A DNA stretch of 58,139 nt, the filler included, from Platydemus manokwari (taxonomy: Eukaryota), in the NCBI GenBank assembly GCA_037951405.1. It is 5 parts of 5 records of this genome, joined end to end, with 100 filler letters (N's around TTAATTAATTAA, not from the genome) between each part and the next. Parts side by side here need not be neighbours in the genome. Positions count along the whole stretch, not along the records: positions 22,007 to 35,592 come from JBBMOY011679178.1; 4 more parts are not named here. One strand, 5' to 3'. The number at the start of each line of letters is the position of its first letter. The stretch's first letter is position 1. Positions 1 through 58,139 of this stretch are shown here, piece by piece. Under the pieces are notes generated by a model. It saw only the letters and a list, made by a program, of their open reading frames with translations. It was not told the DNA's origin and ran no database searches. A program made the position numbers and the translations under genes.

Positions 1-160
1 TGTTGCTGTCTCCATTCACTATATGTTTTTATCGAATATGGGATTTTCTCGTCTTCGCTCTCTTCACTATCTGAATAAAGCACAAGACGTTCCATACTAT
101 CCCAACAGTTATCACAGATGCCAACAAAGTTAATAAATCTCTCTTTTGTGGTTGTGCCAA
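1..160 (-). pseudogene. Copy 1 of an unknown repeated ORF family (GICDNCWDSMERLVLYSDSEESEDEKIPYSIKTYSEW), running off the window start
   Basis: Manual minus-strand translation. Same peptide recurs at ~657-715 and ~54846-54910. Confidence 0.7.
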
Positions 161-656
161 ATCAGATTTTTTTACTTCCTAATATTATTTGAAGCACAAA
201 TGCAAAAAAGGTGTGAGCAAGATATCACTGACTAAACAGTCATTCAATTCCTAGATTCCCATTTCGTTGATGAAAATTGACTATTTTATTATGTTCTTCG
301 TCATCTGTGAAATGACGGGCTTAATTTAATTTAAATTTAAAATTCAGAATTTTTATTGCAATTCCTTCTCATCATCTGCAAATTAGCTTCGCTGATGGTT
401 TTTACTATCAATCAATCAAGTACATTTAAATGATATTAAAAGTAAAAGAAAGCAATTGACTAAAATCTTAATTAACTGGCATTCGAACAAATAGAATCAC
501 TTACAAAAAATATAATTCTGCGATTCGGAAACTGTAAAATAAAGTAATTATTTTGCTTTTAATAATTGTTTTCAAAAATTTTATTTGCATTTCTTTGATT
601 AACTTTTATCGAGCAATATTTAACTTGAATCCAATACAACTAAAGATTCATATCGT

Positions 657-1045
657 TGGGAAACCATTAACCGACTAGTGCTCTATTCAGATAGTGAAGA
701 AAGCGAAAAAGAATGGTCTCCCGTGAAAGAATAAAATAGCCGGTGTGAAACCTCTGCAGGCAATAGCAGAGGTAAACACATCGCAACTCACATCGACATT
801 ACACATAACTGCTCCAAACATTCAAAGCCCAAACAAAATGCTCCAGAGTTCAAAAAGACCACCGCACAAATGAAACTAAACTCAAAATGGAAAACATGGG
901 GAGTGAAGAAGTGCGGTGTGAATACAGATGTCTAGAAGTCAGTGAAAATTTCTATTGTACTGTCTATTCATAAACCCAACAATCATTCGACAAATTCCAA
1001 AAGCCAAGACATTGATGACATTTTGATCATGAATTTACTCTTGTG
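657..1045 (+). pseudogene. Copy 2 of the RLVLYSDSEESE ORF family, degenerate
   Basis: Reads WETINRLVLYSDSEESEKE...KWKTWG with in-frame stops. Nucleotide similarity to copy 3 continues (caaaatggaaaacatggg; gacaaattccaaa). Confidence 0.7.
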
Positions 1046-1642
1046 ATTATGTGATTATTTAACTCTTTGTGAACACTATTTGGTCTTTATGAACTGTTTT
1101 TACTAACTTGAAATTTCAATACATTCAATTGCCTTTGTAACGCCATACTGCGTGATTTAATATTATCAAATCTAATTGTGTTCAAATTATTGTTAATCAA
1201 CTGTATAAATAGAAATGATCACAATGTCAGGAAACTAATCGAGTACTTCTTAAATTTAAAACTCAATATTTTGAAAATGCTATTAATTTCTGAGGTTAAT
1301 TAGATTTGTTTTCGTAACAAGCTTTTGATTGAAGGATATTCTTGGTTTTTTAATATCAAATAAAAGACTTAATTTATTAATTTGGTTTAAATAATCATTG
1401 TAGGATGATTTTTCCAAATTTTATAAAGAAGCCCAATTATAATGAAATTACGAAAAATTATTTCAAACCTGACAGATTTGTTTAAATTCTGCCTAAAACT
1501 AAGTGCAAATTTAAATAATTTTTTTATCAAAGAATTTTTTTCGGCCTTACTTAGTAACTATAATTATTAAATCGATTCTTCTGACAAGAAATTTTCATTC
1601 GTAAATCGAATTGTTTTTTCATTATTTAGACGGCTGAATTAT

Positions 1643-4638
1643 ATGAGTTCAATATGGTATGAATATCTAGAAGAAACGGGCGGTGAAATCATACCATTAA
1701 GTTATTTTAAACATGTTTGCCGAAGCTTGGAAAAAAATCATGATTTTGAATCAATTGTGAATTGTTCTAAAAGTGAAATCCGCTTTGCTTATAATTATGA
1801 CAATGAATTCTGGTGGCCAGTGATAATTTCAGAACAATTGAGTGAAGGTTGGATAAAAATTGACTATTTTGGAATCGAATCCAGTGATAATTATTTATGG
1901 TGTGATTTAAAAACGAATAGAAATTTTATAAAATCCATCCGTTGGTGTCTAGAACGAAATAGTATTTTCAAATCACCACAAAGCGAATGTGAAATTAATA
2001 TTGATGCAATTTTAGAAGAAAATAGAGAAAAGGAAGATTTGAAATTGGAATATATTTACAAGAATAATTATGCTTATCAAACTATCAAGATAGGAGCTTA
2101 TTTAGAATGTTGGCTGGAGAATAGCGTAGGATTTGTTTGGCCGGTGAAGGTTTTGTCGAATGTTGGTGGTCGATTGAAAATGACATGGTTTGGTTGTGAT
2201 TCAACTAGCAATTCCAAACAAAATTCATCTGGAACGAACAATATGTTTTCAATGTTCTACTTAGATTATCGACTTCACAGCTTGGGTTGGGCAAGACTCA
2301 ATGGCTGGAAATATTCTCCGCCTTTGAATGTTGGAATTAATATTTCGATTTCTAATGTCGATACGTTCGTCAGAGGTAGTCCGAGTGCGTTTGCGATGGA
2401 TTTAAGTTGCGATAGAGAGATAAAGGAACATTTTTTTGAGGAAGGCTGGCAGATAGAGGCCGTCAATCCAATTGATCCCAGCAAAATTCATGTGGCAACG
2501 ATTCGATATGTGTTGAATAAGAAATATTTTCTTGTAGAGCTAGAAAAGGAGAACAAAGATAAAGCGATTAATATCACCAGCAACGACAACGATTCTGTCA
2601 TGTTCGCCGGATTCGGAGGTATGGCTGAGATTTTGCCCGCTAATACGTCAAGTATAAGTGGTTACTCATTAATTGGTCTCCATGGCAACACGTGGGATGA
2701 CCATTTAATGTCAAACTCTCCCCAAAAGTACGCACCGCATCTTGGGTATTTTCAAAATGGTGGCGGTGTCGATGGACATCAGGAAAACGTTTTCCTTCCG
2801 GGATGCAAGCTGGAAGCCGTCAATCCATATAATAAACAACAAATACACGCTGCAACGATTATTCGCGCAATGGAAGGCAGTCGGCTCGTATGGATAAGAC
2901 TAGATAGCGAGACTGATATGGGCGATTTTCTCGTCGATCCAGTGACAAGCACGGATATATTTCCTGTTGGTTGGTGTGAAATGGTTGGTCACCAGCTCAT
3001 TATGCCAACATCTTATTTGTCACACAATACCACGATATCTCCTGCTCCGTTCGATAATGACGATATCACGATATATTTTCATCCTCAATGTTTTCTGGGA
3101 CCATTCTTGAGCCGATCTATTGCCAGTGAAATATTGCCTCAATTTATCGGGCCCGGCCATTGTTTACCAGTTTTTAGGCAGCTTTTTCATCTTCTTCTCA
3201 AGGTAAATTGCATGTGTGTGTTTTATATATTGGTATTGGTGTCGATACTTTTTGATATATTGAATTTGGTGTTGATTATTATTGATATATTGGTATTGGT
3301 ATCGATATTTATTGATATATTGGTATTTCTGTCGATACTTATTGATATTGGTGTCGATATTTATTGATATTGGTATCGATACTTATTGATATTGGTGTCG
3401 ATATTTATTGATATATTGGTGTTGATACTTATCGATATATTGGTATTGGTATCGATACTTATTGATGTGTTGATATTAGTGTCGATTGCTATTGATATAT
3501 TGGTATTAGTATCGATATTTATTAATATATTGGTATTGGTAACGATACTTATTGATATATGAATATTGGTATCGATACTTGTTCATATTGATATTTAATG
3601 TTTTCGATTTTCACTCTTAACAAAATATCGTGTTCGCAGGTATCCCATAAACCCTACAAATTGATGCGTCTCCTACAGTTAGATCCATCTGATGACAGAC
3701 ATGAGCTTATGGCCACGATTGTGGTGCCTTGTCCGAAAAGCGAATGGGGCAATCGCAATAAACGATCGAATTGGCTAGTCGAGGTTGCAGTTCGCAAGCG
3801 AGCAATTGCTGGATTCTGCCGACAAACCGCGCTTTCTCTCGGTGCCTGTCCATCATTTATCAGCATTTATCCGCAACCAAATTGCCATCTCGCCTGTGAC
3901 GCTCGCATGGCAGCTAGAGCCGGTGAAAAAATGAGCCAACAGAGGAGAAAGCGATTGTTTCTCCGTCCACTGACATCGTTGGGTATTTCGTATCGTGAAC
4001 TGAAATCTCGTGTTGTGGGTGCCACTAGCAACAGTAGCAGCAATTCTGAGCTCGATTCAAGTGATAGAGAGGATCATCCGTCGGAACAGATCAAAACAGC
4101 TGCAGTTGAATCACGAATGTGCACCCGAGGGATGCGACTCGTCGTTTCCGATTCTCGCCGTAGAGCATCGAAAAGGCGAACACTCGGGTCAAATCTGAAA
4201 TTTGTCAAGGAATCCAAGTGCGATTCGCTGAAAATCGATGAAGACACTTTAGGAACATCAGATGGTTTAAGGCGAGAAAATCGCGGTCGAGATACTGTTA
4301 CCGAATCGATTATTGATGTGCGCGATTACGTGATAGACCCGACATTTCTGGCAGGTGACATCGAACGAGTTACGCTATCGTCAAATCCTCTCAACTGGAC
4401 CGTCGAGCAATTGACGGAATACTTGTCCGGTACTGATTGTCGTCAGCTTATCACCTGGCTCGCTAATGAAAAAGTCGATGGGCGGGCATTCTTGTTGTTG
4501 ACGCTCCCTGTTTTGAGCACGTTGTACGGTTTGCAGCTTGAAGTGGCGATTCGTTTGTGCAGGCATGTCGTGTCATTGAAGCGAGTGTTTGTCGAACAAT
4601 TCGCCGACATGCAGGAGTTGTTGCCAGATGATATCTGA
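1643..4638 (+). CDS. SFMBT: Scm-like with four MBT domains protein (MBT repeats + SLED + C-terminal SAM); join(1643..3202,3640..4638), ~852 aa
   Basis: MBT signatures (LHSLGWA, WQIEAVNPIDPSKIHVATI, KLEAVNP..HAATI..DIFPVGWC). SLED-like CFLGPFLS..LPQFIGPG. SAM NPLNWTVEQL..KVDGRAFLLL. Phase-0 intron aag|gtaaat (3203) to cgcag| (3639) joins the two long ORFs in frame (LLLK|VSHKP). Confidence 0.9.
3222..3596 (+). repeat. Intronic minisatellite, degenerate ~21-30 bp units (attgatatattggtattggtatcgatactt)
   Basis: Directly visible tandem units. They generate the spurious hydrophobic tail of ORF 1643..3367. Confidence 0.9.
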
Positions 4639-4828
4639 TTGGTGGTGAATGTTTTTTATTTATTATGTGTTTGTAAATATTTATCAATATTTTATTTATT
4701 ATGAGCGGGCAGCATGTTTTGCTGTGTGTGTCTAATCGCTGTGATCTTGTTTTTGTGCATTTCACCCGTCAATTGTCGCTTTCGTCGGAGATTCGAATGA
4801 TTGGCGATGAAAAATTGTCTGTATATTC

Positions 4829-4856
4829 GTGTGTGTCTGTGTGTGTGTGTCTGTGC
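4829..4856 (+). repeat. Imperfect (GT)n microsatellite downstream of SFMBT
   Basis: gtgtgtgtctgtgtgtgtgtgtctgtg. Confidence 0.8.
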
Positions 4857-7169
4857 TCATGTTATTATTATTATTGATTATAATTATTATGTCCACTATT
4901 TGATCTCGGCATACATTTTATTGTCACCATTTATACGAATATTTTTCATTATTAATTCATCTGAAAATCATTCTCCATAATCGTTTGTTAATCACCTCTG
5001 GTCATGCAAAAATACTCATTGATTGCAAGAAATGCTACCAATGCAATATCGATTTTCACCAGTTTGTAATATAATCACATGCATATTGATAATCTAATTT
5101 TTATCGATAATATATCGCCTATATCATTTCTTGTCCTTGAACTGTAAAATTTAATATTAAATATAGATTTGAAATTACTTTCTAACGAGAGTAGATAATA
5201 GCACGATAGGTAATTTGCTGAACAAATATTATAAGTTTGTAATAAAAATTTTCGCGTCGAATAGTTAATTATAATAAATTATTTTGTTAATAATTTCAAC
5301 CCGAAATATAATTGTTTTAATCACCGTTATTCTGTTATCAATAAGATTTAATGCAATTTTTCTTTAAATATTTTGGAATCTATCAAAGTTCAAATACATT
5401 TTTCTATGATAACATCTAATATAGACTTAATATAAAAATATAGTCTAAAGTTGAGAAATGAATTATTCGAATTATGTACTGCAATTTTCATTAAAATTTA
5501 TTGGTGTTTTGATTATGATACAATTGGAATTTTCAAGTGTATTTAACTATAATAATTGTAATAGAACACTTGCATGAGTATACTTATAATTTCAGTAATA
5601 TTATATGAGGATAAGACATAGTTTATTATTAAATTGTCCAATTAATTTTGTTACCTAATCAGAAATTTAGTCATTACCTGTATCAACAGTTAAAGACTTA
5701 TGTGAAATAAATAGTAAGACACGAATTATCAATGCAATAAATCGCTTTTAAATAAATTTAAATCATCACAAGAAGTTAACTTTAGTTGATAACTATCTTG
5801 CAAAGCTCGATGAGATTTGTAGGGCTACGCAACTAATTGTAAAGCCAAAAGAGTTTGCAATTTAAATTGATTTCTTTAATTTATATTCCGAAGTAGGGCT
5901 GCATCTAGTTCCCTAAGTCCGTTGTTCCTCATCTTCAGGGCACAGCACTAAGTCTGTTAATATTTTAGCATTACACATTCGATAATTTTATATTATAATA
6001 AAAGTATTAATATCATTGTCTCACTATTTTATTATTTTATCATTATTAAATTATCCGAATTATACACGCAACCAACTATTCTGATTGGGAGCAGATCATT
6101 GGTGGAATCTTCATTGTTCTGATTTTAATCATATCTATCTAACTTACAGATCGTTCAACGAGTTATAACTAGTTGACTTATCTTTAAATCGTCACACCGA
6201 ATACTACCTAGCACAGGCTAGTTGGATTCCATCAAATCTTCTTAAACATAACTTGGAATATTTTCATTTAAGAATGTTTAAACTGATAAATTTAAATATT
6301 TTGTTGCTTAATAGTCAAAATCATTTTTATGAGTTTATCCTATTCTGTTCAAGTATAAAAGGATCCTGAAATCAATATTTCCTCACTGACTTTATTCAGA
6401 TAATGCACAGTTCATTAGGAATCACGCGCTGGTAATATATTTTTGTCTCTATCATCTAGCTACTTAAACAGTCATTGTAACTTATTTTATTGAGTGTTCT
6501 AAATTATTTTAATATAACTGAGAGTATTTAACTGCGGTATCTTTATGTCACTTTTGGACTCCCTATAATATTTACTATTTACGACTTAATAAATCTTCTG
6601 AGTTCGGATGACCCTCGGGGAGTAATTGCATCTTATTTTAATTGTTATTCATTCGCCTTGATCGTTCTGCAACTCGTGTGATCACGAGAAGGACATAATA
6701 ATGTTGTGTTTTAATTTTGATTGACTTAATTTGTTGAAAATCACATTTTCACTACTGAAAGATGATGCGATGACAATGAAATGATTAAATGAATGATTAA
6801 ACGGTGTATCCTTGAGCCTGCTAAGCTCCTAAGCTATTGAAAGTGAGAAATAAGACCATTAAATGGCGCCATTTTGTATTGTTCATTACAAAGAAAATTG
6901 AGATCAATTAAATTTAAATAACTATGGGGTTTGTGCTGGTGAATAACTATTATCAAACTCAACAGCGTGAGTTTTAACTATATTGATTGTTCTGGCAATA
7001 AAACATTTATTAATATTTTATAAACAAGACAGCACTAACTATTTTATTTAAATTTATTGAATTAAAACTTTAAACACAACAAATATTCGTGCAATTTAAC
7101 TCGATAAAACTGGTTTTCAAATCACACATGTATCTATCTTGCTGATTGATGTTAATTGATGTTAAAAAG

Positions 7170-7520
7170 ATTGTCATCCTTTGGAGTAATTATATTTATT
7201 TTACAATGAATGAAAATTACTTGAACAGTTAATTGATAAATCGTTCTTGATTATCAAATTGATTATGCATTGTATTCAATCGGTGATTTTCTCCAGATTA
7301 TAACTTGATAATTTATTTGTTCAGATGATAAATTGATGAATCGACAAGTTTATCATATTTTTCAATCGTATTTTCAACTGTGCGAATATTCAGTTATTGG
7401 TTCCGTTTAAATATCGCTTGGGTTTTTTAACCCAATGATTAATACAATTTTTACTAAATTTTATTGATTTTTCAATGCTTCGTACCTTCATCTGATTGAA
7501 TTTTTTTTTACCAATTTTAA
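7170..7520 (-). pseudogene. Retroviral-type (rve) integrase remnant, Polinton-like
   Basis: Minus strand gives IQSDEGT (7481-7501; cf. xQxDxGxEF), CINHW and IRTVENTIEKY (cf. ERxIRTLKxxxxKY). Heavily frameshifted. Confidence 0.45.
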
Positions 7521-8147
7521 TCATTGATTTTATTTTTTCAATCTAGTGTTGGGTTGATTATGAAGAATATATTATATGATCGATAGATGAATCTAAAGGA
7601 AGTTTAGATTCTTTATTGACTGATCCGTACTTAATGATTAATAATGTTAATTAATTGATATATTTGACTCCAATAAGCTTATGTATATTTTTACACAAAT
7701 ATAAAAGCAGTCTTGAACACAATCCACAAAATTCTCGTTCAATTTGAAATATAACTTGCCAAAATCAGTTCAAAGGAAATCCACAAGGAAAACAATATCC
7801 TACAAAAAGGAATGTGCACAAATGCCAAATTGGTGATAAAGTTTTCAACTCCATTCAGGCTTTTAAAGCCAATAAAATACAGAAAAATTCTGTTGGATTT
7901 CGAACTTATATATTTTATCCGACATGGGAGTCCCGTTAAGATTAATCTGATCAAATTAATCCTCTCAAAAAATCAGTCCAAATTAAATTTGATAAAATTA
8001 ATTTAAATGACAAGACTCAAATATAATAATTTGTTATTGACAATCCATTCAACAAAATAAAAATGTGATTACCGACTAAGTGCACAATAAATAGAATGAT
8101 TTTAAAATTGAATTATACGAATAACTAGAATTTGCAGAAGAAACTGG

Positions 8148-8770
8148 AAAAATAAGAGACTACGGTTATTATCTAAAGAGAAAAAGAGAGGAGCAGCTTG
8201 TCTACCTTGAAATTCATTTGATAGAAGATCAAAAGATATTCCATTTTATTTTTACAATGAATCTACTTATGATTTTTGCACAATAATAAAAGAACTAGCC
8301 AAGGAATAAATTATCCTCATTAAATGAATTATTTATTATTTATATTTATTATATATATTATTTAATTATGGATGTATAATATTTGCTATAATTCCTTCTT
8401 CACACATTTCACACATCGATTGATTTGTAAATAATTCAAATTCTGTATTCGTAGCTTTTAATTCAGATTTCCAAGTAAAAAGACCAGAAGAAACATAAAT
8501 TAAATAAATAAAAGTTGGAGAAGATTTGATTCAGTATTTAATCAACTTCCACCAGACTCAAACAGAGAATTAATTTTAGAAGTTTATTTAGAATATACAA
8601 ACAAAAGTTAACAAAAGATTTTGCTTTAGCTCCTGAAAAGAAGAAAGATATTTTTGAATTTTTTTAATAAAAATCAAAAAGAAAAAATTAGAATAGAAAA
8701 AGTTCCTTTATCTGAACTATTAATTTGTCATCAAACGGATGAAAAATCAATTTATAGAATGATTTGAGTT
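8148..8770 (+). pseudogene. Protein-primed family B DNA polymerase remnant (Polinton type), with deletions
   Basis: KIRD..RGAAC (cf. KVRDHCHxTGxYRGAAH), IPFYFYNESTYDFCTIIKELAK (cf. IPVxFHNLxGYDxHFIIKEL), PDSNRELILEVYLEY..DFALAPEK (cf. DDSxxGYILEVDLEYP..DxPLAPE). Confidence 0.8.
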
Positions 8771-9515
8771 ATCAGTGTTGTTATATAAGGTGTTTCGAGT
8801 CAAGTGGGTACTGAATTAAAACAAAATGTAATAAAAATATTGATTTGAGTAAAGCAATAATTTTACAGCACGAAGTCTATTTAAAAAGACTAGCCTAGTG
8901 CGTACACACTTCGACATTTTAAAACATGAAGACATAATATAAAATAAAATAATTCCAACATGCTTACTATATAATAAATTCTTGCAAAAATTTTGTGAAA
9001 TTTTATATAATATTTTTCAATTACTTATACTAGTTGATAATATGTACTTTATATAATAATTATAATTAATTATAATATAATAATTATTTTTAATTAATTA
9101 TCTGATTGAGCCACGATCATGAACCATGGTAGCAGCTCAATCTGTAATACACTTTTAATTGAAATTAACTTTAAATTTTTGTAATCCAACTGGATTTGTT
9201 CTGACGGTAATAATGCGTCAAAATTGATTTCATGTCAGGGCTTTGAAATCTCGTCGTAGTTTGCATTTCAATATAGTAATCCCAGGTTTGGATTACTTGA
9301 TGAATTGTTCTCTATATTAATATATAAAGGGATAGTTATTTTCTAGATATCTTTTAGTCTTATCTGTCTCTGGTTCGTGATAGCGATCAGGCCCACCAAA
9401 CGCTGAAATAGAACACTATCTGTTTCATTTAGCTATCATCATCATCATCGTTGCAGCTATCGTTCTTGAAGACACCGAGAGATCAATAAGGCCTATATAT
9501 CTCTGAACTGAGGTA

Positions 9516-9546
9516 CTGCGGAGGGCCGAGGCCTGCGGAGGGCCGA
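9516..9546 (+). repeat. GC-rich 14-bp direct repeat (ctgcggagggccga x2, 3-bp spacer)
   Basis: Exact units at 9516-9529 and 9533-9546 in otherwise AT-rich DNA. Confidence 0.85.
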
Positions 9547-9699
9547 AATACGACCAATTTTCCCTAAACGACCACCTAAGAATACTTTATTTATTTTTAT
9601 AAATTGATATTTTGTTATTTCTAATTAATTCTGGTCTTTTAGTTGTTCAAAAATTATCATTTCCAAACTTTTTATTAGTTTTACTAATTAATTTTCATT

Positions 9700-9940
9700 T
9701 TCACAACTTCATTTAGACAATTTTCAAGATACTTTTATCTTACAACATCAAATTCATTTTCTGGATTTCCTAAATTTATTATTTTATGATCATTTATTTA
9801 GAAAATTATTTTCATTCCATCTCCTAATTCATTTATATATTTTTCGATCATAAGTTTTTTCTCTAGAAATATTAATTTCCTTAATATCTTTCATATTATT
9901 TCCTAAAATATTTCCAAATTTATCACTGTGAATTTTATTT
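9700..9940 (-). pseudogene. Polinton fibre/stalk-repeat-like protein remnant
   Basis: HSDKFG near the N-terminus, then INDHKIINLGNPENEFDVVR*KYLE, matching the xKIxNLxxPxxxxDAVxKxYVD repeat. Confidence 0.55.
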
Positions 9941-10009
9941 GTCACAATTTCTCACCTTTTAAATTGAATTTATGTTAAACACTCAATTATGTAATTAAAT
10001 TTCAACCCT

Positions 10010-10345
10010 TCACCCAAAAATATAAAACACACATTGATAACTGACCAGATAATTCTCCATCATTTTGAAATTGAATTTTGTCATGTTTAAAATCAGACGA
10101 AACATCTTCTTTGCAGAAATTATAAACTTCTTTCGTTGGTAAAATTCCTTAAGGATCAAAATCAATTTTATGATTTTTCTTAATGAAACACAATGAGAAC
10201 CTCTTTCTTTAGTATTTTCTAAATTCATAATTATATAATTTCCTGGAATAATATTATTATCTAATTAATGGAACCAATCTCTCTTTTCTAAACCGAAATC
10301 ATCCCCAATATCTTTTAAATTAAAATTATCAATTTTATTTATTCC
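10010..10345 (-). pseudogene. Adenain/Ulp1-like virion maturation cysteine protease remnant
   Basis: GNYIIMNLENTKERGSHC (cf. INLDDxxGxGTHW), frameshift, then DFDP*GILPTKEV (cf. YFDSFGxxPPxEV) and IQFQNDGELSGQL (cf. QxQ..CG; catalytic Cys lost). Confidence 0.75.
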
Positions 10346-10433
10346 ATATTTAGCTAGAAAATTTATTACGTTTAAAGCAATTTTTATAAAAAAATAAATT
10401 ATTGCCTTCGGTCCAAGGAAACTTTCTTTAAAC

Positions 10434-11199
10434 TTATTTTAAGTGAAGACGTAAAGATATTCCTTCTCCTTTCAAATCTATTAAACTACCAGTTTGATCG
10501 CTAATTCTAAAGATAATCTGTCTAATATTTTTTGTTATTATTGGAAAATAAATTGATTGATTTACTTATTCGATATATTGATAACTAGATGGAACAGTAC
10601 CGAAAAATCATGAATTATATTTTAATTTTGAATATCTTGATAATTATCAGAAATAAATCCACCGTTTGCATTTGAACATTCAATATTTATTGTTCTAATT
10701 TTAGAAATATTTATTTCTTAACTTCATCTAAATGAGTTCCAAGGGTTTATATTTTATTATTTTTAAATCCTTAAACAAATCTTAGTGTTATAATTTTAAT
10801 TTTTTATTTTGTTAAAGTTTATATTTTAATGTTGCTTTGTCAGATATTGATGATACATTATAAATTGGGATGCTACTGTCATCTATTCGAGGAACTCCAT
10901 TAATTTTAACACATTGACGGACACTTGCGTCTATAACTGTCAATCTCGAACTTCATTTGTTTGTCCTGTCCGTCAATGTGTTAAAACACCTGTAATTTCT
11001 TGAATATAATCATTGAAGTCATTATATTTTTTCCATATTCAAAAGAATCATTATTTTAATTAAAATTATAAATAAAATTATAGATACAAAATATCTCCAG
11101 TCTACTTTCATATTCAAATCTATCATATAATTTTAAAGAAAAATGAAAATTTGACGTCCATTTTGATTTACTAATAAAAGTTATTATTACAGTAATCAT
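10434..11199 (-). pseudogene. Polinton minor capsid (penton, single jelly-roll) remnant interrupted by a MITE
   Basis: C-terminus NISKIRTINIECS..TVPSSYQYIE*VNQSIYFPI..FRISDQTGSLIDLKGEGISLRLHLK* fits the consensus VPxGYxIxExPxNxIYxP..DQxGxLIDFRGExIxIRLHLK. N-terminus YE..FCIYNFIYN..NDSFEY also fits. Confidence 0.85.
10906..10984. mobile_element. 71-bp piggyBac-type MITE (10910-10980) with TTAA target-site duplications
   Basis: TTAA|cacattgacggaca ... tgtccgtcaatgtg|TTAA. Perfect 14-bp TIRs around a 43-bp interior. Confidence 0.85.
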
Positions 11200-11237
11200 T
11201 TTTTTGGAAATATTATCATTCCACTCATTCAATTCTT

Positions 11238-11555
11238 TCATTTTTGATAACGAGAGAAATAAACTCCTTCTCCATGTTTTAAAAATGGTAATTTTTCATA
11301 TATATTATTTTTATATCATACACCACTCTACCTTTATATGAATTTAAAAAGAATCCAGCTCCAGAACCTTGTTTGTTAGATTCTTTCATTTACACCAATT
11401 CCTCTTTTATTTTTATACTTTTAAATCAGTTTTCTTACCTTGTTTTGCTTGATTTACACAGTTTTACACCTCCAGCTATTCCATCACACAGACCAGCTAA
11501 AATGCTGGTAATGCCGCTAATATAGCTGAAACTCCTCCAGATTTTTTTGCTTATT
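11238..11555 (-). pseudogene. Polinton Gly-rich hydrophobic protein remnant (putative protease-processed virion protein)
   Basis: KSGGVSAILAALP / ILAGLCDGIAGGV followed by GSGAGFFLNSYKG and GEGVYFSRY. Matches the KxGGxLPxxxGLxxxAGG..GxGLYLxPY pattern; lies between MCP and penton. Confidence 0.6.
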
Positions 11556-11759
11556 TAGTTAATAATAATTTTTTCACCTATATAAATTTAAATTTTATTA
11601 TCATTTCACGTAATCCAGTTTGAGGCTGTATAAGTAAATGATTTTGATTCACCATCTTTAACAATTCCTTTTATAAGTTTTTGATAGTTTCGAAATTATA
11701 AATTTTATTAGAGATTGTATATAGCCGAAAGCAAATCAACATGCGATTGCACACATCTT

Positions 11760-11945
11760 TCCACATCTTTTTCATGAAGAATAAGCATTCCATTTAAATT
11801 ACATCTTTCCCCATTTCAGCACTGACAATACATTCATTAATAATCAATTTATTATCTTGAGCACTTACATCTATGTAAAATATAAAATGCCAATTTTGAA
11901 AATCTCAACCATTTAATTTAGGTTCATTTCCAATTTTTTACATAA
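11760..11945 (-). pseudogene. Polinton major capsid protein C-terminal remnant
   Basis: EPKLNG*DFQNWHFIFYIDVSAQD..MLILHEKDVE resembles the MCP C-terminus PxLxxxxF..IxVIDxSxQ..CLIxHDxxVEY. Context supports the call. Confidence 0.55.
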
Positions 11946-12166
11946 TTTTAAACAAGTTAAATAATATCCAACATGATTTTTAGATGAATTATCAAATTGC
12001 ATTTTATTCATTGGCTAATTGAAATTATTTATTTTTATTTAGATTTTATATTTTCTAATATTTTGAATAAATTTTGAATTATTTTTTAACTAACGCAAGA
12101 TTTTTAAATAAAATTATTACAAATATATATGTCTATTTATTAATAATGTTACTTGCTTAGTGTAAG

Positions 12167-12266
12167 NNNNNNNNNNNNNNNNNNNNNNNNNNNNNNNNNN
12201 NNNNNNNNNNTTAATTAATTAANNNNNNNNNNNNNNNNNNNNNNNNNNNNNNNNNNNNNNNNNNNN
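12167..12266. other. Assembly gap with artificial TTAATTAATTAA linker
   Basis: 44 N + 12-mer with stops in all frames + 44 N. Confidence 0.97.
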
Positions 12267-12429
12267 TATTATTACTTATCAATATTATTATTATTAATTA
12301 TAATAATATTACTATTTCTTATAATAATAAGTATTATTATTTGTCATTATTATTATTATTACTATTTATTATAATTATAATAATTTTTATTATTAATATT
12401 ATCATTTATCATTAATTTAACTAATATTA

Positions 12430-12840
12430 TATTGATGAAATCATTGCACTGTATGAAGTAGAATACACTGTTGAAGATGTTGTGCTTAGTGCTGAAGATG
12501 GTCAGGTCGATGACAGTTACAACATAAGACCAAGCAATTTATCCCATGCAATTGAAATTTTCATCAGAACATGTTCTTCTTCAAACAGCTCTACTAAAAA
12601 AATAACCAATGATACACAAAGAAATTTAAAAGAATTCAAAGTTGATTTACAGAAATTTATTCAAAAAAAAAACTCTACAAAAAACTTTAGATGATTTTTT
12701 AAATAAATAATTATCTTTTTCTTAATAATTTCATCATTAATATAGTGATCATATAGATTTTAAATTCCGTCATTATCCGAATTTATTCACAATCCGAAAG
12801 GAAATCGATTTATTTTTCGTATTAATGAGGGTTGACTGTA
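12430..12840 (+). mobile_element. 3' end of a Tigger/pogo-like DNA transposon
   Basis: Ends ttcgtattaatgagggttgactg|TA, the reverse complement of a CAGTCAACCCTC-type TIR, with subterminal atccgaa repeats. Acidic ORF ending ..TKNFR*FF resembles a Tigger transposase tail. Confidence 0.6.
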
Positions 12841-15800
12841 TCTAATTTTATGATAATAATACTATAATTATTTTTTATTATTTATTAATATTATCTTTAT
12901 AATTATCAAAATTATCAAAAATAATGACATTTATAATTTTTATGTTATTATTGTTATATTATTATTATCATGATTTAATAAATTCTTAAGTTATATTCCA
13001 TTTTATCATCAATTGATGTTCGGCATCGACTTAACAGTTTTTCTTACGAAAATTTATCTTTATAAATAAAGTCGAAATATATTATTTTTGTTTATGTTTA
13101 TAGTTGATGTTCTCATTTTATTTTTAACTCACGGTAGCTTATATACTGACAGATCATCTTAGCACCCATTGATATTGTGAACGGTCTTGTTCATCCTCAT
13201 CATATAACAAATATAGCTCTGTATGATAGAATACAACATAAAATAAATTACAACTTAATAAAACAAAGATTCCACATATTGTCTCCTGCCATTATGTTCA
13301 AACCGATGGTCAAAATTTTTCATTAATATAAAAATCGATTTAATTGTTTAAATGTACTGATTGATAGACTGATCGATAACCAACATAATATGCAACAATT
13401 GATATGCAGTAACATAATTTCAGTTCCTCAATACAATTTTATGCTTGTTTTCCATCAATTATTATCTGATCAACGTCATGATCGGTAATTGATTATTTAA
13501 TAAAACAAAAATCCCCCATATATACATATCTATATTGAAACAACTCATTAATAAAATGGTTTGAAAACGTAGCCCTAACTGCACAGAGAGACATTTGAGA
13601 CGGTATGCTTGAGCCTAATGTTGACAGCATAAACCTGTTACAGTATCAACAAACCACTAATCTCTAATTATTTCCCCCTCACACCGCTTGTCCAACATTG
13701 TCAGCCGCTTTTTGCCAACTGATTTCGAATCAAGACTGATTTAACACTTCTTCTACTATTCAACAATAATCGATAATTAAATTATTTTTGACAGTTGCTG
13801 ACTAATTTATTAAGTAGTAGTAAAAGACATGTTACAAATCAATGAAATGAGATATTTTTGTAGTTACTTTAAAAATTTTTATTCTGTTTTATGTTGCTAT
13901 CTCTCTTGAGAAGAAGAATAAATATCGATTTTAATCAATAAATTTTTGTTGGTGATTTTTTTCGTTTGTTTTAATAAATCAATTATTATAAAATATTTAT
14001 CGAGAATTATTTAAAAAAAATCCACATTATAATTACAACAATTAAATAAGGAATTATTTTTAAATAATAAAATGAATTAAATTTTTGGAAATTTTCTAAT
14101 GGATTCAATTGATCGCTGATTTATGAGACGATTTTTCGGGAAATATTAGAAATTCTCAATTTGTCTTTGTTAAATTTTTGTGAAATCAAATAATTTTATC
14201 GATTCAATGTATCAAAAGATGTTCATAATATTTTTTAAAAAATATTTATTATCTAAAAATACGCTACTGATAAATTGTAAGTAAATAAAATTTGTAATAT
14301 TTAACGAATGTGTATTAAATTTTTCAGCAGTTCTACAATTTTAATGAAATTTTTAAACGACTCAGGAAAATTTTAACTAAAAATATTGCAAACATCAATG
14401 ACGAATTGACAAAAAGCCAAAGTTTTATGATATTTTTGAATATGAAATTCTAATAGATTAAAATGACAACACCGAATCCATGTTAAAATTCATAACCATA
14501 TATCGCTACTATTTTAAAAATCAATGATTAAAAACGAACTGGAAAGTCATGACCAAACAAATTTGTATTTAAATAAATCTTGTATCACAATTCCAAAATT
14601 AATAAAGGAAAATTGTACAGCAATTTTACAAGGTTGATCGCGATCACTCAAGTATGCGATCAATACAGTTTATTTATTATTTATGTGACTTGACCTCCAC
14701 TATTCCATAGAAAACGATGATTTTATTAACTCTTATTTGAGAACATCAATATTTGAGCTCGAATTCAATAGATTGACACAGACAATTTTACCGAGGAACC
14801 ACTTTTATAGTTTTCTTTTGTTTATCAGTATTAAGCATAGGACTGCGAATTCACATTTTAATCATTTCCTTACGATTGTGTTATTATCATGCCCATATAT
14901 AATACATGAATGAATAATAGGAATAAAAATGAAGCCGATTATTATGTTTATCTGAGAGAATTCAGCAAAAATTATTCTTATCAAAATTATTGGTATCACT
15001 TAACAGACTCCTTCGAAATTTACCTTTCATCGATAGGCAAATCCGAAATTTTTATTGCAATAACATAACTTCTATAAAGCTTATTTTTCCAAAACTTCTG
15101 TGGAGAAGCGGAATTGGACGAAAAATATTCAAGAGATCTTGAATCCATAATTAATCCATAAATATTCCCCTGATTAATCCATAACGTACGACTTAACAAA
15201 GATATATAAAAATAATTATAAAATAATTTATAGTTAAATAAAAATATTAAACATTAAGCTCAATATTTCACTGAAAATAGTTTAAAAATTCTCATTGGTT
15301 TTAATTTGTGTTTTTTTTAAAACTAACTCACCTGTTGGGTTAGAGCACAGCAGAACACATAGATTGATTTTAATGAAATTTAATTTATTATTTCTGTTTT
15401 AATTTAATTAATTTAAATAAATTAATAAATTAATTTAAAAAGAAATAATAAAAAGAAATTAATTTTTTATTCCTAAATGTTTTCATGTCCAGAAATGTAT
15501 ATTTTTATCAAAATTTCTCCTAATAATCTCTCATAACCACGTAAGTCATTCCAATCACAGAATTCAATATGACACACCAATAATTGATTTCTAGCACTTC
15601 CATCGATTCCAGTTTTAGATTTCAACCCTGTAATTCACTAATTAATGATAGTATAATTCCAAATTTCTTTGTGTCTTTGTTGAATCGAAAATTCCATGTC
15701 TGCAGAACCTAAATCACCAGCATTATCATAGCAAAGATTAATGCAGTAATTGTACTTGGTAGATTAATTTGAAAACGTCAAATATTCAAAATTCGGATTT

Positions 15801-18800
15801 CGAAATAACAGTTTATGCAATTTAAACTCAATCGTCAATGTGCAGCACTCAGAAATGTAATCTAAAGTTGCTCAGAAAAATATAGGAATCTGCACCAGAA
15901 AGGTAAAAGCAACGACAGTAATTAAGGACTATAAAAGACTGCCCTTTAGAATAATTGCACAAAGATACAGATTTTATCATCCATAAAAGACTGGTAGCTC
16001 TCGAAAGTGATCCAGTTCCTTTCATATATGTATCATATGTACTGAGTTGTCGTCTTGGATTTTGGCTATTAGATATAGAAGAAATTAGGTGTATACTAAA
16101 TATTTAAAGATAAAATTATAAATCACATTTATACACTGAAAACCAAATATTCGATGCTTATACTCTAGGACACACTCAAAGGAACAAAGTCAATTATCAA
16201 GTCAGTTATCAATTCACAATGAGTTTAGCATCCAAAAGATAAAACAGCGACAAAAATTAGCAGCCATAAAAGATTGACCGCCATAATAATAGTACAAAGA
16301 AGTACGACGAATAGAAAAATAATCATAAAGACTGGTAATTACCCTTCAAATTCAACACATTTTATAGTCCTGTGTGTGTTTTACGTGCTGCCTTGCGACA
16401 CTGATCCTTATTCTTCAGTACAGTCTAAAATCTTTCTTATTGATAAATTCTCTTTTATCTCCCATTTCATTGGCGCACCCCGACATTTGTGGCTTGCTTT
16501 AGCTGGGGGTCAATTGGCGATAGAATTTGATTCATCAGTGTGGTTCAACCCTCTGAAGGTTATTCGATGGTCTCCGTAGATATTTTGATCACTTTTGCCA
16601 CAAACTCTACAAAGTTCTTATATAAATATCGCCATTCATTGGTTATTAAAAGAACGTACCAAAGGTTTTAAATTCAATATCTATTGTCACTTCAATATGA
16701 AAAAATGAAAATATATAAATTAAATGGTCCTGGTTATACTTCATCCGAAGCACAAATTTAGTTGTTCCATTGTGTGACTCATCATAGACATAACAATAAA
16801 TACTAGAAAGAAATAGAAGATATTTTTATTGTTGGATTTTAAATTCGTTTGTTTCAATCACTGGCTCTTGTGTGACTTCGATAATCCATATGGTGACGAG
16901 ATTCAAATAGGAAAAAATCTAAAGGTGATAGTTTAACTAATAGTGTGTGTGTGTGTGTAATTTTATTGTAACTGTCTATCACAACAATAGATAGATATTC
17001 TATTCGATGAGGAATGAATCATAAAATCAATATTGCATTAAATCTTTCTTTCTCTACAGCTGCTTTATTGACCTATCGATCAAGAAAACACCTGACGTGC
17101 AGCGTGCTGATTTATGAATGACAAAATGCCCCAGTAATAAAACAAAACAGCTTTTGATAATCTATGCAGTGAATCAAGAAAGTAAATCAGATATTAAAAT
17201 TGTGAAATGAATGTCGTTAAACGATTAATTATAAAAAATATTTAACAATGATGCTAAAAAATGTGCTTGCTCTTCTAGCAAATACTCTCTAATCTTCTAT
17301 CTTATAAAAGGTTTCTAGTTCATGATATTTTGGACTCTGATTATTCATCACGAACTTAAGTATTTGTTGTTGTGGTTCTTAATGTATCGAAATTTTACAT
17401 TATCTGATTTTCAAAATGTGCTTTAAGATGTTTTTGGTACGTGATAATGATAGTCGTGGTGACTTTTATACTCTTTATCAGTGCCACCCATTTTATTTCT
17501 TTATTCTTGTTTCATATTACTACAATCATTACCTTGTTTTCGTTACCATTTTGTTTCTTCTCATTTTACATTCTTTCAAGATTCAAAATGACTTAAATTT
17601 TAAAACATAGACATTCATTTCAACAACTATAAAATAAAACAAAACGATACAATTATTGAAAGACTGTTGTCAAAAGCATTGCTATCAGCTGTTTATCATC
17701 TATTAATTTGATGGCTAGCATTTGATGGTTAATTGGTTTGATGAATTCGAATATCTTGAGAATAGCTTTGGGATAATTTTTTTAAATTTTATCGATGGTA
17801 GGACTTTTAGATTTGGTTATTTTGAGGAATTTAATAACGGATTTCGGATGATTTTCAAATTTTGAGTTGATCAAGAACTTGAAAGGCGAAATAAAATCTT
17901 GGATGTGTAATGTCCCTTAGCAAACCCATCATCTAGTTGACCCATGCGTTTTGTATTAACATCCCCTCGTTTAGTTATTTCAAATGCACTGTTCTTGTGC
18001 TTCTTCTTTAAAAGTCAAACACTATTTAATAGTAATTCCGAATTATTAAGATGCTTCTAGATTTCGAAAATAAATTCCAGGAAATATTGAAACCCCAGGA
18101 AACTCATTATTTTCACAAAGGAATTTAAGTGGATTTTTATAGCATCTTTTCTTGGAATCATGTAGAAGAAATTAATGGCTTCTCTCTTAGCTTGGAATTT
18201 AATTTTATCGTGAATATCCGAATATTTCAAATTTGAAAACGAAGGATATCAAATTTTAGACAAATTTTCAGATGAAGAATTCTTGATAGAAAATCAAATT
18301 TAATTTTTGAAAAGGCAAAGCTAAATATGGAGGCGGTAGTATCAATTATTTTTTACTGAAAGCAAGTTGAATGGAAGATAAATGAGTAGAATTCGATTTT
18401 TTTGCCCACCACTTTGCCAAAATCCTACTCTTGCCTAACATTCCACACATGACCAAATTTTCATGAAAAAGTATTCTGAGTTATAAAAAATATCTTGGTT
18501 TGAGATGAAAATAAGAGAGAACTCAGAAAATTATTCACAAGCACGAATAGATATCTTTAAAAAGAGAAAAATCTCGATTACTTTCGATGAAATGAAAAAA
18601 AAATATTGATTGCATGTGTATATATTTCATGCTTGTATTTATCTTGCTCTTACCGTTGTTTGGTGACAGAAAATAACAAATTCACCCTAGGGAACTTAAA
18701 AGAAATTTCACAGTATAATTAACAGCAGAATTTCGAGTGGTCAGAAAATTAATGATCACATTTTCATTATTCATTCGATAAAGTTGACATAATAAGCTTA

Positions 18801-20234
18801 TATATTGACACAGTCTGCATATAGATATCGCAAAACTGCAATTTTACTTTATCATTGCAATACAAACTGATAAAACATAACTCAGCAAAACGACAAAGAT
18901 TCTCATTACTTATGTCAATAGCAAGTAATACAAATAATAGCCTGCATTGATACATCATACCAGTTAGTCTACTAATAATAAACATTTACCCAATTACAAG
19001 GTACATATTACACTATATTCTTTATACTATTTACGAAGTTTCAGCTAACTATTGAGTTTATAAAAATTATCTTTATAAAGCTAAATTGACTTGATACCAA
19101 TGTTACGTAAATGATTAAAATTTTTGTGTATTTATATTTTCATACGAAATTTGACTTCTGATAGAATTAATTAAGTAATTTTTAAATATTTTTGCTTAGC
19201 TTGATTTTTAGCTAATATTTGTTGATCTTTATATTGACAGCAAATAACACGAATTATGGTTTGACTTCAATGTGGAATAGACTTATCAAACAAACAAATG
19301 ATATGAAATCCCGCTCCTTTAACAAAGGCGATTCTAATGACAATGGGATTAAGTTACTCATAAAATATGTTCAAAGCTTATTTACTTTACCTTGGAAACA
19401 AAAGATTTAAACAAATCACAATAGTAACATATCACATCATAAAAGAAGCTAAGTATAAAACATCTTTAAAGTTTCAACTTAATCCAGTTCATAAACAATG
19501 TCTATTTCAATCTTAAATCAACAAAATAAATATTGTATAGAAATATAATCCGGGTGTAGTTTTTCAAGCTTCATACTTATAATTTCAAAAGTCAAAAAAT
19601 TTGAATACGTGTGTTTCGATTGTCAATACAGTATTTGATCCAAAAATTTCATCTCGAACAAAAAATATTGTTATAAAAAATTCACATAAAAACCCATAAC
19701 AAACCACAAATCTGTAAAGTTATGTTAATGATCACTAAATTTCAATTACAAACTTATAATTTTACTAAACATGTTTACAAAGCACATCACAAGGTTTTCA
19801 TCTCACAAATCTGTCTGGATGAACGGTTGTAGAAATACCATTTTTCGATTACTTGAATCAAACAGAAACTTAATTAGTTCCAAATAATTTCAAACACACC
19901 AACTTCACGGGTATAAATAGTCAAAGTTTAGTTTTAAAATAAACAGAGCATCAAGTTTGATCAATCAGTGAATAACAATTCAAATTTTCGATAAACAAAA
20001 TTCTCAAACCAATAGCGCCATTACATCAATATCATATCAATAACGTTAACAAAGCATAAAGCAAGTTTATATAAGGTCTTTGAAACAAATAATTATCTAA
20101 CATATCATTTTTATCAGCGAATTAATAAAATTTATTACAAAATGAAGTTTTTTGTCAAATAACATTTCAAATTAAAAATCCACACAAAATTCAATTAAAT
20201 TAAAACAACAAGCGAAATCTAATTTGAATTTAAA

Positions 20235-21241
20235 TTACAATCCAATTCCAGTTAAGTGAGCATCGATTTGTTTCAATTTCGGCAACAAAATTCGAACTTT
20301 TCTACGATAATTTGGATCTTCTTTTGTTCGATCTGCCGAATACCAAATAGGGTTTCGCTCGAAATAAACAGTGGACAATTTTTCTAAATTAACTAATTCA
20401 TCAATATCATTCCAATTTGACATGTTATTATCATTGAACCAGAACTCTTCAAGGACTTTCAGGTGGGACAGGTTCTCCAGTTTTGAAATACGATTAGCAG
20501 ATAAATCCAAAGTGGTCAACTTGAATAAATTGTCAAGATTTTCAATTTTAGAAATGCCATTATGGCTGAGATAGAGCTGTTCCAAATTGATCAGACCATC
20601 AAGACCTTCAATTTTGACGATTCTGTTTCCTTGCATACTCAGAAGAGTTAAATTAGTTAAATAATTTAAATTCTCTATTTTGGAAATTTTGTTCTTTCCA
20701 ATATACAATTGATTGAGATTTATTAAAGTGTCAAGATTTTGTATTTTTCGAATACCATTTGAACCGAGCTCTAACATGTCGATATTGATAAGAGTGTCAA
20801 GATTCTCAATTGTTTGAAGTTGATTGTTTACGAAATATAATTTCTTCAAATTTATCAGCATTTCAATGTTTTCGATTTTTTTTATTCGATTGAAACTTAA
20901 ATCTAATATTATCAGATTAGTCAAACTTTGTAAATTTTCAATTTTGGTTATCTGATTATCGTATAAATCCAATTCTTCCAGTGTATGAGCAACGGGTTCA
21001 AGATTTTCAATTATTTTAATCAAATTATTTCTCAAACAGATAGACTTAGCCTGAAAAAGTTATTTATAGTTTTTGTTTTAAAATTAATTTTAAAATTTAC
21101 TCTGACTAATTGTTCCAAATTTTCAATCTTTTCTAAACGTGCATGATTAAAATCAATTATTTCTGCTTGTGGATCTATAGATAATATTTCGACGTTTTCA
21201 TCTGAAATCACAGATTCACCAATTCCATTTTCGTCTGTCAT
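20235..21241 (-). CDS. PPP1R7: Protein phosphatase 1 regulatory subunit 7 (sds22), LRR protein; complement join(21241..21101,21050..20235), 318 aa
   Basis: SDS22-class LRRs (LEELDLYDNQITKIENL, LELGSNGIRKI, LSMQGNRIVKIEGL, LYLSHNGI) and LRR cap (TVYFERNPI..NYRRKV..LPKLKQIDA). A 50-nt phase-0 GT-AG intron (21100-21051) joins EQLVR|AKSICLRNN. Confidence 0.95.
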
Positions 21242-21906
21242 TGAAATTGGTAACTATCTTTTGTGATAAATAGTGAATTATAATCTTGAATAAGTATTTT
21301 AAAAATAAGCTCGGTAATGGTATTTTATAGTATGTTTAAACAAATTGAAATTCATAAAATATTTTTATAATCTGAATATTTAACTATATTGGTCGAAATT
21401 AACTTCAATGATAATTTTTAAACTAAAAATAAAATTTGATACACAGTTTATTACTAATTAATATATATTTAATATGAGATATTTTATTAAAAATAAAGTG
21501 TTTTATAAAATTTTTAAATGACAATATTATTTAATTTAAATTGTAAACTTATTATTATAAATAACCACTATTCATTTAAAAGTACAAATAGAGCACACGT
21601 ATTGAAGGAATTAAAGGTTAAGATTTATCATATAACAATAATAATTACCAATATATAGAAAAACGTGCCTGATCAATACTAACGGGAAATTTTTTGAAGA
21701 GTAATGATAAGAACATTTAAAAACATTGATAAATCATTTATTATGATTAATCTAGATTTTCTAATCTCATGTACACTTATGCTGGGCAATATCTACATGG
21801 ATTCTTTCCAATTGTTAGAGATAATTTCACCAATTTAACACAAGTAGCTACAAATATATTATCAACTTGCATCAATGTAAATTTAAAAACATCTATAATG
21901 ACGAAA

Positions 21907-22006
21907 NNNNNNNNNNNNNNNNNNNNNNNNNNNNNNNNNNNNNNNNNNNNTTAATTAATTAANNNNNNNNNNNNNNNNNNNNNNNNNNNNNNNNNNNNNN
22001 NNNNNN
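21907..22006. other. Assembly gap with artificial linker
   Basis: N44-TTAATTAATTAA-N44. Confidence 0.97.
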
Positions 22007-24826
22007 AAATCTAAATGTTTTATTGCAATAAATAACTTTTATTTTATTAATGTATTTGTCGATCGTTTTAGAAGAATTTTTCATAATAATTAAATTCGTT
22101 TTAAATATCTGAAAAAATTGAAAAAACGAATCTCATAATAAAATTCAATTTTCGACTCAATCGTTTTTGAGCAATTATGTAAGGACATTAATAGGATTCA
22201 GGGTAGAAAAAGGAAAAAATATGAAATCACAATTTGATTGCTTCCATGGAAGATTATGAAAAAACATATATGAAGTATAAAATATAAAAAAAAACGAAAT
22301 ATGTTTTTAACAATAATAGGAGAATTTTGTATTGATTTTTCTTTTTTGTATTATTCAGCTAACATTTTAAAAAAAATTATTATTTGTCTCGAGAAATTAC
22401 ATGTCGACTAATAATCAGGGTCTTAAAAGGCATTTCTTTCGGTAAAATGGATTAATACAGTATAATGTATTATTGTATTAACGATAAGATGTTTATTTTA
22501 GAGTATTGTGCACAACATTCTATAAAACAAATCATGGATTATCATGTTTATCATGATTTTAATTTCTTTCTATCAAATATCGTTTATTTGTTAATTGCTT
22601 AATCTTACGAGAAATTGAACAACCTATTACTGTTAAAAAATGAAAATTATGAACAATATTTTCAAAAGATATAGATAATATATAGATACCGTAATATTCA
22701 AAGCAATCGGTGCCAATTCTAGGCAATTTTATAATATCTACTTTCAATTGATTATAAAAAATTTCAAAATAAATTCCAATACCATTGTTTGTATGGAACT
22801 GTTAAATCATCAATACATAACCTGGTACCAAAGAATAATCTTCCCCATATCATTTCATAAAAAGACTAACACCTACAAAATTGTTGCCAAACACATACTG
22901 ACATCTTGAATTCGTCAATACGCACTGCATAATTTCAAATTACTTTCAATCATATTCAGTATCTCGAGTATTTAAGATGATATTTTTCAGTGCCAATACC
23001 CATCTTTTACAATCAATCCTACTAATCCATTCATTGGGAATATGTGAATAGACATTAGAGTATCCGAGTATACTGTGGAAAGTGCTCTCCAAAAACGATT
23101 CCAGTAACCTATTCCACAAAAAATAAATATATCATTTCTAGTCTATTGACATAAATTATATCTAATCGATATAAATTTATCGATTAAAATATAAATTAAA
23201 ATAAAAAATATTTAAATTTTTATTTTGCATTTCATTTATTGATGAATTTATTATCTTTGTTTTTTACTTTTATTGATCACTTTACGTGTTGAAAGTGCTT
23301 AGTTCAATAAATTTTTGATTTTTTAGCATTTTCTAAAAGCGGTAGTAACGATGTTATTATTCACCGATATTATTAATATTTTCAATTTCCATAATTTCAG
23401 TTCTTGTCATCAGTGTGATAGAAAAGAAAATATCAATCAATAATCCTATCAAATATGAGCAAGTCAACGATAATATTTTGATAAATTATTATTATTATCA
23501 AACCGTGCTGTGAATAAAGTAAAACATAATTAAAATCGTATCACTATACAATACTAAATTATAACTCAGAACTGGATCAGAACCAGAAAGTCAAATACAA
23601 GCCAATCAAAAAGGCAGGCGGTCGGACAAAATCACACAAAGTCAAAGTACAGAATACAGGTTGCCAACCAAAAGACTGGCAGTTATTGTCAAAAATAGGC
23701 TCTTCGTAATATTCATACACACGTTATGACATTGATTCATTTAAACAAATCGTTTTAGAATATTCTATTAGTTTTATTTTTTGATTTTAGCAAATTATTA
23801 ATGATTTTCTTTTAGAATATTTCTAAAAATATTTATTTTTCTAAGGTTTATATTTACATACTTTACATGTATATTTGTATACAAGTGAAAAAATTGACAA
23901 TCTTTTCCGAAAGAGGATTCTTTTTATTCACTCTATTAAGCATGTTCTTTGTGTTTTATCAACTTTTGTTTTAATTCGGAACTCTAATTAAAACTAATTA
24001 TCATATTTTATTGAATTTTCGAGTTCAATTAGATGATAAATCATAATTAAATCACCCGCTTTTTTATTTAAAAAGATTTTCAAGAGATTTTATGGATTTG
24101 ATTATTTTCTAGATTTCTAACGATAAACCCGAAATAATCTTTGAGTTATTTTTTATGATTGTTGAAGAACAGTTCGTCTAAGTTAGTTTATATTACCGAA
24201 TTGACTTGTATCTATTTCTCTACCGGATAATAATTGAGAAAATGAAGAAGAACACTAAGACAAGAACACTAATAAGCATTCAGGAGAACTTATATTTTAA
24301 GTGAGTATTGTTAGGGATATTCTGATTTAGAAAGAGTTTTTGATAGATTAAAATAGCCGTTGTTTAGTATAACATGACGCATTTGAAGTCCTATATGTTA
24401 CCAATGAATAGAAAGGTTTGTAATTGAATTTAAACTTAAATAAGCCTTACAGTTATCTCAAGCTTTATATTTAAATTGATTAAAAAATATCATCCTGTCT
24501 TTAACAATTGTTCTTTTTCGTCAGAAAGAATACAGAAAACGATGGTCTTTGTAATTTTATAAACAATTATCAATAAAGCGATTGATTTCAAAGAGAAAAT
24601 ATTGATAATGAAGATCTCATGAAATACGTTCGATAATTAATATTTATAAGAATTATAATGATTGAGCTATTAGAAATTGAGGAAACGAATTAATTAAATT
24701 AAAAGCAACTAATTGAAGTCATTGCTTCCTGAGCATTGTTTCCAAATTGACGTTTATTCATTATATTATATTTTTATGTAAATTGATTTAAATAAAAAAA
24801 CTCCACCATAGATTTTATTGTGAAAT

Positions 24827-26015
24827 TCAAAATATTAATTTAAAAAAATTATGTTTCAATCCTTCTTTGGCAGTGATTCTAATCGTTGGGTTGGTAACAA
24901 GCATTTTCTTAATCTAAATGAAAATTTAATTCTTACTGACAGTTTTTAATAAAACATTTACCAAATCCAAAGCGTCCGGTGAAATATTTTTCCAATGGTC
25001 AGCGACAATTGGAAAAATTCCGGTCACGATGTTCTTATATAAAGCTGAGTCATTTTTAAATGGCGGATATCCAGTAAATAGAATGTACATGGTGACACCA
25101 GAAGACCACATGTCTGCAGATGTACTGGGTAAAGGCAATGATCTATTTTTGTAACGAGCAATCATCTCTGGAGGTAAATACAAAGGTGAACCACGAATAA
25201 CTGGAAATGGAAATTAAATTATTATGAAATATCAATAAACAAATATTACATGATCTCCGTTCAATGTCAGTATCGTAAACAGCGAATTCAAAGTCAATAA
25301 GCTTTATGTTGCATTCATCGTCCAATAAGATATTTTCCAATTTTATATCCAAATGCGTTAAATTTCTTTCATGAATAAACACTAAAGCTTGGAAAATTTG
25401 ATTCATAAATTTTCTGATGATTCGTTCAGAAATTTTACCAGTATTGGTTAAGAAGTTAAGCAGATCCCCTTTTGAATAACTGAATTCGAAATCAAAAATA
25501 GATTTAAAATGTACTACATTCAAGACTTACTAATCCTGGACAATCATTATATTCTTATCCGTCTCATAATAATCGTAAACATCGATTATGTATGGGCAAT
25601 TAGCACAACTTTTCAAGATTTCAAATTCATTTTTAGCATTAGCTTTTATTTCATCGGCTTTGGCACAATTCTCCAGTACATATGATTTCACTAGGAATGG
25701 TTTCTACAAATTATTGTTTATTAATTTACTTATATTTTTATCTTTGAATTATTATATCATTATTAGCAAAATTAATCTAGAGTTGAGTCATAATAATAGT
25801 GTTTTACTTACTTGATTTTTAATTTTATGGCAAATGTAAAGCACATTAAATTGTTTTTCTGTAATGATATCTGATATAATGTATTTCTTATGAAATTTAG
25901 CTTTCGAGTTGAAGATTCCTTTTATTTTCTTCAAATTCTCCATTCGTTTTAAATTGATGTAATTAATATGCTTTGGTTTAAGGAAATATTTTTCATTTAT
26001 AGAGATTAATGACAT
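24827..26015 (-). CDS. Divergent CAMK-group Ser/Thr kinase; exons 26015-25812, 25703-25531, 25479-25250, 25200-24962, 24913-24827 (~310 aa)
   Basis: Four GT-AG introns (108, 51, 49, 48 nt) give one uninterrupted 933-nt frame: FLVK, NEFEIL, HLDIKLENILL, IKLIDFEFA, GSPLYLPPE, DMWSSGV, GYPPF, ISPDALDL|IKKMLVTNPTIRITAKEGLKHNFF. Start codon uncertain. Confidence 0.85.
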
Positions 26016-26487
26016 AATATCAAGAAAATGTTACGGAATTTTCATTTCCCGTTCTAATGGTGAGTTAATATTTTATGGTCACACTTAAGTTATTTAAATC
26101 AATTTCATAGTTTTCCCTGATTGTTTTAGTTCATTGATTTTTTGACTTTTAACTAGGTTAAATTTGTAAAGTGTGAAGTTTTATAATGATCCGATATCGC
26201 TGAGTGATTTTTATGTTAAATTCAACTGATGGAATGCTGTTCTCTAGATATTTTTGCAATATAACATTAAACCAAATATCAGAGAAGCAAGACCATGATT
26301 CAAAAAATTGAAATCAATAATTTGAATAAAGATAATTTGGTTTAAATCCATGGAAGAGATGTGAAGTACAGAATAAAGACGGTTGTTATTATTTGTAATT
26401 TTATTTTTAATTATTCAGAATTTAATTTAATTTATTTTATCCGAGAAACATTTCAACTCATGTTCCTCATATTTGCAACATAATTAC

Positions 26488-26514
26488 TGTCACAAATGGT
26501 GACGAAAGTGATGA
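26488..26514 (+). promoter_or_regulatory. Putative LTR 3' end (TGTCACA) and primer-binding site (TGGTGAC...)
   Basis: tgtcaca-aa-TGGTGACgaaagtgat upstream of gag, with AATAAA and T-rich U5-like sequence before it. Only a partial match to a tRNA-Trp-type PBS. Confidence 0.4.
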
Positions 26515-27229
26515 GGAAGAGCACATACCAAAATAGTAAATACCTATAGAGAATAAAGGTCGAATACCAAAATAGAAATATCAAAAAGAAACATGAAATA
26601 ACCCTAACGACACATGTCCTGGAACAAGATAAACGTGAAAGAGAAAAAGGCTCAAGAAACAAAGGGAAAAAATAGATTTCAGTAAAAAGAAGGTTCCAAG
26701 CAAAAATATATACCCAAGATTTAAACCAAGAAGTAAAACACATTGGTAAATGGACAAATAGACTGCAAATCTGAACAGCTGAAGGAGAATCAATTCAATC
26801 TCAAAAGCAAGAAAACGTTGAAAAATTTGATATATTAAATAATTTTACTTTTGGGCAGGTAATATCGACTTCATACGTGTAACTGATGTCCTTTAGAAAA
26901 ACAATAATTCTGTAATAGTTATATGGAAGAAGTTTAAGTGAAGAAAGAACCATACAAGACAAGGAAGAACGGAAATCGTTTTATTTTAATGAAATTATCA
27001 TAAGTCAAATTTCGAAATTATGATGAATTCGTCCAAAAAGGTTGTGTATTGATTATTGTGGTGGTATATTAATTAATATACGCTATATTGGAGTCAGGAG
27101 GTTTGTTATTCATTATTATTCAATAATTGTTTAGTGAGCCCTCATTCGAACACTTTTACGATTATGTTTTCAGAGGACCAGGATTCAGAGAACCAGTCTT
27201 CTTCAGGTCAACAGTCAATTCAACACTAG

Positions 27230-27955
27230 ATACGACTGGTTCCGCAAGCAAGTTTTGCTGGTTGCCAAAAGCTTCCTGTCGAACAGTACGCTGGAGACCC
27301 AGTTGACTTCGTGGATTTTATGATTGATTATTTTATGTATGCATCCGCATACGTTTGGTCTTAAAAGGATGATGATCCAAAGAGTTTCTCTTTATTTAAA
27401 AGACACAGAAAGAGAAGCCTACAATTAAATCGACAGACGAAACATTGCCCAACGCACAGGAATGAAAGACGCCTTATCAGAGAAGCTAATCAGTGGTGAC
27501 GTTGGTCGCATTATCCGTCAAAAATTCTTCTCCAGATTGCAGAAAACAGGTGAAAGTGCAGGCTATTTTGAGTACCATCTATCAACACCTGCGGAAAAGA
27601 CATTCGGACCGAAAGCGGAGTGGCCAGCACAAACGCGAAAAGTGGTCAGGATCAATTTTTGAAAGGAGTGCATTAATACATTAGTACAGCGCTCAGCCTC
27701 GTCGATTATACCACCTACGGTGAACTCATCAAAAAAGCTATGATGGTGGAAATGAACTCCAAATCGATAATTCACCAGCCTGTCACATATGCCACAGAAA
27801 CAGATCTCTCTTTTATGGGTAAAATTGAAAGGCCATCACCCACGAAATCTATCGACAATACTTATCCAAAATCCACTCGATAATTCACAAAATTATGTCA
27901 ATCGTCAGTCAGCGACTCTCCAAAGAAGCTGCAAGGGGTGACGTGCTTTAAATAC
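27230..27955 (+). pseudogene. Ty3/Gypsy gag remnant
   Basis: EQYAGDPVDFVDFMIDYFMYASAYVWS..IRQKFFSRLQKTGESAGYFEYHLSTPAEKTF..FLKG. The RxQxxGES motif is typical of retrotransposon gag. Ends at the start of a Zn knuckle (GVTCFKY). Confidence 0.75.
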
Positions 27956-27959
27956 AATC

Positions 27960-28945
27960 GAAATGACGATTATGACAATAGTGATGAGAATTTTGATGAT
28001 GATGAGAGTAATATAAAATTTAGGAGTTGGAAAATAAAAGTGGAGACTTGTATGATACGTTTTGAGAAAAAAGTTTGGAATAAGGTGAGGAACAGCTGTA
28101 TAATTTCTAATTTATGCGGAATTGAAAATGAATTATGTTCGTTTATGTCGTCGTAGCTTTTGAGGAGTAGGTCACTTAATTAATTATTTGTGAAGGTAAT
28201 GACGGAAATGTTATATTTTATAGCAGTGTCTTATAAAGGAAAAAATTTTGAGATTTTTTTTGAAAATCGGGTAAGAAATTTGATTAAAGTAAAGCTAGAT
28301 TCTTTTTCAAGAGTTCGAGATATTAGAAGCCAAATTGTTGGAGGAGATGCCCCACTTACGTTTTTGAATCAAATTCTACGTGATGATGATTATGTGATGT
28401 ATAGGAGAATGGAGGAACTCTGCAGAAATGTTATCGCAGGTGACTACGCCTTTAAAGGAAGAGCCATTGAATTTTAGCGAAATAGTGAAAATTTTGGAAA
28501 TTATCAAGAAAAATATATCAATGTTTCGTAATTTGAGTGAGTTAATATATTTGTTAGTACTGTATATCGAACAATTTTTACCTATTAATTCTACTTTCAG
28601 AAGTATTTTTACATTATGTGGGAAAATGTGAAAAAGGAAAGTTTAAATCCACCTCTGTTTGAGATCAGTTTGATGAAATCAGGAGTTGAAATGGGGAATT
28701 TCAAAGAGCATTGGTGTACAAAGGCAAAGAGAATCTTAAGAGAGATTTCAGAAAAGTTGAGAAATGAAGTAGTTATTATCTTATCATATTGTAGTCAAAA
28801 TTTAGATGATGAATATTTGTTGAATTACAAATGTGTTACTGAAAAAGCACATAAAATTAACGTTGCAGTTCATTACGAGCAAGGCATTATTAATGAGAAC
28901 GTAGATTATGAACGAGCCAATTTGCATAAAAATGATTTTACATAG
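27960..28945 (+). pseudogene. Unknown ~320-codon decayed ORF (ORF X) between gag and glycoprotein
   Basis: ORFs 27938-28156 and 28190-28477 share a frame and chain by frameshifts into 28428-28631 and 28616-28945. No motif recognised. Confidence 0.55.
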
Positions 28946-29137
28946 GACATTTAAGAGGCAGGATTTAACTTGTCACTTCATCAAGATTTTGATACTTCTA
29001 ATATTAATCATAATCATACAGACATTGTTATTTAAAAGAAAAACATGGAATTTAATGAAATTAAACTAATTAATAATAAAAATTGAATATATTTTATGAA
29101 ATCAAAAAATAGGAAAAGTAAAATATTAAGAAGTGGA

Positions 29138-30900
29138 ATGTTGTCTTTAAACTTTTGGAGCAAAGCCCTAATTTTTATGATGATAATAATATTCGGCATC
29201 GTTTGCGTACCATTGCTCTAAAGCAGATATGGGAAAAATTCATTGATTGATTGAACGGAATGACCAGAAGTATATCTGATCAAAATCTCTAGTGGTGAAA
29301 ATGAGCATTATTTTTTATATCAGGAATCGAATTTTATTAGAGTGCAAGTAAACGAATGCGTCTTTAAGAAGACAACTTTTGTTTTTCACTGTGCTGATCA
29401 TGATGAAGGCGATCTCCAGGCCATTAGAGATAGACACTGACAACTGCGAATCCGCTTTTCAAACTGAAAAAACAAAAATAGACACTAAAATTAAATTATC
29501 AGAAAAAAGAGGTTATATCATGAGGGAATCCATTGTAGTTAGAGGATCCGTAGAAGCAGATGGAGAATGTAAGGGAGAACCAGATAATTTTTCTGGACAA
29601 ATTGTTGATAAATCTGTAGTAATTTAGGAATATTCCGTCGAAATAAGACAATGGGAAAGCGTATTTGATGAACTGAATAGAGAAATGCAAACTCATCCAT
29701 TATGTAACTCAAAACACAAAAGTTGTCAAACCGGTGAGTCAGTATTAGTATATAACGAAAGGTCACAAGACTGTAATTTGGTATTTTTAAAAGAAACTAA
29801 TTTAATGGAAGTTAAGGGTGAACAAGTAAATGAAGTTATTGACAACTTACCTTCCGATCGAACACCTAAGGGCAAAATAAGGCCTTTCCAGTAAAACCGA
29901 AACGAACCCCAACTCTTTTGATATCAACTTTGACTGAAGACGGAATGTGCTTTATCAGAATAGATAGTGGCAAAACGTGGTAAATTTGTGTATCAGAACA
30001 ACTATAAAGGATTATATGTATCGAAAACAAAACTAGAAAGTGCTAAAGAAAAAGTCTATAACGGTGATATATAATTAGCACAATATTTTAATAATAATTT
30101 AGACTATACTTTTCATTTCGGACAAAATACAGTTGCTAATATATATCAAGAAGTTATATTAAACGATTGCAAACTAAACCGAGAAATTTTTCGCAATAGA
30201 ATGGCGATTGTGTAAACAAATCCAAGTGCAGCAGCGCTTATGCTGGTTGCCGAAAATGGAATATTTGGTTGCGTTTTAGGTGAGGCACTATATAGCTACA
30301 AATGCAAAGCAATCTAAGTCCAAATAATGAAACACGAGACTTGCACATACGAACTTCCAATCAATGTCGAAGGAAAACTACATTTTATGGAACCGACAAC
30401 TCGAATCATCTTAGAAGAAGGAACAAAACGAAAGAATTTAGAATACAAACCTATTTTAGCACCGATATACAGAATAACGACCGATCAATGGATTGCGCTG
30501 CCAAATAGAAATATAGTTAGAACTAAATTGAAATATTTAATAAATTTTACAGCTCTAAATAATTTAGCTGCTACTGGAATGTATTCACCGTAGAACTTGG
30601 AGGAAGTCAGACGTAACCTACTTTTCCCTTCAAATAGAGAACGAGTAATAACAGAATTAGTTAATACTATTCTACCAAAGAGAAGCCGTCAAGCCAATTA
30701 TGAATACTTGCTAGGCGTATATAACAATATAACATTGTAGGCAGTTTGTAGAAATTAATTTTAGGACGTATTCCATTCTTAGCTAAATTTTTTATAATCA
30801 ATCATCGATATGAAGAAATGAATAATATAAAATCTGAAATGAGAAATAAAAGGAAAGTAAGATTTAGTGCATCTTCGATTTCAGAAGACACTATCATATG
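29138..30900 (+). pseudogene. Chuvirus (Jingchuvirales)-type envelope glycoprotein, near full length, pseudogenised
   Basis: Colinear motifs: signal-like MLSLNFWSKALIFMMIIIFGI, AYHCS, VQVNECVFKKTTFVFHCADH, RGSVEADGECKG, IYQEVILNDCKLNREIFRN, GEALYSYKC, CTYELPI..FMEPTTRII..GT..PILAPIYR..W, LAATGMYSP*NLEEVRRNLLFPSNRERV. Confidence 0.82.
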
Positions 30901-31399
30901 ATGAAAATAATGATTTTAACGCAAGGGACGATAAAAATATTATCACAAATTCAGACATATCGGTACCAAATTGGGAAGATTAACGAACCTTATTAAAATC
31001 AGAGCGTTTACAAAAGGAAAACAAATCACATTTTAATGAATTCCTGCCGGTAATATCTGAATGAAAAAAATTAATTAAGAAATTTCGATTTTTCTTTCTC
31101 TTACGGTGACATTAGAACAATAATAATAATAAATAAATAAATAAAATTAATCAAACTTAATTCCACTACGAGCAATGAGAATCAGTGGACTGCTCGATGA
31201 AAATTAATTTGGATTTAAAGTTTCTTTTATTATGTTCAATGCCAGAGAATGTCAGATTTATAAATGGTAAAATATGAATTAAAAATATATTGAATATTAA
31301 GCTCGTATTTCAGTATCAAAAAAATTTGTTGAAAAATGTATTATTAATATATACAACAAATAGAAGTAAAGAAGGAAGACGGCAACAGGGAGAGAAAGG

Positions 31400-33880
31400 A
31401 TTGACAAATGTATCAAACTGCATATAGTAGCCAACGTAAAAAAATTGATTGTAACGGTACAGATTGAAATGTTATGGGATTCTGGTGCATCGATAACAGT
31501 AATGAATGAGGCCAATTGGAGACCCGCAGATTAAAAATTCGGATGTTCGATTAGCTGGGTATTCTCCAATACACACAAATCCTGTCTAGGAAAATGAGGA
31601 TCCCAATAGTTTGGAACAACAAAATTCTAGTAAAGGAGATCATTGTATTAAAAGAAATATCATCAGGATTTATCGGAGGAGTTGATATGATGAAGACTTG
31701 CGGAATAGTCCTTGCGGGGATAAAATCAATTGATGCCGAGGATATGGGAAAGAAATACTGCGAACAAGACAGAATCGAAATGGCACTGAAGAGTATTGCT
31801 GATAAAAACGATATTTCATTGAATAAATGTATAAAAGAAAATGGCTCAATTTTTATGGTTTCTCGGTTCGATTTGGGACTAACAGATTTGGTGAAGCACG
31901 AGATCCGTACAAAATGGTAACCTATTGCTTAAAATCCCAGAATGCAGTCAATAAATTTAGAAACCAAAATTCATGAATTGATAGAAAATCTTCTTGAAAG
32001 AAATGTCATAACACCTTGAAAGAGCCCTTAGAACTCTCCTTCGGTCGTGGTTCCTAAGATGGATCGATCAGGCTGTTTAGACTTCAGAAAGTTAAACGAA
32101 CAGACTGAGGAGTATTCTTTTCCAGTACCTGATATCCACACGTTATTGGACTCAGTGTATGGAGCGACAGTTTTCACCACGATAGATTTAGGCCAAGCAA
32201 ATTATCAGGTCGAACTTGAGGAAGATTTTAAAATGAAAATGGCGTTCAGCACTAGAACTGGGCAGTCCTGTTTTAACAGACTACCTGTTGGATTATGTAC
32301 CGCGCCAGAAAGTTTTCAGTGTCTAATGAATACTATATTCAAGGACTTGATTTACAAGGGAGTTCTGGTTTATCTGGACGATATTTTAGTGTATGGAAGA
32401 ACGGTAAAGGAACACAATGAGAAACTTGAAAAGGTATTCAGGTTGAATAAATCACCAGGTTTGAAAATCAATCCCGAGAAATGTATTTTTGGCACTAGAA
32501 AATTGAATTCCCTGGGTCATACGGTCAGTGCAGATGATATAAACTAATGACAACAAAGTAAAAAAGATTAAGGAAGCAATTAGACCTGGTTGCATTACTC
32601 AGTTGAGGTCGTTCCTAAGATTATGCAATTATTACAGAAAATTTATCAAGGATTAGGCATTAATTACGGCTCTGTTATATGCAATGATGACTGGAAGTGA
32701 CAAGAAATTGGAGTGGACTACAGAGTGAGGAAAGTTTTGCAAACCTTAAGGAGCTATTATGCACTGCTCCAATTTTGGCCTTTCCGAATCCAGACATCGA
32801 CGCTGGTTTCGGAGTGATTGGGGGCCTTCTAATCCAGGTGGATGACAATGAAAAAGAGAGAGTAGTAGCCTTTGGTTCTAGAACTCTTAACAGTCACGAA
32901 AAAGAGCTTTTGTCAATCCACGAGTTCACTATGCATTTTAAACATTATCTATTGGGAAAGAAATTTGTGACTCGCACCGATCACAGAGCCTTGACATCCA
33001 TGAAGAAAACTAACAAACCGATTAACCTTCAATTTTAAACATGGTTTGTAAACTTATCCGGATACAGTTTCGAACTTCAATTTATTACAGCCCTGTTATA
33101 TGCAATGATGACTGGAAGTGACAAGAAATTGGAGTGGACTACAGAGTGTGAGGAAAGCTTTGTAAACCTAAAGGAACAATTATGCACAACTCCAATTTTG
33201 GCTTTCCCAGATCCAAACAAAGAGATTATTTTAGATACCGACACTTGTTTTGGAGCGATTGGGGGTGTTCTAAGCCAGTTGAATGATAGTGGAAATGAGA
33301 GAGTATTAGCGTATGCTTCTAGAACTCTTAACAGTCATGAAAAAGTATTTGTGTCACGATGAAAGAGCTTTTGGCAATTCATGAGTTCATTATGCATTTT
33401 AAAGGATCAGACTTTCAAGGATATGCAAAACATTTTGTTCACAGTGCTTAATTCAGAACCAAGATGCTAAAGAAGGTAAACCATTGAGTCGATTTATTAA
33501 TGTTGTCGATCATTCAATTGCACATAATGACGAATTAAGGAATATTTAACTAAAGGATACTGTCGTTAGTTCTATTCTAAAATGGTTACAGAAAACAGAA
33601 ACATGAGTCAATTTAGCGGTCAGATAAACAGTTTAGAGAAATACCAATTGTTAGAATATATGATGTTGTATAATGAGAATTGTAAGAATTGAATTGTTGT
33701 CCCAGAGATTCATTCGAAGAATATAACGAGATACCTTCATGAGTAGTTGTGCCATATCGGTAATAAGAAATTGGACGATTACATTCAAAAGATTTACTTC
33801 TGGACAAATATGTCACGAAGCATTGAACACGAGGTACGGAATTGTGATATTTGTACTAAACGGAAAGTATACACTAGACG
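31400..33880 (+). mobile_element. Ty3/Gypsy pol remnant (PR-RT-RNaseH-INT N-terminus), frameshifted, RNase H region duplicated
   Basis: Protease LWDSGASITV. RT LDFRKLNE, FNRLPVGL, YLDDILVYG. RNase H ILDTDTCFGAIGGVLSQ and TRTDHRAL. Integrase Zn region IVVP..LHE..HIG..CDIC. Domain order is Gypsy/BEL type and the motifs are Gypsy-like. Confidence 0.92.
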
Positions 33881-34149
33881 GTAATTGGACACTATGAATT
33901 AATTCCAATAGAGAAAATAATGGGGATTGAATACGAGGAGACAATTCTAAATGGAATAATAATGGGAAAGTGACTGGAATCCCAATGATAATGATTAAGC
34001 ATATCAAAATAGCAAGAGACGAAGGAACGATAGAAACAATTGGAATAACAGTGAATATAAGAACAACATACCAAATTAGAGAAAAGAAGTCTCATCGAGA
34101 AAAGTTAAAAGAGTTGGGGTTTTGAAAAAATCAAATGTTAAAAATCCAA

Positions 34150-34959
34150 TGTGACAATAACCCGGATATATCGAATCCATACTGTATATTTTGTGTATGT
34201 CATTTTTTGTTATTTGAGTATGATATTATGATCAAAAGCTCGTATTTGTATTTATGTACAAAAGTAGCAATTTTTATTTTAATAATATTCATTATTCTGA
34301 AAAGTCTTTAATGGTTATTTATAGCTAAAAGTAAAAGAATAAAACAATAATAAAGAAAAAGAAATAAAATAAAAACTATTGCAAGAGACAAAATTTTATT
34401 TAAAATAAGTTCCTAGTAACTAATAAATTACCCGCATTAAATGTCAAAAATTCACCCTAACAATTTCCACACAATGAAAGTCCTTATGTCAAAGTTAATG
34501 ACCCGCTTTAAAAAATCCTTTGAAATAAAATAATAAGACCTGCATTTTAATGGAAATTAGATCTGAATAAAATCAGTATAAATAGGTTCATAACATCAGT
34601 AGCATTGCTCCATTATTAGAAACCACTAGTGATAGTGCGTTGTTATACGACGACGAAACATTCAAGTTACCAGCCGTGAAAGCCAGTCAGATTCTCGCCA
34701 ATATTCTCAGAAGTGGATACCAAGTTGACATTCTATTCTGAAAAATCATAGCCCAAAATAGGAGAAGTAACAGTAAGATCGATAACTGTAAAATCACACA
34801 TTATTTATAATAACCGCATATTCTCCCTATTTATCGGGTTAATCCCAACCATCTTGAACAATCGGTTTTACTTCTCTTGTGAGCATTATAACCTGAGCTT
34901 TTTCCAGAATAAGAGAGAAGAATTAAAACCGCATTAGGGCTTCAAAATAGATTGTCATA
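34150..34959 (+). repeat. LTR-like segment (TGTGACA...TGTCATA) with internal TATA-like gtataaatagg
   Basis: Starts with the reverse complement of the 26488 terminus and lies 3' of pol. No clear identity to the 5' LTR candidate was seen. Confidence 0.3.
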
Positions 34960-35592
34960 GATAAAGAAAACAAAATACACAACATCATTTTTTAAATTTA
35001 TAAATTATTATTAAAAATTATTTTTCAAGAGGGAATCATTTTGTTTTAATGTTTGCTTTTTATTTTTTTATAATTAGATGATTTTTAAAATATATTAATT
35101 TAAAAAATTTAGAATGATCAAAGGAATTTTATTTTATTATAATTATTTTAGATCAATTATTTTAATAAACTATTATGAAGAGGATTATCTGAAGAGACAA
35201 GAATTACAAATTTCAAAATATGTTGCTAATAATAAAAGACAAATTTATTCTTCCGTTAAAATTACAGGAACGTGAACATTTTTGCCAGGAAGTGATCAAC
35301 GCGAACCAAGTTTTTAATAGAAATTTTATGGAAGAAATTAAAATGGTAAAACATAAAATAAAAGAAAATATGAGAAAAAAATTAAAGAAAACTATTAAAA
35401 AGGAAGAAGTTGAGAAATATTTAAAGACATGATTCAAAATCGTAGTGATATGGATGAAGAGATTTATTATGAAAATTCAAAGACAATTGAAAATATAATT
35501 TCTAGTTTAGAAACAGCCATAATCAGGGAGAAACGATTAGAAATAAAATGTTAAAAATAAAATATACATTAGAAGCCTTCTAAATAAATTAA

Positions 35593-35692
35593 NNNNNNNN
35601 NNNNNNNNNNNNNNNNNNNNNNNNNNNNNNNNNNNNTTAATTAATTAANNNNNNNNNNNNNNNNNNNNNNNNNNNNNNNNNNNNNNNNNNNN
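35593..35692. other. Assembly gap with artificial linker
   Basis: N44-TTAATTAATTAA-N44. Confidence 0.97.
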
Positions 35693-37609
35693 TAATAATA
35701 ACAAGAATAATAATATTTATGATAATAATTTTACAATTCAAAAGTTAAAATATTAGCAACATGTGGTTTGGCACCAATCCATTTTCGTCGATTATAAATA
35801 ACTTAAATCATTTTGAAAATAATAAATCAATTCATATTGATTTGATTAATAAAACAAAAAAATCAATAAAATAATTTATAAATATAATTCCACCAATACA
35901 TTTATATGGGTACATTTAATTTTACGTATAAAAATGTGATTGGAAGAAGGAAAAATTGTAAGATGAAAATACAAGCCAACTGAATTGAAAAAGTAACTTC
36001 AAGTTTATAACAATCAATGAAATAGAAACGATATCTCCATACATATATTGTTGGTTTATTGAAATAACTGATATCTGGTAAAGAGATCACATGATGCTGA
36101 TTATGAGGCAAACATTGATGTCTCAACATGACGAGTAGTTTAGCTTATTGAATCCCAAGTAAACAATAATAAAACAACAACTGTAAATGGATGGAATATT
36201 TAATTATCAATACTCAGTGTTCCATTCAAACTGCTACATTACATTGTTTTAATAAGCACTATTTGTTTAAATTAAAGATTTGGCCCTGAAATTTTATAAA
36301 TCCCCCAATATCAGTGAGAGGGTTCTGAAGATCCAATCAAAAAGAAAAGGTTTTTTCTTCCTCGAAATTGGAAGTGGTTATAAAATCAAAAATAATGGAA
36401 TTGGAAACCGATATCATTAGGGAAACATAAACTGGATAAAAAATTGTCATTGTTTCTACGAGCGCTAATTGAGTAACAAAAATTGTTTCTCCATTATTAT
36501 TTTTTTAAAGAATTTTCTAGGGGATATGACAGATGGATTATGTTGGGACTGGCAAATAGTGAGGACTGGCATAATCTACGATCTAATTTTTTCCTTAAAC
36601 TGTCAAAGCATATCTTGATTAAAAATATTTAGATTTCACAGACTTTAATCCCATGTGTATCGATTTTATAGATGTATGTATCGAATATTATGAAACTTAA
36701 TATTCCCATGATATATTAAATGCAGAAAATCTTTGCTGGAGAATTTCCATTCCATTGGATCCATCATTAATAAACTTATAAAAATAATACAATAATAAAT
36801 GATAATAGTACATCCTTTAGATTCATTAATGATTATGCACCTAATAATAATTATTAATATAATATTTGTAATAATATTTATTAAAATATGGATTATTTGA
36901 GATCTGGAATTGTTCAGCAAGTTATTTAGGAACCATATACCTAGTCACTGGCCATATCAACTTTCAACCAATGAAATTTAGGCACACACACAACTACAAG
37001 CAAAATGATTTATACAAGCAGAAACAATGGCTCAGATTGTAAGATTTGTGTGTGCAGAGAAATATCACGCAAAATTATTACAATCATTACAAAATTACAA
37101 TGGAACAACTTAATAATAATCACTGTAAAATGCAACAAATAAACGGACAATAATAATTCAGAAATAAAGAATGTTTGATGTTATTAATATGGATTCCATA
37201 TTTCATCAATGATCGATACAAATTTCTTTGAAATCATTTCGGAATATCCGATTTCATTCCCAACGCTAGGCAGCCGTACAAATCAAACTTGTGAAGCTTT
37301 TGGTTTTAATCAATGGTTAATTATTTGGTACACAAATTCTAAATTTGAGATTTAATATCATTACTGGCACAACAACTAGAATCATGTTTTTTGTTACAAT
37401 TTTTTGTTGTATTAACGCATAATGAATCCAGTGATTCACACTACTGTTAAACAGTCAAGCCACAAAATATCAATTCAAACAAGATGGTTTTGATGATTTG
37501 AAAGTACATCTTGTGAAGAAATCCGATTTTGGTGGAATATTTAATATTTAAATATATAAAAGCATGAAATGATTGGATAAATTTTTTTTAAAAATTCAAT
37601 ATATACGGC

Positions 37610-38030
37610 AATTAAAATAAAATCGATAAATATAAAATAACATAAAATCAATAAATATTTAAATAATCAATAAATATAAAAATCAATATAAAAGTAAACG
37701 AATAAAAAATTTTAAAATTCAGTGTATAAATAAATAAAAATATAATCGATAAAAAAGAATTAATATAAAATCAATAAATACTTAAATAATCGATAAAATT
37801 AACGAAATATTTTTCAAAATCCAATATATAAATAAATAAAAATCAATTAAAATAAAATCAATAAATATTTAAATAATCAATAAATATAAAAATCGATATA
37901 AAATAAAGAAACAAATGAATGAATAGAAATTGTTAAAATTAAATGTACAAATAAATAAAAATAAAATCGATAAATATTTTAAAAATCAATAAATATAAAA
38001 ATCAGTAAATATAAAATCAATAAACATAAT
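37610..38030 (+). repeat. A-rich degenerate minisatellite (aaaatc[a/g]ataaata units)
   Basis: Repeated aaaatcaataaatatttaaataatcaataaatataaaaatc blocks. Confidence 0.8.
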
Positions 38031-38391
38031 AAATGAAAATATAAATTATTGTAATCATCAAATCTATTTCATTTCCAAACTCCAAATCACACAATCATTC
38101 GAACATCATCATCGTCATGCTGGCACAAAGCCAAATATTAAAAATTCACAAAAATCATTTTTGATAAACTCAAACACAAATAAAAATGCAATATATTTTC
38201 AGTTCGATATCGAAAAACAAAACGAAAACAAAACTGAAATACAATATTTGAAAACATTTTCATCACTATATACATTTGTTTTGTTGACACGACAATAATG
38301 ACGTTGGAACGATTATATATTTTCACTGTTCGGAAAGAAAGTGCTATTTTATCGATATAATTATCTTTATGATTAAACCATGTATTTTGTC

Positions 38392-38419
38392 AATAATAAT
38401 AATAATAATAATAATAATA

Positions 38420-38449
<30 letters not shown>
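38392..38449. repeat. Perfect (AAT)n/(ATT)n palindrome, ~58 bp
   Basis: AAT tract switches directly to its reverse complement at 38420/38421. Confidence 0.9.
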
Positions 38450-38455
<6 letters not shown>

Positions 38456-41400
38456 AATCTATTAATAACACAAATATCATCCACAAATAACTCGTTTTAA
38501 ATCGATAAATTCAAATCAGAAAAATACAAAAAAATTATAATTCCATCGATTTAAACAAAACCAAATAATAATATTAAGATGAAATCAATTGAAACTAATC
38601 CTTCAATCAATATAAAACAATTGATTTAATCCGAATATATGAATGATAAATGAGAATGAATTGATAATTCAACATCAATAATTATCGAATAACGAATATT
38701 TTATTTTTCATAATAAATTATCGATTTTATTGTGGTAAATAATTTATTGAAATTGTATTTTATTTTAGACTTCATTTTAATTGCTAACTAATTATGTAAC
38801 ACATACAACACATCTCTCATTTGATTGCTAAATGATGACAGTCGTGCATAGACTTCATCTGAAATTCTTTTTACAAAATCTAAACAGACTCTTGAAAATG
38901 AATTGAAATGGTTGATAAATCATTTGATTTGCAATTGGATCTCGATAATGGCAATAATCTCAATACAGGCGCGCGCACACACACCGACACACACATAAAT
39001 CGTATCGTAATGGAAATGGAATTCGTATTATTCTCGACGAATTAATTTTTACCGATTTCTATGGTTGATCGGTGTGGGAAAAAAGGTAAATCTCGTAATA
39101 TCTACGCTCGGTGGATCTGTCGAGATCACTTCATCAGTACCAGGTAAATGTTGCAGGGGAGAAGTGGGATCATATCATATGCATTTGAAAATTTTTATCG
39201 GGAAGAATCAAAGAATAAGATTTTCAAAATTAAACTAAAATTGAAAGCAGGAATAATAATAATAATAATAATAATAATGAACGAACAAAATAATTTCATC
39301 TCATGACTCGAAAACTTGTTTGAAATAATTGGAACAATGTTGTGTTGTGATTGTAAATCAATGTCAAAATTTTCATCGGACAACCGGAAACGTGGAGGAT
39401 TGAATTGATGTCTCAAAACGAGATACAGGAAATGATTGGAAAATAGATATTTAATTTTCACAGTAGTTTAATGTCTGTCACGTGATATGAATTATTATTA
39501 GAATCAATAATCGTTATTCATTTAATGACACGGGTTTGTCTATTTTGTTGATTTGTATGCAGTTGAACTCTTTGTCAACACATTCGCTAAATATCGCCCT
39601 TAATCGGAAATCGCCATTTATTATTGATTACAAGCAGTTTATTTCGTTTCATATCACTAAAGAACTTTCAAAAACATCTTTTAGTAATTTTTATTATCAC
39701 TCTAACGAATAACGTTAAAAATTTGAATCAATGGAGTCTCGGAAAAGAAAAAAAACATTTTAATAAATTGAGCCGATTAAATAATATTTGCCGAGTTAGT
39801 TGCATATGCAACCATTTGAACTCGGGTTCCTAATCTCACTTGATTACCAAACTGGTTATAAAATCTTTTTAATTTCAAAGTCATCACATCCCCATTTATT
39901 AATCATCTATATATCGAATCTCTAGATATCTATCTTTATAAAATGCGTACTTCTTCCATCTCTTCATAGCTTTATTTATAACATCTTTATATCGTCACTG
40001 TGAGGATTTTTAGATGAATTAAATCTTTATAAAAAAAGTAGCGGCTTCCATGGCGACACGAATCTGGATTATATTCCGAAAAAGATTATTGACTGAAAAT
40101 TATTGAGGAGAAAGGGGAAGATTCTGAGAAATAATAGAGATATAAAACAAGATATTAACAAGATAGATGAATTAGATCTTTCATGTAAATGAATATGTAG
40201 AGTATTCGATACAGAGACCATTAGAAAATCAAAAATTTTAAAATGGGGCATGTGAGAATTATTAAATGAATCGAATTTTCACTATATTTTATCTATATCT
40301 TCCCCCTTCTCTCTTATAATTCCATCCTATAGACCTTCCCAGTTTTGAAACCAAACACGTATTGATAATGAACTGAAACGTCACGATGTCAAATTATTTT
40401 TAAATACATTAATTTAAACAAATTTTTAAAAAATCTGATTATAAAATCCTTAAAAATTTAAATATCATTGCAACTCTGAATTATTTTCTCACCCGTATTA
40501 ATCATATCACAACTTACTAAACTAAATCTGGTTGATTTAATGGAATTTTTTAAAAAAAACCCTTAAATCTCCACCATTGACATAATAAAACATAAATTTT
40601 CATTTCAAGTTGTTTGCTACAACGATTTTCTCACGTAAATATATGGGCGAATAGTACTTCAGAAAGAAATGACAGAAATACATCAGAAATACGTTTGGAG
40701 CCATTGTTGGCTCCAAAAATTGTAATTGTAATTTTCGCAATATAATTAGGAGCCATCAACAAAATTGCTTTTCGTGATGAAAGGCATGAATGAATTTTTA
40801 TCAGTAGAATGATACAACAAAAACATGACAGATTTTGATATTTATGCAATTGCTAACTGATATTAAACAGGAAGATAACCTCAAATAGCCTTAATGAAAA
40901 TTTTCAATGGAATTTTTGTCGAATTCCCAATGAGATCTCGTACAATTGATAAAAATAGAAGAATAACGAATTGGAAAATGAAGCCATTTATCAGAAACGA
41001 ACGAAAAATTATCCAAAAAAGTTTAGAAAATGAACGAAATATATGAAATTTTCGCCACTGCCAAACCAATTCAAAACAGATTATCTTACCGCTGTGGTCA
41101 TTAATTCATGTTCTATTAAGAAAAACAAGGTTATGCAATAAAATAAAATCATATTCAGACAATACTGTCAGCCGCTACTACTTCATAAAACTATCTAAAA
41201 ACGACATATAAAAGTACATTTAATCAATCTATTTAAAGAAACAAAATTAATATTTTTAATATAAATTCTAATTATTAACCTTGAAATTTTTTTTATAAAT
41301 CTTTAATTCTTTAATCTTCTCTCTCTATTTCCTCTACATCTTTTTATATATATCTTCCAACTTCTTTTTTTACACATTTCTGCCACTGATCTTCTCAGAA

Positions 41401-42184
41401 TCGAATTCAATTGCGTGTTCGCCACGTAATCCCCATTTATTTTCTAAAAAACGCATTGAAAACGAATTAAAAAGTCAAAACATTTAAAGTATATTTAGCC
41501 GAAATATTGGATAAAATTAAATTAAGTATTTTTATTTTTAAATAAATTCATATTATAAATTTATTGGCTAAAGTTAAAAAGTCGTCCTAAAATAAAATTT
41601 AAAATTTTTTGAGTGTATTGCAAAAGTCTATATAGTTTATTTAATTATATTCTTTAAAAACATTTTGAATATTTTATTTAATTACTTAAGAAGCATTTTA
41701 GCTATTGGAAATCAAATATTAAATACAGCAGAGCTTTAAAATCTCCTAAAACTTGATCATTTGAAAAAATGAAAAAAGTAGATCAAATTGCAATTTTTTG
41801 AAAATTAGCGAGGACACCATTTTTAACATTAGAAGCAAATTGAGAGATATTCTCAATATTTACAATTATTTTATAAAAATAAGCAATGATATTATTGAAC
41901 ATGTTTGTAATAAACTAACTCGATTTATAATTATAAAAATTTTCAAGTTAAAAACTCAAATAATCATATAGAAGTATTGTGATTAGAATGGGAACTTGGT
42001 TTTGAAACTATGTTTTGCAACTATTAGACATCTTAAAAAATGAGATATTATCTAAATTATATTAATAAATCAAACATAGCAGTAATAAATTTAAAATTAA
42101 GTTATAAAATTATGTCATGCGCGAAATTTCATAACGAAAGTAGGTCAAAGGACCCTTTTTCTTAACTTAAGCCCAAAGTTCGTA

Positions 42185-42959
42185 CCGTAATCACCCATGT
42201 ATAATGCCCCCCTACTTTTAAATTTAAAAACTGGTCTTTTTGACATACCCAAGCATAACGCTCCCCTAAGTTTTCAAATTTTTCTGCTAAAAAATTAATA
42301 TTTTTTGTGAATAAAATTTTATTTCAGACAATTACATTTTCTGCAATTCAATCAGAATCATTACTATCACTAAAAAGTTCATGAAACTCTTCCGGAGTCA
42401 GTCTTGCGTCTGTATCCTAGTTAGGGTCAACTTGGTCTTCATCTTCTTCATTTTCTTCGTTTGGGTCTTCTTTTCAGAGTTCATCATCTTCTGTGCCATC
42501 AAAATTGTTTGAGATTCCAGTCTTTAGGAATCCCTTAACAACCATCTGTGATGGAATATCATCCCAGGCTTCTGTGACCCAAGTAGAGACTAGAGACAAG
42601 CTAGGTTTCTTGAAGTTTCCATTTTTGGTCTGTTCTTGCTGGCCAGAGGCCATCCAATCCATCCATTTTTGCCTCATTCTGTCCTTGAATGGTTTGTTCA
42701 GAACGACATCCAGCGGCTGCAGGATAGATGTCAAGCCACCAGGAATCACTGCTTGGGTGGTGTTGAGAGAAGTACATTTTCTCTTTACTTTGTCAGTTAT
42801 ATGTGCTCTGAACTGATCACACACTAAAATTGATTTCTTCAAGAGAGCTCCGGGCTTTCTATTCCTATATACTTCTACATACTCAAGTATAATACTCCCC
42901 CCATTTAAAATGTTGAAATTTCAGACGAAAATGGGAGTATTATACTTGGGTGATTACGG
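42185..42959 (-). mobile_element. Internally deleted pogo-family transposon with both TIRs, TA TSDs and C-terminal DDE_1 fragment (42474-42842)
   Basis: TA|ccgtaatcacccatgtataatgcccc ... gggagtattatacttgggtgattacgg|TA. Protein LVCDQFRAH..VIPGGLTSILQPLDVVLNKPFK..GFLKTGISNNFDGTEDD. Confidence 0.93.
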
Positions 42960-45350
42960 TAATTTTAATAATTTTAAAATTGAGAGCTTAACAGTAACTT
43001 TTAAAGCAAGATCATTTTATAAATATCAACATAGTGTGTTTATTTATAATATAATTTATACGAAATATCTTTTAACTCAATTTTTATAATTCTAATCTAA
43101 TGAAAATTTTAATTATTTATCGTATTTTTTAAATAAACCTCACAAATACAATATCACCTCGATTTGATTAATCCAATCTATGAGATATATGATAATCCAA
43201 ATAAAGATATAAAAGAATAACCTTGAAGATGATTGGATATTAAGAAATAATAAATGAAATAATAGTTTACAAGTTTAGATTCTACAGAACTTTAAATTAT
43301 AAAACTAAAAGCATGAATAATAAATAAATAAAACAATAAAACAGTAAAACACAAAACGACTTATCAATAATCGAACTCCAATTGTTAAAAAAACAATAAT
43401 AACGAATAAACCAATTATCTGACGATGACCAGTGGTTCTAGAATCACACCATCTGTTGGGTTAGTTGTTGGTTTCATGATGTGACATAATTTAAATAATA
43501 ATATTACTTGTAACTTAATCGATATCTATTTTTTATCATCAATAGAGAAAAGGATGTAACAATTTTTACACGATAATAAGATGAATAATAAATATCAATT
43601 TGAGAAGAAATTTTGTGATATTTTCAAGATTAGAGACGCAAGAGTTTTTTATGTTTTGATTTTCACATAACGAACACCTCAAAAAAGCTATAAATAGTGT
43701 GATCACATCGAGAGATTTGCCATTGCGACAAGACTGGAATACAAAGTAAGAAGGTGAGTTACTTTTTCATATCAGTATTAAGGTTGTGAGATAGTAAGTT
43801 GGTGTATTCTTGGTAAAGTAAAGTAGCACCATTTTGTTACGAGTTGGTAATTCAGCAGAATTGACGGGACTTGGTAGACAGAGATAATTTATATAATCGG
43901 TTTATGAATCGGGATTGGGCGATACCTGCTGAGTACAAAATGAAGAGATGATAGTCATCTAATAGAAAGCTCATCAATATTCTCGAAAACCAAAACTTAT
44001 ATCAAGATAGTACTTAAATCACTGTTAAAAGCATGAAAAATATTTTTTAAAAAATCAATGTTTTCTCCAAGATACTCATATTAATTAATCCTAAAATAAA
44101 TAAAATTCCAGACGGAATTTTCGCCAACAAAAGCCATTTTTTCATTACATACAAACATAGATAAAATTGGGTTTTTTTTAAATTATTTTTTGCAAGCATA
44201 TTTTTTTGTCTGAGAGTCCAGCCATTAATAATTCCTCAGTTGAGAAATTTTTTTTATCTCTCTGGAAATAATATCTCACTCATATCAAATCAACAATACT
44301 TGTTCTAATCGTTGTTGACATTTTTTAAAAAAAATTTATTAATTCCCCACAATAAATGGTCTTTCAACGAAACAGACAATCCATTGGTTAAAAATGTATT
44401 CCATTTTGGATAATAATAATAATAACATATCAACGTATTAATGGATTATTTATTTATTGATTTAACTATTCATGAAAATTTTCATGAAAAAAACTAATAC
44501 CAATCTCAACCGAACATATTATTATGTTGTCATTGGTGGCGAACATCGGTCGAGTCGATGGAAAAGAGCAACGGAAGAGAGAACGTAAAATATTCGAATT
44601 CAAATGGCAAATATTATCGTTGAGATTTTATTTTGTTTTAATTAATTCGGATTAGAGGAAAATTGAGAATGGTGGGGAGGGAAGAAATATTGAACGGGTA
44701 AACAAAATCAATGATAAAAAATAGTAATAAAATGAAAATGAAAGATAAAACTAAAACGTAATTCATGCTGAACAATGTCTTTCAATACAATGTTGTTTTG
44801 TCAATTTCGAGCATTGATTAATTTCAATCTGTCTAGTCGACTTTTTTAAAATACTTTTGTTTGAATGAGAAGAAATATTTTTACCTTTTTTTGTTAATTC
44901 AATTTTATTTAATTAAAAGTTTTAAAGAAGTTTTAATTAAGAATATCGATGTTCATTAAACAAAACAAATCAATTAATAATGTTATTCATTGATTCAGTG
45001 AGGAAAATCCGATCTGGTTTTTGTTGTCAAAACACAAAACACGAAAACGTGAATATATGAAATGATATTATTGAGAAACAAACACCTACACTTGTCTGTG
45101 AAAAATATTTTCACGTTCGATATGTTTAAGTTGTTTCACTGTGATTTACCGTCTGGTTATTCAGTAGTTGTATTATGAATTAGTTGTAACATTTCAAGAT
45201 AGAAGATAGAGATTGATTTCAAGAATGACAATCATTGGAAATTTTATAATTTTATAAAATCGTTATGTATGGCGATAAAAATTTTAGAATAATTATATGT
45301 TTATTTAAATTATATTCACCCGGGAAGGATTATTATAATAACTACTTTAA

Positions 45351-45431
45351 TAATAATAACAATAATAATAACAATGATAGCAGTAATAATAATAATAATA
45401 ATAATAGTAATAATAATAGTAATGATAATGA
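45351..45431 (+). repeat. Imperfect (AAT)n microsatellite at contig end
   Basis: Direct reading. Source of the poly-Asn ORF. Confidence 0.9.
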
Positions 45432-45531
45432 NNNNNNNNNNNNNNNNNNNNNNNNNNNNNNNNNNNNNNNNNNNNTTAATTAATTAANNNNNNNNNNNNN
45501 NNNNNNNNNNNNNNNNNNNNNNNNNNNNNNN
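45432..45531. other. Assembly gap with artificial linker
   Basis: N44-TTAATTAATTAA-N44. Confidence 0.97.
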
Positions 45532-48500
45532 ATGTGAACTGATTAACCCCGAAGATCTTTGACTATTTACAGTAAATTATACAAATTAGTTAACATAAAA
45601 ATGTTTAGTTTTAGAACAAAAATAACCCATCTCGAAGAGAGAACGATAGATAATGATTTTATAGATTTAATACGACTAATATATTTTAAAATAAATCACC
45701 TTAAGATCAATCCAATTAACTATTAATCATGTTTATTCAAACGGTACAACTATGTATTTCTTTAAAAATCAGATAATTTCTTCAAGGTGATAAACTTTGT
45801 ATTTCACAAAATACGGTCTTTAAATATCTTTTTTAAAATCCAAGTTGATAGTCTCAAATTTGTATTGTAATCGATATAATCCATTTTTAAAAATTTACAC
45901 ACGGTAATATTCTGATTGTTCAAGCTTGTTTAATTTATCAAAATTTTACTGCATATCGAAAATTGTGTCCTTTTCATGTGTGTATTTATAATATGACCCC
46001 CCCTGTGTTATCATTGGGTTATTATTTTTGATATTATTTTAATAATGTGGGAAATTAATATTTGTTTATTTAATTAGTTCTGAAATTTTTACTGATTTCG
46101 ATTTCATTTCTCCAGATATTAATTACTGTTAATTTAATTGGGATGGATTTTTGCGAAAGCGAATATCAAACATTTTCTTGTTATTATTATAACTTTTATA
46201 GCACCCTTTTATTAGATGATCGTTTATTCTACTTAACAAATAGAATACGTTATGAATTACCTCAGAGATGATGATTCAGTGCGTTTTAACAATTTGGTTA
46301 TCCGATATGCTTCTATAAACGAATAATCGATATCCATTATAAATAAAATGCTTCTTCAAACGAGTAAAGAGGGGATATGTATTCTAGATAATCTTTATAA
46401 AGCAGCGAAACAAGTGCGAAGTGATCCATATTTTTGAAGATTTTAATGACAGAACAATCGGTTTAAAATCAATTTCGTCTTTTATTTGAGGATTTGATTC
46501 GAATAGAATGGCCGAAGAAGAAGTACACGAAAAACCTTGAGATGATAATTACCTCAACAGAGCAAAATACTTTCTACATAGGAAAACTATCTGTTAGGAT
46601 CTAAACCCATTACATAATGAGTCACAAGCACATATTACGCCAACAAATATAATCATACTCGTATAATTAAAATTCCAAAAATAAATCAAATCCTATAAAT
46701 AGAATTAATTCCAAAAATAGATCAGAAAATAAAAATAGGATTTTAAAATTCCAGAAATAGAAAATCGTGATTGGCCACAGTTATATCGAAAATTAATATA
46801 AAATCAGCCGGCGAAACAGAACAAATCGCCAAAAAGTTAACTAACATTTTCCAATTAAAGCAATTAGCTAACAGGAAACTACGAGAAACGAGAAAAGTTA
46901 ATTAGTCACTAGACAAACATAGTTATCTCCGTAACAAGGCAACCGATTTAAGCAGCAAGGTACAAAGTGACTTATTGATTGATTTTTATACCGTGTCGAT
47001 AGATTCGGTATCAACTAAATATCTCTTCGTTTTTCTCCCATCGTTTTAATAGTTTTATTTCATTGTACGGTTCACCCGTATCGTGAATCTTGCCCTCTGG
47101 TTAAGCAAGCCACGCTTCGCCAGTTCTTTGTTTACACAATCTTAATAATTCAATTGTTATTTAATTTGTAGATTGTATTGATTCATAATTATATTTTAGT
47201 ATCACTGCGTTATTGTTATTTATTGTCTTATTATTATTTATATTTAAATTCATCTACTTCTAATGAACGCAACACAAAAACCAATAATACTTAAAAACCA
47301 ATAGTTTATTAGTAACCAAAATAAATCAGAACATAAATATATTTAGAAGAACAAACACATTCAATTTAGTTCAATGGTTACGATGAAGGTGTAAAGCAAT
47401 GGAATGGCGCTTTCACCTGATCAAGAGTTCCTTTCTTCATCATGAATTATAAACTTTTATTTGAAGATGAAATTGTTCTTGTTAATATATTTGCCAAAAG
47501 ATGAACCAAGTTTCTGCGAATATTGACCAGAAAAAGTTAAATTTGTTCGAAGGATTTAGTCCTAATATTATTATTCCAAGCACAATTTGGCTAGAAAGTA
47601 AGCAGACTTTTAGCTAATAATTTAAATTAGATGTTTTATATCATTGGGCCATTAATTTATTTACAATGTTTAATTAATGTTTAAGTAAAGTTGAAACCAA
47701 TCTTTAAAGATTACTAGTCGTTAATTTTCATTGGGTATCTTCCAACATCCCTTGTTAGGATATTTGGTGGTTATCTGTTTCGACGCATTTTAATGAATTG
47801 TTTTTGATGCTTTGCAATTGCTCACTTTTTACTTTTCTTAAATAAATATTATTACCAAATCATTTTATTCTAATTTCAGACCACTAAATACATATCCAGT
47901 AATCATAATTAATAATCTATTTCGGTTCAGCGAAACTCAATCTAGACCAACCATCTTGTCAAATAGCTAAGGTACCGTCAAATAAATTCAGGTTATCATT
48001 TTGTATTTGTTGCTTCATAAATTTTTGGAAGCTGATTAGAAGCTGATGCAGACAGGATGTAGCCTCAAAATTTTGGCTACATATTGATTTTGTTGGTTCA
48101 GAATACCCTTTGATTTTGGGAAAGTTTACGAATGACTAAGACAAACGTTTTTATGGTGAAGAGATTTTTCTATTAGGTAGGTGATTAAGTTCGTTTGGAC
48201 ATTATTCCGAAGAGAATTCAAACAGAAAGCCCAACGAGGAACTTTGCTTCTGGATTGAAGCAGGTGATTCCAATTGTGCTTTGATGGTTTCCAGTTCCTC
48301 GAGTTTCAGTTTGTTTTCTAATTTATCGAGATAGTCACAAATTTCTCTAATATAAACACGATAAAGTTTATGTATAATTAAATTTAAGACCGATATAAAT
48401 TTCGTTATGTAATAATTCGATCAGTTGCTTAAAATATTTCAAGCTTTCAAGAATATTGACAATATAAATTAAATTGACTTATTCACTATTATATATTAGA

Positions 48501-49564
48501 TGATAGAAGAATAAATTCAACCATTTGAGCTATATATATATATATATATATTGAAGGTCATTTTGATGGTTTCGATAATTTTGACAGATTCATCACATAC
48601 TCCAGAGAATTCTGCATGTCATCAGATTATAATTTAAAGAAAATTTTGAATGGATAAAAGCTTTTTTCTTTAAGCATATAAATTCCACCAATTCTATTCC
48701 AATGTTATAATTCACTGTATATCATTAATTACTTAATTTTCAAACTCAACGCACTAAAGTTACAAAATTTTATATTTAAAAGTTATTATAAAATAAAAAA
48801 ATGTTTATTTACCTTCTTTTTCTAATTTTACCAGCATATTATTTTCAGCAAATTACGAGTTATACAATAATTAATTTTTTAAACACAAGTCAGTTATTAT
48901 GTAAGCGCTCGAATTAGTTAAAGTCCGCTTTGATCTCTTTTGCAACATAACATCATTTCTTTTTTGGTCAAAACTATACAAAATTATACAAACAAATCTG
49001 CAACATATAAACCAATTATTGAAAAGTTCAATTGATTTACAATACTAATTTAATAAGAATATTGGGAAAATGTATAATTTGGATGAAAGGGAATTCATCA
49101 GAATTAGTAAAAAAATAAATAAAAATCTTGGAATCCTATCGCAATATATTTTAATTTTGATTCCTATTATCTGCAAATTCATAGTTAAAACAATAAAAGA
49201 AATAAAAGTCATCAACGACACATCAGCTTGCAGAAAAGCCATGAATTCGGGATTCTGGACAGAAGAAATGAAACCATTTGAATATTGGTATATATTAATA
49301 CTAATTTATAATTATTTTATAATTAGAAATGTGTTTTAAACTATGTTGTATGTATTTTTTCATCAAACTTATTTAGTAATACTAAAGAATTATTAAAATT
49401 TAATAATCATGTCAGTAATGAGTAAAAAAATATTAAATATGGCAAACTTTTGCTATCGACGGAAAGTAAAATTGAATCTTTAAATTAAAATTTTTTGTTA
49501 TGCGACATTGTTAACTTATGACTTCGTATAAAACATTATATACATAATTTATTTGTAATTCTAG

Positions 49565-50495
49565 TCTAAATAAAAGAATCCCGAAATCGAAAGTCCGTTC
49601 TAGGAATAATAATACACCTTATTCAAACAGTTATAGGCGAGAAAAATTTACAGAAAATGACGAGGCGCAAGCATTAGAAGAAATTATGACAGATGTTGAC
49701 AATGGTAAAATAAGCAAGAAATATTTTAAAACTGAAGAATCTTTATCTAAACTCATTGATAAAAGGGCGATGAAAATAGCTGCAACTAAAAAGGAAGACA
49801 TGAAAACCAGACAATATAATACAATTTTCAAAGATCCCATGAAATATTTCCTCCGTCATTATGATTTACAAAAATTCAAGCAAAATAAAAAAGTGAAACT
49901 CTCAAAGAAATTAATCGAAAACTTACTAATTGACACATTAAACTCAGATGGCTTATACAAATATTTTCAGACAATTTATGGTTCAGATGAAAGTAAAAAT
50001 GATATTTTAAAAATTATTTTGAACGATTTGTCATCGAATGAGAAACAATCTTCTGTTTATCCTATTGATTTTACTTCGGAATTTTATCAATTAAATAAAG
50101 ATAAGTATTTGAAACCACCTGATATTATCTTTGAGGATGCTGATATATCAGAAGTTGATCATGATTCATATAACAATAAATTTGATCTCAGTCCATGTTT
50201 TGATATTGATTATCAACCACCAATACTTCCAACTAAATTTCCGATATTTACTTTCCACGATTCAAAGGGCAAACTGATAACTATTCCTAATTGGGAGCTA
50301 GATAATATCCTGAACAAATATTACTACTTACCTAAACCCGAAGAAATCGAAGAACCAAAAATGTTTAAACGTAAAACAATTGATGAGTTTGGAAACTTAC
50401 AAATGGAATTAGCTAAAAAACGTGAACAAAGCAGAAAGAAAGAACAAATGAAAAAAACCAAAATTAAGGCAAGAATGAAAATGAAGCAAAAGTAG
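49565..50495 (+). CDS. Uncharacterised protein, probable terminal exon (~310 codons), basic coiled-coil C-terminus
   Basis: Frame stays open upstream of ATG 49686 back to a ttctag acceptor at 49564. AATAAA follows the stop. Upstream exons not resolved. Confidence 0.7.
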
Positions 50496-50594
50496 AAGAT
50501 TTTTATTTGGATATATTGGAATAAACAATTTTAAAATAAATATTTATATTTCATTAAAAATCTTCTTAAAGATCATTTATAATATTTCTTAAAC

Positions 50595-51286
50595 TAGTGG
50601 TCTTCACACTTTTTGTGTTGCGACCCACTTCATTAGTCCAATTTTTTTCGCGACTCCTAGGGACAAAATTAATATAAAGTAAATTTTTTTTAATCAAAAA
50701 TATTTGTAATACAAAAAAAATTAAAATATATTTAATAATAACAATCATTTTCATGTTATGGCATAAAACATCAAAGCTTGGCTCCATTTTGGTAATGGCT
50801 GGTCTCAGTACTAATTCCAGATCTTTAAAATTCGATCGATATTTTGTCTTAATCTAAGTCATTGTCGAAAATAATTTTTAACACAAATAAGTAGAGGCAT
50901 AAGGGAGAAGAGAAAGTATGGCTAGTTCCGATAATGGTGGATATTGTGTTTTTACACTAGCCCAAAAAGAACTTAAAATGATTTTTGAAAAATTTACTTT
51001 CAAGCTCAGATCACTGGAGAGTTCTGAAAACTATACTTGAGTTTTAAATAAGAGTTGATTCACTTTTTCTTAATAATTAGAACATACTGTTGTTGAGACT
51101 GTTTTTTGCATTAAGAAAAAATTACTATTATATCGTCTATTAATATCAATAAAATAAAAGAATAATTGTATTCATATTTAAAGAATATTTTCTTATAATT
51201 ACTATAACTTTGAAATTTCTCGCAACCCCTCAAAAATTTTCTGTGACCCACTGGTGAGTCGCGCCCTCCCATTTTGAAGGCCACTA
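50595..51286 (-). mobile_element. Internally deleted hAT (Buster/Charlie-type) element with dimerisation-domain fragment
   Basis: TIRs tagtggtcttca / tgaaggccacta. 8-bp TSD tcttaaac / tcttaagc (nnnTAnnn). Minus strand reads ELSSDLSLK..FWASVKTQYPPLSELA..LLPYASTYLC..IKTKYRS..LRPAITKMEPSFDVLC. Confidence 0.92.
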
Positions 51287-54036
51287 TCTTAAGCAATTTT
51301 TAAAATTCAAAATCGAGTTTATTTTTTATTTGATGAATTTCATTCTCCATTGTTACTGTTGGAAATGGAAACAATTTGAAGCATGTACAGAATTTATTTC
51401 TGTCTATTATTTTGTTTTAACTTCGAACATTGATTATACTTTTCACTGATTATTAGTTACATGATAAAAAATAATTACTAAATTTTTAACTTTCTCTATT
51501 CTATGGTTCTTGGAATTTGCTGTATTCTAATAAAATATCAGATAAGAAATTCAATTTATCGGAAAATAAATAGGTAAATTTTCTAATTTCTTCAGGCTGT
51601 TAAGGTTGCCAAATATTTCTTTAGTAAATAATATTTTGTATGTTATAATTGGATCATTGCTTCTACAAATTATATTTCTTTCCCAAAATTTTACAAACTC
51701 GACAATTGAAAATGCTTGATTAGGTAAGGTATATCTAAATGATTAACAAAAAAAAATTCAATTTGACGACAAACAATAAAAAATTTGTAATTCTTTTTAA
51801 AATTTTAGTAATTTCGTAGTGGTATTCTGATAAAATTTCTGAAATAATATTGTAAGTCAAAATTTTTTGCATATCTTCGATAGTTAATAATAAAAGTATA
51901 TCTCTATTCTAACTGTATTTCAATTATTTCTATTTTTGATTAGTACAATCTTTTGAACAAAATGTAGACAATTTGATAAGAGTTGGTTTTTGTACTTCCA
52001 TATTTATTGCAACACATGCTCCACGCTTGGGTCTGATTTTTATACTGAATACATAAGATGCTTTATCAGTGACCACCGAGTTCACACATCCGACATTTAT
52101 TTAAAACTGATCTCTGACTTCTGACTATTTTCTTGATATATATGGTATATATGTATACATTTATTGAAGAAAAATCAACAAACGAATTCAATTCAATAAA
52201 GAAAGCAGTGAAAATGATCACAAAAACAATAATGCCCACGATTAAAAAAGCAGTTAATTAAATTCATTTGCAAAATTCCAAAGTTTTTTATTGAAAAGAG
52301 ATCTGTATTTTCAACAAACCACATACATGTTCCTAAAGTTTTTTAAAAACAGTAAATTTTGAAAATCTATGCAAATTTATTGTGATTCTAATTCTGAGTT
52401 GATTTTACAATGATTTGTGGTGTTCTAATAAGATTATATACGATTTTGAGATAGTCCAAGTGATTTAATTCCACGAACAAGTAAAAGGTACTGATCTCCG
52501 ACTGACCATACGAAAAAAAGATCGAAATTTTCAAGAGAACGACTAATTAATTGGATACTCTTAAAGTTGTATTTTGAGTTACCCGGTATTGAATTTGGAC
52601 TGGAGAAGCGTAAATTCGTCAGTTTTGAATGGTTAAATTATTTTCTACTTGACGGCTTGAATGTGTTGAAGATGTGATCAATTGTGACCTCCTGCCCTGT
52701 CAGAGGCTCGGAGATGACAATCTCAAATTCTCCGGGAATTCTAGGGATCGAGAATATCTTTCCCTAGATCTGAATTAGGAGCTTTTAGACTTTGAAACTT
52801 TGGTAAAATTTCTGCGATTATTCCACAGCAAGTGGATTCATACGAGATTGAAATGAATGTGGTATTGTAAAAATCCATCAATCTAAGGGCTCGAAATCAT
52901 AGAAGATTTGAACAATTTTCGTCTGCTATTTTCCATGATGTCGAATTCTTCAGTGCTTTCCAGGAACTGGTCGGGTAATTAGATACCGTCTGGTCTGAGG
53001 CTATTAAAATCTAAAATAAATAATTAAAAAAGTCCCTAACTTATAATTTGACGTCGATCATTTTAATCGTATAATCTTATTTATTAACTTATTGAAAATA
53101 GATATCACAATAAACAAAGCATAAATTCGTTGAAAACCTAAATATAAATAAGGAAACAGCACAGAAATTTAAGCTTGTTTGTAATAAATTAAAATTAATT
53201 AACCAAATTGGCCGTCATGAATTCGATCAAAATCACATGTTGAATTAATTAATTAATAATGTGAGACCTCTGAGAACCAAAACCGAACAAAGCTTTGACT
53301 TAACTATGATTTTGATTGGTTGTTAGTAACCTATGCATATATGAAAATCGCCTTGCCAATTGTAAAACGATGAAACAGAATCACCAATGAAATCTTATAG
53401 TTTAATTAAACTTTGATTTAACTCTATTTCAACAAATGAAAATCTAACTCAAATTACCAATGCTACACTCAAATCACTCTCGTAGACACCGTTAATATTT
53501 CTGCTTGTAACGTTTTTGTTCCACAATTTGTGGTGATAAATTATTTCTGTTTCATTTTTCGGATACACAACTCTTACTAATATTATTATTTGAATTTGTT
53601 CTTATACCATATCTGGTATGTTTGAATCTAGTTTGTTCCATTGGTTATTAATTTCAGATATTTCGAAAGTAACTAGACAATACTCTCATCAATCCAGTCC
53701 AACAAGTTTGACTAGTTTTTAAAAGTTTAATTACACATTACTCTATGTACTTGAATTTAAACATCAAAGTTTATCAACGTCACTGTTTATTGTTAATCAC
53801 TTTTGCTCATTGTAAAGACCTTTTGCCGACATTGTAATTCAATTTTTTTTCTTTGATTATTCGAATTATTTAATTGAATAGTGCTTGTTGCTAAAGTTGG
53901 TTTTGAATAAATTAGAAAATATTTTGAATTTTCGATAAAAATGAATTATAAAAATGTTCTAAGATTTTAAAAATTCGATTGGTTATTTAAATTTGTGAAT
54001 TTGAAAACAACTAATTGGATTTATCATTTGCAATGA

Positions 54037-54180
54037 TTGGGATTGTTGGAAACGATTAAGAACAACGAATATTTATTAGAAAAGTTGAAATGTAAAATAT
54101 GTATTAAGAATATGATAACCAAATCTACCATCTTTTGCAATGATGTGACCGAATATATTTGTTTAAATTGTTATCTAATT
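54037..54180 (+). pseudogene. Possible degenerate RING-finger fragment
   Basis: LLEKLKCKICIKNMITKSTIFCNDVTEYICLNC resembles IAP-type C-terminal RINGs but lacks the His and the last CxxC. Confidence 0.3.
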
Positions 54181-54299
54181 CATTTTATGATAATAAAGAC
54201 ATCATTGGTTTCCATCAGAATTTATTGTTTAAAAATCGCAAGTGTTTTTCGAATATTTAATTATTTTTAATATAACTTTCCTCTCCCGTTATTTTTGAG

Positions 54300-54850
54300 A
54301 TCTTAGCTATTCAATTCTTCAAGATTTTGGCTGTCCCTAAAAATCAAGAAGCGCTTGATGTGGGCTTAAAAATGTCAAAATTCCATGAGGACCTTCATAA
54401 CGATCTCCATTCTTCTTTTTATTGTGTGGTTCTTTCTTCACTGAAACTTCTTCTCCAACCTCGAAAATTCTAGGACCTTTTTTTTTACCATCGAATTTCC
54501 TAAAGTTTGTGGCTACTGATTTTTGCTGATTTTTCGTTTCTTTGATGACCTGGTCGTGGTTTTAGTCATTATTTGTCCACCATTAGCAACATCAATAACA
54601 ATTTGTTCCAGAGGACCAAACTCTTCCCTTGGAATCATAATTTCTTTAGTTCGTCCAGTGTATACCTTCCGTTTAGCATAAATATCACTATCCCGTATCT
54701 CATGTTCGATGTTACGTGACATATTTGACTTAAGTAAATCTTTTGAATGCAATTGACCAATTTATTATTACCAATATGGTAAAACTCCTCATTAAGATAT
54801 CTCGTTAGTTTCTGTGAATGAACATCTGGCACAACAATTCGCTTCTGCTG
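54300..54850 (-). mobile_element. Gypsy integrase remnant (Zn-binding region + GPY/F tail, core deleted), same family as the 33.7-kb copy
   Basis: KRIVVPDVHSQKLTRYLNEEFYHIGN..GPLEQIVIDVA, then DRYEGPHGI. A purine tract follows. Clear nucleotide similarity to 33690-33880. Confidence 0.88.
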
Positions 54851-55255
54851 AGAAAACATAGAACGACTAGTGCTCTACTCAGACAGTGAGGAGAGCGAAG
54901 AAGAGAAAACCCCATTCACCATTAACTCTTATAGTAAATGAAGTCAAAAGGTAGCTGAAGAGAAGACTCAACAACAACAACAGCAACCACCTCAAGAATC
55001 CGTGTTCAAAAAACCAAGAACACCCCCTATAAGACAACGAAAACCCGCAACACCAATTTCCATCATACTCGTAAAACCAAACCCAAAATGGGAAACTTGG
55101 GCCACCCAAAACTGGTGTGTAGATTTGGATGCCTGATGTCTACAAGAATTCAAACTGTAATCTGCGACAAACCCGACAATTCGGCAATCTAATTACTACA
55201 ATTCAGACAAATTCCAAAGATGATTTGATAAACGATTTTATAATATGATTCTTTT
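54846..55255 (+). pseudogene. Copy 3 of the RLVLYSDSEESE ORF family
   Basis: C*ENIERLVLYSDSEESEEEKTPFTINSYSK*..KWETWA. Confidence 0.7.
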
Positions 55256-56177
55256 GAACATTTCAATATTTAATGATGACTTGATCTGATAAATGATAAT
55301 CTGACTCTTTCGAACATTGTATTTTTTGATTGTATATTGTAAATAACTGTAATATTGTTATGTAACATTTTATGATATGAATTATGTGAAAAATAAATGA
55401 TATTAAAATACTTGGATGGAAAATATTAATAAAATATATATATATGAAATAAAAAAACACATATTATTATTTATAAAGGAATAAGGCGACAAGTAAAAAT
55501 AAATATAATATTTAATTGTAAATGTTAATTATTTTCTAATAAAGTTTTTAAGGTTAAATAATTTAATTTAAAATTTAAGTTCAAGAACTTTTGAAAATAT
55601 AAACATTTAGAGTTTAAAGTAAAATAATGGTTAAAATTTTGTAAAAGTGATGGAAAATCCTAGGTACAAAGTACCGAATCTCAGCATTTATATAAGCTGA
55701 TGGATTTCATTACAATTCACTCTTAAAAATTTGGTAATTAGAAATTGATGCGAATCACTAAAGTGAAGCAGCCCCTAACATTTTTGGAACAAACTTCTGA
55801 AACTATAAAATTATTTTGGTAAAGCTTAAATAGTATCTATATAGCTTGACAATAAAATCAATATTTAAAATCTTACACTTGATTTAACTCTGAAGAAACC
55901 AGCTTCGGAGTTATATTATAAAATATATATTAAAGAATAATAAGGAGCAATGGTCGAGTTCTCACGATCTCAGTGAGATAACCATACCAAATTGTTATTT
56001 TGAGTTAAACTGATTGAGCCAATTTTATTGAAAATTTGTTTTTATCAATTATAAATAAAATTTATAAAGAATTTGTGTGTTGTTGATTTATTTTGTATAT
56101 CCATAAAATAAAGGAACTCAAGCCGTTGAGTTGGTTAAAAACAAATAAACACCTCATACAACCCAACACGTTTATTC

Positions 56178-57206
56178 ATTCTCATTATACATCACCATAT
56201 CTTTAAACAACTCATATTTCTATAAACTGTTAAAATGTTTGCTTTTCTTGACCGCTGAATTGACTCGTTTCTGTTTCTGTAACCATTTTTGAATGGAACC
56301 CAAGACATTATTTTCTTGTTGAATCTTCCTTATTTAGTCATTATTTGCTATTGAATGTTCGACACCATTAATAAACCGACTTTTTGTTTTACCTTCTGGT
56401 GCTGAGTTAACTAATGTGAACAAAATGCTTCGCCTATCCTTGAGAGTCCATCTATAGTTTCAAGATCTGATCCCTTCTCATATTGAAGCTCGAAATTAAA
56501 TCCGGATAAGTTTGCGAACCATATTTGAAACTGAGGGCTAACTGGTTTGCTAGTTTTCTTTATGTATATGTGACAGTCACAAATTTCATTCGCAGTAGAT
56601 AATGCTTAAAATGCACAGTGAACTCGTGGATTGCCAAAACCTTTTTCATGACCGTTAGGAGTTCTAGAGCCATAGGCTACTACTCTCTTTTCCAGTATCA
56701 TACAACTGACTTAGAACGCCGCCAATCGCTCTAAAACTAGCGTCGGTATCTAAAATCATCTCTTTGTTTGGATCCGGAAAAGCCAAAATCGGAGCTGATC
56801 AAAATTGTTCTTTTAGGTTTCCAAAACTTTCTTCACACTCTGTAATCCACTCCAATTTCTTGTCACTTTCGTTCATCATCGCATATAACGAATCCGTAAT
56901 TAATACATTATCTTTGATAAATCGTCTGTAATAATTACATACTCCAAGGAACGACTTTAACTGAGCAATGTAACCGGGTTTTATTGCTTCCTTAATCTTT
57001 TTCACTTTGTAGTTATCAGTTTCTATATCTTCTGCATTAATATTATGACCGAGGAAATTCAATTTTCTTATTCCAATAGAACATTTTTCTAGATTGATTT
57101 TCAAACCTGATGATTTAATCAACCTGAAAACCTTGTCGAGTTTCTCATCGTGTTCCTCTACTGTTCTTCCATAAACGAAAATATCCTCCAGATCAGTGAT
57201 TTCCAA
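56178..57206 (-). mobile_element. Gypsy RT C-terminus, RNase H and linker remnant (second copy)
   Basis: LEDIFVYG..GLKINLEKC..FLGH..LKSFLGVCNYYRRFI..DTDASFRAIGGVLSQ. Homologous to 32370-33680. Confidence 0.92.
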
Positions 57207-57479
57207 AATGATCCATATCGAGCTGGAAGGGGTCTACGTGGGTTAAAAAGTTGAAGGTCAATGGGAAGAAATTTTTTAAATTGCAAAAAACAGTATAATT
57301 CATAATTTTAATATTTAAAAAAATTAAACATTGTAGCATTATCAAGTCGGTATATTCGCGCGATGTCTTATATATGCATAAAGCTTAGCACTGGTGCTAA
57401 GCATCTTTCTCGGCATTATGAGATCATTAGTTTTAAAAAGGAAAATATTTAACAGTACTGACGAGATAGGTACAAGAGA

Positions 57480-57680
57480 TCTCTCAATAACATACCAACA
57501 GCAAATGATAATTCCATTTGATTAAATACGGCAAAAGCCTTGGTTGTCTGTAACAATTTCTCAGCATCCTGGATTGATGTACCAAAGAACGACGGCTTCG
57601 GAATTAATTACTCATGAGTTTTCTAGGGCAGATTCGCAATATTTTTCTGCCTCTCCTCTCGTTTAGCTCTCGTAAGAAAA
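57480..57680 (-). pseudogene. Retrotransposon gag N-terminal remnant
   Basis: IPKPSFFGTSIQDAEKLLQTTKAFAVFNQM resembles the PxxFxG..DxxxFLxxFxxxAxxNxW gag motif. Confidence 0.4.
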
Positions 57681-57789
57681 TTTATTTCGGCGTAATTGCA
57701 AGTAAAAACATCAAAATTTATTATTTAAAAATAATACGTGCTTTTCAAATATTTAAACAAATCTAATTTTTATCTAATTATTATAAGAC

Positions 57790-58130
57790 AGTAGAAAACC
57801 CAAGAAAAAGACAAAATCTAAGAAAATAGTGAACATGAAAAATTGCCATCTAAAATAACATTTAATAGATCGAAAATATTTTCTGAAGATGTTATTGCTG
57901 TACATATGAATAAATCGAGTATTTTATGTGATAAATTTAATTATATAGGGTTCAAAATTTTAGAATATGCAAAATTAGTTATGCGAAATTTTGTATATAA
58001 TGAATTGAAAATATATTTATCAGGAAAATATAAAGTTCATTATTCGGACATGGATAGTTTGTTTATAGAGTTTATATTGGATAAAAATGAAACCTTGGAT
58101 GATATTTTATTTAAAAAAATGAATTTCTAG
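57790..58130 (+). pseudogene. Polinton protein-primed PolB fragment (motif C region)
   Basis: IFSEDVIAVHMNKSSILCDKFNYIGFKILEYAKLVM..VHYSDMDSLFIE (cf. IFxENLVAIHMxK..KPIYVGFxILDLSKxLM..YxDTDSL). Confidence 0.85.
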
Positions 58131-58139
58131 CTGTAGGAA

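Follow-up and report, generated by a model that had tools for sequence, protein, structure and literature searches.

The locus examined here raises the question of whether a chuvirus-type envelope glycoprotein (G) lying between gag and pol of a Gypsy retroelement marks a new lineage of enveloped elements or a nested chimera of two elements. It occupies positions 26488-34959 of a window of 58,139 nucleotides, by which we mean the whole stretch of DNA analysed, joined from five parts of the genome of the flatworm Platydemus manokwari (GCA_037951405.1). The host gene sds22 in the flank clusters with two flatworms, the only named ones in its tree (99/96; 26 rows, one gene). A first-pass annotation had proposed a new enveloped lineage, but Gypsy elements with such an env between gag and pol are already published (PMC6431247, PMC13524379). 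The locus is ordinary, and not a new lineage, because this flatworm kind with env behind gag has been described and the adjacent pol likely comes from another, commoner family. The reading that we favour, with fair but not strong confidence, is a dead, broken flatworm gag-env Gypsy remnant of the Burro/Smed-errantivirus kind, severed 3' of env and now lying beside a pol that likely derives from a second, commoner Gypsy family. The whole would then, quite plausibly, be a mosaic of two decayed elements.

On the plus strand the order is gag, ORF X, G, protease motif, RVT_1, RT_RNaseH and Integrase_H2C2 (Table 1); from gag onward the annotated order stands, with the integrase core absent. The copy is dead, with stops, frame breaks, a missing membrane anchor and a missing integrase core, and no gag, env or pol protein would be expected to come from it. 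Repeat searches of the window found no LTR pair flanking the locus. The supposed LTR end and PBS-like site at 26488 has no repeat partner, and depth directly upstream is single-copy (15; 42 in the bin holding 26488). Neither tRNA genes nor Rfam matches were found, and a search of viral, metagenome and prokaryote contigs with G or pol queries gave no confirmed locus.

Table 1 Features of the locus, in positions of the window.
Feature	Position	Strand	Basis or remark
TGTCACA-AA-TGG site (first annotated as LTR end/PBS)	26488..26503	+	Without partner repeat; depth close to single-copy; probably outside the element
Stray integrase C-terminus fragment, family of the downstream pol	26917..26982	+	Nucleotide match to 54399-54453
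Decayed gag of env-bearing lineage (capsid region; degenerate zinc-knuckle start ~27945)	27168..27975	+	tblastn, P0128 and P0140
ORF X, Gag-Env linker	27976..29137	+	Frame as gag C-half and G signal; linker profile
Ubiquitin-like domain in ORF X	28703-28870	+	Linker profile; weaker repeat 28277-28396
Decayed gB-type (PF24664) envelope glycoprotein G	29138..30865	+	PF24664 match, protein alignments
G, hydrophobic signal	29165-29221
G, ectodomain	to 30713
G, main membrane anchor	~30715-30728		Missing
G, short second hydrophobic/tail piece at 3' end	to 30865
G, frame breaks	near 29200-29240, 29400, 29890, 29975, 30720
Env block continuation (probable cytoplasmic tail/linker)	30866..31050	+	Still common to other copies
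AT-rich spacer (GC 0.23), likely seam between two elements	31051..31338	+	Single-copy depth, no protein match
Decayed Gypsy pol, abundant family	31339..33881	+	Pfam domains, Pol protein alignments
Pol protease (LWDSGAS)	~31463-31590	+
Pol RT	32032-32547	+
Pol RNase H, two copies 76% alike	32659-32942 and 33080-33403	+
Integrase zinc finger	33633-33881	+	Integrase core missing

The glycoprotein and its relatives

Translated in a single frame with X at stops, 29460-30779 matches PF24664 (Monjiviricetes_fusion) at E 2.1e-34 (118.9 bits, cut-off 27), which bears out the chuvirus-type assignment, and G is placed by homology in the chuvirus-like (class III, gB-type) family. The description of a decayed glycoprotein of some 550 codons or more with a signal peptide also holds, as G spans ~575 codons and contains a hydrophobic stretch. 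Most motifs of the annotated series are present (GSVEADGECKG, GEALYSYKC, CTYELPI, FMEPTTRIILEEGT and LAATGMYSP..FP), but VxQC reads VNEC, and of xYDC there remains just an AYHC, in a different frame. P0122 has about 45 residues (682-724) that are without counterpart in the window G. A profile built from 79 relatives finds G at this locus only (582 six-frame tiles of the window); against the PDB, it matches herpesvirus gB (E 0.002-0.2).

Many relatives of G belong to retroelements: of 17 (E<=1e-30), nine continue past G into a Pfam protease and/or RT domain within a single protein, and four carry RT. In a quick tree of 31 rows, which is unrooted and from which no direction of transfer is readable, the window G lies inside the retroelement-borne G proteins and apart from stand-alone G, grouped with P0123, P0124, P0272 and P0427 in a 13-row clade (SH-aLRT 100). 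Its identity is 33-36% to retroelement-borne G versus 20-30% to stand-alone G. The closest relatives, P0001 (47%) and P0133 (61%), are found on contigs of ~1-2.5 kb. One G relative was recovered among 2,276 candidates of a word-indexed search, and P0001 gave no usable match in the ESM Atlas. On this tree, whose stand-alone rows are unnamed proteins, a stand-alone Chuviridae endogenous viral element was rejected, since G nests among retroelement-borne G instead.

Gag, ORF X and envelope

Two G-bearing polyproteins have a Gag that aligns within the window, that of P0128 within 27339-27751, at 27378-27751 (tblastn E 9e-7), and that of P0140 at 27339-27608 (tblastn E 0.005); the gag region gave no Pfam match. 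ORF X is matched by a profile built from the linkers of four relatives (E 1.7e-7, 582 tiles), and this profile matches UHRF1-UBL, ubiquitin and NEDD8 at E 0.015-1.4, a likeness to ubiquitin that is itself weak. As a single sequence, ORF X gave nothing significant in Pfam and PDB searches, and part of it gave only leads below 0.9 in the ESM Atlas. Its frame holds 9 stops in 339 codons, versus 25 and 44 in the other two frames. A single low-stop frame runs from the C-half of gag through ORF X into the beginning of G, with later frame breaks and the spacer obscuring the remainder, and a paralogous contig spans the boundary between ORF X and G (28668-29190).

Since nine of the 17 best relatives of G are polyproteins with protease and/or RT after G, and since they have a linker domain in common with ORF X, the sequence comparison indicates that gag, ORF X and G are one native block rather than a piece inserted into some gag-pol. 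The linker domain and the common frame, by which the three belong together, speak against the proposed 3.4-kb block inserted into one gag-pol. The KCIKLHIVAN at 31405, annotated as a zinc-knuckle remnant on the far side of this block, is most likely an off-frame reading, because the closest Pol proteins start ~10-25 residues before LWDSGAS, lack a knuckle there and align from ~31445-31463, and because there is a frame break near 31460.

In intact relatives, the block would belong to a single Gag-linker-Env-PR-RT-RH-IN polyprotein. An internal signal sequence would thread Env into the ER and signal peptidase would cleave the signal. A membrane anchor would keep the two flanking parts, Gag before Env and PR-RT-RH-IN after it, in the cytosol, where the element's protease would release them. 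Env may then act as a class III fusogen on particles, for cell-to-cell spread. The processing of a membrane protein in mid-polyprotein and the infectivity of the particles are questions for the whole kind, and a dead copy is of no use for either.

The adjoining pol and the probable seam

The adjoining pol matches RVT_1 (E 9e-24), RT_RNaseH (E 7e-28) and Integrase_H2C2 (E 3e-11) in Pfam, and its PR-RT-RH-IN order and H2C2 integrase zinc finger are those of Ty3/Gypsy (Metaviridae), with the integrase core lost. Pol homology stops at 33881; when 309 proteins were searched against 33880-34959, a single one, a Pol, matched (33976-34251, E 0.002), at a level that we ascribe to chance. Trees of both RT and G had been suggested, and they disagree: G groups with retroelement-borne polyproteins, whereas the window RT is rejected from the RT clade of those polyproteins. 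RT identity is 38-42% to Env-Pol polyprotein RTs versus 45-56% to a stand-alone Pol clade, inside which the window RT falls with support 100/99 (tree of 49 rows, in which the window branch is long, 0.9, and from which published Smed RTs are absent). A tree constrained to unite it with the five nearest Env-Pol RTs fails the AU test (p-AU 2e-6), and so does one that unites it with all seven (p-AU 1.7e-4). PF24664 occurs in none of 120 RT relatives of 581-2000 aa among the matches listed.

Sequencing depth separates the two blocks as well. In run X1, which may be the source sample and whose summed contig depth is not copy number, values are 15-26 in the flanks, 575-4250 in gag/X/G and 11,700-103,000 in pol, which is 30-100x deeper than G; the deepest G positions among the matches listed reach ~7,700, versus up to ~170,000 for pol. 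Related sequence is itself repeated in this run. One paralogous contig, at 25 differences, extends over 30809-31039, and the spacer beyond it has a single-copy depth of 16-17 (31052-31133 and 31298-31338). Among the matches listed, no paralogous contig or joint bridges this spacer, although short contigs seldom bridge repeats. Because the RT is rejected from the relatives' RT clade, pol is so much deeper, and a single-copy spacer stands between G and pol, the pol adjoining G is probably foreign. The seam likely sits between the two, and the first-pass annotation was right to allow for a nested chimera. The window copy may have lost its LTRs and own pol after insertion, and a deletion or nested insertion would then have brought it up against a pol truncated at both its 5' and 3' ends.

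Several observations count against a mosaic. Only ~470 nt separate the env piece from the protease, in the right order and on the same strand. Depth just ahead of the protease, at 31339-31461 (2,800-4,000), resembles that of the env tail at 30765-30887 (930-3,570), which a shared subfamily would produce. A few of the nearest Pol proteins are on contigs of 8.2-9.2 kb, with room for gag-env-pol; when their sizes were compared with those for 18 G-bearing proteins and their clusters, no shared contig was found. These points would suit one recombinant family, in which a Burro-type gag-linker-env module was joined to a pol from a distant Gypsy clade, kept as a separate ORF, and spread with it as a unit; the locus would be one of its old, decayed copies, whose spacer carries an insertion of its own. 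This family would also account for the collinearity of gag-X-G and pol, for the 8.7-8.9 kb contigs of the nearest Pol relatives (P0274/P0394/P0395 and P0278), and for a fragment from the integrase end of that pol family, found shortly upstream of gag, where a tandem or self-nested copy would leave one. That fragment is 87% identical over 55 nt (E 2e-12) to 54399-54453, part of a stretch that aligns to residues 935-1026 of the Pol protein P0274, its direct protein match reaches only E 0.02, and the pol family is present as three separate pieces in the window. We nevertheless regard a recombinant family as rather unlikely, given the excess depth of pol, the lack of a bridging contig among the matches listed, and the short contigs of most pol relatives: 18 of 22 members of the window RT's clade are on contigs <5 kb, as are, among the matches listed, 14 of 15 members of one cluster (4.3-4.6 kb). 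In addition, the pol is itself a patchwork with its two RNase H copies, and is abundant enough for chance adjacency. If such a family did exist, a gB-type envelope module could pass between distant Gypsy lineages within a host, and the locus would be a caught case of env exchange onto a normally compact, env-less Gypsy clade.

An assembly error joining two repeats is improbable. The scaffold is gapped and repeat-rich, and the two exact spacer contigs overlap by 21 nt only, beside a simple repeat; however, these difference-free contigs (30936-31208 and 31188-31488), both at single-copy depth, each run from the spacer into one block. A fresh, independent capture of a glycoprotein from a negative-strand RNA virus, dropped into one gag-pol at its zinc knuckle, is barely credible: the PF24664 match and the degenerate knuckle start would fit it, but Gag and ORF X match G-bearing polyproteins, G is closer to retroelement-borne G and nests there, and the second knuckle is an off-frame run-up to the protease. 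The mosaic of two decayed elements, as the most likely reading, is of small importance; it places Burro/Smed-type gag-env elements in one more flatworm genome, and cautions that gene order within a single contig can mislead.

Comparison with known elements

Anakin elements are reported, by Dezordi et al. in 2020, to be mosquito BEL/Pao elements with chuvirus G. Their glycoprotein is of the same superfamily as that of the window, but their carrier is BEL/Pao, for which DUF5641 or Pao peptidase are pol markers. An Anakin-type pol was rejected, with no match to either in the scanned pol pieces or the 120 listed RT relatives and no named BEL RT in the trees; the window G also falls in a different clade from the DUF5641-linked G of P0180. 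NERVs, reportedly described by Sacco et al. in 2022 (J Gen Virol), are said to have a continuous gag-env-pro-pol ORF. Their hosts are nematodes. Placement of env before pol in a Metaviridae element, as at the locus, is cited for NERVs in PMC13524379. Troyka was dropped, being presented as a single Gag-Pol without env (PMC12440569), and Gypsy fragments have been described next to chuvirus G in arthropods, with no clear case of capture, in a study whose scope does not take in this kind of element (PMC10084718).

Both the locus and the planarian element Burro have gag, then a ubiquitin-like domain, then env. In Burro (GYPSM1), a giant Gypsy, env is in frame between gag and pol, preceded by Gag and a Ubi2/SUMO-like domain, and has matches to mononegavirus fusion glycoproteins; decayed fragments are noted in Dugesia japonica (PMC6431247). 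The element exceeds 30 kb, its polyprotein is some 5,000 aa long, and it has MATH, BCL-2, BIR and ankyrin domains (PMC6431247), whereas the gag-env block of the locus measures ~3.7 kb and the domain searches matched neither BCL-2 nor MATH. The Burro paper is attributed to Arkhipova and Yushenova (2019).

[quoted passage not shown] Smed_errantivirus_1 and _2 are there intact and multi-copy, with 45 and 215 copies listed (PMC13524379). Like the locus, they have a gB-type, Chuviridae-like env upstream of pol and a flatworm host; unlike them, the window copy is dead, without LTRs and without a membrane anchor. By a count made by eye, the window G and the Smed_errantivirus_1 env are identical at 58 of 125 ungapped residues (~46%), which exceeds the 32-36% that the published table gives for Smed_1 against Smed_3-6 (PMC13524379).

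The glycoprotein and its gag

Between gag and a Gypsy-type pol (PR-RT-RH-IN), the first-pass annotation had described a chuvirus-type glycoprotein (G). This part of the description is confirmed: translated in a single frame with X at stops, 29460-30779 matched PF24664 (Monjiviricetes_fusion) at E 2.1e-34, and most of the G motifs that had been listed are present, with two in altered form. Searching 1.84 billion representatives in full with HMMER gave 637 relatives at E<=0.001, of which 17 reached E<=1e-30. A profile of 79 G relatives also matched herpesvirus gB in the PDB (E 0.002-0.2), which at the sequence level fits a class III fusogen. The gene carries stops and frame breaks near 29200-29240, 29400, 29890, 29975 and 30720, and it is missing a segment of about 45 residues in which relatives have their main membrane anchor.

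G had further been interpreted as part of a block inserted into one gag-pol at a zinc knuckle, and this is not supported. Window gag aligns with the Gag portions of two G-bearing database proteins, P0128 (E 9e-7) and P0140 (E 0.005). ORF X, the stretch linking gag to G, was the single significant match (E 1.7e-7, among 582 six-frame tiles) of a profile built solely from four relatives' Gag-Env linkers. One common frame runs from the C-terminal half of gag through ORF X into the beginning of G, with 2, 9 and 4 stops in these parts versus 6-44 in other frames. In addition, a paralogous contig with 76 differences spans ORF X into G (28668-29190) in run X1, a public run that contains the stretch and is perhaps its source. 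These observations indicate that gag, ORF X and G are one native block. The supposed second knuckle at 31405 is located where the closest Pol proteins simply start, ahead of a frame break near 31460, and no LTR pair was found at the locus. When the linker profile was combined with the window piece, 40-odd of 47 PDB matches were to ubiquitin-like proteins, at weak E values (0.015-1.4), the top two rows being PP2A scaffold chains.

Relatives carrying G

All 17 of the best G matches were scanned with Pfam. A protease and/or RT domain follows G within the same protein in nine, with RT in four (P0123, P0124, P0130 and P0136); P0139, P0272 and P0427 are also full G-PR-RT-RH-IN proteins. Gag or a zinc knuckle precedes G in P0127, P0137 and P0140. 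The proteins come from ENA/JGI records. The ectodomain lies between two hydrophobic stretches in P0123, P0124, P0128 and P0427, suggesting that such Env-Pol polyproteins would have an internal signal sequence, a luminal Env ectodomain and a cytosolic Pol freed by the protease. The polyprotein P0272, 4,844 aa long, has about seven repeats resembling a protease, plus ankyrin repeats. The 2,627-aa Env-Pol retroelement polyprotein P0123 is recorded as a hypothetical protein from a Flavobacteriaceae MAG and is likely a eukaryotic contaminant. Weak Bcl-2 matches (E 0.001-0.2, below cut-off) lie just ahead of the Env signal in P0122, P0125 and P0140, and by eye in P0134, a placement also described for the giant planarian Burro elements (PMC6431247).

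According to PMC13524379, errantiviruses of Nematoda, Bryozoa and Platyhelminthes have gB-type env only, in the order GAG-ENV-POL, and in 114 arthropod elements gypsy pol likewise adjoins the Chuviridae-like glycoprotein found in mosquito BEL/Pao elements. Nine flatworm elements are catalogued there, of which Smed_1-6 and Pcro_1-2 form one RT clade. A by-eye comparison of window G with the env of Smed_errantivirus_1 gives 58 identities over 125 residues aligned without gaps. The Smed_1/2 RTs would presumably fall with the Env-Pol RT set.

Origin of the adjoining pol

The best relatives of the window RT number 22; they start at the protease, and most measure about 1,000-1,050 aa. PF24664 occurs in none of the 120 RT matches listed (581-2000 aa). 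Contigs shorter than 5 kb carry 18 of these 22, and a few lie on contigs of 8.2-9.2 kb. The window RT, which has a long branch, was placed inside the clade of these Pol proteins (100/99). Window G nests with P0123, P0124, P0272 and P0427 (SH-aLRT 100, quick tree). A constraint uniting the window RT with those of these four proteins and P0130 was rejected (p-AU 2e-6), as was one uniting it with all seven Env-Pol RTs (p-AU 1.7e-4), the groups being taken from the G search but after the first tree had been viewed. The pol at this locus probably does not belong with G. It is a patchwork in which RNase H is present twice (76% identity) and the integrase core is absent. The G profile gave no match near the second copy of this pol family.

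Summed X1 contig depth at 80% likeness, which is not a copy number, was 15-26 in the left flank, 575-4,250 across gag/X/G and 11,700-103,000 in pol. At finer scale it falls to 16-17 at 31052-31133 and 31298-31338, within the AT-rich spacer between env and pol, which is crossed by no paralogous contig or joint among those listed for X1. Exact contigs cover 30936-31208 and 31188-31488, and thus the env-pol junction exists in X1. The similar depths flanking the spacer (930-3,570 vs 2,800-4,000) and the correct strand and order of env and pol counted against a mosaic of two decayed elements joined there. Overall, the first-pass description is confirmed in part and its interpretation supported in part. 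A recombinant family at the locus is less likely; we favor a dead remnant of known kind, most likely adjoining a foreign pol. A repeated stretch 3' of pol (34490-34859) has a summed X1 depth of about 580 and no partner elsewhere in the window.

Setting of the locus

The window consists of eukaryotic DNA, AT-rich and with gaps, whose host genes encode an MBT-repeat and a leucine-rich-repeat protein. Both top named matches of the latter, sds22, are flatworms, with which it clusters at 99/96 in a 26-row tree whose only named flatworms are these two.

Features of the window
Feature	Position	Strand	Remarks
MBT-repeat/SLED host gene	1571-4638	+	two long ORFs, 30-nt tandem repeat between them (3192-3641); presumably SFMBT-like
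sds22/PPP1R7 (PP1 regulatory subunit 7), leucine-rich-repeat	20235-21059	-	single 274-codon stretch
Protein kinase domain	24926-25526	-	split into two ORF pieces, each in its own frame; spliced gene or pseudogene
Scrap of integrase end, same pol family	26917-26982
G gene	hydrophobic stretch 29165-29221 to about 30865	+	decayed
DDE_1 transposase fragment	42474-42920	-	E 5e-20; presumably pogo/Tigger-type
315-codon ORF	49548-50495	+	no convincing Pfam match
Second decayed copy of same pol family	54292-57193	-	76-87% DNA identity, RT to integrase end; interrupted by ~1.3 kb of other DNA (54846-56178)
102-codon ORF	57822-58130	+	YSDMDS motif, which we take to resemble B-family DNA polymerases of Polintons; no Pfam match

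A short repeat occurs at three sites (7-108, 655-712 and 54845-54946), two of them inverted and separated by 550 nt; the third lies at one edge of the insertion within the second pol copy.

Follow-up and report, generated by a model that had tools for sequence, protein, structure and literature searches.

The window analyzed here, a stretch of DNA of 58,139 nucleotides, contains on its plus strand, at 29165-30898, a decayed PF24664 fusion glycoprotein (chuviral-type, herpes gB-like class III). We consider it very probable that this is the dead env of a Burro-like GAG-ENV-POL Ty3/gypsy element in the genome of a flatworm, probably a free-living species such as a planarian. Judged from its sequence relationships, the relic is not the trace of a chuvirus infection. 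Its nearest relatives are Ty3/gypsy polyproteins and a gag remnant lies upstream of it, which agrees with the part of the original prediction that spoke of a retroelement-borne env. The prediction had also called the stretch a fossil chuviral glycoprotein. It is indeed a fossil of the PF24664 family, but it groups with retroelement polyproteins and not with chuvirus G, and the label "chuviral" is misleading. The features used in the argument are the following.

1571..4638, plus strand: SFMBT-like host gene with MBT repeats, SLED, and a weak SAM domain (Pfam E values of 6e-34, 8e-6, and 0.03, respectively)
20235..21059, minus strand: PPP1R7/Sds22 host coding stretch, best matches in Paragonimus and Echinococcus
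26926..26980, plus strand: integrase-tail fragment (55 nt) of a second Ty3/gypsy lineage, upstream of gag, 87% identical (E 1e-11) to 54453-54399
27272..27775, plus strand: gag (capsid) remnant of the env-bearing element, in two frames, found with a gag profile of four env-polyprotein relatives
27935..27975, plus strand: possible degenerate zinc knuckle, seen by eye in the translation
28277..28396, plus strand: possible first ubiquitin-like domain (5.0 bits, in the decoy range), suggested by its position and by two such domains in relative P0277
28428..28640, plus strand: possible helical domain before the ubiquitin-like domain, as in relatives (8.2 bits, decoys up to 9.2; colinear position)
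28712..28861, plus strand: putative ubiquitin-like domain remnant, C-terminal half (15.9 bits, iE 1.4e-3, with a relatives-only profile; best decoy, 10.1)
29165..29221, plus strand: hydrophobic segment before the ectodomain (Kyte-Doolittle peak, 2.84), an internal signal/TM1 in relatives
29193..30716, plus strand: env ectodomain pseudogene, PF24664, predicted class III gB-like fold (Pfam E 9e-38; phmmer E 2e-77 to polyproteins)
30716..30722, plus strand: deletion junction of about 50 codons with a frame switch, transmembrane (TM) anchor lost (profile positions 557-606 skipped)
30722..30898, plus strand: post-TM hydrophobic/basic tail (28.7 bits, iE 1.5e-7; decoys at most 7.2)
31445..33881, plus strand: Ty3/gypsy pol relic of another lineage, with protease, reverse transcriptase (RT), duplicated RNase H, and integrase zinc finger (Pfam)
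54301..57200, minus strand: second copy of this second-lineage pol, truncated at its 5' end (identity to the copy at 31445..33881, about 80%)

The env pseudogene

The env locus lies in a segment (22007-35592) that is bounded on both sides by gaps and ends at the gap at 35593. When 29352-30743 was translated in a single frame, with an X for each stop, the match to PF24664 (Monjiviricetes_fusion) reached 130 bits, compared to a curated cut-off of 27. A profile of 667 positions, built from nine intact relatives with the window excluded, was matched colinearly from position 44 to position 653 by pieces in alternating frames (29234-29401, 29385-29843, 29870-29968, 29964-30716, and 30722-30862). The piece at 29870-29968 is weak (6 to 8 bits), and the N-terminal piece scored 40.9 bits, against 7.8 for the best of 10 decoy windows. 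The broken open reading frames (ORFs) thus add up to one near full-length protein, as had been predicted. The ORF starts given at the time (ATG 29138, TTG 29379, ATG 29685, and ATG 30327) and the motifs LFPSNRER, LILGRIPFLAKFFII, and RNKRKVRF are all present, the latter in the translations, and no cellular protein competes with the env relatives as a better match.

The gene has at least eight stops and at least four frame switches, and about 50 codons, including the transmembrane anchor, have been lost. The stops in the matching frames are at 29252, 29261, 29625, 30072, 30213, 30315, 30591, and 30749, with an additional one at the 29961 junction, and the frame switches are found near 29390, 29850-29870, 29964, and 30716-30722. 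The gene probably switches frame twice more near 29190-29235, where the match is weak (9.8 bits). As the longest open piece is 91 codons, this copy cannot make the protein, and today it is neutral debris without a protein product. Eight of the 10 near-invariant cysteine columns are kept. Neither the env stretch nor the ORF at 28589-28942 gave a result in the protein Atlas, and the env profile found no second env in the window.

Both ends of the ectodomain deserve comment. The protein was said to begin with a signal peptide; a hydrophobic stretch is present at 29165, but a signal peptide of a free ORF is not clear, and in the relatives the equivalent peaks (e.g., at aa 368 in P0124 and aa 131 in P0126) are segments internal to a polyprotein. 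At the other end, the C-terminal anchor of PF24664/class III fusogens is missing from this copy and kept in the relatives. The suspected deletion of the main transmembrane segment is real, because the skipped profile positions are those that carry the transmembrane peak in the relatives; the match of P0132 to the window also breaks off at aa 372 and restarts at aa 425 across the junction. We regard this absence as loss by decay. The hydrophobic and basic tail noticed after the helix is homologous to the post-TM tail of the relatives.

An AlphaFold2 model of env, based on a 75-row alignment, had a pLDDT of 85.7 and a long central helix at 243-286. In Foldseek searches the model matched models of chu-like glycoproteins (E 3.5e-20), and every match listed from the PDB was a herpes gB (best E 3e-4). 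The comparison with gB of HSV-2 (VIA) gave a Z score of 7.2 with an rmsd of 6.8 over 218 aligned residues, which is modest on its own. TM-scores were low (0.2 to 0.46), so the domain arrangement differs from that of gB and the match rests mainly on the agreement across entries. Within these limits, the modeled env fold is gB-like.

Relatives of env and their organization

A word-indexed search with the X-read env retrieved only one match among 2,856 candidates (P0003, 47%), and an exhaustive search was needed. This gave 636 matches, 17 of them at E values of 1e-30 or lower. In 10 of these 17 a protease motif follows env in the same chain, and of the 14 scanned with Pfam, 9 were confirmed to have protease or RT. 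The other seven near matches consist of six fragments of at most 750 aa and P0136, which ends in env. Ty3/gypsy pol is present downstream of env in P0124, P0126, P0131, P0138, P0141, P0274, and P0277, and six of these (P0124, P0126, P0138, P0141, P0274, and P0277) have env-PR-RT-RNaseH-IN in one ORF. Several env-polyprotein relatives also have gag or zinc knuckles in front of env. The order in the relatives is that of a single-ORF Ty3/gypsy polyprotein, gag-(ubiquitin-like)-env-protease-RT-RNaseH-integrase, and the compact polyproteins with the gag-ubiquitin-like-env layout measure 2,100 to 3,200 aa. The best named chuvirus appeared at rank 26 with an E value of 7e-22, and the retroelement polyproteins outscored every named chuvirus by about 55 orders of magnitude.

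The env tree contained 44 rows: the window, the 17 near relatives, and 26 others picked from about 155 matches. The window pairs with P0003 (100/100) inside an 18-row clade of polyprotein relatives (100/100, stem 1.1) that excludes the 26 others, among them four named chuviruses, an Aethina (beetle) protein, and a BEL/Pao-linked protein. Because the tree is midpoint rooted, it gives no direction of transfer between virus and retroelement. One near relative is labeled a protein of a Flavobacteriaceae metagenome-assembled genome (MAG), which we infer to be a mis-binned eukaryotic contig. Two scans for the loci of intact relatives in bacterial and archaeal genome contigs gave 28 and 21 pattern matches, none of which was confirmed.

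The polyproteins vary in what they carry besides these domains. Tandem aspartic protease domains occur within single polyproteins (P0274, P0127, P0126, P0129, and P0139), with seven Pfam protease stretches in P0274 and four protease motifs behind env in P0127. The cargo in front of env also varies (P0138, aa 110-300; P0128, aa 9-70; P0142, aa 651-748), and the stretch in P0138 is one that we take, by eye, to be DEDD-exonuclease-like. Bcl-2 was matched weakly by P0128 (E 1e-3) and by P0142 (E 0.055), P0274 has an ankyrin match, and there are weak ubiquitin matches. Five relatives (P0124, P0126, P0277, P0274, and P0138) run 400 to 1,500 aa beyond integrase with extra hydrophobic peaks. The sequence of this region, a pair of segments resembling a signal and a TM, suggests a second C-terminal membrane protein; the region has no match in the window. 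The Burro account, as far as its description of the element goes, mentions no such protein (PMC6431247).

Gag and putative ubiquitin-like remnants upstream of env

Upstream of env, on the same strand, the gag profile matched 27375-27605 with 28.7 bits (iE 1e-7) and 27647-27775 with 18.0 bits, the best decoy being 6.9. The part at 27272-27370 (5.9 bits) is not significant alone. The same gag remnant was found by tblastn with P0130 (E 5e-6). Pfam gave nothing useful in 27200-28945.

Between gag and env, the domain at 28712-28861 is common to P0127, P0277, P0142, P0124, and P0136. A profile of two window and three relative segments, picked by eye, had only ubiquitin and UBL5 chains among its best 60 PDB matches, the best single-domain E value being 8e-5. 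A profile of relatives only gave a weak match to the ubiquitin-like domain of RAD23 (E 0.04 to 0.06). The fold model of the remnant is of low confidence (pLDDT 56), and nothing scored above a Z of 4.4, with no ubiquitin among the matches listed. With segments picked by eye and a fold model of low confidence, there is moderate support for calling this domain ubiquitin-like. Two of the three accessory matches (28277-28396 and 28428-28640) are within the decoy range, and the ORF of the first one alone found no ubiquitin in the PDB. The order of the remnants, gag, ubiquitin-like domain, and env, is that of the relatives.

The downstream pol belongs to another lineage

The pol relic at 31445-33881 is not the pol that once belonged to this env. 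Among five close relatives (P0124, P0126, P0131, P0274, and P0277), env identities of 34 to 44% accompany RT identities of 61 to 74%. Between the window and the same five proteins, env identity is 29 to 35% and RT identity only 36 to 41%. The window pol is nearest to pol-only proteins of about 1,020 aa (P0279-P0283; 47 to 51%, compared to 35 to 41% for env-polyprotein RTs), and in the RT tree it is placed among pol-only proteins (95/85; wider clade, 100/98). Forcing the window RT together with eight env-linked RTs was rejected (AU p 2.5e-7). These RT identities, the tree, and the AU result rule out this pol as env's own. The own pol and long terminal repeats (LTRs) of the env-bearing element are absent from 22007-35592. 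Within this segment, similarity between upstream and downstream flanks did not exceed that of shuffles in any of three comparisons for an LTR pair. The 55-nt repeat at 26926 was considered as an LTR and ruled out, as it is a piece of integrase tail that matches the integrase C terminus of the second pol copy.

The second-lineage pol has some peculiarities of its own. The RT-connection/RNase H region is tandemly duplicated (32659-32942 and 33080-33403, 76% identical overall). No match to the integrase core was found in 31445-33881, and both copies lack the integrase catalytic core (at 33881 and at 54585-54570 on the minus strand), the second copy jumping from the start of the core to a GPY/F-type integrase tail. 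This lineage is possibly a non-autonomous subfamily. About 1.3 kb of other sequence splits the second copy, which has no adjoining env.

The likeliest explanation for an env beside a foreign pol is a pile-up of dead elements: the downstream pol would come from a separate, unrelated Ty3/gypsy element and would have ended up next to env through nested insertions and deletions. Alternatively, it is possible, although we think it unlikely, that a Burro-like gag-ubiquitin-like-env block was grafted onto a distant env-less Ty3/gypsy pol and that the whole of 27.2 to 33.9 kb transposed as a single chimeric element. The arrangement fits such a chimera, since gag, env, and pol follow each other on the same strand in the expected order, the distance from the env tail to the protease, about 500 nt, is too short to hold a gag of the pol lineage itself, and neither a Burro-type pol nor a second gag is present. 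In addition, the distance between the integrase-tail piece of the second lineage and the gag downstream of it is about 290 nt, a placement that fits a tandem array. However, no LTRs were found, and none of the 120 listed relatives of the window pol has env in the same chain (proteins of 470 to 2,000 aa were searched, as proteins only, without DNA context). Moreover, the spacer between env and pol is A+T rich and carries a microsatellite. The density of stops per 100 aligned codons also differs, at 2.2 to 2.4 in env, a value raised by a stretch read in the wrong frame, and 1.1 to 1.3 in pol, although these are small counts. The second pol copy says nothing on the matter, because it is truncated at its 5' end. 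A literature search, with subscription papers mostly outside its reach, found no published case of env exchange among flatworm elements.

Was the glycoprotein acquired directly from a virus?

The original prediction read the locus as endogenization of G only, and one can imagine that the G mRNA of an exogenous jingchuvirus was endogenized directly and landed among retrotransposon debris. Membership in PF24664 would fit, and in the structural comparison with viral models, chu-like glycoproteins came out best. Flatworms do host jingchuviruses (PMC9241645), and insect Jingchuvirales endogenous viral elements (Jg-EVEs) beside fragmentary Gypsy elements have been interpreted in this way (PMC10084718). 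Against this stand the gap of about 55 orders of magnitude between the polyproteins and any named chuvirus and the 100/100 branch that parts the window from the four named chuviruses, in a tree without flatworm jingchuvirus G (none was identified among the 30 of 150 matches that were looked up). The post-TM tail matches the polyproteins, and the flanking gag and ubiquitin-like remnants match the same proteins as env does. Env does not stand alone but follows its own gag and ubiquitin-like remnants in what was the first half of a Ty3/gypsy element. No L or N gene was found among 22 stretches scanned against Pfam. This reading is largely refuted, and we give it very little probability.

Even less probable is a domesticated, secreted env without TM that serves the host, for instance as a receptor-blocking antiviral of the kind proposed for mosquito solo glycoproteins (PMC7642597), since the clean deletion of the TM and the 8 of 10 retained cysteines fit such a role but at least eight stops and four frame switches along the gene, with no open piece longer than 91 codons, would leave it a source of piRNAs at most.

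The host and the rest of the window

We carried out the proposed host check with PPP1R7. The best identities are 53 to 58%, to Paragonimus and Echinococcus, with no near match. In a tree of 31 rows, in which two flatworms were sampled, the window joins these two with support of 89/90 (unstarred). The C-terminal LTG[IV]GL tail is common to the window, Paragonimus, and Echinococcus and is missing in 8 other aligned rows. On the sequence of this one gene, with two flatworms sampled, the host is probably a flatworm. The GC content of the window (28.6%) is in line with the more than 70% AT of the Schmidtea genome (PMC11410931). This composition, together with the published env counts in flatworms given below, leads us to guess at a free-living triclad. 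It had been thought that the known host range of this glycoprotein family would be extended here if the host were not an arthropod. As PPP1R7 points to a flatworm host, and such env genes have been published in planarians and other flatworms, as have jingchuviruses, such an extension is not supported.

Other features of the window can be listed briefly. SFMBT and PPP1R7 have very long unbroken coding stretches, and the host looks intron poor; a 30-nt tandem array (3225-3588) lies between two long SFMBT ORFs. A protein kinase on the minus strand (24926-25526) is split between frames that overlap, one matching Pkinase at E 2e-17 and the other at E 6e-13, pointing to a short intron or a frameshift. 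There is a fragment of a DDE_1 (pogo/Tigger-type) transposase at 42474-42920 on the minus strand (Pfam E 5e-20) and a lysine-rich ORF of 315 codons at 49548-50495 on the plus strand, whose best family, DUF2851 (E 8e-4), is under the cut-off. The plus-strand ORF at 57822-58130 we take, by eye, to resemble the C-terminal part of a Polinton/Maverick-type DNA polymerase B, a likeness for which neither Pfam nor PHROGs gave confirmation. A small dispersed repeat occurs at 7-108, 655-712, and 54845-54946, with an inverted pair at 49-106/655-712, and the copy at 54845-54946 is at the edge of the 1.3-kb interruption in the second pol copy. At each of the four gaps (at 12167, 21907, 35593, and 45432), a 12-nt spacer of A and T only is flanked by two runs of 44 N, and several long "repeats" in the window are artifacts of these gaps. 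No tRNA and no Rfam match was found.

Comparison with known elements

Burro and GYPSM1 are giant Ty3/gypsy elements of dugesiid planarians (PMC6431247). As described in 2019, Burro has gag, a Ubi/SUMO-like domain, BCL2, and an in-frame env, followed by PR/pol; its env matches mononegavirus fusion proteins, and decaying fragments are found in Dugesia japonica (PMC6431247). Burro is derepressed in planarians under smedwi-2 RNAi (PMC8532177). The order of gag, ubiquitin/SUMO-like domain, and env is shared, as are the AT-rich flatworm host and an env akin to mononegavirus-type fusion proteins. In the intact relatives env also lies in frame before the protease; this continuity of env with gag and pol holds for the closest relatives, whereas in the window the frames are broken. 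The two differ in size, with about 3.7 kb from gag to the end of env here compared to an ORF near 5,000 aa in an element of more than 30 kb, and in content, since no MATH, BIR, BCL2, or ankyrin domain was detected by Pfam in the decayed window and the own pol and LTRs are missing. Going by the described layout, the locus resembles the 5' half of a Burro-type element in its build and presumed way of working. We file it as Burro-like and not as Burro proper, because it is far smaller and Burro is known here by its published description only.

A survey of 2026 reported GAG-ENV-POL errantiviruses with gB-type env in Platyhelminthes, Bryozoa, and Nematoda, including nine listed flatworm elements (six in Schmidtea, two in Prostheceraeus, and one in Macrostomum), and an ectodomain with two hydrophobic segments is among the layouts described (PMC13524379). 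For ENV-POL env genes, the first 30 of 55 flatworm rows, which are those considered here, show counts of 5 to 253 in the five free-living species and of 0 to 1 in the cestodes and monogeneans (PMC13524379). The window shares with these elements a gB-type env between the positions of gag and pol, but the survey deals with intact elements, whereas the copy studied here is dead and adjoins a pol of another lineage. The main text of the survey mentions neither Burro nor ubiquitin (PMC13524379), and four short env motifs were absent from its seven supplements.

Other carriers of this glycoprotein are more distant. Anakin is a BEL/Pao element with a chuvirus-like G (PMC7642597), and Jingchuvirales G EVEs are found in insects, Malacostraca, and Nematoda (PMC10084718). 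With these the window has in common a PF24664 glycoprotein and amplification of a retroelement-borne G without N or L (PMC7642597, PMC10084718). In Anakin, however, a BEL/Pao gag-pol lies upstream of G, whereas the window has flanks of Ty3/gypsy-type gag and pol with env before pol. The BEL-linked match P0171 (DUF5641) and the arthropod matches are on the other side of the 100/100 branch from the window. Jingchuviruses themselves have been reported in Neodermata (PMC9241645). Their glycoproteins (compared here: Tacheng tick virus 4, Wufeng shrew chuvirus 2, Hardyhead chuvirus, and Hubei diptera virus 11) are homologous class III fusogens with a common cysteine pattern, but they share 26 to 30% identity with the window env over aligned stretches, mostly in the central helix region, and form a separate clade. 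A Troyka LTR element was also considered and ruled out, as Troyka is described as a single Gag-Pol without an envelope protein (PMC12440569).

How the ancestral element may have worked, and what the locus means

By analogy with the intact relatives, the ancestor would have encoded one long polyprotein with env between the gag and accessory domains and the protease. Entry of the ectodomain into the endoplasmic reticulum (ER) would depend on the internal hydrophobic segment, and the TM would then halt translocation, which would place the fusogen on the luminal side and leave gag and pol in the cytosol. The protease or proteases of the element, together with signal peptidase, would then release a trimeric class III fusogen for the spread of particles from cell to cell, as in the general scheme of retroviral polyproteins and class III fusogens. 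The ubiquitin-like domain might serve, speculatively, as a processing or host-interference module.

Elements of the kind to which the env relic belongs have been described before, also from the group in which we place the host. The locus matters little as it stands, because it is one more dead copy. It does tie the architecture of Burro (PMC6431247) to the flatworm GAG-ENV-POL errantiviruses (PMC13524379), and the compact relatives show a layout shared with Burro. If the chimera were true, an infectivity module (env) would have been swapped between Ty3/gypsy lineages in a flatworm and then spread in tandem, contrary to published work that regards recombination between env and pol as rare. When PF24664 matches turn up in the genomes of animals, they are often counted as fossil chuviruses, from which the host range of chuviruses is then inferred. 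The match described here is the env of a retrotransposon, set apart by a long branch, and calls for caution in this practice.
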